Below are positions 1-32,984 of a DNA stretch of 32,984 nucleotides, one piece after another (the stretch's first letter is position 1; each line of letters starts with the position of its first letter). This stretch comes from Candidatus Poseidoniales archaeon. GTDB lineage: Archaea; Thermoplasmatota; Poseidoniia; Poseidoniales; Thalassarchaeaceae. Made by a program: the position numbers and the translations under genes. Under the pieces are notes generated by a model. That model searched no databases. It had not been told where the DNA came from and saw nothing but the letters and a program-made list of their open reading frames with translations. The DNA lies in assembly GCA_028821815.1 (NCBI GenBank), contig JAPKEY010000001.1, positions 1 to 32,984 on the forward strand. Direction: 5' to 3'.

Positions 1-277
1 CTTCTTCGGTGAGATATGGTTCGATACCGAACCACAGTGTGCTACCACCTCCTTCCTCTTGCGTGGGCCGATATACATGAGCGAATAGAGGTCCGCGAAG
101 ATGGTAAATCAGATTGAGTGGCTCCATTTTAGAAGCGGCGCGATCCAATGGACCGTAATACATTGGACGGGAGCCGTGACGTGATTCAAAATCCTCGACC
201 CATTCACGAACGTGGTCGAACTGAGATAGGACGCCGTCGAGGTCTCCTCGGGCGAATTCGGGTTCTTCGGTTGCCAT
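1..277 (-). CDS. arlI: Archaellum motor/assembly ATPase ArlI (FlaI), N-terminal fragment; the gene runs off the left edge of the window
   Basis: Absent from the ORF track because it has no stop codon in the window. Hand translation of the minus strand from ATG 277-275 is open to position 1: MATEEPEFARGDLDGVLSQFDHVREWVEDFESRHGSRPMYYGPLDRAASKMEPLNLIYHLRGPLFAHVYRPTQEEGGGSTLWFGIEPYLTEE. The h-x-I-EP-x-L-T-E-E segment resembles the conserved N-terminal-domain motif of FlaI/ArlI. The position directly after arlH fits the canonical F-G-H-I-J order. Confidence 0.7.
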   Translation of the reverse strand, partial: MATEEPEFARGDLDGVLSQFDHVREWVEDFESRHGSRPMYYGPLDRAASKMEPLNLIYHLRGPLFAHVYRPTQEEGGGSTLWFGIEPYLTEE

Positions 278-287
278 GATTTATCCC

Positions 288-983
288 TCAACTGACTGCT
301 GTAATATCGACAATGAAACCCATGCCAGGTTCAACCCGCCAACCAATTCTAGGTTGCACCGGACCTGCGGCACGTAGGAAGCGGTTAACCGCTAGAACTC
401 GTGAAAGACTACCTCCGACCTCTGATGTTCGCATCTCGATGGAAACCTCAGCTGAGGCTGATAGAGTTCGCATCATTTCGTCTGAAATTTCATCCGGATC
501 TAGTAACAACATGAGTGAGCGCTCTTCTGAACAAAATGTTCGCAGGCGGCTGAGTAGTTGTTCTGGTGTCCCCTCATAGTTCTGAAGGATCATTGATGCT
601 CGATCAATGACTGAAATATCTGCATTCTGCAATGCCTCAGATGACAAGACATCCTCGATGTCAACGCTTTCTTCAACTTCATCAGATACAACTCCAAAGC
701 GAGACAATAGGGTGAATGTGCCTGAATTGGCAGCATCCTCCAATGGGTAACCTAGGCTGTTCACTTGCTCCAACCAACCCCGTGTTGTGAGTTCGGTTGT
801 AACCACAGTTGTTCGGACACCGTTTGAAACCAAACCATAGGCCAATCGTTGAGAAATCAAACTCTTTCCCGCACCAATATTGCCGGTTACAATGTAGAGC
901 GCCCTTCGGGGGAGGAAGCGCCCTAAGCTATCGGACAGACTGTCCGTCTCTAATTCGAAAGCAAACCCAATATCATCAGACAA
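288..983 (-). CDS. arlH: Archaellum KaiC/RecA-like ATP-binding protein ArlH (FlaH)
   Basis: 231 aa. Walker A GNIGAGKS is preceded by SLSDSLGRFLPRRALYIVTG, the layout seen in FlaH. The start is TTG and overlaps the arlG stop by 8 nt. It lies between arlG and arlI. Confidence 0.8.
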   Translation of the reverse strand: MSDDIGFAFELETDSLSDSLGRFLPRRALYIVTGNIGAGKSLISQRLAYGLVSNGVRTTVVTTELTTRGWLEQVNSLGYPLEDAANSGTFTLLSRFGVVSDEVEESVDIEDVLSSEALQNADISVIDRASMILQNYEGTPEQLLSRLRTFCSEERSLMLLLDPDEISDEMMRTLSASAEVSIEMRTSEVGGSLSRVLAVNRFLRAAGPVQPRIGWRVEPGMGFIVDITAVS

Positions 984-1464
984 GACGGATCACCTCGCTG
1001 AATGAATATTGGCCAGAGATGCCTTGATAGTGCTCGCTGCGCACAACAATGGTCACGGTAATTTCCTGTCCTGCTGACATCGTCACTCCCGAAGGACAAA
1101 CCTGTAATTCGGCCACTTCTCCTGAAGTCCAGACAGAACTATTTCCGAGCAATCGTGTTTGATTTACTGTTGATGCTGTGCCATTCACGATAATGCCGAT
1201 TTCGCCATCCAACAGTTCAAGGGCACCTGTATTTTGAATGTGCAAAGAGAGATTACAAGATGGTTGGTCCCAAGAAACTTGCATTGGATCACTGGTCAAC
1301 GCGGCTTTGGTTTTCGAATTGGCTTCGGCCTGATTTTGAACTGTATCCACAGAATTGGCCAATCCCCCCCATGATGCAATCAGTAAGGTAGTGACGATGC
1401 CTGCGACCATTAAGCCGGAAATCAGCATAATCAATTCACTTGTACCACCGTCTGCCATAGCCAC
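976..1464 (-). CDS. arlG: Archaellum accessory protein ArlG (FlaG-like), with an archaellin-like N-terminal hydrophobic helix
   Basis: 162 aa. The N-terminus GGTSELIMLISGLMVAGIVTTLLIA is typical of the FlaF/FlaG family, followed by a beta-rich C-terminal part. The start is GTG at 1464 (an ATG alternative is at 1458), 4 nt after the arlF stop. Assignment as G rather than F rests on gene order only. Confidence 0.7.
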   Translation of the reverse strand: MAMADGGTSELIMLISGLMVAGIVTTLLIASWGGLANSVDTVQNQAEANSKTKAALTSDPMQVSWDQPSCNLSLHIQNTGALELLDGEIGIIVNGTASTVNQTRLLGNSSVWTSGEVAELQVCPSGVTMSAGQEITVTIVVRSEHYQGISGQYSFSEVIRLV

Positions 1465-1467
1465 ACC

Positions 1468-1869
1468 TCATGAAAACGATATTCCTGATTGGCCGCCCAT
1501 GCTTGCGACAAAGATGCGTGCAGGAGATGTGAAACCTGTACCACTCAACTGTATATGCAATGTTTCCCCTGGGAAGAGAATGGTGCTCTGGTTATGGTAG
1601 TCACTCGCTCTAATTGGCAAAGCGCCATCAATGCTGAGCCATGTTTGATCGAAAGATATGGTTTCATCTCCTGCATTGGTCATATTGAGGTGAATTACGC
1701 CATTTGATTCTGAGGCGTTGATGAGGCGAATCTCAGGTTCGTCTGTTGCACCCCCTACGACTTCTGAAGCTGAAAGAGCACTGTTACTAAGTGACAATGA
1801 GGCAAGAGCGAATATGCCAAGAAGTGCTGTTCCGACAATCAAAGCTGAGATGCTTACTGAGCCGCCCAC
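1468..1869 (-). CDS. arlF: Archaellum accessory protein ArlF (FlaF-like)
   Basis: 133 aa. N-terminal hydrophobic helix SISALIVGTALLGIFALASLSL followed by a beta-rich domain. GTG start 4 nt after the upstream stop. Position is between the archaellin region and arlG. Confidence 0.65.
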   Translation of the reverse strand: MGGSVSISALIVGTALLGIFALASLSLSNSALSASEVVGGATDEPEIRLINASESNGVIHLNMTNAGDETISFDQTWLSIDGALPIRASDYHNQSTILFPGETLHIQLSGTGFTSPARIFVASMGGQSGISFS

Positions 1870-1872
1870 ATC

Positions 1873-2697
1873 TCAGGCCCCCTCTCCAGAGGTGGCCCGG
1901 GAATTTCGCCATGCTTCTACCATCGAGCCGAACATCAGTAGTGTACGATGTGGTAAGTGTTCTGAGCCATCGTTATTGATTGCAGGATTGGCTAAACCAA
2001 TGATGGCAGTTAACTCAGTAGATTCATCCTTAGAAATCATCCCACTGGCCTTGGCTTTATCGATAAAAATCCCAGCAGATTCTGCCGAAAGATGATCGAG
2101 TAATAATGCTGAAATCTCACTCACTGTCACCGGGGGGCCTTGAGAACGAGAATCTGGGCGCCGATTTAGGAATGGATTGAGGTCTGCAACACTCCCTTCA
2201 TACAAATCAAGTAAATTGACAGTCTCACCTTCAGGTGATTCTGAATCTTCTACATCTTCTGAAGTTTCGCCTTCCTGTTCTCCTTCGTCACCATCACCAT
2301 CGACAGTCACTAGGGTGTCCGTTGACAATACGTGGGGAAAATTGTCTGATACATTCAACTGTGTTAGGCGGGCATCCATGATGCCCATGGTCGCTTCAAT
2401 ACGATCAAATCGGTCATCCAATCTTTGCTCAATCGCTTTCGTGTCTATTGTTGAAGAATCTGAGGGCGTAGGTTTACCCTCAACAATTGCGGGTTCAAAT
2501 CCGCTGGCGCCAACGCGAGCCCTGGCGGGGGATGGGGCGAGTGTCCAAGCATCCTCTTCGATCGGGATTGACTCCTCTGGGACCATCACAGCCTCAACGG
2601 CTTGCTCGGATAATGATTCTAAACGCTTCACTGAGGCTTCATCGACGTCGTCGTATTCGTCGTCCGAACTGAACCCGAGAAATGACAGTAATCCCAT
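1873..2697 (-). CDS. Highly acidic hypothetical protein occupying the ArlC/D/E slot of the archaellum operon
   Basis: About 274 aa from ATG 2697 (the track's 2703 start is a TTG). It is rich in D/E (SSDDEYDDVDE, GDGDEGEQEGETSEDVEDSESPEGE) and has no TM segment or signal peptide. I could not recognise the conserved FlaD/E C-terminal signature by eye, so only the position supports an ArlCDE-like role. Confidence 0.6.
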   Translation of the reverse strand: MGLLSFLGFSSDDEYDDVDEASVKRLESLSEQAVEAVMVPEESIPIEEDAWTLAPSPARARVGASGFEPAIVEGKPTPSDSSTIDTKAIEQRLDDRFDRIEATMGIMDARLTQLNVSDNFPHVLSTDTLVTVDGDGDEGEQEGETSEDVEDSESPEGETVNLLDLYEGSVADLNPFLNRRPDSRSQGPPVTVSEISALLLDHLSAESAGIFIDKAKASGMISKDESTELTAIIGLANPAINNDGSEHLPHRTLLMFGSMVEAWRNSRATSGEGA

Positions 2698-2716
2698 TGA
2701 CAAAACCCCATGATGT

Positions 2717-2741
2717 CCTCTGCCCCCTACGGGGGCAGAGG
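2717..2741 (-). terminator. Perfect 11-bp stem / 3-nt loop hairpin between arlB and the accessory genes (putative attenuator/terminator)
   Basis: The plus strand reads CCTCTGCCCCC-TAC-GGGGGCAGAGG. It lies in the 57-nt gap between the arlB stop (2755) and the next ATG (2697). On the transcribed strand it is followed by ...GGGGTTTTG. Confidence 0.6.
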
Positions 2742-2754
2742 GGTTATCATAGTA

Positions 2755-3333
2755 TCATACGATGGTATCGCCATTGCCTACACTGTTGTAGTGTAGTTGG
2801 GCGTAAGTTTCGCCACCACCGTCGATGATTACACGGAGTTCTTGTTCATCACCAACACCGGGTTGACAGTTTGTCGAGGTGTCAATTGGAACCAGGAATG
2901 TTTCACCGGCCTCGACTGACGAACCGGCTACAAGGAGATTTCCTGACAAGTCTGTTGCAACACCGTCAAAGTCAGCTGTATTGACCTCGGCTGTACCTGC
3001 ACCACCATCACAAACAATGAACCAATCCATGTTGTCCAATAAGGTGGTATCTGAACCGGCACTGAGTTGAACGATCAGTGTGATTTCATCTGCTGCATTT
3101 CCGGCTGCGTTATCGTCACTAACATACGCGCCAACCAGTTGAATTTTTCCACTGATTTCATCACGTGTATCATCACCGGTTGCTTCAGCTCTCTGTTGAA
3201 GTTCTTCGGCTGTCTTGATGATGATTGTTGATGCTACTGCTGCGACCAAAATCAATGCAATGAAGATAATCATTGCACCGATGCCGATGGCACCGCTCTC
3301 ATTCTCGTTTAGGTATCGGTTATCTCGGGACAT
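2755..3333 (-). CDS. arlB: Archaellin (major archaellum filament protein, FlaB/ArlB)
   Basis: 192 aa. Class III (type IV pilin-like) signal peptide and hydrophobic helix: MSRDNRYLNENESG|AIGIGAMIIFIALILVAAVASTIIIKTAEELQQRAE, which is the canonical archaellin N-terminus. It is the first gene of the arl operon. Confidence 0.9.
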   Translation of the reverse strand: MSRDNRYLNENESGAIGIGAMIIFIALILVAAVASTIIIKTAEELQQRAEATGDDTRDEISGKIQLVGAYVSDDNAAGNAADEITLIVQLSAGSDTTLLDNMDWFIVCDGGAGTAEVNTADFDGVATDLSGNLLVAGSSVEAGETFLVPIDTSTNCQPGVGDEQELRVIIDGGGETYAQLHYNSVGNGDTIV

Positions 3334-3344
3334 TTGTTCACGTT

Positions 3345-3400
3345 CCTGTGGTTTATTTTTAGTCGAGAAGGTATTTTATTGTACTCCATGTTTATACTCA
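3345..3400 (-). promoter_or_regulatory. Putative arlB promoter region (AT-rich TATA-like boxes)
   Basis: The 80-nt gap upstream of arlB has three AT-rich boxes on the minus strand: TAAAAATAAAC (3351-3361), CAATAAAATAC (3371-3381) and GTATAAAC (3390-3397). The proximal box is about 23-26 nt from the ATG, which fits a leaderless or very short-leader mRNA. No experimental support. Confidence 0.35.
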
Positions 3401-3413
3401 GGGTCCCATGGGG

Positions 3414-4277
3414 TTATTTGGCCAAATCAAGGTAAATAGTGACAAATTCGACCTGGTTTGGCTCAAGTGTTCTGATGAATGGCCATGAATTGGTTTTCCA
3501 CCCTGGTGGGATCCATGGCGTCACCAAAACATCCGTCATTGTTTCTGCAGTTTTATTCTCTACGCGGCAATCGATTGTGAGTCCTTGCTGAGTCAAATTG
3601 TAACCCGATTGGATTGATAGACGTTCTTGCAAACTTCCCGGGGCGCCTACCTCTCGAATGGCAGCCATGGCTGATGGTGTAATGTTGAAGAGAAGGTCGC
3701 ATGATTCTCCGGGATTGAGGGCTATAATTGCCAGCGATGGGGGGGATGATCGCCAATTCGGGGGAACAGGGGCTTTGACGTTGAATCCAGGGAGTAAGCC
3801 TGAACTTGTGTTCTCTACCCTGACCAGGAGTTGTCCATTGTCAGAACCGATGTCCCAACGGGCTTCAACACCCATCCAAAATTCATAGAAAATAAATGGG
3901 TTCAGCGCGGCACTGTTAATGAGTAAATGTTCTACCAGCCTTTCCAATTGCAGAGATGATTCATCGAAAGCACCTCGCAAAATGAGAGTTTCAGCTGTCT
4001 TCATTGTCAGCAACACATCAACAAGTTCGTTTTCAGTTGTTGATCTCTCTCTGATAATAGTGTGCAACATGCCGATTGAACGATGCATTCGGCCAACTTG
4101 AATCTTAAGTTCGTCAATGTCTTGGCGTGCTTGACGAATGCTTCTACGGGCATCTCTTGCATGTTTGTCTGTTACTGATTCCTGAATCAAGCGAATATGT
4201 TCGTCAAGAATTAAATTGAGGCGTGTGACTTGAGCCCGATAGGAGCTTTGAGTTGAAATTGTAGTTAATTCAGACAT
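3414..4277 (-). CDS. Hypothetical protein: N-terminal coiled coil plus two CARDB/NEW3-like beta-sandwich modules, no signal peptide
   Basis: 287 aa. Its ATG (4277) overlaps the stop of the upstream 1567-aa gene by 8 nt. The N-terminal ~120 aa are heptad-rich and charged. The C-terminal half contains VENTSSGLLPGFNVKAPVPPNWRSS and VENKTAETMTDVLVTPWIPPGWKTNS, the same h-x-N ... P-x-G-W motif that repeats in the neighbouring giant protein. Confidence 0.8.
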   Translation of the reverse strand: MSELTTISTQSSYRAQVTRLNLILDEHIRLIQESVTDKHARDARRSIRQARQDIDELKIQVGRMHRSIGMLHTIIRERSTTENELVDVLLTMKTAETLILRGAFDESSLQLERLVEHLLINSAALNPFIFYEFWMGVEARWDIGSDNGQLLVRVENTSSGLLPGFNVKAPVPPNWRSSPPSLAIIALNPGESCDLLFNITPSAMAAIREVGAPGSLQERLSIQSGYNLTQQGLTIDCRVENKTAETMTDVLVTPWIPPGWKTNSWPFIRTLEPNQVEFVTIYLDLAK

Positions 4278-7200
4278 TGGAATCTACCTCTACGCTTACG
4301 TCGTGTGCCTCGCCCCATCTCTGTCCAATCGTAATCCTGCGCAAATCTGCTGATGGGTTGCCCAATTGAATGAGCAATTCTTGGGATTCGATTTCCATCG
4401 CTGCCAGCTGATTGAAAATAAGGAGCCAGATATTTCTCGTTCGAAGAGTCATGTACACGACCAGAAGGATCCCTATAGTTGCATACAAGAGAATGGAACT
4501 GATATTCGCTAGTGACCATGAAATATCGTTTGGCATCACGATTGCAACAATAATGAAGCCCAACGGGGCGAAAGCCAATTTCATTGCGAGTTGCTTTAGA
4601 ACTCGATCCATCTCAACTTCATGATCCTCAAAGATTGAGTCGGACCCCCGTTGCATATTTTGCCGATCAGAAAGAATGGCGGGGATCTCAAACGCAGATG
4701 ACCGTGATGTAATGAAAACGACCCACAACAATGCTGTAGCTGCCAACGAGAAATTCACGTATGCGCCGAGATTGTATTGTGTGGCCAAACCCAACAATGC
4801 TGTTCCCGAATACGCACATAACATGAGGGCTCTTTCATCTTCAGAGGCTCTACGTAACAGGCGACTGGACTGTGTCACTAAAACAAGAGTGATGGGGATG
4901 AGGAGGAGGAGGGGTAGTGACCATGATTGGACGTCGAACGATACGGCCTTGACGTCGTTTGATTCGTCATCGCCTGCCATTTCTGGCGATTCTATGGTAA
5001 CTGTACACGGCACCGTCTCAGCGGAAACCCACCAGTTGAGGGCGTCGGATTTGATTTGCCATTCTAATTCCCTTGTCTCAAATGGTTGCATGCTGATGAT
5101 TGCTTGTGTTGCTTCATCTTGAATCGTGATCCCGGGTTCACAATCCAATGTCGCAACGATTCCAAGAGCCGTTCCTGCATTTCCGGTGTTTGTTATTTCA
5201 GCAACCAGTGTTCCTGATTTTGATTCAATAAATTCTGAACCCTCTTCAATCTTAATTGCAACAACGGAAGGGTCAGCCCATGCATCCACTTGGAAGTCAA
5301 ATATTACCTGGGTGCTGGTAAATTCTTCTGGGTGTGTCAAATTGAAAATGAGGGTCCATCCATCCCCAGGGGGTATACTAGTTGCAGGAGGTAAAATTGC
5401 TCGGATTGTTATTGATTGTAATTGCATAGGAGTTGCGGGGAGTAGGGTAAATGGGCTATTGGAAAGGGAAGTAAATCCGCCCCCATAGTCTATTTCAAAT
5501 GACCAATTGACATCCCCTGAATACAATGTTTCATTGATATAGCGACTGGCATTTTCCAATTCTAATTCATAGGCGATCGCGCGTAAATCTGCTGTTTGTC
5601 CAACGGCTGGAACGTGCATCCAATCCAAATCGATATCTTGTGTTTGCTCCCCTCCTAGGAGTTCTATGGAGTCATCTGAATGCATTCTGCTGATGCGTAA
5701 CACTGTTGCAAGAAGTGCATCTCCAGAGTGATTATCTTGGGGTGAAAATGTCAATCGCAATCCAGATTGCTCAAGATTGTAGTGATCTGATGCAATGCCT
5801 TCAACGCTAAAGGATACGGCGCGCTTGTCCCCACTAGAGAGTGTGATATTGGTGGCGTCGCAATCGGATAGATCCCATCGTGTTGGAGTATCTACTTCAC
5901 AATCTAAATCGAGAATGACATCTTGATTACCATCATTTGAGATTTCGATTTCAAATGTTCTCAATTCACCTGGCAGTAAATCAACGACGTCGGGGAAATC
6001 ATCTGATGAAAGGACGAAGATGGGTTCGACGTTGAATTGTATCGAGGATAGGCCCACTTGTATCGAGTCGCTGACATTGGTTGCCATTAGCATGAGATTG
6101 TGGATTGAACCCGGGTCAAGGTTCGCACCATTTGACATGGGTGGAACCGTGACATCGATGATTAGTGGCAAGACTTCAATGCCTTCACCGTCAATTGTCA
6201 TATTCAATGGTGTAACGGATGATTGCCAGCCTGTAGGGGGGAGTGTTGTGAAATTAACAAACTCCTCAAGATTGCCAACATTGGTCACATTAACTGGAAT
6301 ACTGAGGCTCATTCCTGGTACAACAGAATATTCGCTGGTATGTTCAAATTCAATCTGGTGATTGGCAATCATTTTCACATATACATCGATGCGATTAAGT
6401 TCGATCCCGTTGTGATACAATACCACTTGAGCGCTATGATTTTCATCGGCGCGTGCAAATTGCTCTGCGGTAACTTCGATTTGAACTATACTGACTTCGC
6501 CCGGTTGAATGTCGATGTCGGTGGCGGAAATTAATGTCAAGTTGATATCATCGAGTGATTCCTCGATTGATATCGTAAATGTCTGCAGAGAATTACCAGT
6601 ATTATTGGCTTCAAGGGCAATCGATGAGTTGCCGTTAACTGGAATTACTGCAACCGCATATTCTGGAGTGAGTGATGCTCCGATGACTTCCTCTACAAGG
6701 AAAGGAATCGATGCCACTGTCAGAATTTCTCCAGAGTCACTCATCACTGTGACATTTACTTCGAAGGGTGTGTCTGCCCGGGTGTTAGGGGGCGCTGTTA
6801 CACTGAGTGATGTGGTCACGTTGTCCCCTCCAACTGAAGGCCATGCATCTATGATTGAATGGAGATTGGAGATTGCTGTTGGAGATATGGTGGTAATCCA
6901 GCCTTCAGGCCCATCGGCACTCAATGTGAAATTTGTTTGGTGATTACCTGTATTGGAGATTGTGAGGGGGATGGTTGAAAGTATCTCGGGAGTTACAATC
7001 GTTGGAGGTGGGATTTCAACGTCAGTGAGGGTCAGTTCTGGGATCTCAAGTGTGATGCTAATGTTTGACTCAGGTGCCTGGATACCACTCAGTGCCCCAG
7101 ACAAGGTAAGGTTTGCAATCACATCGATCGAGAGGGTGCCTGCAAGGGGTAGTAAATCAGAAGGGCCGAGAATTGAAGCTACAAGTGATTTTGTTTCCCC

Positions 7201-8973
7201 AAGTTCCATACTGGTTTGACTTGGTGTGACTGAGCTATTCCATCGGAAAATCTCGTTTGGTCCATTTGACGGACTCGAAGATATGAAACTGTTCGGTCCA
7301 GAAGATAGTTGAATGTCTACGGATGTCGATATCCCAGAAATAAGATTGTGGCGTAATTCCATTTCTATGTCGACGAAGCGAGAAATGGGCCCGGTCAGCA
7401 ATTCGGATGGATCTACTGGAAATTCAGTTTGTTCAGCAAATAATTCCACCATGATTGTAGATTGGACCTCGAGTGTTGTATGTTGGACGTTGGGTCCACC
7501 ACCTAGTGGTGTCACCGAGGTCCAAAGGGTCAATTGATTGCCTTCTGCGAGTTTGGACGTGGGATCAAATGGTAGTGAAAGTGCTGGTGGTTGAACTATT
7601 GCATTGACGATAATTTCCTCACCGACGGTCATGTAAGGAGTAGTGGTTGGGTATGTCTCAACCGTCCACCCGGGCGCGGTTTGTGAAAAGCCAACGGCAA
7701 GGTTGAAAATTGCAGGGGATGTGCCGTTATTGCGTAAAGTATACTGGATTATTTCTTCTGTCCCAGGGATGATAGGTACAAACCAATTACTGTGATTCAA
7801 CTCACCCAATAACAAGTCGCCAGCCATTACTGCAGCTGAATCTGAAAGATTATATTCGCCCCCTTCACTTTCAATTTCGACCGTGATTAGATCGGATAGA
7901 GAACGATTCGTGCCCAGCGGAACTGTCACTGTGACAACAATGGTTGTTGAGGCTGATGCATTGACGATTTCGGTTTGGCCTGGATTGTTGGAAGTATCAG
8001 CCCAACCTTGGACGGAGGATACTGTGAAATTGTATCGATCGGGTGCTTCTCCAATGTTTTGAACCATGAATGACAGGGTCGTTGAAGACCCCGGGTCGAC
8101 TGCTCGATCGCTCGGTGCGATCAAGGTGGTTCGATAGGGGCTGAATGTGACTGTGCGCGGAGTAATGCTGACGGTAACTGATAAGAGTGGGGTTGTTGAA
8201 TTAAAGTATACTTCACCAGATAATGTGTAATCACCCGACAACCCCGCTGCATTGATGACAAGTGAGGCGAGTTCTACTGAGGGTGGGAATGCAATGCTGC
8301 CAGCCAAAAGTGAGGTTGGCATTCCTGTGAATGTGACGGGTGTTCCGCCCAAAATAGGTGTGAGTGTGATGGCTGGAGTCGCCTCTGTATCGATGTTTCC
8401 AGCATTTCGGACGCCAACTGAAACGACTTCGTTTTCTTGGGCTAGGCGCGCGCCGTCTGCAGGCAAGGTGTCCGAGTAGGTTTCACCTGCGTTTACCTCA
8501 TTCACATCAAAATTCTGAATGAGTTGGTTGTTGGATATATCAATGTCTGAAAGCATTGCTGCGTATGCATTGATTTCTTGTCCAATGCCCAGTGTTGCTG
8601 TCCAAGTGAATACATATTGAGACGCCGCTCCAGGTGAAAGTGAGACTGACTGGCTGCCGATTGAAACCGAACCCATTCCATCGTTGCTATCAATGAACAC
8701 AGACACGGCACCCACCCCAGGGAGTAAGCCGTCGTTCGCAACAGTGATTCGTGCCTCTTGAGATCCTGGGGTGAGAACGTCTGTTACGCATAGATTGCAA
8801 TAATATGAGGCGCCGATCCATTCAATCTGAGTTATGTTGATATCGGGATTTGCGTCTCTTGCAACTGTGAATTCAACATCCATTACTGAATGATTATTCA
8901 ATGGGGTGGAGGCGAATGGGGCGAAACAATGTAGCACCAGTATCGCAAAAACGAGAATAGTTTTGTTACGCAT
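4270..8973 (-). CDS. Giant cell-surface protein: signal peptide, about ten or more CARDB/NEW3-like beta-sandwich repeats, polytopic (~5 TM) C-terminal membrane domain
   Basis: 1567 aa. N-terminal signal peptide MRNKTILVFAILVLHCFAPFAS. A GGAGGG sits 8 nt upstream of the ATG. Recurrent motifs: VRNAGNIDT, VQNIGEAPDRYNFTV, LRNNGTSPAIFNLAV, ISNTGNHQTNFTLSADGPEGW, ANNTGNSLQTFTI, VTNVGNLEEFVNFTTLPPTGW, ISNDGNQDVILDL, ITNTGNAGTALGI. The last ~217 aa (nt 4273-4923) contain about five hydrophobic helices separated by R/K-rich loops. Confidence 0.9.
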   Translation of the reverse strand: MRNKTILVFAILVLHCFAPFASTPLNNHSVMDVEFTVARDANPDINITQIEWIGASYYCNLCVTDVLTPGSQEARITVANDGLLPGVGAVSVFIDSNDGMGSVSIGSQSVSLSPGAASQYVFTWTATLGIGQEINAYAAMLSDIDISNNQLIQNFDVNEVNAGETYSDTLPADGARLAQENEVVSVGVRNAGNIDTEATPAITLTPILGGTPVTFTGMPTSLLAGSIAFPPSVELASLVINAAGLSGDYTLSGEVYFNSTTPLLSVTVSITPRTVTFSPYRTTLIAPSDRAVDPGSSTTLSFMVQNIGEAPDRYNFTVSSVQGWADTSNNPGQTEIVNASASTTIVVTVTVPLGTNRSLSDLITVEIESEGGEYNLSDSAAVMAGDLLLGELNHSNWFVPIIPGTEEIIQYTLRNNGTSPAIFNLAVGFSQTAPGWTVETYPTTTPYMTVGEEIIVNAIVQPPALSLPFDPTSKLAEGNQLTLWTSVTPLGGGPNVQHTTLEVQSTIMVELFAEQTEFPVDPSELLTGPISRFVDIEMELRHNLISGISTSVDIQLSSGPNSFISSSPSNGPNEIFRWNSSVTPSQTSMELGETKSLVASILGPSDLLPLAGTLSIDVIANLTLSGALSGIQAPESNISITLEIPELTLTDVEIPPPTIVTPEILSTIPLTISNTGNHQTNFTLSADGPEGWITTISPTAISNLHSIIDAWPSVGGDNVTTSLSVTAPPNTRADTPFEVNVTVMSDSGEILTVASIPFLVEEVIGASLTPEYAVAVIPVNGNSSIALEANNTGNSLQTFTISIEESLDDINLTLISATDIDIQPGEVSIVQIEVTAEQFARADENHSAQVVLYHNGIELNRIDVYVKMIANHQIEFEHTSEYSVVPGMSLSIPVNVTNVGNLEEFVNFTTLPPTGWQSSVTPLNMTIDGEGIEVLPLIIDVTVPPMSNGANLDPGSIHNLMLMATNVSDSIQVGLSSIQFNVEPIFVLSSDDFPDVVDLLPGELRTFEIEISNDGNQDVILDLDCEVDTPTRWDLSDCDATNITLSSGDKRAVSFSVEGIASDHYNLEQSGLRLTFSPQDNHSGDALLATVLRISRMHSDDSIELLGGEQTQDIDLDWMHVPAVGQTADLRAIAYELELENASRYINETLYSGDVNWSFEIDYGGGFTSLSNSPFTLLPATPMQLQSITIRAILPPATSIPPGDGWTLIFNLTHPEEFTSTQVIFDFQVDAWADPSVVAIKIEEGSEFIESKSGTLVAEITNTGNAGTALGIVATLDCEPGITIQDEATQAIISMQPFETRELEWQIKSDALNWWVSAETVPCTVTIESPEMAGDDESNDVKAVSFDVQSWSLPLLLLIPITLVLVTQSSRLLRRASEDERALMLCAYSGTALLGLATQYNLGAYVNFSLAATALLWVVFITSRSSAFEIPAILSDRQNMQRGSDSIFEDHEVEMDRVLKQLAMKLAFAPLGFIIVAIVMPNDISWSLANISSILLYATIGILLVVYMTLRTRNIWLLIFNQLAAMEIESQELLIQLGNPSADLRRITIGQRWGEAHDVSVEVDSNV

Positions 8974-9008
8974 TTGGGTCCCTCCGAATTGGATTCAAAT
9001 CAGTGATT

Positions 9009-9025
9009 CTACACCTACGGTGTAG
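9009..9025 (-). terminator. 7-bp stem / TAC-triloop hairpin between the 1050-aa and 1567-aa genes
   Basis: The plus strand reads CTACACC-TAC-GGTGTAG. It lies in the 96-nt gap, 45 nt after the upstream stop and 36 nt before the next ATG. No oligo-T tract follows, so it may be a processing or attenuation site rather than a terminator. Confidence 0.4.
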
Positions 9026-9069
9026 TGGTCGGACTATGAACGTCTGCATTGAAGTGATATTTGCCAAAA

Positions 9070-12000
9070 TCACGCCACCTCCACCAATGTGATGAATTGC
9101 AATTTGTTTGCAGTTGACATCTGGGCCGAGAATTCAGATCTATCTCCTTTGTTTAAGATTTGAATGCGACATTCGTAAAGATTTGTTCTCTTGATCAATT
9201 CATGTTCTTTGTAGAAATGCACGTACACGTAATACGTTCCTTTTGGTGTTTTTTTCTCTGGCCAATATGCATTCTCGACGGGTACTCGTGTGTTGCCTTT
9301 TTGATTCATTTCAACATCGAGTATTCCGCCATCTTGTGATTTTCGGTTGCGAGGATGGATGATTTCACCACTCGGAGAAACGACGAGCAAATTGAAATCG
9401 TTCTTGTTGTCCCACATCAAGGATACTTGGAGATCTCCGGAATTTGCTTCTGCTTGTTGGAGGCGCTCTTCGAAGTCTTCCTTGAGCCATTCGTCGTCAC
9501 CCAGTGGTTGGAGACCACCTCGTTTGTATGCCTCGTTGAGAGCTGTATGCAATCGAACCTGTTTATCCATCTCAATTTCAGAACTATTCGCAGTATTTTG
9601 CATGACCTTACGGCGAGCGATTCGAAGTTGCTGGAGTGTTTTTAATTGACGATCGTCGGTGTCTTCGAATACAATAGATGCGAGTGTTGTCAAATCTTCT
9701 GCTTCATTAATCATGGAACGATATTTCTCAAACAGTTCTTGATATTCTATTTGCTCTTGTTTCTTTATCCCGGCCTCGATTAATTTACGTCGTTTGAGAA
9801 GGGCTTTCTCAATATATTTCACAACGTCGCTTGATATGTGTGAATAGCGAATTGCTGCCAATTCATCAAGATCTCTTGACGCTTCAATTTCAGCCACGAT
9901 TTTGTTATACTGCTCCTCTTGTTCTGCAATGTATTGCTTTCGTTTGACCTCTTCAAGTTCAGATTCTCGTTTCTCCATCAATCTCTTCAGCATCACCGTA
10001 TGAACGGTTGAAACCTTGTCATTAATTGTGGGTAATTCTTCAACCGTTTGAGCGGACACCACGTCTGCTCTTTGTAGGCGATAGAGTTCAGATTCAGATT
10101 CCAGCCGTTTGTTCATTGTTTCTGCATCTGGAACTTCAATCGATGCGATGAGTTTGAGTTTGTCTCCAAAACTAGTCTTACCTGAATGCTGAAAATAATC
10201 TGCACCAACTCGGCTGCGTAAGGTGTAGATGGTTGGATCTGATTTTCGCAATCTTTGGTGGCGTTTTCGGTGCCAAACAAACACGTTGTAAATACCAGGT
10301 GTGGGTGTGGTGCTCTGAGGCCAAACAATATTCTCTAAGGCGGATTTCATTTCGGGTTGAGAATTCATTTCGAGGTCGAGATGGCCGCCACAAGATGATT
10401 TGCGCTTGCCCCTATGGATTATTTCTCCGTTGGAGGTGCGTACAATCAAATCCAAATCATTCATGTTGTCCCACAATAAACTGAACCGAAGATGGCCGTC
10501 GCCTGCGTCCAGTGTCTTGATGCGGGTTCTGAATGCGGCTTCTGGTTCAAAATCAAATTCATCGGGTATTGGCGGTTTCTTAGATTTCTTTTCCGCTTTT
10601 TCCACGTATGTGGTAATCATTTCATCTTCAACAAGAATTTCTCTAACTTCTTCTTTGATTTCGATTAAGCGTGCTTCCTGTTCCTCGTTGATTTCTTCAA
10701 TCTCGATTTTGTCAATCTCGGCAGAAGATTTCGCAGTTTCAAGACGACCCCGTAGGAGTTGATACTGCTTGGCTTGCGCTTCTTCGACTCTTTGTCTTTC
10801 AATTTCTTCAAGATAATCTAACCGGGTAAGACGTAACTCTTCCAATTCTTGTTGCTGAGTTTCTGTGATGTTGATAAAGTCTACAGCAAGGAGTTCCTCG
10901 GTTTCTTCAATTCTGGGAATTGAATCCAAATATCGTGTATATTGTTCGGTAAATTTTCGTTGGCGGGCCAGTTCCACCAATTCCCCTCGTCTTGTTATTT
11001 TGATTTCTGTTAGCAATTCAAATTGTTCATCCGTCACACCCTGAATCCTGATGGCGTCCAGTTCAAGCACATATTCACAATCAAGAATCTTAGAATTTAG
11101 TTCATCACATACCAAGTTCTCCCTGGTGCGGGCGGAGAGTTGCTTCAATTCTTCTTGTTGGGTTGGGTTCACACCTGTAATGCGAATCCTATCAAGAGCT
11201 GATGATGATTTTGCTGATTCTATTCCCAATCGTATCTCTTCAGCGCGGGCGTCTTCCCTCTCACTCTGATCTTTCGCATCTAACGCAAGTATGCGCTTGT
11301 TCCGCCGTTCGTCTAATTCGGCAAGTAAATCGGCCGGTAAATCTTCGAATTCCATGTTATGCAATTCTTCTTGATCTTCGCAATCATGAATCAAATCTGA
11401 AAAATGGCGATAGAGTTCTGCTTCGAATTGAAGACGCTCTTTTTCACTCAATCGTGAAAGATAAAATTCGTAATGGGCTTTGAGGCGCGTTGAGCCTTCT
11501 TCATTCAATCCTGAGAAATCTAACGATTCGAGATAGTTGACTGTTTGTGCAGAGCGGATCTCCCGATACAATTCTTCTTCGCGTCTTAACTGTTCAAGTT
11601 GGGATGATAGTTCATCAGTTTCAGCATCAATGAGGGCTTTAGTTGCTTTTTCTTGGCTTTCATGTAACCCCAATTCCCTTTTTCGGATTTCTTGAATGGC
11701 GTCTTCAAATGTAAGTTGATACATTCGTTCATATAATTCCAGTAAAGCCGCCTGACGTAATTCCAATTCAACTAGTGTTGCGCCCTCAAGTGGGGTTTCA
11801 ACAAGGTCTTGGTTGACTTCGATATTGTATTCCTCACTCAACCCTTGGATTAATTCGATGATACCTTTGCATTCATCCCTTTTTTCAGTGGTACGATCAA
11901 GAATTGCGTGTCTTTCGATATTGGTCTCTTGTAAATCGGTGATTTCCTGTTTCATTGGCCCGCGTTTATCGGTTTGATGTTGGATTTGACGGGATGGGAA

Positions 12001-12222
12001 TGGGGCCATTTCTGGAGAATATTCAACTCGGGTACCGACTAGTGATTGTGACAATGATGCTCGCGACGGTGGAAGGATGTCTTCGACTTCGATATCCTCC
12101 ATTTTTAGTGCACCCAGTAGCGATTCGGGTTTCCTTCTTCCTTGACTCAAATTGGAGGCTGCTTGCCAAACCATAACCAAAACGATGGAGGTGACTATTG
12201 CATATCCGATCATAGTATTCAT
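9070..12222 (-). CDS. Giant N-terminally TM-anchored coiled-coil protein with two copies of an unassigned ~120-aa beta-rich domain
   Basis: 1050 aa. A single N-terminal TM (IGYAIVTSIVLVMVWQAA) is followed by RRK, so positive-inside predicts the bulk is cytoplasmic. Long E/K/R/Q-rich helical regions carry at least eight copies of a ~40-50-aa motif. The domain copies are at aa ~574-697 (nt 10132-10503) and aa ~928-1050 (nt 9073-9441). Confidence 0.9.
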   Translation of the reverse strand: MNTMIGYAIVTSIVLVMVWQAASNLSQGRRKPESLLGALKMEDIEVEDILPPSRASLSQSLVGTRVEYSPEMAPFPSRQIQHQTDKRGPMKQEITDLQETNIERHAILDRTTEKRDECKGIIELIQGLSEEYNIEVNQDLVETPLEGATLVELELRQAALLELYERMYQLTFEDAIQEIRKRELGLHESQEKATKALIDAETDELSSQLEQLRREEELYREIRSAQTVNYLESLDFSGLNEEGSTRLKAHYEFYLSRLSEKERLQFEAELYRHFSDLIHDCEDQEELHNMEFEDLPADLLAELDERRNKRILALDAKDQSEREDARAEEIRLGIESAKSSSALDRIRITGVNPTQQEELKQLSARTRENLVCDELNSKILDCEYVLELDAIRIQGVTDEQFELLTEIKITRRGELVELARQRKFTEQYTRYLDSIPRIEETEELLAVDFINITETQQQELEELRLTRLDYLEEIERQRVEEAQAKQYQLLRGRLETAKSSAEIDKIEIEEINEEQEARLIEIKEEVREILVEDEMITTYVEKAEKKSKKPPIPDEFDFEPEAAFRTRIKTLDAGDGHLRFSLLWDNMNDLDLIVRTSNGEIIHRGKRKSSCGGHLDLEMNSQPEMKSALENIVWPQSTTPTPGIYNVFVWHRKRHQRLRKSDPTIYTLRSRVGADYFQHSGKTSFGDKLKLIASIEVPDAETMNKRLESESELYRLQRADVVSAQTVEELPTINDKVSTVHTVMLKRLMEKRESELEEVKRKQYIAEQEEQYNKIVAEIEASRDLDELAAIRYSHISSDVVKYIEKALLKRRKLIEAGIKKQEQIEYQELFEKYRSMINEAEDLTTLASIVFEDTDDRQLKTLQQLRIARRKVMQNTANSSEIEMDKQVRLHTALNEAYKRGGLQPLGDDEWLKEDFEERLQQAEANSGDLQVSLMWDNKNDFNLLVVSPSGEIIHPRNRKSQDGGILDVEMNQKGNTRVPVENAYWPEKKTPKGTYYVYVHFYKEHELIKRTNLYECRIQILNKGDRSEFSAQMSTANKLQFITLVEVA

Positions 12223-12226
12223 CGAA

Positions 12227-12664
12227 TCACCCCTCTGGTTGTTCCTCTTCTTCGGCTCCTGATGAAATCGGTATTGATTGAATATGGATGGGGCGCCCTT
12301 GTTTGTTGTAGCGAGCGATTAATGAGGAAAGAAGTGCGTCATGGGAAGTTTCAGAAATTCCTAATTTTCTACGCTCATCCCAAAGAAGGATCTGTTCGGT
12401 GCGTGTTAGGATTCCGTCGTCAAGGTATACTTCGATGAGGCGGCGATATGTGTCGCGATCTGAAATTGCGTAAACGAGTTGAGTGTTATCGATTGATAGG
12501 GCCCGAAGTTGGATTTGGTTACCGAGTATAATCGCTTCATTGTGGGTGATTTTGCGATTGTCATATCCAACCTGTACTTCGTTTGCAATCGTTTGGAGGA
12601 ATTCAATTGTTTTACCGCGATTAATGCGCCGTTGAAATTTGCGAGATTTTCTAGAAAGGCGCAT
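12227..12664 (-). CDS. Small basic/helical protein, possibly TerB/DjlA-N-like
   Basis: 145 aa. Basic N-terminus (RLSRKSRKFQRRINRGK). Two helix-hairpin motifs, NRKITHNEAIILGNQIQLRALSI and DDGILTRTEQILLWDERRKLGIS, resemble the D-G-x-h-x-x-x-E ... L-G-h-S signature of TerB-like domains. Acidic tail EEEEQPEG. There are 12 nt after the upstream stop and 4 nt before the next ATG. The homology call is by eye only. Confidence 0.75.
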   Translation of the reverse strand: MRLSRKSRKFQRRINRGKTIEFLQTIANEVQVGYDNRKITHNEAIILGNQIQLRALSIDNTQLVYAISDRDTYRRLIEVYLDDGILTRTEQILLWDERRKLGISETSHDALLSSLIARYNKQGRPIHIQSIPISSGAEEEEQPEG

Positions 12665-12676
12665 CTAATTCCCCCC

Positions 12677-13519
12677 CTACTCAACTGTGAATACACACAC
12701 CAAACGTGGCGGTTCTTCATTTGTGATTTCGCCCCGATACTCTTTGGGGCCGTTGCCGTCATCTACCAGAACCCTGTAAGGCGTTAGGTCTTCTTTGGCG
12801 TGGTGCTCAAAATGTTCTATTATGACCTTGTATTCCCCTTTTGGAGCAACTCCTGCAGCCCAGAAAATGTTCTCAACGGGTTGTTCGCTTGTGGGGGATT
12901 CATTCATGTCGATATCTAGTTGCCCGCCGCATGATGACAATTTATTATCAAATGATATTCGTTCGCCGGATGGGCAAACCACACTGAGATCAAGATCGTT
13001 TTTATTGTCCCAAATGAGGCTGACTTGGACTTGCCCAGATTTGGCTCCTTCTCTTGCGAGCCGGTCATGGAAATCTGAAAGGTCGGGATTCGACACTTCC
13101 TCCCCCGTTTCGACGTTGAGTTTGTCTGAATCGGGTTCTTTCCGAGGATTTGTATCCCATTCGGCGCCAATTTCAGCAAGAAGCGATTCGGAAGTATCGA
13201 GCAAATCTTCAGGGTTTGGCAAGTCCTCACCTTCATCGATTTCAGCTTCGATTGGGATTTCTGTGTTCTCAGTTTCAGGTGCTTCATCGGGTTGGACGGT
13301 TGCAGAGGGGGTGATGACTGGTGGTTTTGACAATCGGGCCATGTCTTCTTCCAAGGCAAATTGGTTGGGTCGGGGTTCAGAAACTTCGATCGGGGTAGCC
13401 CTAACGTTGCCCAGCCGAGTTGTGTGAGCCGGGTTCTCTTCGCCGGTGAGAATTCTGGAAATGCCGAATACGAACATGGCGAACAGGATAAAAAAAAGAA
13501 CATATGCTGCCCAAGGCAT
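12677..13519 (-). CDS. N-terminally TM-anchored protein with an acidic linker and one copy of the unassigned ~120-aa domain
   Basis: 280 aa. TM helix AAYVLFFILFAMFVFGI, then an acidic low-complexity linker (PDEAPETENTEIPIEAEIDEGEDLPNPEDLLD). The C-terminal domain (aa 161-280, nt 12680-13039) is clearly homologous to the two domains in the 1050-aa protein. Confidence 0.85.
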   Translation of the reverse strand: MPWAAYVLFFILFAMFVFGISRILTGEENPAHTTRLGNVRATPIEVSEPRPNQFALEEDMARLSKPPVITPSATVQPDEAPETENTEIPIEAEIDEGEDLPNPEDLLDTSESLLAEIGAEWDTNPRKEPDSDKLNVETGEEVSNPDLSDFHDRLAREGAKSGQVQVSLIWDNKNDLDLSVVCPSGERISFDNKLSSCGGQLDIDMNESPTSEQPVENIFWAAGVAPKGEYKVIIEHFEHHAKEDLTPYRVLVDDGNGPKEYRGEITNEEPPRLVCVFTVE

Positions 13520-13538
13520 ATCTCTACGAGATATGCCT
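13514..13538 (-). terminator. 11-bp stem / TAC-triloop hairpin that contains the start codon of the 280-aa gene
   Basis: The plus strand reads AGGCATATCTC-TAC-GAGATATGCCT. In the minus-strand RNA the 3-prime arm GAGATATGCCT contains the ATG (13519-13517). A T8 run follows about 20 nt downstream on the transcribed strand (plus-strand AAAAAAAA around 13490-13497). The hairpin begins about 40 nt after the stop of the RHH gene. Confidence 0.55.
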
Positions 13539-13578
13539 AAGTTTATGATTCATTGCAACCATGGTTGTCAGAGGCGAG

Positions 13579-14535
13579 TCAATCTAGGATGTGAATCGCA
13601 GCAGGAGTAATGGTGTATTCAACCCGATTCGCTGTGAATATTCGCTCGATGAAACCCAGGGCCTGCATCCTCCCCAGTACCCCGCTTCTCATGTGGGGGA
13701 TAACCGATTCACTCCAGTTTGTTTTGGTGCCTGGACCATATCTTCGATGAATGCGGGAAAGCAATGAGGAGGGGGTGTTTGAACCGATGTGGATGCCGTC
13801 GATGATGTGACGCATATACGCCCACTCCCCACCCATATTGTTTCTCACCTGCGATACGATCAATGCCCGCTCCGTCGGTGATAATGAGGGGCCCCCCTCA
13901 AGGGAATCGTCGATGATGGGGTTTGGTTCTCTAACAAATCTTTTTCCTGGATCGGTAAATTGTACTCTGCCGGAATCGTCGACACTAATCAATCCGAAAT
14001 CATACAATGCCCCAGATGGTTCGGTTTCACCGGCTCGGGCCCTCCGGATCATGTAGTGATTCAGGAAACGGTTTGTTGCTGCGCGTTCTCCGTTAGGAAA
14101 TGAAGAGTGGGTTCTCGATCCTCTTTCACGGCCCTGATGTTCGTCAAATTGTTTCAACAGCGCTCGGAGGGGAGCCACACTCGCCCTGATTGCTGAACGG
14201 AAATCGTGTATAGTCGGCCCGGAACCTTGTTCATCCAGTAGGGACCAAAGCATTCTGCACCCATACTTCAATGGCAACATACGGTTGATGTGTCCAGATA
14301 CTGCGCCACCCTCGAGTGGGTGACCGGCGGTGGTTGAATTCAGTCTGCTTTCGCCTAAATTGATTAATTTCAAGGGGTCTAGTATGGAATGGTCTGCTGC
14401 TACGGTATTATCCTCCTCCTGTAGGTGATTTTCAAGGAGTAATTGGCAATATTGGCTAATTGAAAGGTCCAGTTCGTTTGCACCGCTCATTAACCGTTCA
14501 ACGAGCTGTGAAGGGAGCGTGACTGTGGCCTCCAT
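13579..14535 (-). CDS. Putative transcription regulator: N-terminal ribbon-helix-helix (CopG/Arc-like) plus a large uncharacterised domain with a winged-helix-like C-terminus
   Basis: 318 aa. The N-terminus ATVTLPSQLVERLMSGANELDLSISQYCQLLLENHL has an RHH beta-strand/helix/helix pattern. The C-terminal end (MRSGVLGRMQALGFIERIFTANRVEYTITPAA) looks wHTH-like. It is the first gene of the block and has a perfect palindrome just upstream. Confidence 0.7.
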   Translation of the reverse strand: MEATVTLPSQLVERLMSGANELDLSISQYCQLLLENHLQEEDNTVAADHSILDPLKLINLGESRLNSTTAGHPLEGGAVSGHINRMLPLKYGCRMLWSLLDEQGSGPTIHDFRSAIRASVAPLRALLKQFDEHQGRERGSRTHSSFPNGERAATNRFLNHYMIRRARAGETEPSGALYDFGLISVDDSGRVQFTDPGKRFVREPNPIIDDSLEGGPSLSPTERALIVSQVRNNMGGEWAYMRHIIDGIHIGSNTPSSLLSRIHRRYGPGTKTNWSESVIPHMRSGVLGRMQALGFIERIFTANRVEYTITPAAIHILD

Positions 14536-14560
14536 GGGGTCCCGGGTGTGTAGGGGATTA

Positions 14561-14574
14561 ATGAATTAATTCAT
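14561..14574. promoter_or_regulatory. Perfect 14-bp AT-rich palindrome ATGAATTAATTCAT, a candidate operator/TATA region of the RHH gene
   Basis: It is centred about 32 nt upstream of the RHH gene ATG (14535). RHH repressors typically bind inverted repeats that overlap their own promoters. Confidence 0.45.
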
Positions 14575-14897
14575 CAAAAATCTTTGTATTTGGTATTAAT
14601 TGCAATATTAACTAGAATGGAGGAGGGGTTGTTTGGTTTTGGGTGATCTCTGGTTGGCGCTGGGGATTCCAGGGGAGCTGTTGGCCCTTGCAGATAATTG
14701 CTAACTATCTTGAATGTGGAATATCTTCAATTAACTGAAAAACACTGAAAAAAAACTAATTAATACGTTTTACGGGTGGTTTGAATTTCTTCTTCGAAAT
14801 AATTGGGGTCTGATAAATATACATGAAAAGGACGTGGTTGAGGCGTACCTTTGACCGCTCTTATTCGAATGAATACACTTGATATTGATCCACACAT

Positions 14898-14914
14898 ATG
14901 GTTGAATTAACCAT
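14898..14914 (-). terminator. Weak hairpin just downstream of purN
   Basis: ATGGTT-GAATT-AACCAT (6-bp stem, 5-nt loop), 16 nt after the purN stop. T-rich runs on the transcribed strand appear only further downstream (around 14734-14754). Confidence 0.25.
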
Positions 14915-14929
14915 CTAATTGTCTAAGCC

Positions 14930-15544
14930 TTACAGGTGGCCTGCAGAGAAGGCATCGATGACTTCCGGATACAATTTATGCTCAAGTACCTTAACGCGCT
15001 CAGATAAACTATCTTCATCATCATCAGGGTTAATCTCGAGTTGGTTTTGCGCTAATATTTTCCCGGTATCCATGCCATCATCAACCAAATGAACGGTGCA
15101 ACCTGTGATGGTAGCACCATCTGCAAGGGCATCTCGGTGGGCATGGGCACCAGGATATTTGGGCAATAGAGAGGGGTGGATGTTGAGCATACGCCCACTC
15201 CATGCCCGCACGAATAAAGGTGATAGGATCCGCATATAACCAGACAGTACAACTGCTTCAATCTCATGTTCTTGCAGGGCAGCCATAATGGCTATTTCGT
15301 GTACCTCACGCCGCTCTATTTTGCTTGGAACTGACATATCTAATTCAATTGTAATTGTGTTGACGTTGTGGACTTGGGCCTTGTCCAAACCGGATGCGGA
15401 GGCAATGTTGGAGACGATTAATGTGGTTTCATGTAAACATGGTTTCGACTCTTGATGATGCAATAGTGCTTCCATCCCTGAGCCCGATCCAGAAATGAAG
15501 ACGGCTAACCGAAGTGGGTTTTCGATGGTTGCAACACGCATCAT
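14930..15544 (-). CDS. purN: Phosphoribosylglycinamide formyltransferase (GAR transformylase)
   Basis: From the internal ATG at 15544: MMRVATIENPLRLAVFISGSGSGMEALL ... VVLSGYMRILSPLFVRAWSGRMLNIHPSLLPKYPG ... TGCTVHLVDDGMDTGKIL. These are canonical PurN motifs (the HPSLLP and DxG segments). The 117-codon N-terminal extension in the ORF track has no PurN similarity and overlaps the divergent gene. Confidence 0.9.
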   Translation of the reverse strand: MMRVATIENPLRLAVFISGSGSGMEALLHHQESKPCLHETTLIVSNIASASGLDKAQVHNVNTITIELDMSVPSKIERREVHEIAIMAALQEHEIEAVVLSGYMRILSPLFVRAWSGRMLNIHPSLLPKYPGAHAHRDALADGATITGCTVHLVDDGMDTGKILAQNQLEINPDDDEDSLSERVKVLEHKLYPEVIDAFSAGHL

Positions 15545-15565
15545 CTTGCCTCTCTCAAACGGGGG

Positions 15566-15581
15566 CACGCAGTACTGCATG
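15566..15581. promoter_or_regulatory. Palindrome in the purN / DUF454 divergent intergenic region
   Basis: CACGCAGTACTGCATG, with a perfect 10-bp core GCAGTACTGC at 15569-15578. It lies between the divergent starts at 15544 and 15637. Confidence 0.25.
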
Positions 15582-15636
15582 AAGAGGTTGGCCCTTGCAT
15601 GCGAAGGGTGATAGGTAGCATGTCGAGGGGGGGAAC

Positions 15637-16125
15637 ATGGTCGAACGGTTGGAGTCGATTGACGCAATCGTTGAACGGTATTGTGTGGCAAGTAGTCCAG
15701 CCAAGAGTCGCCTCTACATTGGATTGGGGTCGTTATTCGTGGTTTTTGCCATTGTTGGCATATGGGTGCCAGGGTGGCCAACTGTGTCATGGGCTGTTCC
15801 TGCAGCCTTCCTTTTCTCCTATTCCAGTGAGTCAATGTTTCGCTGGACGTTAACAAATCGATTTTTTGGGGTAGCGATGTTTGAGTATTATGCAACAGGA
15901 AAAACCGTACCGAAACATGCGAAATATGGCATCATGTGCCTGATTGCGATGATGACCATGTCTTCAGCAACTTTTGTTTGGTACATCTCAACACTAGGGA
16001 ATGGAGACGTAATGGTTCCAGCTTCATGGAATGGTGCTGATCCAGGTTACGGTGCTATCACCATAACCCTTGCAGGTTTGATTGGGATCTGGTGGCTATA
16101 CGCTAAGGTCGAAACTCGCGAATAA
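15637..16125 (+). CDS. DUF454 (YbaN-like) small membrane protein
   Basis: 162 aa. VFAIVGIWVPGWPTVSWAVPAAFLFSYSSESMFRW matches the YbaN/DUF454 pattern (G-h-h-h-P-G-h-P-T ... F-x-x-S-S). It has 3-4 TM segments and a G-rich SD-like GAGGGGGG upstream. Confidence 0.7.
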   Translation: MVERLESIDAIVERYCVASSPAKSRLYIGLGSLFVVFAIVGIWVPGWPTVSWAVPAAFLFSYSSESMFRWTLTNRFFGVAMFEYYATGKTVPKHAKYGIMCLIAMMTMSSATFVWYISTLGNGDVMVPASWNGADPGYGAITITLAGLIGIWWLYAKVETRE

Positions 16126-16175
16126 TGCTACATTCTACTCGGTAAATTGAAAGCGAATTGCGTATTCACCAGTTC

Positions 16176-16520
16176 ATGAACGAGTTTCTAATCACATTGG
16201 AAGATAGACCTGGGGCCATGGCTGAATGCTGTGAAGCCATTGGGGAAGCAGGAATCAATATCATTGCAGGTGCGGGGCTTGCAAGTTCATCGGCAATGGC
16301 TGCAATTGTTACCGATGATGCGGATGGGACGGTAGCAGCCCTCAAGTTACTTGGTGTCACATTCTCAATGCGAAGTCTGCACACTGCTGTACTACGGCAC
16401 GAACCGGGTTCCTTGGGTGCATTCACACGCGGACTAGCGGAAAATGGAATCAATTTGCAATCAATTTACATCATAAATACCGATGGTGAAGAGGTTGAAA
16501 TCGGTTATTCAACTGAATAA
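16176..16520 (+). CDS. ACT-domain protein
   Basis: From ATG 16176 (the track start at 16158 is a TTG): MNEFLITLEDRPGAMAECCEAIGEAGINIIAGAG ..., with a second half VLRHEPGSLGAFTRGLAENGINLQSIYI. These are two ACT-like beta-alpha-beta-beta-alpha-beta units with the D/E-x-P-G signature. Confidence 0.7.
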   Translation: MNEFLITLEDRPGAMAECCEAIGEAGINIIAGAGLASSSAMAAIVTDDADGTVAALKLLGVTFSMRSLHTAVLRHEPGSLGAFTRGLAENGINLQSIYIINTDGEEVEIGYSTE

Positions 16521-16531
16521 TCCGTTCAAGA

Positions 16532-17866
16532 TTAGCGGCGCCCACGTGGGTGGTAGCGTTTTCCAGCCGGTTTCCCGCCTCGCGAATTAGCGCCACCCCC
16601 GCCTCGTGGATTGGTACCACGTTTTGAACGGCGGTCATCTTGCCGGCGATTGGATTTATTGTGAAATCGGGCCCTCTTTGCATCGCGTTTGGGTTTGCGT
16701 GGCTTGTCACTTCGAGCAGGTGGGATATATACGACATCATATTGGGGCAGGGCGTTGAAATCTGGTGGTGTGAATTTTGCAAAAATACCGACATCTTTCT
16801 GAATTCGGCTGCACATCTTTTTCTGTGGGTTTTGAACCAGCGAAATGACTGACCCTGATGAGCCTGCTCTCGCAGTTCTACCACTGCGATGTTTGTACGC
16901 CTTACCATTTTCGGGTGGATCGTAATGAATGACACAATTGATTCCCTCAACATCTATTCCGCGTGCTGCAACATCCGTTGCAACGAGGGCCATGCAACGC
17001 CCTTCAACGAATTTTGACATCGCACGATCCCGTTTCCTTTGATCAAGACCACCGTGTAAAGTAGCCACGCCGATTCCCTCTTCAACCAATTGGTCACCAA
17101 CACGGTCAACCCCAAGCCGAGTACGGCAAAACACGATTGTGCGGCCGCATTTACGTATGGCTTCAGAAGCGATTCCTGGTTTCATGGTATTCTTCAGTAG
17201 CCAAAAGAAGTGTTCCATGTTATCCATGCTTACTTCTTTTGGTCCAACTTCAATGGTCACAGGGTTGTGTAGATAATTATCCACCAAATCTCCGACCTCA
17301 TCGTCGAGTGTGGCGCTAAACAAAACCGTTTGACGGTTGGGGGCGCAGCGATCGAGGATATCGCAAACTGGTTCCATGAATCCCATGTCCGCCATACGAT
17401 CTGCTTCGTCAAGTACGACGACCCCGACATCTTCCAAACTGAGTGCGCCACGATCGAGTAAATCAATGAGGCGCCCGGGGCAAGCAACGACAATGTCAAC
17501 GCCTCTAGACAGTGCCTTTCGTTGTCTCCCATAGGGTACGCCACCATAGATGGCTAGGACTTCGAAGTTGAATGTTGCAGCAAGAGGTGTGAGAACATTG
17601 CAAATTTGTTCAGCCAATTCCCGCGTAGGGGACAAAATGAGTGCAGTGGGAAATTCTGGGTCGGCCCGGAGGGTTCTGGAAAGCAATGGTAATCCGAATG
17701 CGAGTGTCTTACCCGAACCTGTTGGAGCGCGACAACAGATATCATTGCCAAGCATCGCATCTGGGATGGCTTCTCTTTGAACTTCAAAGGGTTCGCTAAT
17801 ACCTTGTTCCTCGAGTTTTTGAATGAGAGCTGGGTCGATGCCCAAATCAAAGAAACTGACCGCCAT
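16532..17866 (-). CDS. DEAD-box ATP-dependent RNA helicase with a basic RG-rich C-terminal tail
   Basis: 444 aa. Q-motif region FEVQREAI, motif I APTGSGKT, motif II VLDEADRM, SAT, motif VI HRSGRTARAG. The tail reads ...RRQDDRRSKRGTNPRGGGGANSRGGKPAGKRYHPRGRR. Confidence 0.92.
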   Translation of the reverse strand: MAVSFFDLGIDPALIQKLEEQGISEPFEVQREAIPDAMLGNDICCRAPTGSGKTLAFGLPLLSRTLRADPEFPTALILSPTRELAEQICNVLTPLAATFNFEVLAIYGGVPYGRQRKALSRGVDIVVACPGRLIDLLDRGALSLEDVGVVVLDEADRMADMGFMEPVCDILDRCAPNRQTVLFSATLDDEVGDLVDNYLHNPVTIEVGPKEVSMDNMEHFFWLLKNTMKPGIASEAIRKCGRTIVFCRTRLGVDRVGDQLVEEGIGVATLHGGLDQRKRDRAMSKFVEGRCMALVATDVAARGIDVEGINCVIHYDPPENGKAYKHRSGRTARAGSSGSVISLVQNPQKKMCSRIQKDVGIFAKFTPPDFNALPQYDVVYIPPARSDKPRKPKRDAKRARFHNKSNRRQDDRRSKRGTNPRGGGGANSRGGKPAGKRYHPRGRR

Positions 17867-17989
17867 CCTTCAGTTCCCCACACCGTGCCGCCCTGCCGAT
17901 GTTATTTGAATCCCGTAGTAGTCAGAATGTGAAGAATGGGCGTGAAAAGGTTGATTGCCCTATTTTCGAATGTTATTTCACGGATGTTC

Positions 17990-18367
17990 CTATCGTGATC
18001 TGTAATAACCCCAACCTGCGAAAGGGAGGCTCCAGAAAATGCCTCCAACGGCGCCCATGGGGACTAAAATGAGCCAGTCTAAACCCATGTCGCCTCCACC
18101 AAAAGCGGGACCTAGAATTGGTAATATGAAGGTGAGGAATGAAATTGGGATCAGATGTTTCAAACTGGCTTCGCCCTCGATGATTTGTGGAAATGTTCTC
18201 TTCACCAAAAATGCTGGAATGAGAATGACCGCTAGAAATGAAAGCATTGCAATTCCAAAACCAAATTCAGTAACTCCACTCATGACGTTTAATATCATCA
18301 GAAATCCAATCAATCCGCCAGTGATTGAACCGGACAGTAGAATGTTTTTCCAACTCATATCGATCAC
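17990..18367 (-). CDS. Small hypothetical membrane protein (~4 TM)
   Basis: 125 aa and very hydrophobic, with G-rich helices. Its start overlaps the purH stop by 1 nt, which suggests co-transcription. No recognisable family. Confidence 0.55.
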   Translation of the reverse strand: MIDMSWKNILLSGSITGGLIGFLMILNVMSGVTEFGFGIAMLSFLAVILIPAFLVKRTFPQIIEGEASLKHLIPISFLTFILPILGPAFGGGDMGLDWLILVPMGAVGGIFWSLPFAGWGYYRSR

Positions 18368-20034
18368 TAGTGCCGAAACAATCGAATGCCAGTAAACAGC
18401 ATAGTCATGCCGTGTTCGTCGGCAGCTTCGATGACTTCCGCGTCACGAATGCTTCCCCCCGGTTGAACCACGGCGGTGATGCCAATTTCGTGACTCGTAT
18501 CAATACCATCTCTGAAGGGGAAGAATGCATCTGATACCATCATCGCACCTTGTGCGCTTTCCCCCGCCCTGCGGGCAGCGATACGAACTGCTTCCACGCG
18601 GCTGGTCTGACCTGGGCCAATACCGACGGTGGCAAAGCCCGTTTCTGTGGGTTGGATGAAAATTACGCAATTACTCTTCACCTGAGCGCAAACTGCAACC
18701 CCAAATCGCGCAAGGTCAAACTGTGTAGGGTCGGCTCCTACTTTTGTCACACAGCGGACCTCTGACCAATCAATGATTGGAGCACCCTCTGTTTGTGCCA
18801 ACCAACCACCATCAATCTGACGGAATTGGGTACACATATCTAGTGATGTCATTCCTTTGAGTGTCAACATTCTACGATTCTTTTTCTCTGATAGGATTTC
18901 TAATGCGCCATCTTCGTAACCAGGAGCAATAATACACTCAACAAAGTGTCCCCCAATTCGTTCTGCCGTACTCTTTGATATCGGCGTGTTGAATGCAATG
19001 ACACAACCAAATGCAGATTCTGGGTCGCTGGCCAGAGCATCATCCCACGCTGCAATCTGATCGGTAGAAATCGCTACACCACAGGCGTTGGTATGCTTGA
19101 TGATGACGCAACAATGGGTCCACTTTGCCCATTCTGGACCAACGTATGAGCGGCAAAATCGGAGAGCGGCGTCCAAGTCAAGGTAGTTGTTGAATGACAA
19201 TGCTTTGCCGCCATGTTGCTCTGCTGCTGCTAATCCATTTGGTGCTTCACCAACAGTGTTTCCTGGATAGAATGCAGCGGGCTGGTGGGGGTTTTCGCCA
19301 TACCGCAATGGATGACGATTACCACCGGAAACAAGGAGTTTTTCGGGTAAGATTTCCTCGGCTTCCTCTTCTAGAGATTCGAGGCGGTTTGCAAGAGTAT
19401 TTGCCAGTGCAACATCGTAAGCGGCAGTTCGTTGGTATGCGGTCAACGCCAAACGTTGACGTGTACCCATGTCAACAGCACTTGGGTCACCATTTGCTTC
19501 TTGCAGTGTTTCAAGAAGTTGACCATAATTATCAGGATTTACAACAATGAGTACGTCGGCATGTGATTTGGCAGCTGCACGTACTAAGGTGGGACCACCA
19601 ATGTCAATCATTTCAATCAAATCTGCTTCACTAACCGGTGGGTCTTGGGCGGCCACCTCTTCAAAGGGATAGAGGTTGACAGCGACCAAATCGATTCGTG
19701 GGTATTCGAGTTCCTTGAGTGTTGCCATGTCATCCGGATTGTTGCCACGTGCGAGAATGGCTGCGTGAATAGCGGGATGAAGGGTTTTAACTCGACCATT
19801 GAACACTTCAGGGTGACCTGTCACATCGGTTACATCGATTACCTCAAGTCCGTTTTCCCGGAGAAGGCGGGCCGTACCTCCTGTCGACAGAATTTGCCAA
19901 CCCATTGCAGTCAAGGCTGTGGCAAAAGCAGTCACACCTGTTTTGTCATAAACTGAAATGAGTGCGCGCGGCGCATTATCGCCTGTTTTTCCCGGCACCG
20001 AAGTGGTGAGGGTTGGCTGGTCACGGTCAACCAT
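18367..20034 (-). CDS. purH: Bifunctional AICAR transformylase / IMP cyclohydrolase
   Basis: 555 aa. N-terminal MGS-like domain ALISVYDKTGVTAFATALTAMGWQILSTGGTARLL, KTLHPAIHAAIL, and a C-terminal AICARFT region ending ...FTGIRLFRH, the canonical PurH C-terminus. Confidence 0.93.
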   Translation of the reverse strand: MVDRDQPTLTTSVPGKTGDNAPRALISVYDKTGVTAFATALTAMGWQILSTGGTARLLRENGLEVIDVTDVTGHPEVFNGRVKTLHPAIHAAILARGNNPDDMATLKELEYPRIDLVAVNLYPFEEVAAQDPPVSEADLIEMIDIGGPTLVRAAAKSHADVLIVVNPDNYGQLLETLQEANGDPSAVDMGTRQRLALTAYQRTAAYDVALANTLANRLESLEEEAEEILPEKLLVSGGNRHPLRYGENPHQPAAFYPGNTVGEAPNGLAAAEQHGGKALSFNNYLDLDAALRFCRSYVGPEWAKWTHCCVIIKHTNACGVAISTDQIAAWDDALASDPESAFGCVIAFNTPISKSTAERIGGHFVECIIAPGYEDGALEILSEKKNRRMLTLKGMTSLDMCTQFRQIDGGWLAQTEGAPIIDWSEVRCVTKVGADPTQFDLARFGVAVCAQVKSNCVIFIQPTETGFATVGIGPGQTSRVEAVRIAARRAGESAQGAMMVSDAFFPFRDGIDTSHEIGITAVVQPGGSIRDAEVIEAADEHGMTMLFTGIRLFRH

Positions 20035-20089
20035 GTGAGGAACCCGTTAGGCAGCGAATGTATGACCGCCTTTGAACCCGATGGGTATG

Positions 20090-21646
20090 TCAATCGCCGC
20101 GTGCAGAGACGACCTGATCAATTCTCAGCATGCTTGCACAAGTTTCAGTTCCAGAATTCAGTGCTGATTCAAGGCTGATTGCTGCTTCCTTTGCTCCTGT
20201 TGGGCCCACCGTCCCATCAGCAGTAATTCCTGCCTCTGCAGCACCATTTCTATGTGCGGCACGTAACTCTAGGATTCTATCCAATGCATCCGTACCAGCA
20301 TTCAGAGCGAGGGTAATCGGGATTATTTCTAATGCTCGTGCAAACGCTTCCATGGCCAATCTGTTGCGTCCGGCTTCGTGCTCGGCCGCCTCACGAATTG
20401 CGAGAGCGCAAGCCATATGTGTCGCGCCACCACCATCTATGAGGCGATCTGAGCGCATCGCCAAGCCTGTAGAACGGAGGGCATCGTGGATTGCACGGAT
20501 CGCTTCCTCTGCTGCGAGGTGGTTCGCACCGCCCACTTCACAGGTGACTACTTTTGGAGATGGGCACGCTTCCAATCGGATCAGGTCTTCGACCTGATCT
20601 GTGGCTGTCCGGCTCTCGGTGACCAAACGACCCGCTTCACCAATGTCTTCTGGAGATAGGTCGGCTAAGTGTTCAATGAGTCGGGAGCCAGTGGCAAGAG
20701 ATGCGTTATGCAATTCACTGTCATCAAATTCACCAGCGACAAAACAACCAGCTCGCATCAATCGATGGAGGAGACCTTTGTCAACCGAGCCGGAGCAAAG
20801 GAATACATTTGCACCTGATGAGAGAAGTGTTTCGGAAAGAACATCGCGGGTGGCCTCTTCTGCTGCCAAAAATGCATCCAATTGTGCTACTTCCTCAATT
20901 TCGATCTCTGCCGCTCGTATCTGCTTTCGTGGTGCTATATCACCATTGATTGTGGCTACCTTCGCATCCTCAATTCTTGACGGGAGAGAATCTAACAACA
21001 CACGACGGCGGACGACAATGCCGTTGAGTAATTTTGAGTCGGATAGGCTACCTGTGTTAGTCTTGTGCATGGTAATAAAATCAGCATCACCCTCGACGGT
21101 ATTCAGTGCTTCAACAATCATCTTTGAAAGGATGGTTGCGGCACCTTCTGCACCTTTGCCTGTCAGAGAAGTTGTTGCGACTCCTCGAAGGGTTTCTGGG
21201 TTGCATGCAACGGCTTGATTATGAATGGTATCTTGGGCGATTTGGTTGGCTAAATTATAGCCATCGACGATTGTCAAAGGGTGCAAGCCTTTCTGCAATA
21301 GTCGTCCGCCTTCAATCAAGAGTTCGGCACTGAATAGCAATGCGCCAGTCACGCCATCGCCACAGGAATTCTCCTGAGATTCAGCCATGGACACGAACAT
21401 TTTCGCGGCGGGGTGTTTGACCATTAGTTCGGCAACAATCTTTGCCCCATCATTGGTCACTGCTGCCGTTCCATCGGTCTTGTAGAGCATCTTATCCAGT
21501 CCGCGGGGACCGTATGTCGGTCGTAGAAGATCTGCGAAAACTCGAGCTGCTGCAATCAACTTCTCTTGCACTGCAGTCCCGCTGGTAACACTGGTCTCCT
21601 CACGGAGAATTACGACGGGGGGTTTGCCCGCTGCTTCGTCGCCCAT
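20090..21646 (-). CDS. ths: Thermosome subunit (group II chaperonin, CCT/TCP-1 family)
   Basis: 518 aa. LRPTYGPRGLDKML, VTNDGAKIVAEL, ESQENSCGDGVTGALLFSAELL, and GGGATHMACALAI, which corresponds to the conserved GGGA ATP-site motif. Confidence 0.92.
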   Translation of the reverse strand: MGDEAAGKPPVVILREETSVTSGTAVQEKLIAAARVFADLLRPTYGPRGLDKMLYKTDGTAAVTNDGAKIVAELMVKHPAAKMFVSMAESQENSCGDGVTGALLFSAELLIEGGRLLQKGLHPLTIVDGYNLANQIAQDTIHNQAVACNPETLRGVATTSLTGKGAEGAATILSKMIVEALNTVEGDADFITMHKTNTGSLSDSKLLNGIVVRRRVLLDSLPSRIEDAKVATINGDIAPRKQIRAAEIEIEEVAQLDAFLAAEEATRDVLSETLLSSGANVFLCSGSVDKGLLHRLMRAGCFVAGEFDDSELHNASLATGSRLIEHLADLSPEDIGEAGRLVTESRTATDQVEDLIRLEACPSPKVVTCEVGGANHLAAEEAIRAIHDALRSTGLAMRSDRLIDGGGATHMACALAIREAAEHEAGRNRLAMEAFARALEIIPITLALNAGTDALDRILELRAAHRNGAAEAGITADGTVGPTGAKEAAISLESALNSGTETCASMLRIDQVVSARGD

Positions 21647-21685
21647 GGTTGGCCTCGGTCAAAGCGATACTCATGAAGCCTTCGC

Positions 21686-21702
21686 GATGCCCTACGGGCA
21701 TC
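21686..21702 (-). terminator. 7-bp stem / TAC-triloop hairpin at the stop codon of the ATPase-KH gene
   Basis: The plus strand reads GATGCCC-TAC-GGGCATC. It overlaps the TGA (21701-21703) by 2 nt and lies 40 nt upstream of the thermosome ATG. Confidence 0.4.
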
Positions 21703-23047
21703 ATCTACGCCGTTTTCCCTTCTTTCCGCGGCGTCCACCGCCACTCTGTTCCCATGAGCGCCCTCCTTTCGAACGCTCAGCCTCCATATCCCATTCAGGG
21801 GCACTGCTACCAATTTTATTTGTGCCGCGGGGTATTTCAGCAGCAGCTTTAACCTTAATTTTGATACCAAATTCCTCTTCCATTCCTCGAACAGCAGAGC
21901 CACCTTGTCCTACGATGGCCCCAATGGCTCCATCATCAACAAAAATTGTGGCTGCGGTATCTGATGCCATCTCGACATGGTGAACTCTGACACCAGACCA
22001 TCGTTGAATCTGACGAGCGAGTTCAGCAGATGCTAATTTCCTGGCTGGACTCTGTGAATCAGACCCATCGACTGGGACGACCACGCATTCAGAACCAAAA
22101 GAAAATATCTCGTGGGTCATCTTGTTGGAAGGGAACGAGCGAACTTCAATGACTGGGCGAGATAAGTCGGACTCCATACTACTCGGTGCCTTAACCACCA
22201 TTTTTAATTCTAGAACTTGTGCAATTTGACCTTTTTCGATATGGATTACCGTGTCAAGAACTTGGCTAATCATACCCAATTCAACCTTTCCTATCAATCG
22301 TTGAACCGCTTCCAGTGCGCTATTAGCGTGAGTGACACCAAGCAGACCGACGCCGGCCAATCTTACGTCTGCAAATATCTCGAAATCTCTAGCGCGCCGA
22401 ACTTCATCAAAAATGACAAAATCAGGTCGGACCAAGAAAATTACTTCAGCCGTTTTTTCGAGATTTCCCTCTAGAGGGGCATATTGTGTCACCCTCTGTG
22501 GAACTTGCAAATCGCGAGGGGATTCCATGGTTTTGACCATCGCACCAATATCTTCGTCCAAATAGGCAGCGATTGCTTGAGCAAACGTAGTTTTCCCAGA
22601 ACCTGGTTTGCCGACGACAAATACGCCTCGATGATGGTCAGAAAGGCGCGCTATGAGGCGTGGATCCAATTCGTAATCACTGAGGGTAAGGTGAGCCACG
22701 GGGCGAACTACTGTGATTTCCCATGCTTCTGAGAAAGGGGGCCACGCACAGGTGATACGTAAATCTCCAGCTTGGATGATGCGGCAACCATCTCGCTCAA
22801 TCTCAACAAAACAATCTGAGCGGTGATCGTGTTGATCGATAATGGTTACTAGTTCGTCTGCGAGAGATTCCATTGTAGGCTTGTCCCACGCTGGGGTATC
22901 CAGTTCTTCCAATCGTAATTCAGTGATGTGTCCCGCTTTGACTCGTGGGGTACACTCCGCTTTCAAGAAAAGAGTAGATACTGTTTCATCGGCGAGTAAA
23001 GACTCGAGGAGGTCTGGAAGCGGGGGGTGGTCACCGAAGGTTGCCAT
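21701..23047 (-). CDS. Archaeal PilT/PhoH-like ATPase with a C-terminal KH domain (COG1855-type); the N-terminal PIN region appears truncated
   Basis: 448 aa. AWPPFSEAWEITVVRP, Walker A GKPGSGKTT, Walker B-like VIFDEVR, KH motif IGAIVGQGGSAVRGMEEEFGIKIKV, basic tail GGGRRGKKGKRRR. Only about 75 aa precede the conserved PPFS-EIT-VRP segment. Confidence 0.8.
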   Translation of the reverse strand: MATFGDHPPLPDLLESLLADETVSTLFLKAECTPRVKAGHITELRLEELDTPAWDKPTMESLADELVTIIDQHDHRSDCFVEIERDGCRIIQAGDLRITCAWPPFSEAWEITVVRPVAHLTLSDYELDPRLIARLSDHHRGVFVVGKPGSGKTTFAQAIAAYLDEDIGAMVKTMESPRDLQVPQRVTQYAPLEGNLEKTAEVIFLVRPDFVIFDEVRRARDFEIFADVRLAGVGLLGVTHANSALEAVQRLIGKVELGMISQVLDTVIHIEKGQIAQVLELKMVVKAPSSMESDLSRPVIEVRSFPSNKMTHEIFSFGSECVVVPVDGSDSQSPARKLASAELARQIQRWSGVRVHHVEMASDTAATIFVDDGAIGAIVGQGGSAVRGMEEEFGIKIKVKAAAEIPRGTNKIGSSAPEWDMEAERSKGGRSWEQSGGGRRGKKGKRRR

Positions 23048-23091
23048 CTTGTGGATGGCGTTGCCTACGGCTCATGAATGCTCTTGGAGAG

Positions 23092-23466
23092 TCAAGCCTT
23101 CTGTGGTTCGAGTTGGTACCATTGCCACCAAAGGTAGAGGCTTGTACTCACAGCGGTTAGGAATGCGCCTGTGGAAGGGAATCCAAATTGGTTGCGAAAG
23201 AGGGTATATAGGAGGGCGGTGAGGGCAATTAGCGCTAACCAGGCTGAGAATCTAATACCAGATATCCCCAAACCATTAGCCACGGCATTCCAATTTTTGA
23301 TTGTCCAATATATGAGCGCGAGGAGACTCACAATTGTGAGGTGGCCAAGCCACCAGGCCGCTGTTGCACCTAGTGCGTCAACGTAGAGGTTGTAGACGTC
23401 GCCTAAAATCGGTTCGCCCAAATTTAGTGCCATGATTGGGCGAAGTGGATTCGCCTCTTGAACCAT
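23092..23466 (-). CDS. Small hypothetical membrane protein (3 TM)
   Basis: Taken from the internal ATG at 23466 (MVQEANPL...), which avoids a 47-nt overlap with the upstream gene. It has W-rich hydrophobic helices and no recognisable family. Confidence 0.5.
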   Translation of the reverse strand: MVQEANPLRPIMALNLGEPILGDVYNLYVDALGATAAWWLGHLTIVSLLALIYWTIKNWNAVANGLGISGIRFSAWLALIALTALLYTLFRNQFGFPSTGAFLTAVSTSLYLWWQWYQLEPQKA

Positions 23467-23473
23467 CTCATCG

Positions 23474-24505
23474 TTACTCTTTCGTCGCACGCAATGCAGC
23501 TTCGACCAACCGCATGCCAATGACGCCGATCAGTCCGGGAGCAAGAAGATTAAGTGATTCTAATGAATTGCCGGCGGAAAGAGATTTGCTGGCTTCGGCG
23601 AATGCGCGTAATTCAGCGGTTAAACTCGGTTCACCGCCCTCGATTTCCACGCGTTCGCGTGGGGCTGCTCCAAATCCACCCCATTCTGGTCCACGAATAT
23701 TCTCTGGATGATTGTGCTTCCAAAGTCCAGTATGGTCGAGGTAATCGATGTGAAGAGATGCATCCCGGCCAATGATTCGCAACTCTCGAACCTTGCCCCG
23801 AACGCGACTGCGCCATGAGACTGTGATTTGAGCAGATGGGCCCAGCGGGTTGTCGCACGTGCCTGTTGGAAATCGCATGTGGATGACTGCGTGGTCTTCT
23901 ATACCCATAATTTCACTCGGTAGGGAGAATGCATCAATTTCTGCGGGATCGATGTCGCCCATGAGGTCTCTGCAAATGTCCATGTCGTGAATGGCCAAAG
24001 CAGCAATGACACCGATGTCGGGGCGGGGTTCGCGGACTGAGAGGCGTTCAGATTCAATGTGGAGAACCGGTCCAATCTCTCCGGCAGCAATCATATCAGC
24101 AGCTTTGCGAATTGCAACGTGGTACCGAAAGAGGTGCCCTACGCATAGCAGCCTGCCATGTTCCTCGGCACACGCAACAATGGATTGTGCCTCTACCTCG
24201 TTCATCGCCAATGGCTTTTCGACGAGTACATCAACGCCCTGTTCCATCAATGATATTGCAAGCGGTGCGTGTAGCGGTGTAGGTGTGGCAATTGTAGCAG
24301 CGTCAATGGCAAAAGTATCACGAAGTGTGAGTGCGTCTGTGTGCCACTCGCAATCAAACTCAGCGGCGAGTTCCTTCGCCCTGCTTTCATCGACATCACA
24401 AACGATGAGGCGGTCGATGATTTGTTCTTGCTTCAAGGTAACCCAAGTGCGAACGTGGTTCCGGCCCCAATAGCCCGTACCAACCACAGCAACGGTCAAT
24501 CCCAT
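23474..24505 (-). CDS. Gfo/Idh/MocA-family NAD-dependent sugar oxidoreductase (WbpB-like)
   Basis: From ATG 24505: MGLTVAVVGTGYWGRNH (Rossmann GxGxxG) ... VLVEKPLA (the EKP motif of the family). The upstream 70-codon extension in the track is R/S/P-rich and would overlap the divergent glycosyltransferase start. Confidence 0.85.
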   Translation of the reverse strand: MGLTVAVVGTGYWGRNHVRTWVTLKQEQIIDRLIVCDVDESRAKELAAEFDCEWHTDALTLRDTFAIDAATIATPTPLHAPLAISLMEQGVDVLVEKPLAMNEVEAQSIVACAEEHGRLLCVGHLFRYHVAIRKAADMIAAGEIGPVLHIESERLSVREPRPDIGVIAALAIHDMDICRDLMGDIDPAEIDAFSLPSEIMGIEDHAVIHMRFPTGTCDNPLGPSAQITVSWRSRVRGKVRELRIIGRDASLHIDYLDHTGLWKHNHPENIRGPEWGGFGAAPRERVEIEGGEPSLTAELRAFAEASKSLSAGNSLESLNLLAPGLIGVIGMRLVEAALRATKE

Positions 24506-24605
24506 GGACGCGCGACCTCGGTCTTGTTCAAGACGGTGTCGACTGTGGGTCGAATGTCTGCGAATATGGGGCGATTTGATGAGGTCGTGACCCGCCGCAG
24601 TTGGC

Positions 24606-25862
24606 ATGGGTGTCCGCATTCTAGCGGCTGTACGTGACCTCGACCCGCCGGCAGGCGGCGCCGAAATGTCGCTAGCAACACTCCTGAAGGGGGTTGTTCG
24701 CAATGGCCCTTTCATCGAAGATGCCCCTAATTATATTCCACTAGAAGGGGAAAGCGAGGGGAGTGGAGCGAGTGGTTGGTCGGTCAAGGTCTTCCAAAGT
24801 TCCAAGCGGGGCAAGGTTACGGATCTGACGCAAGGTAGTGAATTAGAGCGAGAAATCTGCAATCTACCTGTTGAAGATTTGTGGTCCGGCTTGGCTTGGC
24901 GGTTACGCAATAGAAGAACTGGGCGGAATCGGTTGGGATTTGAACGACAGCACCTTCTGAAAAGCAACCGAGCATTTGCAAAATGGTTGGCCCCATTTCT
25001 TGCAGCTGAAATCCAATCTGCTGATGAAAATGGGGATGTTTTGCTTGGTATCACCCAACTTCACTGGTCGGCTGGTGCATCAACCGCCTTTGCAAATGCG
25101 GGAATTCCATATCTTGCCTTTGTGCGAGATGAATTACAATTCAACCACCCCCGAATCTATCGTGATTCACTAAGGGGTGCTTCAGCGGTCTGTGGGGCGG
25201 GGCAAGGCCTCCTCAAGCAAATCCAGGGTGTATTCAACATTCAGTATGGCGCGCATGTCCCCCTTCCTGTGAATTATGCTGAACGTTTTGGGAATGCAGA
25301 TGATGTTTCTCGTAGACGGTTGGCGGGAGTGACTGCCCGTGTCGAAAGGAATGATGGGGCTGTACCGAGAATCGCAATTGTCGGTGTAACTCCGGAGAAA
25401 GGATTTGAATTCTACAACAAATTTCTACCTCATTTACAAACATCTTGGCCGGAGGTGCAAGTCGACGTGTATGGAGGTGGGTCGTACGCTGAGGCATTGG
25501 GCGATTTCAATAACGCAACATGGCAAGGACATGCCCCTGTGGAAGATGTCTTTTCGAATTGTGACGTGCATGTTCTCACTGTGGCGAGTACCGGTTCATG
25601 GGGGCGTGTTGTCAATGAAGCGGGTCTCTTTGGTGTCCCCTCTGTGACGATTGACATCGGAAGCCAATCGGAAGCAGTGGGTGACGGTGGGGTCGTAGTT
25701 GCCAAAGATGGATGTTTGGATGATTGGGTAATCGCAATCAAGGATGCGTATGAGAATCGAGAAGTGTACGGTGCGAAAGCGAAAGCGCATGCTGGAGTTG
25801 TCGATCATCGACGTTCAATCGCCATGTTTCGTAGTGCCATCCGCGATGTACTGCAACAATGA
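24606..25862 (+). CDS. Glycosyltransferase, GT-B fold (GT4-like)
   Basis: 418 aa. The N-terminus VRILAAVRDLDPPAGGAEMSLATLLKG is a typical GT4 start. The C-terminal half contains GSWGRVVNEAGLFGVPSVT...GSQSEAVGDGGVVV, an E-x7-E-like region. Confidence 0.75.
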   Translation: MGVRILAAVRDLDPPAGGAEMSLATLLKGVVRNGPFIEDAPNYIPLEGESEGSGASGWSVKVFQSSKRGKVTDLTQGSELEREICNLPVEDLWSGLAWRLRNRRTGRNRLGFERQHLLKSNRAFAKWLAPFLAAEIQSADENGDVLLGITQLHWSAGASTAFANAGIPYLAFVRDELQFNHPRIYRDSLRGASAVCGAGQGLLKQIQGVFNIQYGAHVPLPVNYAERFGNADDVSRRRLAGVTARVERNDGAVPRIAIVGVTPEKGFEFYNKFLPHLQTSWPEVQVDVYGGGSYAEALGDFNNATWQGHAPVEDVFSNCDVHVLTVASTGSWGRVVNEAGLFGVPSVTIDIGSQSEAVGDGGVVVAKDGCLDDWVIAIKDAYENREVYGAKAKAHAGVVDHRRSIAMFRSAIRDVLQQ

Positions 25863-25872
25863 AGGTGATTTG

Positions 25873-26790
25873 GTGGCGTATACTGATGTCAGTGTTGAAG
25901 AGGCCTCGTGGTTACTATCGGCGGCTGGAGTGGCACCACTGAGTAAGATGGAATCACTTGCTGGGGGGTGGGCCAATTCGAATTATCTGCTCACGCTCGA
26001 TGATGGTTTACAACTCGTCCTGAAGGTCTGGGATGAAAGGCCACCGGATGAAGTGAAGCAGATCATCGAGCATACGTGTTGGCTTGCAGATCACGGTGTG
26101 CTTACACCCGCCCCATTGCTATTGGAAGGGGGCGTGCGGATGCTTGTCAAAGATAATCTGGCATGGATGCTGATGCCGTATATTGCCGGTGGATGGTTGC
26201 CTTCAGATACTTCTTCACTTTACGAACTTGGTAAAGCGCAGGCACGGATGCATGCCGTTCCTATTCACGAAAGCATCTCCACCACATTCGCAATTGGATA
26301 TGTTCTCTGGGACAAAATGGTAAAAGAGGCCCATGAAGATGGTTCAATGACGCCGTTCCTTCAGCTATTGGAAGAAGAAAGTCGTCTCCTCAAGCAAAGT
26401 ATTCCAGTGGGTTTGCCATGTGGCATCATCCACGGCGACCTGTATCCTGACAACGTGATTGGGCGAGGGGGTGAGGTTCTGGCTCTACTTGATTTTGAAG
26501 AAATTTGCATCGAATCGTTCGCGATGGATCTTGTGACTACCTATGTTGGATTTGGCTGGAAAGATGGTTTGCCCGTTCCTGAATTGTGGGATGCGTTGTT
26601 GGCTGGATACGAATCGGTTCGACCGTTGACAGAGATGGAGCACGCTGCCCTTCCTGACTTGCATCGGTTTGCAGTCTTAGCCGTTGCAGCCTGGCGTTAT
26701 TGGCAATTCGTGATTCACGTACCTGGGACGGAACACACCAATCGATATGTGGAAATGATGGAAAGGTTAGACAAGCCGTTGCCTTTCTGA
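25873..26790 (+). CDS. APH/choline-kinase-fold phosphotransferase (homoserine kinase type II / sugar-1-kinase-like)
   Basis: The Brenner-type catalytic motif IIHGDLYPDNVI followed by LLDFEE is characteristic of the APH fold. The N-terminus (V)AYTDVSVEEASWLL...GGWANSNYLL resembles ThrB type II N-termini, so I prefer the GTG at 25873. An in-frame ATG at 25846 is the alternative. Confidence 0.75.
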   Translation: MAYTDVSVEEASWLLSAAGVAPLSKMESLAGGWANSNYLLTLDDGLQLVLKVWDERPPDEVKQIIEHTCWLADHGVLTPAPLLLEGGVRMLVKDNLAWMLMPYIAGGWLPSDTSSLYELGKAQARMHAVPIHESISTTFAIGYVLWDKMVKEAHEDGSMTPFLQLLEEESRLLKQSIPVGLPCGIIHGDLYPDNVIGRGGEVLALLDFEEICIESFAMDLVTTYVGFGWKDGLPVPELWDALLAGYESVRPLTEMEHAALPDLHRFAVLAVAAWRYWQFVIHVPGTEHTNRYVEMMERLDKPLPF

Positions 26791-26794
26791 TAGG

Positions 26795-27250
26795 TCACAT
26801 CTTCCGAGCGGGGTTACCTGCATAGGTACCTGGCTCCATGATGTCCTTGGTGACCACGCTACCCGCGCCGATGACGACATCGTCGCAGATACTAACGGGC
26901 ATAATGGTGGCATTGGTACCGATGCTCACACGATTGCCAATGGTGGTCTCTTTCCATAGGGTTTGATCTCCGCGCGCTGGGCCGCCAATACGGAATGGAT
27001 CGTTGATGAACATCGCACCATGACTGATGAAGCAATCCTCACCAACGGTTACAAGTTCACAAATGAAGGCGTGGGATTGGACTCGCGTACGTGCACCAAT
27101 CGATACCCTGCGCTGGATTTCAACAAAAGGGCCGACGAATACTCCATCGCCCAAAATGCAACCATAGAGATTCACAGGTTCAACCAAGGTGACATCGTTA
27201 CCGAACTCGACATCGACCACGCCGTTGGAGTGAATTCGGGGCTCGCCCAT
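26795..27250 (-). CDS. Left-handed beta-helix (hexapeptide-repeat) acyl/acetyltransferase (WbpD/WxcM-C-like)
   Basis: 151 aa. Successive hexapeptide turns (VGPFVEIQRRVSIGARTRVQSHAFICELVTVGEDCFISHGAMF ... IGNRVSIGTNATIMPVSICDDVVIGAGSVV). The size and pattern are those of sugar N-acetyltransferases. Confidence 0.8.
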   Translation of the reverse strand: MGEPRIHSNGVVDVEFGNDVTLVEPVNLYGCILGDGVFVGPFVEIQRRVSIGARTRVQSHAFICELVTVGEDCFISHGAMFINDPFRIGGPARGDQTLWKETTIGNRVSIGTNATIMPVSICDDVVIGAGSVVTKDIMEPGTYAGNPARKM

Positions 27251-27327
27251 GTAGAAGGCGGGGTGAATCTCTTGCTTGAATGGGTCGGTTGCATCATACT
27301 CAAAGCCTGCGCTGAATACCGGCGCTC

Positions 27328-27939
27328 ATGTCGGGAGACGGTGTGGAGATCGAGTATCGATTCTTCATACCGGACCCTGCTGTGCTACCCCCCCTGGGTA
27401 AGGGAGTCAAAATCATCCAATGCTATCTTCCAAAATGGAAGATCGAAATTGTCGAAAGGAATCTTTGCTTCGATGGTAGAATCTTGGTTCGGAATATCAA
27501 AATGGATGTGAATCGAAAACTCTCCACACTCATTGAGACTGCGAATATAACACCTCGAATTCGATTGATGGGGGGTAGGGCATTTGTCACAATCAAAGGT
27601 CCGACCACTGATTATGCCCGTGCTGAATGGGAATTTGAAGTGATGAAAGAAGAAGTTCAGGATTTGGTGACTTCATTCAGATTCCCACATGTTATGAAAA
27701 ATCGATATGAAGTTCCTGAAGAGAATGGGTTAGTATGGGAAATTGACTTCTTTGAAGGGGACAATCACGGGTTGGTAATGGCTGAACTCGAGGTTCCCTC
27801 TGTGGATCATGAATTTGTTCGACCCGAATGGTTGGGTGCTGAAGTTACCGAAGATAATCGATTTGGCAACGGCTCACTGGCACGTGATCCCTGGTGTGAT
27901 TGGAATAAGGATGTTCCACATCTTATGGTGTCCAACTGA
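27328..27939 (+). CDS. CYTH-domain protein (triphosphate tunnel metalloenzyme family)
   Basis: 203 aa. It has an EIEYRFFI start like the ExExK-type CYTH signature, and later WEIDFFEGDNHGLVMAELEV, the typical h-D-x-F-x-G-x-x-x-G-L-x-h-A-E-h-E strand. Confidence 0.75.
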   Translation: MSGDGVEIEYRFFIPDPAVLPPLGKGVKIIQCYLPKWKIEIVERNLCFDGRILVRNIKMDVNRKLSTLIETANITPRIRLMGGRAFVTIKGPTTDYARAEWEFEVMKEEVQDLVTSFRFPHVMKNRYEVPEENGLVWEIDFFEGDNHGLVMAELEVPSVDHEFVRPEWLGAEVTEDNRFGNGSLARDPWCDWNKDVPHLMVSN

Positions 27940-29020
27940 GTACCGCATCAACGACACGTTGGACTTCATCGTCGGTCAAAAGTGGCATCACGGGGATGCT
28001 GACTATATCGTCACAAACAGCTTCTGTCAATTCCAATGAGCCTCGTACACCTTGTGGATGGTCTGCATAAACTGGTTGAAGATGGCAGGGAATTGGGTAG
28101 TGGATACCTGTTGAGATATTCATTGAATCTAAGTGGGCGCAGAATGACTCTCTATCTGCTACCCGTACTACATATTGATGCCAAGCATGAACCGCACCGT
28201 CTCGAATCTTAGGAATCTTTACGTGTTCTAGAGCTGCAAAGGCCGCTGAATAAATTGTTGCAATTTCATTGCGTCGGGTAACCCACCCGTCAAGATGTTT
28301 GAGTTGTATTCGGCCGACACCGCACTGAATCTCTGAAAGTCGGAAATTGGTTCCGAGTACATCGTTTCGGTACTTGTCTAATCGCCCGTGATCAATGAAT
28401 GTCGAGACCCGTTGAACCAAATCTTCACGGTTGGTTAGAATGGCTCCACCGTCGCCACCCACAGCCATGTTTTTGCTTGGAAAGAATGAGAATGTTGCGA
28501 TGTCACCAAGAGAACCTACGCGTTGACCATTCAATGAGGCGCCATGGGCTTGAGCTGAGTCTTCGATGATTGGGATTCCGTGCTTTTTGGCGATTGCGAA
28601 TACTTCTGCATCAATCGGTTGGCCATATAGATGGACGGCGATGATGGCTTTTGTTCGAGGGGTGATGGCAGCTTCTACCGCTGCCTTGTCAAGTGTGTAG
28701 TAATCTTCTTCAATTTCAACAAAGACTGGGATGGCCCCCACCAATGAAATGCAAGTTGCACTGGCAATGTATGTGTGACTTGGAACAATGACCTCATCAC
28801 TATGACCGACATTAAGTGAATGTAGGGCTGCGATTAAGGCAACCGATCCATTGCTGCAAGGGGTTCCCGAAAGGGCCCCACAATACGCTGCCCATTCTGT
28901 ACCAAAGGCCTTTGATTCTGGGCCTTTAATCCACTGGCCTGATGCAAGGATTCTATTCGCTGTTTCAAGCATTTCGTCGTCGATGAACATTCGACCCATG
29001 GGGACTCGTTCAGTGGTCAT
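27923..29020 (-). CDS. DegT/DnrJ/EryC1/StrS-family PLP-dependent sugar aminotransferase (WbpE-like)
   Basis: 365 aa. IIEDSAQAHGA and FSFFPSKNMAVGGDGGAI contain the Schiff-base lysine context of the family. The 3-prime end overlaps the convergent CYTH gene by 17 nt. Confidence 0.9.
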   Translation of the reverse strand: MTTERVPMGRMFIDDEMLETANRILASGQWIKGPESKAFGTEWAAYCGALSGTPCSNGSVALIAALHSLNVGHSDEVIVPSHTYIASATCISLVGAIPVFVEIEEDYYTLDKAAVEAAITPRTKAIIAVHLYGQPIDAEVFAIAKKHGIPIIEDSAQAHGASLNGQRVGSLGDIATFSFFPSKNMAVGGDGGAILTNREDLVQRVSTFIDHGRLDKYRNDVLGTNFRLSEIQCGVGRIQLKHLDGWVTRRNEIATIYSAAFAALEHVKIPKIRDGAVHAWHQYVVRVADRESFCAHLDSMNISTGIHYPIPCHLQPVYADHPQGVRGSLELTEAVCDDIVSIPVMPLLTDDEVQRVVDAVLSWTP

Positions 29021-29127
29021 CTAGTGAGGCCGGGGGTGGAGCCCCTACTTGAGAAAGGTGGCTTCAAAATCGGCCGGATTGACCCCGTCGCTTTGATAAG
29101 AAAGTGGTTGGTCGCTGGATTGCTAAT

Positions 29128-29214
29128 GCAGAGGTTGCCAAGCTTGGTCAACGGCGCTGGGATGAGGTCCCAGTCCTCAGTGGTTCGCAGGTTCAAATCC
29201 TGCCCTCTGCACCA
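29128..29214 (+). tRNA. tRNA-Leu (anticodon GAG), class II with a long variable arm and genomically encoded CCA
   Basis: Hand fold: acceptor GCAGAGG/CCTCTGC; D arm GCCA...CGGC (13:22 mismatch); anticodon stem CTGGG/CCCAG with loop A-T-GAG-G-T; 13-nt variable arm; T arm GCAGG-TTCAAAT-CCTGC; discriminator A plus CCA. A TATA-like TTTGATAAGAAA lies about 30 nt upstream and a T5 run immediately downstream. Confidence 0.9.
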
Positions 29215-29325
29215 TACTTTTTCCAGTTACTGGTTAACATTTTAGATAATGTTTCCATTATTCGGTGTTTGTTGTCCTGTTTGCCGCGCGCGAATGGTTA
29301 TGTGGCCTGTTCGTTCGGACTCTGT

Positions 29326-30135
29326 ATGATGGGTGAAGAATGGGGTCATCGAAAGCGTGCCCGTGCTGTCGTTCGTGGGGTTTCTTCGAACTTTGATCAG
29401 GCTATTTCCTCCTACTTTGGCACCCATACCCCCGACCCGGTTTCCGCTCGTGAGGCGCATGCCGATTATGTCGCTGCTCTACGTGAACAAGGGGTGGAAA
29501 TTGTGAGTCTCCCGGGATTGGATGAATATCCTGATTGCACGTTTGTTGAAGACGCTGCGGTCGTAGTTGCGGATTTTGCGGTTATCCCAGTCATGGGACA
29601 TCCGACACGAGAGGGGGAGCAGGTGGCAATTCAAGAGTTACTTGGCAAAGATCTCGGTCTTATCCAAATGCCAGAAGGGGCCACGATGGATGGTGGTGAC
29701 GTTGTCTTTTTCGATGATTGCTTTTTACTAGGTAAATCAACTCGGACAAATGCGGCAGGGATTGCCTTTTTTGAGCAGGTTGTGGGTGATCTTGGATATG
29801 GAACGATGACCCTTGAAGTTCCAGATTCTACCTTGCATTTAACGACTGTTTGTTCGTCTCCAAAACCAGGAATGTTGGTGGCTGCTGAAGGCCATCTAAC
29901 ACCTGAGCAATTGGCGCCGCTCGCAAACAATGGTGTTGAAATTTTATGGGTGCCAAACGAAGAAGCATATGCTGCAAATCTAATTGGATTCGAAAATGGG
30001 GTTGTGATCATTTCAGCTGATTATCCAATCACAAAACGGATTATAGAAGATGCTGGATTTACTACTCGAAGCGTTGACATGGCGCATATTCGGGCCGCAG
30101 ATGGTAGCTTGACTTGCTGCTCTATATTCTACTGA
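29326..30135 (+). CDS. Amidinotransferase-fold enzyme, dimethylarginine dimethylaminohydrolase (DDAH)-like
   Basis: From ATG 29326, 269 aa. PDCTFVEDAAVV, TMDGGDVVF, LHLTTVCS and the C-terminal ADGSLTCCSIFY (catalytic Cys context) fit the DDAH/arginine-deiminase superfamily. The longer track ORF (from 29104) would run through the tRNA gene. Confidence 0.75.
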   Translation: MMGEEWGHRKRARAVVRGVSSNFDQAISSYFGTHTPDPVSAREAHADYVAALREQGVEIVSLPGLDEYPDCTFVEDAAVVVADFAVIPVMGHPTREGEQVAIQELLGKDLGLIQMPEGATMDGGDVVFFDDCFLLGKSTRTNAAGIAFFEQVVGDLGYGTMTLEVPDSTLHLTTVCSSPKPGMLVAAEGHLTPEQLAPLANNGVEILWVPNEEAYAANLIGFENGVVIISADYPITKRIIEDAGFTTRSVDMAHIRAADGSLTCCSIFY

Positions 30136-30154
30136 TAGGTCGCTATGCGACCTA
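30136..30154 (+). terminator. 8-bp stem / TAT-triloop hairpin immediately after the DDAH-like gene stop
   Basis: TAGGTCGC-TAT-GCGACCTA begins 1 nt after the TGA (30133-30135). Confidence 0.4.
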
Positions 30155-30214
30155 CGCACACACGTAGCGCGCGAGAGCGGTGGTTTCAACAATGCATGAG
30201 TGGTCCCGAGATTG

Positions 30215-31861
30215 ATGCGCCGCAGCCCACTGTCGCTCCTGTTGGTCGTTCTCCTCTTGGGGGCAAGTGTGCAAGGTTGTTTTGGAGAAGGTGATGTTGG
30301 TTTGGCTTCTGCCAAAGATTTGGATATCTCACCCGAACCTTTGACTGGTGGCATTTTCCAAAGTGTGCATTTCCATGCAGACAAGGCGATGACTGTACTT
30401 ATTCCATATCTGGTACTTCAACCTGAAACAGGATATGTTCAAAATGGAACCATACTCGAATTAAGTGCTGATCAAGAAGGGGAATTGACAATTTTAATTC
30501 CACCTCGTGCTAATACTTTTGCTGTGTTGATTGGTGAACCGGGTCGGGATTTCTTCCCAATTCGAGAGGGGAATGTTTCGTGGTCAACGTGGGCTTCGCA
30601 AGGAATGGTTGCAACGCGGGGTGTCGAAATTGTTGATGCTGAACAAGATGGGGGCTTACCTCAACTATCCAATAGTACTGAAACTGGTGGGGCAGTTTCC
30701 ATTCGCTTTGCTGATATTACTCGGCCAATGGCTGCAAATGTACCTATCGAAGAAGGTGGAGCACATAGCACGGGATTGGTTGCTGGAAAGCGTACCTACG
30801 ACACTCTTTCGTTCATCACCGACGACAGTCCGTCGCCATTAGATGTAGATTTGGCTGTGGGATACTTAGATCGTTGGGCAGGACAGGGTAACCCTGCGTA
30901 CGAAGATGCTGCCAATTGGGTCAAAGCCACACTCGAATCTTTTGGATATAATGATGTTCGACATCATCGGTTTCAGTACACTGAAAGCAATCCTGAAGCG
31001 TACAATATCTGTGCTTACAAGCAAGGGTATGAATTCCCAGATGAATGGATGGTAATTGGATCTCACTTTGATATCGCGCCGATGGTGGTCATCAATGACC
31101 CCTCATCAGGAACACCCCGAGGATATGGGACACGGGTTGGAGCCTACGACAACACCGTGGGGACATCGGTCAATCTGAATATGGCGCAGGCTTTGTTCGA
31201 TATACCGACCCGCCGAGGAATTGTGTTCTGTTTCTGGAGTAGTGAAGAAGGTGGAAAGCGTGGAAGTGAGTCTTGGGTGCATGATTTACCAGATGATATC
31301 ACGATTACCAATTACATCAACATCGACATGGGGGGGGTGAATTGGCCTGGAAACGGTACTCCTTCGGATCGAACAGATAACAATGGAGGTGGTTCATATC
31401 CCGCAAGTTCAGAAAATTGGCCATTCCGCGTCTACATTGGCCCAGATACTGATGAAAATATCATCAACCAACCTGAAATGGTCTATCTCGCTGAATGGTT
31501 GGGTGGGGATGCGCTTGGTGTCGAAGAACAATTGGCCGTAATCAACGGTGAGCTGAAGGCGGCTTGGGCCGCAGCTGGTGAGCCGGGTGTCATCATCAAC
31601 GAAGCGACAACAGCGCGTAGTGATCATGCTTCATTCCAAGAAATTGATACTGTGACTGTAGGATTTGGTGGTCTTGTCGATGGTTATGATTGCTATCATC
31701 AAACGTGTGATACTGTTGAAGAAATGGAATACTGGATGGAAAACGATTACGGCGCGGGCACGGAAAACTTAGTCAATTCAATCGATTTGATGACCTGGTA
31801 TGGGACGATGATGTTCCTACATCTCGACCATCAGCCGGTTCTCAATTCCTATCTTGCTTAG
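30215..31861 (+). CDS. Secreted or lipid-anchored M28-family zinc aminopeptidase
   Basis: From ATG 30215: MRRSPLSLLLVVLLLGASVQGC, a signal peptide with a lipobox-like VQGC. Peptidase core: IGSHFDIAP, GAYDNTVGTS, FWSSEEGGKRGSESW, RSDHASF, which match the M28 metal-ligand motifs H, D, EE and H. Confidence 0.8.
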   Translation: MRRSPLSLLLVVLLLGASVQGCFGEGDVGLASAKDLDISPEPLTGGIFQSVHFHADKAMTVLIPYLVLQPETGYVQNGTILELSADQEGELTILIPPRANTFAVLIGEPGRDFFPIREGNVSWSTWASQGMVATRGVEIVDAEQDGGLPQLSNSTETGGAVSIRFADITRPMAANVPIEEGGAHSTGLVAGKRTYDTLSFITDDSPSPLDVDLAVGYLDRWAGQGNPAYEDAANWVKATLESFGYNDVRHHRFQYTESNPEAYNICAYKQGYEFPDEWMVIGSHFDIAPMVVINDPSSGTPRGYGTRVGAYDNTVGTSVNLNMAQALFDIPTRRGIVFCFWSSEEGGKRGSESWVHDLPDDITITNYINIDMGGVNWPGNGTPSDRTDNNGGGSYPASSENWPFRVYIGPDTDENIINQPEMVYLAEWLGGDALGVEEQLAVINGELKAAWAAAGEPGVIINEATTARSDHASFQEIDTVTVGFGGLVDGYDCYHQTCDTVEEMEYWMENDYGAGTENLVNSIDLMTWYGTMMFLHLDHQPVLNSYLA

Positions 31862-32706
31862 CCTAGTAGTATGGATTTGTCAATCAAAGTTAGGTAGACA
31901 AGACCGAGGAAAATGGAAAGAAATGACCAGAATACTGGCGCAGACCAATCCTTGATTTTCCGGCCGTCAAGTGGGCCAAATGGCAACATATTGAATGCGC
32001 CAAGAATTGAGTTGGCAACCATCCAATAGAATACAATCGTACCCAATATACCATTTTGAATGAGGATGTATGCGGGCAAACCAATCCCCCAAAGAATCAG
32101 ATTTGATGCTGGGCCGGCCAAGGCAATCATACCGTTCTGCCTTCGGTTTACATTGCCAGCGACCATAACTGCGCCCGGTGCCATGAACAAAAATCCGATG
32201 AAAAATGCAATGGCTACACCTGTTTTCAAGCCGGCTGGATCTGCCCTAAATTCGGCCCAACAACCATAGTGGCGTGCAACAAATTTGTGAGCCAATTCAT
32301 GAATGATGAAGGCTGGACCAAATGCAACCAAGCCTAGAAGGAAAAATAATGGAACTGAAATGAGAAGGCTGGAGCCTAATTTCAACATTCCACCAAGAAT
32401 TCCACCATGAAACATGAATGAAAGCCCAAGTGAGAATGCAGCGAGTGATATTGTAAGATCTCTAATCTCAGTTTTGGAAAAATGCCAGAATGATCCTGTA
32501 TGCAAAACGGGGGCTGGTCGATATGCCTGGGTGTATCCTTGATTGAATGGACTAAACTGAACCTGAACAACCCTTGTTCCGGTTTGTTTACGCCAATTGC
32601 CATCATCTCTAACCTTGGAATGAGACGTTGGTCGTACGGACTTTGAAAAGGGGTCGTCCTCGACCAAATCTGTACGGGGTATGCGTGAATCTTTCATGGC
32701 CGCCAT
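31858..32706 (-). CDS. M50-family site-2 protease (membrane metalloprotease)
   Basis: HELAHKFVARHYG (HExxH) and NMLPFGPLDGRK (the second metal-ligand LDG motif), with about 6 TM segments. ATG at 32706 (a GTG at 32709 is also possible). It overlaps the convergent M28 gene stop by a few nt. Confidence 0.85.
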   Translation of the reverse strand: MAAMKDSRIPRTDLVEDDPFSKSVRPTSHSKVRDDGNWRKQTGTRVVQVQFSPFNQGYTQAYRPAPVLHTGSFWHFSKTEIRDLTISLAAFSLGLSFMFHGGILGGMLKLGSSLLISVPLFFLLGLVAFGPAFIIHELAHKFVARHYGCWAEFRADPAGLKTGVAIAFFIGFLFMAPGAVMVAGNVNRRQNGMIALAGPASNLILWGIGLPAYILIQNGILGTIVFYWMVANSILGAFNMLPFGPLDGRKIKDWSAPVFWSFLSIFLGLVYLTLIDKSILLG

Positions 32707-32783
32707 CACTTGGAACGAATGCTACCCTTTGAGGGTTCGTGGGTGGGGATGTTTCATGCGTAGGGTCTGTTCGTACCGTATTG

Positions 32784-32984
32784 ATGTCACTGCCTCGGCG
32801 TGCGATGAGCGATATGGGTCTCGCCGTTTGTTGCTTGATGTGTGATGCGCCGGATGATGTAGGCTTGGCCCGTTGTAAATCTTGTATCACGCAGCATGGA
32901 AGGGTGCGCGAGCGACTCGCAAAGGGGGACGATGTAGTGTCGCGTTGGGGTCAAGAATTGTTGGCGATGATGTCGAATCCTCAA
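32784..32984 (+). CDS. Partial ORF encoding an N-terminal CxxC...CxxC zinc-ribbon protein; continues beyond the right edge
   Basis: Not in the track because it has no stop in the window. Hand translation: MSLPRRAMSDMGLAVCCLMCDAPDDVGLARCKSCITQHGRVRERLAKGDDVVSRWGQELLAMMSNPQ. The CLMC-x10-CKSC spacing is a classical zinc ribbon. Possible starts are 32784 or 32805. The competing minus-strand ORFs look like low-complexity artefacts. Confidence 0.4.
   Translation, partial: MSLPRRAMSDMGLAVCCLMCDAPDDVGLARCKSCITQHGRVRERLAKGDDVVSRWGQELLAMMSNPQ

What the first reader, a model, noticed from the sequence alone, without database searches (positions are those of the whole stretch)
3414..14535. Uncharacterised six-gene membrane / coiled-coil block joined to the upstream side of the archaellum operon
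All six genes are co-directional with arlB and very tightly packed. The order is RHH regulator, TM+domain-X protein (12-nt gap), TerB-like protein (4-nt gap), 1050-aa TM-anchored coiled-coil giant with two domain-X copies, a 96-nt gap with a hairpin, the 1567-aa surface giant, the 287-aa partner (8-nt overlap), then an 80-nt promoter-like gap and arlB. None of the five structural genes has a family assignment I can make with confidence, and together they take up about 10 kb. The predicted topology pairs a very large extracellular array that has a multi-pass anchor and a cytoplasmic tail with three proteins predicted to face the cytoplasm. Two of those three are membrane-tethered and one is a ~1000-residue coiled coil. 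Euryarchaeal archaellar motors sit on a large cytoplasmic polar cap whose protein composition is, as far as I know, unresolved. A membrane-tethered giant coiled-coil scaffold encoded next to arl genes is a plausible candidate for that or for another polar organising or surface-anchoring structure. This functional idea is speculation; the gene architecture is directly visible.
Basis: partly seen in the sequence, partly recalled or inferred. Interest (0 to 1): 0.85.

Follow-up and report, generated by a model that had tools for sequence, protein, structure and literature searches.

The report
Conserved accessory genes beside Poseidoniales archaellum
Three uncharacterised genes – a giant glycosylated surface protein with a conserved membrane anchor and two small partner proteins with no membrane segment – sit directly in front of the archaellin gene in every marine Group II archaeon sampled, so they are probably an unrecognised, lineage-specific part of, or partner to, the swimming/attachment machine of the ocean's most abundant planktonic archaea.

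Summary
The six-gene block is real and laid out as described. It is not one unit. G3 (145 aa), G5 (1567 aa) and G6 (287 aa) form a core. In 80 arlB-anchored metagenome loci, G6 lay directly upstream of arlB in 44/44 informative loci and G5 in 19/19. G3 was present in 13/18. The same order held in 20 species genomes and nine more contigs, covering both Poseidoniales families. G1 and G2 are variable neighbours, often divergently transcribed. The 1050-aa G4 occurs only in the window's clade, inserted between G3 and G5.

G5 has a signal peptide, about 1320 aa of Ig-like domains rich in N-glycosylation sites, and a conserved 4–5-helix membrane module with a tail. G6 is a coiled coil plus a NEW3-type beta-sandwich. 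G3 is a six-helix protein whose TerB likeness is only transitive. "Domain X" is a remote DUF2135 (YfaP-like) beta-sandwich.

Best reading: a Poseidoniales-specific membrane-spanning accessory complex coupled to the archaellum, perhaps an envelope anchor for the stator or a co-expressed adhesin. The polar-cap idea has no direct support. Tully 2019 drew conserved unannotated genes in this operon; whether they are these was not checked.

The parts
13579..14535 (-). G1, 318 aa. Putative DNA-binding regulator with an RHH-like N-terminus and a winged-helix-like C-terminus. It is a variable neighbour, not part of the core.
   Evidence: ORF. The match to the ORF56 RHH protein is weak (E 0.5). There were no Pfam, NCBIfam or PDB profile hits. 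Homologues of 350-361 aa at 24-28% identity sit next to G2-like genes, divergent from G3-G5-G6, in L021, L111, L112 and L113. Present in 5 of 18 informative arlB-anchored loci.
12677..13519 (-). G2, 280 aa. N-terminal TM helix (residues 7-25), acidic linker, then C-terminal domain X (about residues 148-280; DNA 12680-13090). Domain X is a DUF2135-like beta-sandwich.
   Evidence: AF2 model of domain X: pLDDT 96.6, one helix plus nine strands. hhalign against E. coli YfaP (DUF2135): Prob 96.9%, E 1.8e-10. No convincing PDB fold match. Low sequon density fits a cytoplasmic location.
12227..12664 (-). G3, 145 aa. Basic N-terminus followed by a six-helix domain carrying the motif YRRLIEVYLDDGILTRTEQILLWDERRKLGIS. 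Core gene, best conserved of the set.
   Evidence: AF2 pLDDT 88.3. No Foldseek match in PDB (best E 1.6). Exhaustive search gave 61 hits, of which about 37 are family members or fragments. The remote hits are TerB/DUF533/Tic110-type hairpin repeats.
9070..12222 (-). G4, 1050 aa. N-terminal TM helix, about 540 aa of helical repeats, domain X copy 1 (DNA 10123-10560), about 215 aa of helical repeats, domain X copy 2 (DNA 9073-9510). Clade-specific insertion between G3 and G5.
   Evidence: Found in the genome loci L001-L020 that reach that far upstream (partial in L018 and L020) and in L033, L034 and L037. Absent from all other lineages, where G3 and G5 overlap.
9009..9025 (-). Hairpin CTACACC-GTA-GGTGTAG inside the 96-nt G4-G5 gap.
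   Evidence: Read directly from the sequence. Function not tested.
4270..8973 (-). G5, 1567 aa. Signal peptide (residues 1-23), about 1320-aa ectodomain of Ig-like/NEW3/FixG_C-type domains, and a C-terminal module of 4-5 TM helices with a conserved loop and tail (residues about 1348-1567; DNA 4273-4932). Core gene.
   Evidence: Pfam NPCBM_assoc 2.4e-14 and FixG_C 1.3e-10. TM pattern and length (1557-1719 aa) are conserved in 16 orthologues. Conserved C-terminal motifs: SWSP, EFQxIHxDYxRAxxG, YGxLYxxL...LGDP. Sequons 29 observed vs 15.3 expected (P 1e-3); 413 vs 264 over 16 orthologues.
3414..4277 (-). G6, 287 aa. No signal peptide or TM. N-terminal helical/coiled-coil half and C-terminal NEW3-type beta-sandwich region. 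Start overlaps the G5 stop by 8 nt. Core gene.
   Evidence: NPCBM_assoc hit in 10/10 diverse orthologues (best 1.1e-5). PDB GH20 C-terminal domain E 8e-5. A 4- or 8-nt overlap with G5 is seen in every lineage whose called gene coordinates I examined.
3372..3383 (-). Conserved A/T-rich TATA-like box about 40 nt upstream of the arlB ATG, in the 80-nt G6-arlB gap. A GGA(A/G)-type ribosome-binding motif follows.
   Evidence: Alignment of 12 orthologous intergenic regions. The box stays conserved while its surroundings diverge. Promoter function is inferred.
288..3333 (-). Archaellum genes: arlB 3333..2755, p276 2703..1873 (possible ArlC/D/E analogue), arlF 1869..1468, arlG 1464..976, arlH 983..288.
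   Evidence: FlaC_arch is a weak hit in 3/8 p276 orthologues. arlI (T2SSE) follows in related loci.

Best explanation
G3, G5 and G6 are a Poseidoniales-specific accessory gene set functionally coupled to the archaellum. They most likely assemble into one membrane-spanning complex.

G5 is exported. It displays about 1320 aa of glycosylated Ig-like domains on the cell surface and is held in the membrane by a conserved 4-5-helix module with a conserved loop and tail, both predicted to face the cytoplasm. G6 (coiled coil plus NEW3 beta-sandwich) and G3 (basic tail plus TerB-like helical hairpins) have no TM segment or signal peptide. I infer they bind that cytoplasmic face, because the three genes overlap start-to-stop in most lineages.

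Membrane-tethered DUF2135-like proteins (G2, and in this clade the enlarged G4) and a DNA-binding protein (G1) are optional add-ons.

The specific mechanism I think most likely (about 0.3 on its own): the complex is an envelope-side scaffold or collar next to the motor. It would give the ArlF/ArlG stator something fixed to hold.

Shown: gene anatomy, strict synteny, domain content, sequon bias. Inferred: complex formation, location at the archaellum base, and the anchoring role.
For: Linkage measured from the arl side. In 80 metagenome loci found with an ArlB alignment (33-96% identity to the window), a G6 homologue lies directly 5' of arlB in 44/44 loci with more than 1.1 kb upstream. A near-full-length G5 homologue lies 5' of G6 in 19/19 loci with more than 6.5 kb. 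G3 is present in 13/18 and a domain-X protein in 13/18, and every locus has at least one of the two.

Linkage measured from the block side. All 20 GTDB species genomes found with G6 carry a colinear arrangement over whatever part of G1..arlH each locus reaches. Every additional context looked up via a G2-like or G3-like protein is arl-linked.

Breadth. The trio occurs in Thalassarchaeaceae (window, L021) and in a lineage whose ArlH cluster includes 'Candidatus Poseidonia sp.', i.e. Poseidoniaceae/MGIIa.

Coupling. G3/G5 and G5/G6 overlap by 1-17 nt and by 4 or 8 nt in the lineages without G4 whose gene calls I examined.

G5 looks structural, not like a variable adhesin. Its length stays within 1557-1719 aa at about 30% identity, and its C-terminal membrane module carries motifs conserved in 16 orthologues from across the sampled lineages.

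Topology. G5 ectodomain sequons are about 2-fold enriched, at a density like ArlF and ArlG. G2, G3, G4, ArlH and PurH have few or none.

Flanks differ between clades (purN here, AhpC/flavin reductase elsewhere) while G3-G5-G6-arlB stays constant.

Context from the literature. How stators are anchored in S-layer-less Thermoplasmatales is an open question (PMC12448462).
Against: There are no expression, localisation or interaction data. A conserved TATA-like box in the G6-arlB gap suggests arlB has its own promoter, so the trio may be a separate transcript.

I do not know whether Poseidoniales have an S-layer, so the 'missing anchor' rationale is borrowed from Thermoplasmatales.

G6 carries a domain type (NEW3) that is usually extracellular, and a mild sequon excess (37 vs 22). 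This partly reflects one conserved motif, so its compartment is uncertain.

G3 was not detected in one clade (L092/096/098/100/103).

I could not score presence or absence in arl-negative Poseidoniales genomes.

Both scans were pattern-based and reach only Poseidoniales-like sequences.
Confidence: 0.6

Rival explanations
1. Co-expressed adhesin. G5 is a giant surface adhesin produced together with archaella for particle attachment. G6 and G3 would be its cytoplasmic anchoring, export or signalling partners. The link to arl genes would then be regulatory, not structural.
For: G5 is a long string of Ig-like/CARDB/NEW3-type domains, typical of adhesins. It is the fastest-evolving gene of the locus: 29-38% identity where ArlH keeps 54-61%. 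Rinke et al. argue that the operon serves adhesion, because chemotaxis genes are absent and flaJ is enriched in particle fractions (PMC6461757). arlB appears to have its own promoter.
Against: Adhesins usually vary in repeat number. G5 length is nearly constant, and its membrane module is conserved across the sampled lineages. A simple adhesin would not be expected to stay fixed at one position, start-stop coupled to two proteins that lack any TM segment or signal peptide, in every locus sampled.
Confidence: 0.25
2. The cytoplasm-facing proteins (G4, G2, G3, G6) build a polar cap or another polar organising platform under the archaellar motors.
For: G2 and G4 are membrane-tethered and predicted to face the cytoplasm. 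G4 is about 1000 aa of helical repeats. The composition of the euryarchaeal polar cap is not identified in the 2022 review I read (PMC8978795). Domain-X proteins recur beside the locus in three clades with three different architectures.
Against: G4 exists only in the window's clade, and G1/G2 are absent from many loci. The G3 family is tiny, and its few named members are Thermoplasmatota. Homologues in cap-bearing Thermococcales or Halobacteria were not searched for specifically; none stood out among the G3 hits I examined. No polar cap was seen in the one Thermoplasmatales archaellum imaged in the paper I read (PMC12448462). Bacterial domain-X proteins are predicted to carry the domain outside the cell, so the domain is not tied to a cytoplasmic scaffold role.
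Confidence: 0.08
3. Unrelated neighbour. G5 is a general cell-envelope protein (for example an S-layer-like coat), and the genes are kept next to arl by inheritance alone, without functional coupling.
For: There is a weak similarity to a putative S-layer protein model (NCBIfam PACE-CTERM-PROT, E 0.049, far below cut-off). All evidence for coupling is genomic.
Against: The adjacency survives divergence down to about 29% (G5) and 33% (arlB) identity and changes in both flanks. No copy was found outside an arl locus in any sampled context.
Confidence: 0.07

Closest known systems
Lineage-specific archaellum accessory proteins (ArlX in Crenarchaeota; ArlC/D/E in Euryarchaeota)
   Same: They are encoded inside or next to the arl cluster and restricted to particular lineages. 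They are thought to form scaffolds around the ArlH/I/J core (PMC8978795). The G3-G5-G6 trio has the same genomic signature of strict linkage.
   Different: No sequence similarity was detected to ArlX, ArlC, ArlD or ArlE models. The trio lies upstream of arlB, not between arlB and arlF. It includes a 1,600-aa extracellular protein, which has no counterpart among known Arl proteins. A separate gene (p276) occupies the ArlC/D/E position and weakly resembles FlaC.
ArlF/ArlG stator with the S-layer as anchor
   Same: Same proposed functional logic: something fixed in the envelope must hold the stator (PMC12448462). The G5 ectodomain has the same sequon density as ArlF and ArlG.
   Different: G5 is not an S-layer protein by any test run here (no PDB or profile match). 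The anchoring role is inferred, not shown.
DUF2135 / E. coli YfaP (Pfam PF09906 by my recollection; the accession was not returned by any tool)
   Same: Domain X shares the motif W-x4-D-L-D-L-H-V-x2-P-x-G-E ... G-x-L-D-x-D ... G-x-Y-x-V with YfaP. hhalign gives Prob 96.9%, E 1.8e-10 over 84 columns.
   Different: Pfam hmmscan does not place G2 or G4 in DUF2135 at E <= 0.1. YfaP is a secreted protein of the alpha-2-macroglobulin operon. Here the domain sits on an N-terminal TM tether and is predicted to be cytoplasmic. The function of DUF2135 is itself unknown.
TerB-like helical hairpin domains (TerB PF05099, DUF533, Tic110)
   Same: G3 carries the D-G-x-[IL]-T-x2-E-x3-L-x6-L-G-[IL]-S type hairpin. 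Its profile reaches Thermoplasmatota HTH proteins built of such repeats (E 1e-8 to 1e-4). Those proteins hit Pfam TerB above cut-off.
   Different: There is no direct Pfam hit for 22 family members even at a permissive E-value limit of 10, above which HMMER's filters drop most weak matches anyway. hhalign against DjlA gives Prob 1.6%. The confident AF2 model has no Foldseek match among PDB structures; no TerB or DjlA entry appeared in the 50 matches listed.
NEW3/NPCBM-associated and CARDB-type Ig-like surface proteins of archaea
   Same: The G5 ectodomain and the G6 C-terminal half match these beta-sandwich families.
   Different: G6 has no signal peptide or TM segment. G5 adds a conserved polytopic C-terminal module that these domain families do not define.

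Membership tests
Archaellum (arl) gene cluster | Archaellin with class III signal peptide and Arch_flagellin domain | tested here: met
   arlB 3333..2755: PF01917 E 2.7e-25, 90 bits against a 29.5 cut-off.
Archaellum (arl) gene cluster | ArlF, ArlG, ArlH (and ArlI/J) downstream in conserved order | tested here: met
   ArlF 6e-8 and ArlG 1.9e-18 against the NCBIfam models, both below the equivalog cut-offs. The KaiC-like ATPase (arlH) and T2SSE (arlI) are in order in related loci. arlI and arlJ lie outside the window.
Archaellum (arl) gene cluster | G3/G5/G6 being known Arl components (ArlC/D/E/X) | tested here: not met
   No Pfam or NCBIfam Arl model hits G1-G6 at E <= 0.1. They are additional genes, not known Arl proteins.
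TerB (PF05099) for G3 | Profile match to the TerB family | tested here: not met
   0 of 22 family members hit TerB with the E-value limit set to 10, although HMMER's filters drop most matches above about 0.1.
TerB (PF05099) for G3 | TerB-type fold | tested here: not met
   The AF2 model (pLDDT 88) has no PDB match with E < 1, and no TerB or DjlA structure is among the 50 matches listed.
TerB (PF05099) for G3 | Remote or transitive homology of the hairpin motif | tested here: inconclusive
   The G3 profile finds repeat proteins (P0330 at 7e-6, P0318 at 1.8e-8) that hit TerB at 3e-8 and 1e-6. hhalign of G3 against P0330 gives Prob 81%; against DjlA, Prob 1.6%.
DUF2135 (YfaP-like) for domain X | Pfam family match | tested here: not met
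   No DUF2135 hit for G2 or G4 at E <= 0.1.
DUF2135 (YfaP-like) for domain X | Profile-sequence homology to a bona fide member with the shared motif | tested here: met
   hhalign of A4 against E. coli YfaP: Prob 96.9%, E 1.8e-10, 33% identity over 84 columns.
NEW3 / NPCBM_assoc Ig-like domain | Pfam PF10633 match | tested here: met
   G5: 53.7 bits against a 24.4 cut-off, three stretches. G6: 24.3 bits against 24.4 (borderline), but 10/10 diverse orthologues hit.
Ribbon-helix-helix regulator (G1) | Significant match to an RHH family or structure | tested here: inconclusive
   Only E 0.5 to the pRN1 ORF56 RHH protein. The profile of four homologues finds nothing in PDB. The N-terminal pattern is compatible by eye.
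Euryarchaeal polar cap | Cytoplasmic sheet under archaellar bundles seen by cryo-ET; protein composition not identified in the review read | not testable with these tools
   No sequence definition exists (PMC8978795). The restricted distribution of G3 and G4 argues against a general cap component.
Anti-phage defence systems | Match to PADLOC models | tested here: not met
   0 hits for G1-G6.

The most novel reading that the evidence does not exclude
G5, G6 and G3, with DUF2135-type membrane proteins as variable add-ons, are structural parts of the Poseidoniales archaellum apparatus itself. They would form a dedicated transmembrane collar or anchor that fixes the ArlF/ArlG stator in the cell envelope. 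That would make them a new class of archaellum component. It would also answer, for one lineage, how archaella generate torque without a canonical S-layer anchor.
Probability: 0.3. Interest if true: 0.8.

Novelty: new variant of a known kind. Interest (0 to 1): 0.55.

Why it matters
[quoted passage not shown] Whether their archaella serve swimming or particle attachment is debated (PMC6461757, PMC6336850).

A gene trio that accompanies arlB in every locus sampled, including a 1,600-aa glycoprotein with a conserved membrane module, is a concrete candidate for a missing piece of that machine. It also bears on an open question in archaeal motility: what holds the stator when no canonical S-layer is available (PMC12448462).

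The three families, together with the DUF2135-like tethered proteins, can be turned into HMMs. These would improve annotation of 'hypothetical' genes in hundreds of marine MAGs and allow tests of co-occurrence with motility.

Tried and rejected
- **G1-G6 against Pfam, NCBIfam and PADLOC.** Only Ig-like domains in G5 and G6 came up. There were no defence, transport or Arl assignments.
- **PDB sequence searches** with G1, G2 and G5 as single sequences and with profiles of G3, G6, p276 and G1. The only meaningful hit was a NEW3-like domain for G6.
- **Foldseek against PDB** for the G3 and domain X models. No convincing match. MmpS5 and DUF4425 at E about 1e-2 are generic beta-sandwich resemblances, so I rejected them.
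- **Direct TerB test** via E. coli DjlA. Not significant.
- **Sigma-70 promoter and intrinsic terminator scan.** Counts were at or below shuffled expectation, and the models do not apply to archaea, so I disregarded it.
- **Self-BLAST of G4 for repeats.** It returned nothing. A BLOSUM diagonal scan did show repeats.
- **Block-wise identity of G5 to the window sequence.** This suggested uniform divergence of about 30%. Only a realignment of the C-terminal 270 aa revealed the conserved membrane-module motifs.
- **Bacterial contexts of domain X** (L024, L114, L115), looked up for a functional hint. All neighbours are unannotated.
- **Organism names for the distant loci.** Only one useful label came back ('Candidatus Poseidonia sp.').
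- **Literature.** No paper in the library links DUF2135 to a function. One MGII metatranscriptome paper has no text on archaellum genes.

Full report
**Observation.** The window carries a run of minus-strand ORFs:
- G1 14535..13579 (318 aa)
- G2 13519..12677 (280 aa)
- G3 12664..12227 (145 aa)
- G4 12222..9070 (1050 aa)
- G5 8973..4270 (1567 aa)
- G6 4277..3414 (287 aa)
- then arlB 3333..2755, p276, arlF, arlG and arlH

arlB is a clear archaellin (PF01917, E 2.7e-25). ArlF and ArlG match the NCBIfam models below their cut-offs. They are 12 nt, 4 nt, 96 nt with a 7-bp hairpin at 9025..9009, an 8-nt overlap, and 80 nt. Domain X occurs once in G2 and twice in G4, at 33-47% identity. A hydropathy scan gives an N-terminal TM helix in G2 and G4. 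It gives a signal peptide plus C-terminal TM helices in G5, and no TM in G1, G3 or G6.

**What the proteins are.**
- **G5** has NEW3/NPCBM_assoc, FixG_C and HYDIN-type Ig-like domains. In 16 orthologues its plan is constant: signal peptide, about 1320-aa ectodomain, four clearly hydrophobic helices (a fifth weaker one is needed for a cytoplasmic tail), and a 39-126-aa tail. Total length is 1557-1719 aa. The ectodomain is only about 30% identical between lineages. The C-terminal module keeps the motifs SWSP, EFQxIHxDYxRAxxG and YGxLYxxL...LGDP in all 16 aligned orthologues.
- **G6** is a helical/coiled-coil N-terminal half plus a NEW3-type beta-sandwich region. All 10 diverse orthologues hit the Pfam model, and PDB 9fyn matches at E 8e-5.
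- **G3** folds confidently (pLDDT 88) into six helices with no PDB fold match. An exhaustive HMM search of 1.8 billion representatives gives only 61 hits. About 37 are the family or its fragments. The rest are hairpin-repeat proteins, several carrying HTH domains, and most of those scanned hit Pfam TerB, DUF533 or Tic110. hhalign of G3 against one of them gives Prob 81%, but only 1.6% against E. coli DjlA. 'TerB-like' is therefore transitive at best.
- **Domain X** folds as a helix plus a nine-stranded beta-sandwich (pLDDT 96.6) with no close solved structure. hhalign links it to E. coli YfaP (DUF2135) at Prob 96.9%, E 1.8e-10. The domain also occurs in bacterial N-in TM proteins, inside vWA proteins, and behind TM plus coiled-coil segments.
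- **G4**'s helical parts are at least 8 degenerate 45-60-aa repeats, with diagonal scores of 47-58 against a shuffled maximum of 38.
- **G1** has an RHH-like N-terminus (E 0.5) and no other match.

**Comparative genomics.**
- A G6 alignment found 20 loci among GTDB species-representative genomes, labelled Thalassarchaeaceae, MGIIb or more broadly Poseidoniales/MGII. Each is colinear with the window over whatever part of G1-G2-G3-G4-G5-G6-arlB-p276-arlF-arlG-arlH it reaches.
- More distant relatives of G2 and G3 led to other lineages (L021-L023, L111, L112, L113). There, G3, G5 and G6 overlap start-to-stop and run into arlB...arlI. G2-like and G1-like genes are transcribed divergently, and G4 is absent.
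- In L025-L028 only G3-G5-G6 precede arlB. The ArlH of L025 clusters at 90% identity or more with a protein labelled 'Candidatus Poseidonia sp.', so the trio also occurs in Poseidoniaceae/MGIIa.
- An independent scan anchored on ArlB returned 80 metagenome loci at 33-96% identity. G6 is directly upstream of arlB in 44/44 loci with enough sequence. G5 is upstream of G6 in 19/19. G3 is present in 13/18, a domain-X protein in 13/18, G4 in 3/18 and G1 in 5/18. Every locus has G3, a domain-X protein, or both.
- One clade replaces G3 with a divergent 413-aa TM protein carrying two domain X copies.
- Flanking genes differ between clades: purN here, AhpC/flavin reductase elsewhere.

The conserved unit is thus G5-G6, usually with G3. 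G1 and G2 are recurrent accessories. G4 is a clade-specific insertion built from a G2-type domain and helical repeats.

**Topology.** N-glycosylation sequons are about 2-fold enriched in the G5 ectodomain: 29 observed against 15.3 expected (P 1e-3), and 413 against 264 over 16 orthologues. The density matches ArlF and ArlG. G2, G3, G4, ArlH and PurH have few or none. Charge distribution around the TM helices of G2 and G4 places their C-terminal parts in the cytoplasm. The G6 excess (37 against 22) is partly due to one conserved motif, so its compartment is not settled.

**Transcription.** A TATA-like box about 40 nt upstream of the arlB ATG is conserved in 12 orthologous G6-arlB gaps while its surroundings diverge. 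arlB probably has its own promoter, so the trio may be a separate upstream transcript.

**How it most likely works.** Strict adjacency in both Poseidoniales families points to a functional link with the archaellum. So do the start-stop coupling of G3, G5 and G6, the near-constant length of G5 and its conserved membrane module.

I propose a membrane-spanning complex. G5 is outside and in the membrane, and G6 and G3 sit on its cytoplasmic face (inferred).

My preferred specific role is an envelope scaffold that helps fix the ArlF/ArlG stator. How stators are held in S-layer-less Thermoplasmatales is an open question (PMC12448462).

The main rival is a co-expressed adhesin. This fits the adhesion hypothesis of Rinke et al. 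(PMC6461757) and the fast evolution of the ectodomain.

The polar-cap idea is weak. G4 is clade-specific, and the G3 family is tiny, with its few named members in Thermoplasmatota. No cap was seen in the one Thermoplasmatales archaellum imaged in the paper I read.

**Novelty.** Tully et al. 2019 drew the 'putative MGII motility operon' with 'several orthologous proteins lacking annotations' (PMC6336850). I did not check whether those unannotated genes are G3, G5 and G6. Four things appear to be new, judged from the four MGII genomics papers I read:
- the definition of a core as opposed to accessories
- the anatomy of G5, G6 and G3
- the DUF2135 link for domain X
- the quantified linkage

I rate it a new variant of a known kind: a lineage-specific archaellum accessory set.

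**Limits.** All functional statements are inference from sequence.

Noticed in passing
window 1873-2703 (-): p276 sits between arlB and arlF, at the ArlC/D/E position, and is present in every Poseidoniales locus sampled that reaches that far downstream of arlB. Three of 8 orthologues weakly hit FlaC_arch (E 0.076). The conserved C-terminal motif is LLDLYE..LNPFL...ALLLDxLSG...F. It may be a divergent ArlC/D/E fusion.
   Followed up: partly
L024 1-9423 and L114 1-9505: In two unrelated metagenome contigs of unknown, probably bacterial, origin, a TM plus domain-X (DUF2135-like) protein ends the same operon. The order is SSB, two GT1-type genes (the second carries a GT1 hit only in L114), then about eight unannotated genes. 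A 2723-aa protein lies on the opposite strand in L024. This is a conserved system of unknown function.
   Followed up: partly
proteins P0101, P0102, P0103: Domain X also occurs inserted inside vWA (PF00092) proteins that have no signal peptide. This is a third architecture for the DUF2135-like domain.
   Followed up: no
proteins P0318, P0325, P0327, P0330: These proteins combine AsnC-type or other N-terminal HTH domains with tandem 'YRRAL..AL.DG.IT..EE.IL..LR..L.IS' hairpin repeats that hit Pfam TerB, ENT or Tic110. P0330 is labelled Thermoplasmatota; the others carry no organism label. It is the same motif as in G3.
   Followed up: partly
L021 12160-18197; L027 2347-9888; L111 11938-18224; L113 1-6877: In the clades without purN next to the locus, a second conserved neighbourhood flanks the arl region: AhpC/Redoxin, flavin reductase, a 154-156-aa ORF, a 1158-1248-aa CARDB/PKD surface protein and a TBP gene.
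   Followed up: no
L111 4671-9384: The G5 orthologue is split into 1327-aa and 210-aa ORFs. This could be a frameshift, a pseudogene or an assembly error.
   Followed up: no
L021 9956-10001 (also L112 9876-10001): The divergently transcribed G3-like and G2-like genes are separated by only about 44 nt in L021 (124 nt in L112). That is very little room for two archaeal promoters.
   Followed up: no
window 14930-15895 (-): The PurN-like ORF (Formyl_trans_N, residues 129-313) has a 128-aa N-terminal extension from a TTG start that matches no family. The real start is probably further downstream. That would lengthen the A/T-rich intergenic region upstream of G1.
   Followed up: no
window 23474-29020: A cluster of sugar-modifying genes lies about 9 kb from the block: GFO/IDH/MocA oxidoreductase, GT1 glycosyltransferase, APH-family kinase and a DegT/DnrJ aminotransferase. 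They might supply glycans for surface proteins such as G5 and ArlB.
   Followed up: no
window 21701-23047 (-): A 448-aa protein combines a T2SSE-type ATPase domain with a KH domain. It lies next to a thermosome subunit and is not part of the arl cluster.
   Followed up: no
L113 15470-15700: An extra 76-aa ORF is called between G6 and arlB in one lineage. It is basic and has no homologue in the other loci.
   Followed up: no

Follow-up and report, generated by a model that had tools for sequence, protein, structure and literature searches.

A predicted giant surface protein with a five-helix membrane module, encoded in the Marine Group II archaellum operon

ArlX and ArlCDE form the cytoplasmic scaffold of the archaellum motor, and ArlX is membrane anchored and possesses a coiled coil. 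In Methanococcales and Thermococcales, archaellum loci have been reported to encode S-layer-like multi-Ig proteins (PMC13705601), and archaeal type IV pilus loci to encode S-layer-like proteins with C-terminal transmembrane segments (PMC4858521). The Methanococcales family arCOG05057 and the analogous Thermococcales genes come from comparative genomics, with experimental characterization of none reported there (PMC13705601, PMC4858521). Among marine archaea, a “putative MGII motility operon” carries syntenic “orthologous proteins lacking annotations” beside FlaAGHIJ (Tully 2019, PMC6336850, Fig. 4), and this operon occurs in all MGIIa and some MGIIb (Tully 2019, PMC6336850). It is disputed whether MGII cells use the archaellum to swim or to attach to particles (PMC6336850, PMC6461757).

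Here, we analyze a 32,984-nucleotide stretch of DNA (the window) from a Thalassarchaeaceae archaeon (MGIIb, Poseidoniales); all coordinates are window positions in forward-strand numbering. In surface oceans, Poseidoniales (MGII) dominate the planktonic archaea, and we know of no cultured member. Our focus is a gene that we call BIG. BIG is a conserved, lineage-specific archaellum-operon gene of MGII, and its membrane anchor and the overlapping next gene, P2, are kept in every archaellum-bearing relative examined.

An initial annotation, made from the letters of the sequence, described a 1567-aa protein with a signal peptide, and that reading frame (4270..8973, minus strand) is confirmed. It encodes a signal peptide, a multi-beta-sandwich ectodomain, a five-helix membrane module, and a cytoplasmic tail; MGIIb orthologs measure 1552-1594 aa and MGIIa orthologs about 1600-1800 aa. 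The Sec-type signal peptide (residues 1-25; 8899..8973, minus strand) has an R/K-containing N-terminus (MRNK) and a hydrophobic stretch at residues 3-25, and is the least conserved stretch of the alignment. GGAGG lies approximately 8 nt before the ATG, and the 96-nt spacer upstream of BIG contains a perfect hairpin, CTACACC-GTA-GGTGTAG (9009..9025, minus strand).

The ectodomain (residues 26-1350; 4924..8898, minus strand) comprises approximately 1325 aa in about 11 modules, with invariant cysteine pairs at 1025/1038 and 1278/1323. The CARDB/NEW3-like repeats proposed initially are borne out by Pfam matches above cut-offs, specifically to NPCBM_assoc/NEW3 (PF10633) in three stretches (53.7 bits, cut-off 24.4) and to the FixG_C Ig domain (PF11614; 41.9 bits, gathering cut-off 25.6). 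When 11 segments were compared profile to profile, eight (D2, D3, D4, D6, D7, D8, D9, and D11) were interlinked at hhalign probabilities of 67-96%, and D1, D5, and D10 fell outside this set; at least eight modules are mutually related NEW3/CARDB-like beta-sandwiches. The motif N-x-G-[NTS] occurs seven times by regex, and G-W of the P-x-G-W type five times. The last module is a beta-sandwich in the structure model and matches both CARDB domain 3idu (TM-score on target 0.72-0.78, rmsd 2.8-2.9 Å) and one Fsx1 domain. Region 270-660, used as a query, retrieved only the orthologous family (1552-1697 aa) and no relatives with other anchors. BIG is probably N-glycosylated. It has 32 N-x-S/T sequons, of which 29 lie within residues 23-1350, close to the earlier estimate of about 30. 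Shuffled sequences contain 15.4±3.4, and 29 or more was reached by 0 of 2000 shuffles. Orthologs carry 22-42 sequons, many of them position-conserved, with N393, N845, N966, and N1042 being sequons in 15 of 15 orthologs.

BIG ends in a five-helix membrane module (residues 1351-1512; 4438..4923, minus strand) with conserved cytoplasmic helical extensions. Kyte-Doolittle peaks fall at residues 1351-1370, 1402-1423, 1460-1482, and 1488-1512, with a weaker helix at 1382-1400, and AF2 models of the anchor contain five membrane-length helices plus cytoplasmic extensions at confident pLDDT values of 86.4 and 80.0. Across 41 family members, the mean number of K+R residues is 2.2, 5.4, and 5.9 in the predicted inside loops and tail versus 0.0 and 0.2 in the outside loops. 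The data fit five membrane passes in an N-out/C-in arrangement, followed by a tail of 55 aa; about five helices and a tail of roughly 50 aa had been expected. Order-wide, the invariant anchor residues are S1350, Y1388, G1395, E1429, D1436, G1443, H1451, Q1461, L1462, G1472, P1481, and N1490, and the invariant polar residues map to predicted cytoplasmic helices. The third and fifth helices are predicted to run on as long cytoplasmic helices bearing invariant acidic and histidine residues. The tail (residues 1513-1567; 4273..4437, minus strand), with the motif …LGNPSxDLRRITIGQRWGEAHDV…, is the most conserved block among MGIIb orthologs; three of its residues, E1527, L1537, and P1540, do not vary within the order. 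Conservation among MGIIb orthologs is 0.76-0.78 in anchor and tail versus 0.61-0.72 in the ectodomain. As proposed, the chain carries no conventional sorting signal. The host genome encodes archaeosortase A (ArtA), the conventional PGF-CTERM route, which BIG does not use: we rejected BIG as a PGF-CTERM protein because NCBIfam finds no PGF-CTERM and the chain ends, after its five helices, in …HDVSVEVDSNV.

Searches for known relatives of the anchor returned none. The 226-aa anchor alone yielded only noise against Pfam and NCBIfam (E >= 0.09), and PDB sequence searches with the anchor plus last sandwich, a whole-BIG profile, and a P2 profile gave only generic sandwich or coiled-coil matches. A fold search with a model including the last sandwich was dominated by Ig-like matches (Fsx1, CARDB, and complement MG domains) that are uninformative about the helices; therefore, the anchor was modeled alone and searched again. 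Foldseek then found no PDB match at E<=0.001. The top matches, all non-significant, were FtsX (8x61_C; E 0.11, TM-score on query 0.37) and a LolC-type protein (7mdx_B; E 1.5). An ion-driven stator anchor of the MotA/PomA/ExbB kind was rejected on the values for ExbB (E 0.7-1.3, TM-score on query 0.17-0.20) and PomA (E 1.7, 0.16). A fusexin/HAP2 class II fusogen was likewise rejected: the last sandwich is the only part that aligns, and it does so to a single domain of Fsx1 (124 columns, TM-score on query 0.29), and the whole-BIG profile has no PDB relative.

The decisive context is membership in the archaellum operon, which goes beyond the original reading. Downstream of BIG, P2 alone precedes the archaellin gene, and the gene order reads ‘TerB-like’ – 1050-aa coiled coil (MGIIb only) – BIG – P2 – arlB – x276 – arlF – arlG – arlH – arlI – arlJ. 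This order is repeated in five MGIIb and about 80 MGIIa loci, with arlJ last; BIG is single-copy, and arlJ follows it on its contig and strand at a distance of about 7-9 kb. In the window, archaellin ArlB (2755..3333, minus strand; Pfam Arch_flagellin, 2.7e-25) is followed by x276 (1873..2703, minus strand), an acidic, conserved protein with no annotation and no protein-family match that is 33% identical to its MGIIa counterpart and syntenic in all loci. The slot of x276 is where arlCDE sit in other Euryarchaeota. Next come genes, also on the minus strand, for an ArlF-like protein (1468..1869; NCBIfam ArlF, 6e-08), an ArlG-like protein (976..1464; NCBIfam ArlG, 1.9e-18, and Pfam Arch_flagellin), and KaiC-like ArlH (288..983; NCBIfam ArlH, 2.4e-45, and Pfam KaiC ATPase above cut-off), all three NCBIfam matches lying under the curated cut-offs. 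The ArlI N-terminus (2..277, minus strand), truncated at the contig end, is 77% identical to the T2SSE-domain protein of a second locus (L003). Upstream, a 145-aa putative ‘TerB-like’ gene (12227..12664, minus strand) is 48% identical to the MGIIa neighbor of BIG; it is syntenic in all loci with enough flank and in MGIIa lies directly upstream of BIG. Between it and BIG, in MGIIb only, is the gene for a TM-anchored 1050-aa coiled-coil protein (9070..12222, minus strand), with no equivalent at that site in the MGIIa locus of genome G029. At the other end of the locus, an MscS channel gene follows arlJ in five of five MGIIb loci. The ArlD/E domain (PF04659) was not found in the host genome, nor in two MGIIa genomes that are 96-97% complete, while controls matched, and Arch_fla_DE, FlaC_arch, and the NCBIfam Arl models had no match in BIG, P2, or 31 P2 family members.

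P2 (287 aa; 3414..4277, minus strand) consists of an N-terminal helical/coiled-coil part and a NEW3-like beta-sandwich. It is predicted to be cytoplasmic, with no signal peptide and with TM segments in 0 of 31 family members, and its homologs occur only in Poseidoniales. The initial annotation singled out this overlapping gene as the likely partner of BIG, and the gene arrangement backs this link across the order. The BIG stop and P2 start overlap by 8 nt in the host (ccaATGtcTGA), and at 42 of 81 loci the overlap measures exactly 8 nt; in 79 of the 81, the nearest P2 start codon lies -20 to +16 nt from the BIG stop. This overlap or near-abutment is kept in both families of Poseidoniales, and the two genes adjoin in all loci with enough flank. 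Because the genes overlap, translational coupling would produce BIG and P2 in a fixed ratio.

The distribution of BIG follows that of the archaellum. We surveyed 285 Poseidoniales genomes at least 80% complete, comparing an anchor profile (found in 197) with ArlJ (found in 198). Both are present in 194 genomes and neither in 84, and the seven discordant cases are incomplete MAGs; because the genomes are related MAGs, these counts are not independent events. By genus, 17 have both, 9 have neither, and 0 of 26 are discordant. BIG was not found in any of the 75 genomes of the nine ArlJ-less genera, several of them 91-98% complete. Beyond the order, about 300 genomes of other Thermoplasmatota families contain no match to the anchor domain, and phmmer retrieved 30 matches among 1.8 billion representative proteins, all from the BIG family; every full-length match (about 1385-1700 aa) has the BIG architecture, with the anchor near the C-terminus.

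The kept anchor and the overlapping gene point to a membrane-spanning accessory part of the archaellum, so far undescribed. We consider it fairly probable that BIG serves the archaellum as an accessory protein specific to Poseidoniales and that BIG and P2 constitute an envelope-spanning accessory complex. The notion is that BIG would be exported via its Sec signal peptide, its approximately 11 beta-sandwich modules would lie outside the cell, and the conserved five-helix module would hold it in the membrane. We infer that BIG contacts P2, that the complex contacts the motor, and that it connects the ArlH/I/J motor, on its cytoplasmic side, with the cell envelope, where it could act as an anchor, collar, or scaffold at the filament’s exit from the cell. 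Several points count against this reading. The operon already includes ArlF- and ArlG-like stator proteins, leaving no obvious need for a further anchor, and the anchor fold search revealed no functional analog. A more ambitious version is that BIG and P2 are a new archaellum motor component, in which the membrane module and helical bundle join a large glycosylated collar to the ArlH/I/J motor, taking over the scaffold/stator-support and possibly surface-sensing role of ArlCDE/ArlX; this we hold only tentatively.

Gene linkage and co-occurrence with ArlJ would look identical if BIG were a co-regulated adhesin that binds particles or algal surfaces alongside an attachment archaellum, with the module merely a sturdy anchor and P2 unrelated or chaperone-like. 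The ectodomain of multiple Ig/CARDB/NEW3-like modules resembles that of fibrillar adhesins, and Rinke et al. argued for an adhesive role of the MGII archaellum and noted that chemotaxis genes are missing (PMC6461757). A plain anchor, however, leaves unexplained why the cytoplasmic loops and tail, with their invariant E/D/H residues, are the most conserved parts, and why coupling to a cytoplasmic protein is kept order-wide. Repeat number is usually variable in adhesins, whereas the BIG ectodomain keeps a collinear layout, and nearly the same length, from MGIIa to MGIIb despite only 26% identity. We rate an adhesin as rather unlikely. Alternatively, the ectodomain could sense surface contact or mechanical load and the five helices signal to P2, which would regulate ArlH/ArlI and replace the absent chemotaxis input. 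Consistent with this idea are the modeled long helices that leave the membrane and join a conserved bundle in the cytoplasm, the resemblance of the weak best fold matches (E 0.11 and 1.5) to FtsX/LolC-type mechanotransmitter membrane domains, the MscS gene, and the undetected ArlD/E domain, given that ArlCDE is the CheF docking site in other archaea (PMC13705601). Yet those fold matches are non-significant, and neither BIG nor P2 contains a recognizable signaling domain (kinase, HAMP, PAS, or similar), making a sensor improbable.

The initial annotation also suggested an S-layer-like or adhesin glycoprotein. What stands is a secreted, sequon-rich multi-beta-sandwich membrane protein; what is not supported is a general S-layer role. 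BIG is large, has Ig-like modules, and weakly matches the NCBIfam ‘putative S-layer protein’ (12.3 bits versus a cut-off of 110), but the 75 genomes in which it was not found would still need an envelope, and BIG has no PGF-CTERM even though archaeosortase A for such substrates is present. Because it was not found in those nine genera, we consider it very unlikely that BIG is the general S-layer glycoprotein of the cell. Finally, a join of two genes by misassembly or sequencing error, a concern raised at the outset about the hydrophobic C-terminus, is refuted to near certainty, and nothing was found in its favor: more than 190 genomes carry the anchor domain, and in every contig of sufficient length it sits within one uninterrupted frame of about 1570-1810 aa, across independent assemblies from many studies. 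Orthologs keep the polytopic C-terminus.

Together, these features mark a lineage-specific building block of the archaellum: a giant putative glycoprotein whose gene is strictly coupled to those of the archaellum, a conserved membrane module for which the sequence and structure libraries searched returned no relative, and a cytoplasmic partner predicted to be translationally coupled. If the motor-component reading is true, the archaellum base of the surface ocean’s most abundant planktonic archaea would be constructed unlike that of all model archaea. BIG residues 1345-1567, P2, x276, and the 145-aa protein are concrete targets for tomography, metaproteomics, and co-folding. The findings also bear on the putative idea that S-layer-like multi-Ig proteins of type IV filament loci adapt the envelope to the filament (PMC13705601).

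Regarding known systems, the BIG locus is the same cluster as the MGII operon described in Tully 2019 (PMC6336850) and the flagella operon in Rinke et al. 2018 (PMC6461757). Their hypothetical genes went unanalyzed; new here are BIG’s architecture and topology, the P2 coupling, the genus-level co-occurrence, and the structure model. The CARDB/NEW3/FixG_C domains that BIG modules match (e.g., PF1109 CARDB, 3idu) are generic building blocks, uninformative about function. FtsX/LolC (MacB-type) proteins share with BIG a few membrane helices extended beyond the bilayer, in non-significant matches, but differ in helix number and topology, and no FtsE-type ATPase gene adjoins BIG. Like arCOG05057-type proteins, BIG is a large, secreted multi-Ig protein inside an archaellum locus with a proposed role at the filament exit, a likeness of architecture and locus. 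Unlike them, it has a conserved module of five helices that also faces the cytoplasm rather than a single TM anchor, an anchor domain with no detectable relative outside Poseidoniales, and a putatively translationally coupled cytoplasmic partner. BIG/P2, ArlX (Thermoproteota), and ArlC/D/E (Euryarchaeota) are each lineage-specific archaellum-operon sets; they share no sequence similarity, and only BIG carries a huge ectodomain. P2, with its coiled-coil part followed by a beta-rich part, recalls the coiled coil of ArlX. By analogy, BIG and P2 could take the ArlX/ArlCDE position in these archaea, in which no ArlD/E domain was detected.

The gene for the large surface protein, BIG (4270..8973, minus strand, 1567 residues), belongs to the Poseidoniales archaellum (arl) operon. 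Specifically, it is followed on the same strand by P2 (287 aa, 3414..4277), an archaellin (Arch_flagellin match, 2.7e-25), an unannotated 276-aa protein called x276, ArlF-like and ArlG-like genes, ArlH, and the N-terminus of ArlI, after which the contig ends. The same order is found in five contigs of the window's own family, MGIIb, from other samples. There, it extends via ArlI and ArlJ to an MscS channel gene, and four more conserved genes, of ~322, 270-296, 145-172, and 1050 aa, lie upstream. The MscS-type mechanosensitive channel gene sits 3' of arlJ on the same strand in 5/5 MGIIb loci examined (L002 18105-19421; L003 22335-23639; L099 22295-23611; L100 22360-23670; L101 22324-23640). In a complete single-contig genome of the second family, MGIIa, the order is 144-aa gene – BIG (1636 aa) – P2 homologue – archaellin – x278 – 231 aa – 165 aa – ArlH – ArlI – ArlJ. 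Its P2 and x278 are 32% and 33% identical to their MGIIb counterparts, and its BIG is collinear with that of the window end to end (26% identity, E 4e-125). As far as the flank reaches, TerB-like – BIG – P2 – arlB – x276 – … – arlJ is kept in 80 further named Poseidoniales MAG loci. The cluster also occurs on contigs CALDQY010000305.1 (L080) and CAXQWT010000116.1 (L083), whose MAGs are labeled Rhodobiaceae bacterium and Salipiger bermudensis; these bacterial labels are probably binning errors.

In all MGIIb loci, a gene for a 1050-aa TM-anchored coiled-coil protein (window 9070-12222) sits between the 145-aa TerB-like gene (12227..12664, minus strand) and BIG. The counterpart of the 145-aa gene in the complete MGIIa genome (L017 16541-16975, 48% identical) immediately precedes BIG. 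No ORF in that locus corresponds to the 1050-aa gene, which seems to have been inserted into the operon in one family only. In the window, the 96-nt spacer 5' of BIG contains a 7-bp perfect hairpin with a GTA loop (CTACACC-GTA-GGTGTAG, minus strand, 9009-9025); elsewhere in MGIIb, only 1-19 nt lie between the 1050-aa gene and BIG. The acidic x276 (1873-2703, minus strand) is conserved across the order (33% identity between families), lies between arlB and arlF, at the arlCDE place, and obtained no family assignment. A search for the ArlD/E domain (PF04659) picked up the controls, M. jannaschii and H. volcanii, but nothing in the window's genome or in two MGIIa genomes that are 96-97% complete.

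BIG is gained and lost jointly with the archaellum operon. Among 285 Poseidoniales genomes, each at least 80% complete, the profile of the BIG C-terminal anchor matches 197, in single copy (MGIIa 156/162; the window's family 39/120), and ArlJ matches 198, with corresponding per-genus tallies. Concordance by genus is complete: both are present in 17 genera and both missing from 9 (75 genomes). Counted genome by genome, both occur in 194, neither in 84, BIG only in 3, and ArlJ only in 4; because the genomes are related, these numbers are not independent events. Each of the seven mismatched genomes is a fragmented MAG; one is the window's own, with its contig ending inside arlI. Outside the order, the anchor has 0 matches in ~300 genomes of other Thermoplasmatota families. 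This distribution matches that published for the motility operon, namely the whole of MGIIa plus a subset of MGIIb (PMC6336850, PMC6461757). Tully (2019) drew the same cluster, unannotated orthologous genes included, without analysing them (PMC6336850).

The initial annotation described BIG as a secreted chain of repeated beta-sandwich modules bearing about 30 sequons, and this description holds. The N-terminus is a Sec-type signal peptide (MRNK, then hydrophobic residues 3-25). Two Pfam matches exceed the gathering cut-off: NEW3/NPCBM_assoc (53.7 bits, three stretches) and FixG_C Ig-like (41.9 bits). When the orthologue alignment was divided into 11 segments of ~110 aa and these were compared by hhalign, eight (D2, D3, D4, D6, D7, D8, D9, and D11) proved mutually related, with probabilities of 67-96%; D1, D5, and D10 fell outside this set. 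BIG carries 32 N-x-[ST] sequons. Residues 23-1350 hold 29 of them, against 15.4±3.4 in shuffled versions of that region, and 0/2000 shuffles attain 29. Orthologues have 22-42 sequons; many positions are kept among 15 of them, four in 15/15. N-glycosylation of BIG is plausible, because the window's genome encodes an STT3/AglB homologue. That genome's sole match (G000:C244:3880-5079) lies within a 2105-aa open frame, an unusual length for such an enzyme in archaea. Three MGIIb contigs carry DegT/DnrJ/EryC1 aminotransferase and hexapeptide acyltransferase genes, both sugar-modifying types, immediately 5' of the cluster (L003 2092-4247; L004 229-2414; L099 2186-4360); these could supply glycan for archaellin or BIG.

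The polytopic C-terminus is likewise borne out. The last 217 residues (nt 4273-4923) contain five helices (1351-1370; 1382-1400, weakly hydrophobic; 1402-1423; 1460-1482; 1488-1512) and, where a tail of about 50 aa had been proposed, one of 55 aa. Over 41 family members, K+R means are 2.2, 5.4, and 5.9 in the predicted inside loops and tail and 0.0 and 0.2 in the outside loops, a signature that argues for a five-pass, N-out/C-in topology. An AF2 model of residues 1228-1567, built from the 41-sequence alignment (pLDDT 86.4, pTM 0.72), places a beta-sandwich before helices 1355-1375, 1380-1400, 1404-1441, 1451-1479, 1488-1536, and 1540-1556. By these spans, helices 3 (1404-1441) and 5 (1488-1536) would considerably exceed membrane length and extend into the cytoplasm. 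A second model, of the anchor alone, agrees (pLDDT 80.0). Foldseek against the PDB gave 0 matches at E<=0.001 for the anchor; the top match, the FtsX membrane domain (E 0.11, TM-score 0.37), is not significant.

Residues 1300-1567 retrieved 28 proteins of 1552-1594 aa, with 99-100% of the region covered at 49-97% identity; those with a named source are Thalassarchaeaceae or Thermoplasmatota. With phmmer, the anchor alone had just 30 matches among 1.8 billion representative proteins, and all full-length ones (~1385-1700 aa) carry it near the C-terminus, with at most an acidic tail beyond. Orthologues thus retain the polytopic end, which refutes the alternative that the hydrophobic C-terminus reflects gene fusion or misassembly. 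Among MGIIb orthologues, mean column identity is highest in anchor and tail (0.76-0.78, versus 0.61-0.72 in the ectodomain). In an order-wide alignment, with 47-64% identity to the window's BIG in the closest orthologues and 23-27% in all more distant members, S1350, Y1388, G1395, E1429, D1436, G1443, H1451, Q1461, L1462, G1472, P1481, N1490, E1527, L1537, and P1540 are invariant. The anchor is conserved, as, by the predicted topology, is its cytoplasmic face.

The next gene, P2, does overlap BIG, as first noted: its start lies over the BIG stop by 8 nt. In 42/81 loci, the overlap between the nearest P2 start and the BIG stop is exactly 8 nt (ATGnnTGA), and in 79/81 that start falls within -20 to +16 nt. 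This arrangement points to translational coupling of BIG to a P2 that is predicted to be cytoplasmic: P2 has no signal peptide, and no family member has a TM-like segment (highest 19-aa Kyte-Doolittle value 1.39). NEW3 is matched by 28/31 members, 23/31 have weak coiled-coil (EzrA-type) matches in the N-terminal half, and P2 has no Arl-family matches. At least 352 relatives exist; the 120 listed are all unnamed or "hypothetical," and where an organism is given, it is one of the Poseidoniales or of the unclassified marine Euryarchaeota/Thermoplasmatota.

Taken together, operon membership, joint gain and loss, the conserved cytoplasmic face, and the coupling to P2 lead us to infer that BIG joins with P2 in an accessory complex of the archaellum that spans the membrane. 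Such a complex would connect the motor's cytoplasmic side with a collar or local lattice, glycosylated and lying outside the cell, in archaea where no ArlD/E domain could be detected. The leading alternative, that BIG is a co-regulated adhesin, accounts for the ectodomain but leaves the conserved cytoplasmic parts and the coupling to P2 unexplained. That BIG serves as a general S-layer protein is unlikely, since it is missing where the archaellum is missing; the genome also encodes archaeosortase A for the conventional PGF-CTERM route, which BIG does not take.

S-layer-like multi-Ig proteins encoded in loci for archaella and other type IV filaments of archaea have been described by Makarova et al. 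2016 (PMC4858521) and a 2026 PLoS Genetics survey (PMC13705601), specifically, arCOG05057 in Methanococcales and analogues in Thermococcales. Their proposed role is to prime the S-layer for the filament or modify it locally to that end (PMC4858521, PMC13705601). By architecture and locus, BIG fits this kind of protein. It differs in its five-helix module, its cytoplasmic partner P2, and its confinement to one order.

Follow-up and report, generated by a model that had tools for sequence, protein, structure and literature searches.

The closest described relative of the domain reported here is YfaP (b2225) of Escherichia coli, a secreted, periplasmic protein with a signal peptide, whose gene lies in an alpha2-macroglobulin (A2M) operon. 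The YfaP/DUF2135 family (PF09906, COG4676) has more than 9,000 clusters without a solved structure or function, and the literature names no partner or ligand for any member. With its 48 positions, the Pfam model 'YfaP_C' (PF09906) is confined to the G-x-Y-x-V region, barely one third of the domain, so that the acidic N-terminal two-thirds are unmodelled in Pfam. TerD, like the domain reported here, forms a sandwich of beta-strands only and of comparable size, and Asp and Asn abound in both; TerD proteins are soluble, single-domain proteins encoded with terZABCE, and their Ca2+-binding motif is GDN(R)TG...GDGDDE. ZipA and EzrA are bacterial membrane tethers of N-out/C-in orientation.

The window, by which we mean the whole stretch of DNA analysed, comprises 32,984 nt of a Candidatus Poseidoniales archaeon (Marine Group II, Thalassarchaeaceae; GCA_028821815.1, JAPKEY010000001.1:1-32,984). 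Profile and sequence comparison place the domain found repeated in it within the YfaP/DUF2135 superfamily, as a divergent branch that existing models describe poorly.

Three domain copies in two neighbouring proteins

The repeat is genuine: two neighbouring proteins, g280 and g1050, carry three paralogous copies, designated A, B and C (Table 1). The copies align over their full length with 29 invariant columns (36% identity), and pairwise identity is 34-38%. With an 11-residue pre-motif included, BLASTP gave E = 1.4e-24 for A/B, 4.5e-30 for A/C and 1.4e-31 for B/C; with pairwise E values of 1e-24 to 1e-31, the kinship of the copies is beyond chance. A six-frame HMM scan of the window found these three copies and nothing further.

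A preliminary description had reported three copies in two adjacent TM-anchored proteins. The ORFs are as it gave them and both N-terminal hydrophobic anchors are present; its limits for copies A (aa 161-280) and C (aa 928-1050) stand, while copy B was one codon off and is now placed at aa 575-698. The repeated unit begins 11 residues before the start given there, at the conserved helix-like pre-motif, and the full module of ~130 residues consists of this pre-motif and the beta-sandwich.

Table 1. Features of the g318-g280-g145-g1050 block in the window.
Feature	Position (nt)	Strand	Basis and remarks
g318, conserved first gene of block	13579..14535	-	Weak CopG/RHH-like N-terminus, synteny
g280, bitopic protein of 280 aa with N-terminal TM, acidic linker and single domain copy	12677..13519	-	ORF; every related locus has an orthologue
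g280 N-terminal transmembrane helix, aa 4-21	13457..13510	-	3-residue uncharged N-tail before, Arg immediately after; kept in orthologues
g280 linker, aa 22-149, acidic, Pro/Glu-rich	13073..13456	-	D+E 0.28, K+R 0.07
Pre-motif A, FHDRLAREGAK	13040..13072	-	Consensus RLxREGAKSG from 81 relatives
Domain copy A, g280 aa 161-280, YfaP/DUF2135-like beta-sandwich	12680..13039	-	Alignment, homology search, AlphaFold pLDDT 90.3
g145, small soluble protein	12227..12664	-	ORF, synteny; C-terminal DG-I-x3-E...LGIS motif at nt 12311-12448
g1050, TM-anchored protein of 1050 aa with helical rods and domain copies B and C	9070..12222	-	ORF, orthologues, model
g1050 N-terminal transmembrane helix, aa 5-22	12157..12210	-	Basic cluster QGRRKPE (nt 12124-12144) comes after it
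g1050 helical rod 1, aa ~91-542, charged	10597..11952	-	39-aa helical repeat x5; low-confidence model, secondary structure only
Pre-motif B, FRTRIKTLDAG	10501..10533	-	Sequence read directly
Domain copy B, g1050 aa 575-698	10129..10500	-	Alignment, HMM scan, BLASTP
g1050 helical rod 2, aa ~741-924	9451..10002	-	39-aa repeat x3; low-confidence model, secondary structure only
Pre-motif C, FEERLQQAEAN	9442..9474	-	Sequence read directly
Domain copy C, g1050 aa 928-1050, C-terminal	9073..9441	-	Alignment, HMM scan, BLASTP

The gene order g280-g145-g1050 is strictly syntenic in 18 genomes and 35 metagenomic loci, with gaps in the window of 12 nt (g280/g145) and 4 nt (g145/g1050). The three genes would be co-transcribed as a cassette, and g280 and g1050 may form a complex with g145, in which neither a TM nor a signal peptide was found. 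A g145-like module was found again near the two-copy protein of a second lineage. Judging from context only, g318 is a possible regulator.

Relationship to YfaP/DUF2135

In hhalign comparisons, E. coli YfaP was matched by profile A2 at 97.9% (E 3e-13) and by profile A5 at 98.3% (E 2e-14, 109/120 columns), and BLASTP of copy A against YfaP gave 32% identity (E 5e-10). By these searches the resemblance to DUF2135/YfaP, which had been suggested in the preliminary description, proved to be true homology. According to a residue-by-residue alignment, YfaP and the window copies have in common the motif set LxWD, DLDLxV, PxGE, GxLDxD, P.E and GxYxVxV, and the order is the same in both: L-x-W-D, D-L-D-L-(H)-V, P-x-G-E, G-x-L-D-x-D, P-(V)-E, G-x-Y-x-V-x-V. 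YfaP differs in having GYGPEIF where the window copies carry PVENIxW, and it is without the pre-motif RLxREGAKSG of the window family. Unlike YfaP, the window proteins are archaeal, multi-copy and rod-borne with a predicted N-out/C-in orientation, and a YfaP-type signal peptide or lipobox was not seen in g280 or g1050 by sequence-based prediction. No A2M gene was found in the window; the gene of another family member, P0079, adjoins one as yfaP does.

Neither g280 nor g1050 had a PF09906 match at E<=1 (gathering score 22 bits). Weak matches were obtained for 2 of 11 family members (best E 0.006), relatives reach 20.7-21.2 bits, and sub-threshold PF09906 matches in 32 of the 81 relatives speak for the relationship. 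The domain had been called unassigned, which is half right: the window proteins stay below threshold for all Pfam and NCBIfam models, yet the name 'YfaP (DUF2135 family)' is already given to relatives by JGI and NCBI. An exhaustive HMMER search recovered 9,331 cluster representatives at E<=1e-3 (family size was counted as clusters at 50% identity), spread over bacteria, archaea and at least one eukaryote.

Predicted fold and conserved polar residues

AlphaFold (AF2) modelled copy A as a nine-strand beta-sandwich (pLDDT 90.3, pTM 0.85), in agreement with the beta-sandwich expected in the preliminary description. Foldseek against PDB gave no close match, the best TM being ~0.5 among the top 50 listed. 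The best structural matches anywhere were uncharacterised ~700-aa phage proteins, available as predicted structures only: S0A5K4 of Cellulophaga phage phi4:1 (TM 0.71, 22% identity) and A0A172Q093 of Acinetobacter phage ME3 (TM 0.68, 12% identity), both from another context.

Around the G-x-Y-x-V core strand lie the near-invariant polar residues W10, D15, D17, D42, D44, N46, E56 and N57 (copy-A numbering). Of 238 instances, 170 (71%) retain seven polar positions as a complete set, all three window copies included, and losses from the set are correlated. Most likely these residues mark one or two putative sites for a ligand or a divalent cation, placed along a single edge of the sandwich. C22 and C37 co-vary (both in 44 instances, C22 alone in 4) and could form a disulfide, a bond more often met with in extracellular proteins.

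Membrane topology and alternative readings

We consider it probable that the copies are YfaP/DUF2135-branch modules on cytoplasmic tethers and that the cassette is a membrane-proximal scaffold or adaptor. The module would be the distal head of a membrane tether, on the cytoplasmic face in the window proteins. In this reading g280 would cross the membrane once, N-out/C-in, and carry one head on its acidic linker, and g1050 would be an N-out/C-in TM-anchored helical rod with heads mid-rod and at the C-terminus. The beta-sandwich heads may bind partners, possibly in a Ca2+-dependent manner.

Topology was judged by the positive-inside rule and a sequon proxy, and the charge pattern, sequon ratios and linker composition are three indirect lines that point to the cytoplasmic, membrane-tethered helical context proposed in the preliminary description. 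An uncharged or acidic N-tail and a basic cluster after the TM are kept in orthologues and in 25 class-2 proteins, although the post-TM charge bias of g280 is weak (R22, then E27 and E28). Observed/expected ratios of N-X-S/T sequons are 0.80 in g1050 and 0.47 in g280, compared with 1.85-2.80 in extracellular neighbours and 0.35-1.1 in cytoplasmic controls, and the linkers of both proteins are charged and helical, not G/S/P-rich. Most family members have a membrane-tethered distal-head architecture. Because most characterisable relatives carry the domain outside the cytoplasm, among them YfaP with its signal peptide, Bacteroidota lipoproteins and Planctomycetota proteins with Zn-ribbon/GYF-TM-linker-domain layouts, a cytoplasmic class would be an exception. 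The domains of g280 and g1050 might be extracellular, in the pseudo-periplasm or envelope, as envelope components together with g1567 and the archaellum filament, e.g. stalks or adhesion accessories. Besides the extracytoplasmic majority of the family, this placement would suit the downstream g1567 (a giant Ig-like surface protein), g287 and ArlF/G, which are extracellular and sequon-rich, and the possible C22/C37 disulfide; charged coiled coils also exist outside cells, as in streptococcal M proteins. However, all orthologues have zero positive residues before the TM and the conserved basic cluster after it, and sequons are not enriched, although all plainly extracellular products of this operon show such enrichment. 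A signal-peptide n-region is absent, the ORFs are not extendable upstream, the co-operonic g145 has no export signal of its own, and an intermediate-filament fusion (see Discussion) has the domain at work inside cells. An extracellular location is accordingly rather unlikely in our estimate.

The neighbourhood and the fold each offer a further reading. The genes g318-g280-g145-g1050-g1567-g287-arlB-...-arlF-arlG-arlH are colinear and closely packed on one strand in every locus of sufficient length, even where identity falls to ~50%, and conserved unannotated genes have been described in the MGII motility operon (Tully 2019). The cassette could therefore serve the archaellum specifically, as a scaffold fixed to the cytoplasmic side of the membrane by which the motor is placed or anchored in Thalassarchaeaceae, and the motor-type gene MotA/ExbB next to Planctomycetota members would fit such a role. 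But the supporting loci are all from one family, so that vertical inheritance explains the synteny; within this clade the cassette is without exception found ahead of the archaellum cluster, in the second lineage it is not, and two-copy homologues of other archaeal lineages (L026, L031, L025, L076) adjoin housekeeping genes with no archaellum nearby. In the window, moreover, a 96-nt gap and the giant surface-protein gene separate g1050 from arlB, and we hold a dedicated archaellum role to be very doubtful. Highly improbable, in our view, is that the domain belongs distantly to the Ca2+-binding TerD lineage, the cassette being a Ter-like module for stress or metal sensing and g145 its TerB-like partner. 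Profile A5 matched a nine-sequence TerD profile with a borderline score (55%, P 1.2e-4) and a motif-by-motif parallel (LxWD / DxDLD / IxFxN / S..G; in the first four strands GLGWD / DFDLD / IFYNN / S.DG). A 319-aa protein that scores above the Pfam TerB threshold, encoded near the two-copy protein of another lineage, has a C-terminal repeat to which g145 is similar (83%, E 9e-6). The profile match, however, spans the N-terminal 48 columns only, and a single TerD sequence gave 4.4%. TerD (PF02342) was not matched by window proteins or family members even at E<=10 (control TerD sequence, E 3e-89), and no TerD structure is among the 50 best Foldseek PDB matches of the copy model. The TerD motif, visible in the A4 consensus, is not in the copies, which carry GGxLDxDMN and then PVEN at that place. 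Against genuine TerB, g145 scored 0.07%; TerA, TerC and other ter genes are absent from the window, whose domain-bearing proteins differ from TerD in being TM-anchored. The TerD resemblance suggested in the preliminary description is borderline and does not make TerD a demonstrable relative, and a tether-borne YfaP/DUF2135 module remains the reading that we prefer.

Discussion

The window adds a divergent form of a domain already known as DUF2135, and no mechanism is revealed yet. From its three copies the full unit can be cleanly defined, together with the polar signature that is conserved in it. The domain serves as a distal tether head on either side of the membrane (the cytoplasmic side being predicted), including a rod-borne form in a group that ranks among the most abundant planktonic archaea and a eukaryotic intermediate-filament tail. 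Copy A folds confidently in AF2 and is therefore a concrete construct for structural and binding studies. Several 'hypothetical' genes conserved beside the MGII motility operon receive a first annotation.

On the preferred reading, the window proteins can be compared with known tethers in layout. The layout of g280 recalls ZipA: its N-terminal TM is followed by a charged, Pro-rich linker, and a globular head ends the chain. That of g1050, with a predicted cytoplasmic helical rod behind the N-terminal TM, recalls EzrA; both likenesses are analogies only. Planctomycetota members resemble TonB/TolA, with a TM, a long linker and a head, and are encoded directly after MotA/ExbB. None of these tethers has a sequence relationship to the family, and no FtsZ-binding or TonB-C domain occurs in the window or family proteins.

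With its long helical rod and beta-sandwich heads, g1050 also recalls lamin and intermediate-filament proteins with their tails. To our knowledge, the protein identity of the archaellum 'polar cap' platform seen in the cryo-ET literature is not known in any archaeon. As a long shot, g280, g145 and g1050 might build a divalent-cation-responsive, lamin-like lattice under the membrane, with DUF2135-type heads cross-linking the rods, which in Thalassarchaeaceae would be the 'polar cap' anchoring the archaellum motor. Unlike lamins, g1050 is TM-anchored, has its second domain mid-rod, and has a rod of 39-aa helical repeats that is not a canonical intermediate-filament rod; neither Filament (PF00038) nor LTD was matched in g1050 with Pfam. 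The likeness of g1050 to lamins is best described as an analogy of architecture, not homology. A eukaryotic intermediate-filament protein (P0149; Filament 109 bits) bears the same domain with its pre-motif as a tail, and by its sequence may be taken as an intracellular precedent for the domain.

Three related domain copies in two adjacent proteins

The preliminary description reported three copies of an unassigned domain, one (A) in the 280-aa protein g280 and two (B and C) in the 1050-aa protein g1050. This finding is real, and its interpretation was partly correct. The copies share 29 invariant columns and 36% identity over their whole length, and the pairwise BLASTP E-values (1e-24 to 1e-31) rule out a chance or low-complexity origin of the repeat. 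A six-frame HMM scan detected exactly three copies in the window. All three stretches were found where they had been placed, with copy B (aa 575-698) shifted by one codon. Each copy is preceded by an 11-residue motif, FHDRLAREGAK (A), FRTRIKTLDAG (B) or FEERLQQAEAN (C), for which the family-wide consensus is RLxREGAKSG. Since this motif is related in all copies and throughout the family, the complete unit spans about 130 residues.

The rod of g1050 contains a 39-aa helical repeat (e.g. IESAKSSSALDRIRITGVNPTQQEELKQLSARTRENLVC) in eight, perhaps nine, copies; five precede copy B and three lie between it and copy C. In leave-one-out HMM testing, every unit scored higher than any shuffled version of itself (E 1e-3 to 6e-11). 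The full-length single-sequence AlphaFold model of g1050 had a pLDDT of 40 and was used for coarse secondary structure only.

Features of the window and of related loci (coordinates with an L prefix refer to other contigs)
Feature	Coordinates	Strand
g318, first gene of the conserved block	13579-14535	-
g280, 280 aa	12677-13519	-
g145 ORF, 145 aa	12227-12664	-
Motif DDGILTRTEQILLWDERRKLGIS in g145	12311-12448	-
g1050, 1050 aa	9070-12222	-
39-aa helical repeats of g1050	9595-11559	-
Domain copy B	10129-10500
Archaellum cluster with g1567 and g287, downstream of g1050	288-8973	-
arlB	2755-3333	-
g276, unannotated 276-aa gene in the arlC/D/E place	1873-2703	-
arlF	1468-1869	-
arlG	976-1464	-
arlH	288-983	-
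purN ORF, 321 aa	14930-15895	-
tRNA-Leu(GAG)	29128-29214	+
343-aa mechanical ORF	29104-30135	+
M28 and M50 peptidase gene pair, window end	30200-32709
M28/M50 pair adjoining two-copy protein P0026	L031:7209-13129
319-aa wHTH and TerB-like protein	L025:6493-7449, L020:5423-6379
P0149, intermediate-filament protein	L032:898-2451
Polytopic 732-aa member and neighbours	L034:1-9199
Recurrent GYF_2/DUF4190 - MotA/ExbB cluster, Planctomycetota-type contigs	L033:5342-10769, L035:521-6683

The domain and the YfaP/DUF2135 superfamily

Judged by profile comparison, the window domain forms a divergent and structurally uncharacterised branch within the YfaP/DUF2135 superfamily (PF09906), a resemblance that had been suspected at first and was borne out. 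The family profile matched E. coli YfaP at 97.9% (E 3e-13) and at 98.3% (E 2e-14, 109 of 120 columns), and copy A alone is 32% identical to it (E 5e-10). Sub-threshold matches to PF09906 (DUF2135, now labelled YfaP_C) occurred in 32 of 81 single-copy relatives. The word "unassigned" was right for the window proteins g280 and g1050, for which all Pfam and NCBIfam models were below threshold (the NCBIfam search with g280, g145, g1050 and g318 gave no match), but not for the relatives: in JGI and NCBI records these already appear as "uncharacterized protein YfaP (DUF2135 family)" or "YfaP family protein".

The copies escape Pfam because the PF09906 model is just 48 positions long and confined to the G-x-Y-x-V strand region (about 65-95 of the domain); with a cut-off of 22 bits, relatives reached 20.7-21.2. 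The N-terminal two-thirds, with every conserved acidic motif, is therefore modelled nowhere, and PF09906 would leave most of the ~9,300 clusters unannotated. Exhaustive HMMER profile search returned 9,331 cluster representatives at E<=1e-3, 5,909 at <=1e-10 and 571 at <=1e-30, with up to 13 domain copies per protein; word-indexed searches under-report the family (15 and 90 matches). A PDB sequence search with the three-copy profile gave noise only (best E 0.27). Our literature search found no paper on DUF2135; YfaP was named only where uncharacterised E. coli genes are listed.

A resemblance to TerD had also been suggested. A TerD test sequence was validated (PF02342 E 3e-89; 96% identity to Klebsiella TerD), and a TerD profile was made of nine members from three plasmids. 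The family profile gave 4% with the single sequence and 55% (P 1.2e-4) with the TerD profile, the latter over the first 48 columns only, where the motifs LxWD, DxDLD, IxFxN and S..G run in parallel. The domain copies had no TerD match in Pfam, TerD structures were absent from the top Foldseek matches of the copy A model, and the window copies differ from TerD in lacking its Ca2+-binding motif GDN(R)TG..GDGDDE. We regard TerD not as the family of the window domain but as a possible relative at great distance, or else its motifs as convergent.

Fold and conserved polar site

The proposed beta-sandwich agrees with the AlphaFold2 model of copy A (11-sequence alignment), which is all-beta with nine strands (pLDDT 90.3, pTM 0.85). 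Foldseek against the PDB gave zero entries at E<=1e-3. The best PDB matches were generic sandwiches at TM 0.44-0.51 (TTHA1873, MmpS5, the CspA C-terminal domain, DUF4425 and the ColH collagen-binding domain); good structural matches were limited to uncharacterised phage proteins of ~700 aa (TM 0.71 and 0.68).

Among 238 aligned instances (numbering of copy A), the most conserved residues are G68 (100%), G39 (98%), W10, D15, P23, E56 and Y70 (97% each), L18 (96%), D17 (91%) and N57 (86%), followed by D42, D44 and N46 (~80% each). Seven polar positions, with D/E/N swaps allowed, are all kept in 170 of the 238, including the three window copies. Losses are correlated within two groups, D15/D17/D44/E56 and D42/N46/N57/E26 (phi 0.36-0.56). 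This pattern of conservation and loss is consistent with one or two putative ligand or cation sites.

Architectures and membrane topology

In a set of 162 family proteins, the domain usually sits as a head at the distal end of a membrane tether. In class 1, a cytoplasmic module (Zn-ribbon or GYF_2) is followed by basic residues, a single TM, a linker rich in G/S/P/E, the RLxREGAK motif and finally the domain; a Planctomycetota origin was confirmed for one such protein, P0119. With the cytoplasmic module and basic residues before the TM, the class 1 head is therefore periplasmic (topology calls: 14 C-out, 2 C-in, 17 ambiguous). Class 2, to which both window proteins belong, has an uncharged or acidic N-tail of 3-10 residues, a TM, a basic cluster, and then a helical, highly charged linker and the domain. 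N-out/C-in was predicted for 25 of 50 proteins with an N-terminal TM. Further classes are Bacteroidota lipoproteins, polytopic proteins whose first loop contains the domain, and giants with multiple copies.

The preliminary description placed the window domains in a cytoplasmic, membrane-tethered context, and three indirect lines agree with it. The N-tail and post-TM basic pattern (GRRK / KKRK) is kept in all orthologues, and upstream extension of either ORF is impossible. N-X-S/T sequons are enriched 1.85-2.80-fold in the clearly extracellular g1567, g287, ArlF and ArlG; the ratio is 0.80 in g1050, 0.47 in g280 and 0.35-1.1 in cytoplasmic controls, and the archaellin shows no enrichment (0.64). 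The linkers of both proteins are charged helices, not low-complexity spacers. Against this, most of the family, YfaP included, is extracytoplasmic, and C22 and C37 co-vary. An independent intracellular precedent is P0149 from a eukaryote: this intermediate-filament protein (Filament, 109 bits) ends in a C-terminal tail that has the YfaP/DUF2135-like domain, preceded by RRLQREKAKVG, in place of the lamin-tail Ig fold, and it is flanked by exon-like fragments of CD36 and a multicopper oxidase. From these sequence features the domains of g280 and g1050 are apparently cytoplasmic, and such a rod-borne architecture in Marine Group II (MGII) archaea is new for the superfamily. The domain most likely acts within a membrane-proximal scaffold, as a binding head on a tether whose binding may depend on cations, a mechanism that we infer.

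A conserved cassette beside the archaellum genes

The window is archaeal, from Ca. Poseidoniales (MGII), family Thalassarchaeaceae, and contains genes for thermosome, archaellins, KaiC-like ArlH, ArlF and ArlG. Its closest genome match has 96% identity, and related loci at species level number 18. The order g318, g280, g145, g1050, g1567, g287, arlB, g276, arlF, arlG, arlH on one strand is strictly colinear in every sufficiently long locus, down to ~50% protein identity, and recurs in 35 further metagenomic loci. The gaps of 12 nt (g280-g145) and 4 nt (g145-g1050) indicate co-transcription. Ahead of the arl genes, g1567 encodes a giant Ig-like/NPCBM_assoc surface protein of 1567 aa whose C-terminal part carries TM segments, and g287 a 287-aa relative. 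Several orthologous proteins without annotation were noted in the MGII motility region (Tully et al. 2019, PMC6336850), and the operon was discussed as possibly adhesive (Rinke et al. 2018, PMC6461757); neither describes the domain.

The DDGILTRTEQILLWDERRKLGIS motif of g145 is homologous to the third repeat of a 319-aa PadR/MarR-like wHTH protein (83%, E 9e-6), which the g145 HMM also matches (E 5e-10) and which passes the Pfam TerB threshold (32.7 vs 24.4 bits). As for g145 itself being a TerB, profile comparison with genuine TerB was negative (0.07%). In another Poseidoniales lineage the 319-aa gene lies two genes upstream of a two-copy domain protein, and this recurrence modestly supports g145 and the rod protein being functionally linked. 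That lineage has the wHTH-TerB-like protein in place of a g318 homologue. g318, with a weak N-terminal CopG/ribbon-helix-helix-like match (E 0.15), follows a 394-nt AT-rich intergenic region and could be a local transcription regulator. The purN ORF has a TTG start and matches Formyl_trans_N only from residue 129; its real start is probably an internal Met, and the upstream intergenic region would then be longer. Elsewhere, the tRNA-Leu(GAG) gene lies inside the 343-aa ORF, so that ORF is probably spurious.

Two-copy class 2 homologues of other archaeal lineages (L026, L031, L025/L076) have housekeeping genes as neighbours and lack archaellum genes in the vicinity. Adjacency to the archaellum is therefore specific to the clade and may be simply inherited, and we down-weighted an archaellum-specific role. 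The M28/M50 pair also directly adjoins P0026 on a 1.86-Mb archaeal contig, a site that may represent another, ancestral position of the rod gene.

Comparison with known systems

The polytopic 732-aa member, with the domain in its first loop, adjoins a bacterial alpha2-macroglobulin (A2M) and a PBP1C-type gene. This neighbourhood parallels the E. coli yfaS-yfaP operon, and points to the A2M periplasmic defence operon as the family's ancestral association. Two Planctomycetota members directly follow a MotA/ExbB-family gene among GYF_2/DUF4190 genes, and resemble TonB/TolA in layout. The recurrent cluster runs from a GYF_2/DUF4190 protein and MotA/ExbB to one or more proteins of the form GYF, TM, long linker and head, the head being a YfaP/DUF2135-like or a VWA-like domain, and ends with two proteins having an ExbD/TolR-like "FQD" TM segment and a coiled coil. 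The arrangement suggests an undescribed PMF-motor system whose outputs would be TonB/TolA-like.

What the first reader, a model, noticed from the sequence alone, without database searches (positions are those of the whole stretch)
9070..12222. 1050-aa membrane-tethered coiled-coil giant built from at least eight copies of a ~40-50-aa helical motif
Between the N-terminal TM helix and the domain-X copies, the protein repeats a unit with the consensus h-E-[ST]-A-x-[ST]-x-x-E-L-D-x-I-x-h-x-G-h-x-x-x-Q-x-x-x-L-x-x-L-x-x-x-R-x-x-x-L. Instances by eye: RSAQTVNYLESLDFSGLNEEGSTRLKAHYEFYLSRL (aa ~223), ESAKSSSALDRIRITGVNPTQQEELKQLSARTRENLV (~334), CEYVLELDAIRIQGVTDEQFELLTEIKITRRGELV (~382), IEETEELLAVDFINITETQQQELEELRLTRLDYL (~437), LETAKSSAEIDKIEIEEINEEQEARLIEIKEEVREILV (~494), VVSAQTVEELPTINDKVSTVHTVMLKRLMEKRESEL (~721), IEASRDLDELAAIRYSHISSDVVKYIEKALLKRRKLI (~779), INEAEDLTTLASIVFEDTDDRQLKTLQQLRIARRKVM (~838). 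The G-h-T/N-x-x-Q-x-E-x-L ... R-x-x-L half of each unit loosely echoes the two D-G-I-L-T-x-x-E-x-x-L ... L-G-I-S hairpins of the adjacent 145-aa protein. The layout is modular: five repeats, domain X, three repeats, domain X. That looks like a ruler or scaffold that presents the beta domains at fixed spacings.
Basis: seen in the sequence. Interest (0 to 1): 0.6.

Follow-up and report, generated by a model that had tools for sequence, protein, structure and literature searches.

The report
Membrane-tethered helical-repeat scaffold protein
A 1050-residue protein of uncultured marine Group II archaea is built from nine copies of a previously undescribed ~55-residue helical repeat and two beta-sandwich domains; it is probably an intracellular, membrane-tethered scaffold added to the gene block that accompanies the swimming-filament (archaellum) genes, but its job is untested.

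Summary
ORF 9070-12222 (minus) is a conserved gene. Its helical repeats are statistically real: profile self-alignment scores 136 and 54, against at most 20 for column shuffles.

There are nine units of about 55 aa, not eight.

AlphaFold2 (pLDDT 87-89) gives each unit as one 29-43-residue helix plus a conserved 17-residue connector. That is an array of helical hairpins, not one continuous coiled coil.

No Pfam, NCBIfam or PDB relative was found. A profile search of 1.84 billion proteins returned only this family, which I found only in Poseidoniales (5 of 26 genera).

Unit number is fixed within clades: 6+3 in the window's genus and 7+2 in a 30%-identity clade, with total length 1042-1055 aa in both. 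It differs in other genera.

Charge flanks, sequon scarcity and a TM-less homologue point to a cytoplasmic bulk.

The gene is a lineage-specific insertion into a conserved archaellum-linked block. A scaffold or spacer role is plausible but inferred. The claimed echo with the 145-aa neighbour is not supported.

The scan noted the same 6+3 plan before, in another genome (e1-2637840).

The parts
12157..12213 (-). N-terminal transmembrane helix (aa 4-22), the only hydrophobic segment
   Evidence: Kyte-Doolittle scan gives 1.88 over 19 aa. There are 0 K/R before the helix and 3 K/R (RRK) in the 15 aa after it, which suggests N-out/C-in.
11608..12156 (-). Conserved non-repeat head region (aa 23-205)
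   Evidence: It contains many invariant columns (R65, R104, K114, C118, L153, R156 and others). It has no significant match to the repeat HMM. It was not modelled.
11404..11559 (-). Helical repeat unit 1 (aa 222-273), preceded by the ELYR...SAQT lead-in
   Evidence: HMM 53 bits; leave-one-out 16.1 bits. The lead-in recurs before unit 7.
11236..11391 (-).
   Evidence: HMM 43 bits; leave-one-out 8.4 bits, which is marginal. It is covered by the hhalign off-diagonal hit 259-545 vs 207-486.
11083..11223 (-). Helical repeat unit 3 (aa 334-380), the shortest unit
   Evidence: HMM 47.5 bits; leave-one-out 21.5 bits. BLAST against unit 6 gives E 2e-7.
10933..11088 (-). Helical repeat unit 4 (aa 379-430)
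   Evidence: HMM 58.5 bits; leave-one-out 30.7 bits.
10765..10908 (-). Helical repeat unit 5 (aa 439-486)
   Evidence: HMM 35.8 bits; leave-one-out 24.3 bits.
10588..10740 (-). Helical repeat unit 6 (aa 495-545)
   Evidence: HMM 42.3 bits; leave-one-out 30.2 bits.
10126..10509 (-). Domain X copy 1 (aa 572-699), a DUF2135/YfaP-like beta-sandwich
   Evidence: It is 50% identical to copy 2. It is 40% identical to the X-type domains of P0027, a protein that carries a PF09906 match. Domain HMM 198 bits.
9910..10056 (-). Helical repeat unit 7 (aa 723-771), preceded by the second ELYR...SAQT lead-in
   Evidence: HMM 42.9 bits; leave-one-out 14.2 bits.
9736..9888 (-). Helical repeat unit 8 (aa 779-829)
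   Evidence: HMM 43.2 bits, but leave-one-out only 1.1 bits. Support comes from the hhalign hit 772-888 vs 714-829 and from the same AF2 helix-connector pattern.
9559..9711 (-). Helical repeat unit 9 (aa 838-888)
   Evidence: HMM 46.5 bits; leave-one-out 18.4 bits.
9073..9450 (-). Domain X copy 2 (aa 925-1050)
   Evidence: AF2 predicts nine beta strands with block pLDDT mostly around 90 and two low-confidence loops. Foldseek gives only a generic Ig-like sandwich (best hit MmpS5, E 0.028).
12227..12664 (-). 145-aa partner gene; its stop codon lies 4 nt upstream of the giant's ATG
   Evidence: Coordinates. It is conserved next to the giant in all loci at 50% identity or more. It also heads the archaellum-linked operon in lineages that lack the giant.
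12677..13519 (-). 280-aa TM-anchored protein carrying a third domain X
   Evidence: Related proteins of about 253-283 aa flank the archaellum cluster in lineages that lack the giant.

Best explanation
The gene encodes a structural scaffold protein specific to marine Group II archaea (Poseidoniales).

Architecture. One N-terminal transmembrane helix tethers it to the membrane. A conserved head of about 180 aa follows, then two super-modules. Each super-module has an ELYR...SAQT lead-in, an array of helical-hairpin repeats of about 55 aa (six, then three), and a DUF2135/YfaP-like beta-sandwich (domain X).

Repeat unit. Each unit is one amphipathic helix of 29-43 residues (about 4-6.5 nm) plus a conserved 17-residue connector: a turn, a 5-residue helix (xxELD) and an 8-residue loop (xIxIxGVN) with an N-cap. 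The connector's hydrophobic residues tie the end of one long helix to the start of the next. Successive long helices must therefore run antiparallel.

Location and role. The bulk most likely lies in the cytoplasm. The arrays act as rigid, fixed-size supports that hold the two X domains at set positions under the membrane. The protein probably works with the co-translated 145-aa protein and the TM-anchored 280-aa X-domain protein.

Genomic origin. The gene is a lineage-specific insertion into a gene block that accompanies the archaellum operon throughout MGII.

Shown: the architecture, the repeats, their conservation, the distribution and the synteny. Inferred: the topology, the rigidity or spacer role, the partners and the link to the archaellum.
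For: Repeats are real and ancient.
- hhalign off-diagonal scores are 136 and 54, against shuffle maxima of about 20.
- Units within the protein are 22% identical. The same-position units are 38-60% identical to those of the 50%-identity clade, so each position is individually conserved.

Structure.
- AF2 mean pLDDT is 88.7 and 86.5, with the helix/connector pattern repeated nine times.
- The most conserved columns lie in the connector: I1, A4, E9, L10, I13, I15, G17, V19, N20, Q23, L27, L38.
- The long helices are 23-37% hydrophobic, so they pack and are not single alpha helices.

Size constraint.
- The 24 intact copies are 1042-1055 aa at 30-96% identity.
- There are nine units in both the 6+3 and the 7+2 clades. 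The 1154-aa outlier is an assembly gap.

Cytoplasmic bulk.
- K/R residues lie after the TM helix and not before it in g1, g17 and g26.
- The g8 homologue has no TM helix or signal peptide.
- The giant has 3 N-X-S/T sequons where 4.2 are expected. The neighbouring surface protein has 32 where 16 are expected, and cytoplasmic ArlH has 0.

Partnership with X280.
- In g26 a single protein (P0038) has an X280-like N-terminus, an X domain, four units and a second X domain, which looks like a fusion.

Archaellum link.
- The block RHH318-X280-p145-giant-surface protein-p287-ArlB is intact wherever the contig reaches, in 20 loci of 50-96% identity; it is cut only at contig ends.
- In lineages without the giant, the same partners flank the archaellum operon.
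- All five giant-positive genera carry archaellin.
Against: - pTM is only 0.51-0.57.
- The oligomeric state is unknown.
- The 30%-identity clade (g23) has acidic, not basic, residues after the TM helix, so the topology argument is weaker there.
- In g23, g8, g17 and g26 the gene is not next to archaellum genes.
- 12 of the 17 archaellated genera sampled lack the giant. It is therefore at most an accessory.
- Adjacency in g1 could simply reflect where the gene was inserted.
- Unit number differs between genera, which argues against one universal spacing.
Confidence: 0.5

Rival explanations
1. It is an extracellular (pseudo-periplasmic) stalk. The N-terminal helix acts as a signal anchor with the C-terminus outside. 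The helical arrays span the space between the membrane and the surface layer and present the X domains to the neighbouring 1567-aa surface protein or to the archaellum filament base, much as TolA does.
For: The adjacent gene encodes a giant surface protein. The g23 clade has acidic residues after the TM helix, so its topology is ambiguous. DUF2135/YfaP-type proteins in bacteria belong to envelope-associated operons; this rests on my own knowledge and was not tested here.
Against: Three clades have K/R after the TM helix and not before it. The g8 homologue has no TM helix or signal peptide. Sequon density is 0.29 per 100 aa, against 2.0-2.5 per 100 aa in the extracellular proteins of the same block. 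Charged residues make up 34% of the protein and there are conserved cysteines.
Confidence: 0.15
2. It is a true intermolecular coiled coil. The long helices pair between two or more chains to form an extended rod tens of nanometres long, and the connectors act as hinges.
For: The long helices are amphipathic throughout. The weak best Foldseek matches are elongated helical rods: PRC1, Exo70, spectrin and MxiC. Total length is tightly conserved.
Against: AF2 breaks the helices every ~55 residues with well-conserved, confidently modelled connectors. The connector is too short (17 aa) to return along a 6-nm helix, which forces antiparallel hairpins within one chain. All Foldseek hits are non-significant, with E > 0.1. 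No multimer model could be run.
Confidence: 0.15
3. It is a nucleic-acid-binding array. The xIxIxGVNxxQ connectors would be degenerate helix-hairpin-helix motifs, as in the tandem (HhH)2 repeats of topoisomerase V.
For: The connector has a superficial pattern similarity to h-x-x-h-x-G-h-G-x-x-x-A.
Against: The second glycine is replaced by N or S. There is no Pfam HhH hit at E <= 1. The protein is strongly acidic, with pI 4.95 and net charge -59. It is also membrane-anchored.
Confidence: 0.03
4. There is no real repeat. The apparent periodicity would be a by-product of E/K/R/L-rich composition in a helical protein.
For: E+D+K+R make up 34% of the protein. Units are only about 22% identical to one another.
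Against: Column-shuffled alignments never exceed a score of 20, against 136 and 54 observed. Residue shuffles reach 15.7 bits at most, against 36-58 bits for real units. The register is specific and conserved in every orthologue.
Confidence: 0.01

Closest known systems
EzrA (Bacillus/Staphylococcus cytokinesis regulator): an N-terminal TM anchor followed by a cytoplasmic array of spectrin-like helical repeats
   Same: One N-terminal TM helix with the bulk probably in the cytoplasm. The body is built of tandem antiparallel-helix repeats and acts as a membrane-tethered scaffold. This is a resemblance in architecture and mode of working, drawn from my own knowledge.
   Different: There is no sequence or significant structural similarity. 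The unit here is about 55 aa with one long helix and a structured connector, not a triple-helix bundle of about 100 aa. This protein also carries two beta-sandwich domains and occurs in archaea.
ArlX (Thermoproteota) and ArlC/D/E (Euryarchaeota): cytoplasmic scaffold and switch components of the archaellum motor
   Same: ArlX also has an N-terminal TM helix and a cytoplasmic helical body and is encoded with the archaellum genes. The window's genome shows no ArlC or ArlD/E Pfam match, so that role is unfilled here.
   Different: No homology has been shown. The giant is four times longer and carries X domains. It is present in only 5 of the 17 archaellated Poseidoniales genera sampled, and it lies next to the archaellum genes only in the window's genus.
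Spectrin repeats and PRC1 / exocyst-type helical rods
   Same: These are the best, though non-significant, Foldseek matches. They are tandem antiparallel helices that build a defined-length support.
   Different: E values are 0.12 to about 4 and TM-scores 0.1-0.27. The period is 55 aa rather than 106. There is no Pfam spectrin hit.
YfaP / DUF2135 (PF09906) proteins, for domain X only
   Same: Domain X is 40-43% identical to both domains of P0027. That protein carries a PF09906 match and is named YfaP (DUF2135) by JGI.
   Different: The giant itself gives no PF09906 hit at E <= 1. The Pfam model covers only 48 positions. The function of DUF2135 is unknown.
TolA (an N-terminal TM anchor, a long helical spacer and a C-terminal globular domain)
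   Same: The domain order is the same, with a helical spacer presenting a globular domain at a distance from the membrane (my own knowledge).
   Different: TolA's bulk is periplasmic and its helix is a continuous Ala/Lys/Glu-rich segment. Here the bulk is probably cytoplasmic and the helices are hairpin repeats.

Membership tests
Canonical (oligomeric) coiled coil | Long uninterrupted heptad-repeat helices | tested here: not met
   The AF2 DSSP assignment shows helices of 29-43 residues, each broken every ~55 residues by a 17-residue turn, short helix and loop.
Canonical (oligomeric) coiled coil | Helices pair between two or more chains | not testable with these tools
   Only monomer prediction was available, with no coordinates and no multimer run.
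Spectrin repeat (PF00435) | A three-helix bundle unit of about 106 aa that matches the family profile | tested here: not met
   The period is 45-59 aa. There is no Pfam hit at E <= 1. Foldseek matches to spectrin have E values of 2.4-3.9.
ER/K single alpha helix | A helix dominated by E/K/R with very few hydrophobic residues | tested here: not met
   The long helices contain 23-37% hydrophobic residues. By eye, an ER/K-like segment does occur in the g26 relative P0038.
Helix-hairpin-helix (HhH) DNA-binding motif | A G-h-G hairpin, a profile match and a basic surface | tested here: not met
   Column 20 is N or S, not G. There is no Pfam hit. pI is 4.95 and net charge -59.
DUF2135 / YfaP (PF09906), domain X | A match to PF09906 above the 22-bit gathering score | tested here: inconclusive
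   The giant gives no hit at E <= 1. However, its X domains are 40-43% identical to the domains of P0027, which scores 28.1 bits against PF09906.
   There is no Pfam hit at E <= 1. No TerD structure appears among the top 50 Foldseek PDB hits, where the best is MmpS5 at E 0.028.
Shared motif with the 145-aa neighbour (TerB/SHOCT-like hairpins) | Significant profile-profile similarity between the repeat unit and the 145-aa family | tested here: not met
   hhalign gives probability 0.8% and E 0.066 over 14 columns, and the match is not at the DGILT motif.
ArlX-type archaellum scaffold | An N-terminal TM helix with a cytoplasmic helical body, encoded with archaellum genes | tested here: inconclusive
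   The TM helix is present and the charge flanks fit C-in. The gene is adjacent to the archaellum genes in g1 only.
ArlX-type archaellum scaffold | Forms rings and binds ArlH/ArlI | not testable with these tools
   This needs biochemistry or in situ imaging.

The most novel reading that the evidence does not exclude
In this lineage the giant, the TM-anchored 280-aa X-domain protein and the 145-aa protein together form the missing cytoplasmic scaffold of the MGII archaellum. The assembly would be a functional stand-in for ArlX/ArlCDE, or the tether to a polar-cap-like sheet. The fixed-size helical arrays would set the distance between the membrane and a layer of X domains. The composition of the euryarchaeal polar cap and of its ~35-nm gap is still unknown (PMC5517150), and the window's genome shows no ArlC or ArlD/E match.
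Probability: 0.15. Interest if true: 0.75.

Novelty: new variant of a known kind. Interest (0 to 1): 0.45.

Why it matters
Marine Group II archaea are the most abundant planktonic archaea in surface oceans and remain uncultured. Their archaellum cluster carries several unannotated genes. Published comparisons drew these genes but did not describe them (PMC6336850).

This protein defines a new helical repeat with no entry in Pfam or NCBIfam and no relative in the PDB. An exhaustive search found it almost only in this one family.

Its strict conservation of size and unit number, its two DUF2135-like domains, and its insertion into the archaellum-linked block make it a concrete candidate for a lineage-specific cytoplasmic support of the motility or adhesion apparatus.

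If it proves to be only a clade-specific scaffold of unknown use, the gain is a new repeat family and a corrected annotation.

Tried and rejected
- Self-BLAST of the whole protein returned only the identity hit. Windowed BLAST with the query region masked was needed to see the repeats.
- Pfam and NCBIfam gave nothing for the giant, the 145-aa protein or the 280-aa protein.
- Profile searches against PDB sequences gave 0 hits at E <= 1.
- Foldseek against the PDB gave no significant hit for the helical array (best E 0.12) or for the model containing domain X (best E 0.028).
- The unit profile did not match the 145-aa family in any meaningful way.
- The single-alpha-helix reading was rejected because the helices are too hydrophobic.
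- The HhH/DNA-binding reading was rejected on charge and motif.
- The 1154-aa 'length variant' (L030) is a run of N in the assembly.
- A literature search for DUF2135 returned no papers.
- The cluster look-up gave no name or source organism for the one out-of-family hit, P0040.
- Coiled-coil predictors (MARCOIL, DeepCoil), HHrepID and DeepTMHMM were not available. I substituted hhalign self-comparison, HMM iteration, a Kyte-Doolittle scan and flank-charge counts.
- Model coordinates are not exposed, so no end-to-end length or helix packing could be measured.
Full report
**What is there.**
The window holds a 1050-codon ORF on the minus strand at 9070-12222. It lies 4 nt downstream of a 145-aa gene. 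That gene follows a 280-aa gene by 12 nt.

The product has a single hydrophobic helix at residues 4-22. It is acidic, with pI 4.95 and net charge -59. It has no Pfam or NCBIfam match at E <= 1 and E <= 0.1 respectively.

It is a real gene. Twenty-three proteins of 51-100% identity cover the whole length, and more distant relatives exist. Twenty-six GTDB species representatives, all titled Poseidoniales, Thalassarchaeaceae or MGII, carry it as an open frame.

**Are the repeats real?**
Yes. Windowed BLAST of the protein against itself finds the two domain-X copies (564-697 vs 917-1049, E 4e-19, 50% identity). It also finds many unit-to-unit matches, the best being 490-535 vs 330-375 at E 2e-7.

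A profile of 20 orthologues aligned against itself gives off-diagonal hits shifted by one or two periods:
- 259-545 vs 207-486, E 3e-17.
- 320-532 vs 208-417, E 5e-16.
- 705-874 vs 262-415, E 2e-8.
- 772-888 vs 714-829, E 1e-5.

On the two helical regions the best off-diagonal scores are 136 and 54. Twenty column shuffles of each region never exceeded 19.6 and 17.1.

An iterated HMM finds nine units in the window protein:
- Before X1 (572-699): 222-273, 278-329, 334-380, 379-430, 439-486, 495-545.
- Between X1 and X2 (925-1050): 723-771, 779-829, 838-888.

HMMs were also built without the unit position under test and without the window protein.
- They still find seven units at 14-31 bits.
- Unit 2 scores 8.4 bits and unit 8 scores 1.1 bits.
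- The null from 500 residue shuffles tops out at 15.7 and then 8.4 bits.

The unit at 278-329 was missed, so the plan is six, X, three, X.

**An old, fixed array.**
Units within the protein are 10-38% identical, with a mean of 22%. Each unit is 38-60% identical to the unit at the same position in the 50%-identity clade. The array therefore predates these clades, and every position is conserved on its own.

Both arrays open with ELYR...SAQT. Their pre-X tails also align (883-939 vs 520-586, E 6e-6). This fits an ancient duplication of a whole 'array plus X' module. An earlier first-reader note on another genome (e1-2637840) reached the same 6+3 super-module reading.

**Structure.**
AlphaFold2 was run on residues 205-560 with 20 orthologues and gave mean pLDDT 88.7 and pTM 0.51. 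On residues 700-1050 it gave 86.5 and 0.57.

Each unit has four elements: a long helix of 29-43 residues, a turn of 3-4 residues, a five-residue helix (xxELD), and an eight-residue loop (xIxIxGVN) leading into the next long helix.

The most conserved columns are in this connector and in the first turns of the following helix. The long helices are 23-37% hydrophobic. They are therefore packing helices, not ER/K single helices.

A 17-residue connector cannot return along a 6-nm helix. Consecutive helices must therefore be antiparallel.

Foldseek against the PDB finds nothing significant. The best hit is PRC1 at E 0.12 with TM 0.2-0.27. Exo70, MxiC and spectrin repeats follow, with E values of about 0.4 to 4. 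PDB sequence profiles find nothing.

'Coiled-coil giant' is therefore better replaced by 'array of helical-hairpin repeats of a new type'.

Domain X2 is a nine-strand beta-sandwich. It has only generic Ig-like matches, the best being MmpS5 at E 0.028, and no TerD structure is among the top 50. By sequence it is 40-43% identical to both domains of a protein that matches PF09906 (DUF2135, YfaP).

**Distribution.**
A profile of the six-unit region was searched against 1.84 billion representative proteins. It returned 17 hits:
- full-length relatives of 1001-1086 aa;
- short partial sequences and two truncated variants, P0037 (394 aa) and P0038 (845 aa);
- one unrelated-looking 704-aa protein, P0040.

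Among 401 Poseidoniales genomes the region was found in 30, from 5 of 26 genera: g1 16/21, g8 2/2, g17 2/28, g23 5/5, g26 4/7.

**Repeat number across relatives.**
- In g1 (both the >70% and the ~50% identity clades) the plan is 6+3 and the length is 1046-1055 aa.
- In g23 (30% identity) the plan is 7+2 and the length is 1042-1047 aa. One unit is inserted between units 3 and 4, and one fewer unit lies between the X domains.
- The only outlier, at 1154 aa, is an assembly gap.
- In g8 the protein is 1001-1036 aa with 6+1 units by HMM (6+3 by eye) and has no TM helix.
- In g17 it is 1082-1088 aa with 5+2 units by HMM (6+4 by eye).
- In g26, P0038 (845 aa) reads TM, a ~115-aa E/R/K/Q-rich helix, X, four units, an acidic linker, X. 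Its N-terminus resembles that of the 280-aa neighbour.

Size and count are thus rigid within a clade, and oddly equal between g1 and g23. The plan is not universal.

**Which side of the membrane?**
Four observations point to a cytoplasmic bulk:
- In g1, g17 and g26 there are 3-4 K/R in the 15 residues after the TM helix and none before the conserved start. By the positive-inside rule this predicts N-out/C-in.
- The g8 homologue has neither a TM helix nor a signal peptide, and the upstream DNA encodes an unrelated enzyme.
- The giant has 3 N-X-S/T sequons where 4.2 are expected. The adjacent surface protein has 32 against 16 expected. The ArlF/G-like proteins have 2.3-2.5 per 100 aa, and cytoplasmic ArlH has none.
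- The g23 clade has acidic residues after its TM helix, so the rule is uninformative there.

I rate a cytoplasmic bulk at roughly 70-75%.

**Genomic context.**
Downstream on the same strand lie:
- a 1567-aa multi-Ig surface protein;
- a 287-aa partner;
- archaellin ArlB;
- a 276-aa protein;
- ArlF-like and ArlG-like proteins;
- ArlH.

The order RHH318 - X280 - p145 - giant - surface protein - p287 - ArlB is kept in 20 fetched loci of 50-96% identity, broken only where a contig ends.

In three MGII lineages without the giant, p145-like, surface, p287-like and archaellum genes form the same operon. The X280-like and RHH318-like genes sit divergently next to it. The giant is therefore a lineage-specific insertion between p145 and the surface-protein gene in a block that accompanies the archaellum across MGII.

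Earlier follow-ups in this scan, and Tully 2019 (PMC6336850), had noted that block but not this protein.

In g23, g8, g17 and g26 the gene lies elsewhere. Archaellin occurs in 17 of 26 genera, including all five with the giant. In g1 the same five genomes lack both genes, which is expected from their linkage. The own genome, 93.7% complete, shows no ArlD/E or ArlC Pfam match.

**Interpretation.**
The best-supported reading is a membrane-tethered, probably cytoplasmic structural scaffold. Its two helical-hairpin arrays hold two DUF2135-like sandwiches in fixed positions. It works with the co-translated p145 and the TM-anchored X280; the g26 fusion supports the X280 link.

A role at the archaellum or adhesion apparatus is suggested by synteny in one genus and by the conserved partnership of X-domain proteins with that operon. 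It is not shown.

The strict ruler version (one long rod, universal spacing) is weakened by the hairpin prediction and by the different plans in other genera.

The suggested kinship with the 145-aa protein's hairpins is rejected.

**Limits.**
- All sequences come from metagenome-assembled genomes of uncultured organisms.

Noticed in passing
P0040 (704 aa, JGI metagenome): This is the only hit outside the family among 1.84 billion proteins. It has four matches to the repeat unit (18-27 bits) spaced about 105 aa apart, each with the motif DAISKATTIxEIxQVxVDxVAERF. It also has an IQ-like motif near its N-terminus. Its source organism is unknown.
   Followed up: partly
P0038 (845 aa; g26 genus; loci L035-L038): This is a fusion-like relative. 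It has an X280-like TM N-terminus, a ~115-aa E/R/K/Q-rich helix that looks like an ER/K single alpha helix, an X domain, four repeat units, an acidic linker and a second X domain. It suggests that X280 and the giant act together and that spacers of different kinds hold X away from the membrane.
   Followed up: partly
L039, L040, L041: In MGII lineages without the giant, an X280-like gene (253-283 aa) and an RHH318-like gene are transcribed divergently from the operon p145-like, 1570-aa surface protein, p282, ArlB ... ArlH. The X-domain protein is therefore a conserved companion of the archaellum cluster.
   Followed up: partly
Own genome G000: There is no Pfam match to ArlD/E (PF04659) or ArlC (PF05377) in the 93.7%-complete genome, while control genomes do match. 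The cytoplasmic ring or switch component of this archaellum is unidentified.
   Followed up: partly
Genus g1, genomes G103, G145, G233, G247, G291: The same five genomes (72-84% complete) lack both the giant's repeat region and any archaellin match. Either the whole block is variably present within the genus or it is missing from these assemblies.
   Followed up: no
P0116, P0118: Domain X also occurs fused to a von Willebrand factor A domain (PF00092) in proteins of 360-385 aa.
   Followed up: no
L033 4948-5907 (-) and L034 about 10483-10626: In genus g17 a stretch similar to residues 71-120 of the 145-aa protein (the DGILT hairpin region, 36-38% identity) lies inside a 319-aa protein two genes upstream of the giant.
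   Followed up: no
Giant orthologues of g1 (1046-1055 aa) and g23 (1042-1047 aa): At only 30% identity, and with one unit fewer in the second array and one more in the first, the total unit count (nine) and the total length stay the same to within 1%. I cannot tell whether this is compensation under a size constraint or coincidence.
   Followed up: partly
L006-L012, L021 upstream of the giant's conserved start: Several orthologues have an in-frame upstream ATG that adds a K-rich extension of 9-55 residues overlapping the end of the 145-aa gene. If that ATG is used, it would put positive charge on both sides of the TM helix. The start codon is not settled.
   Followed up: no
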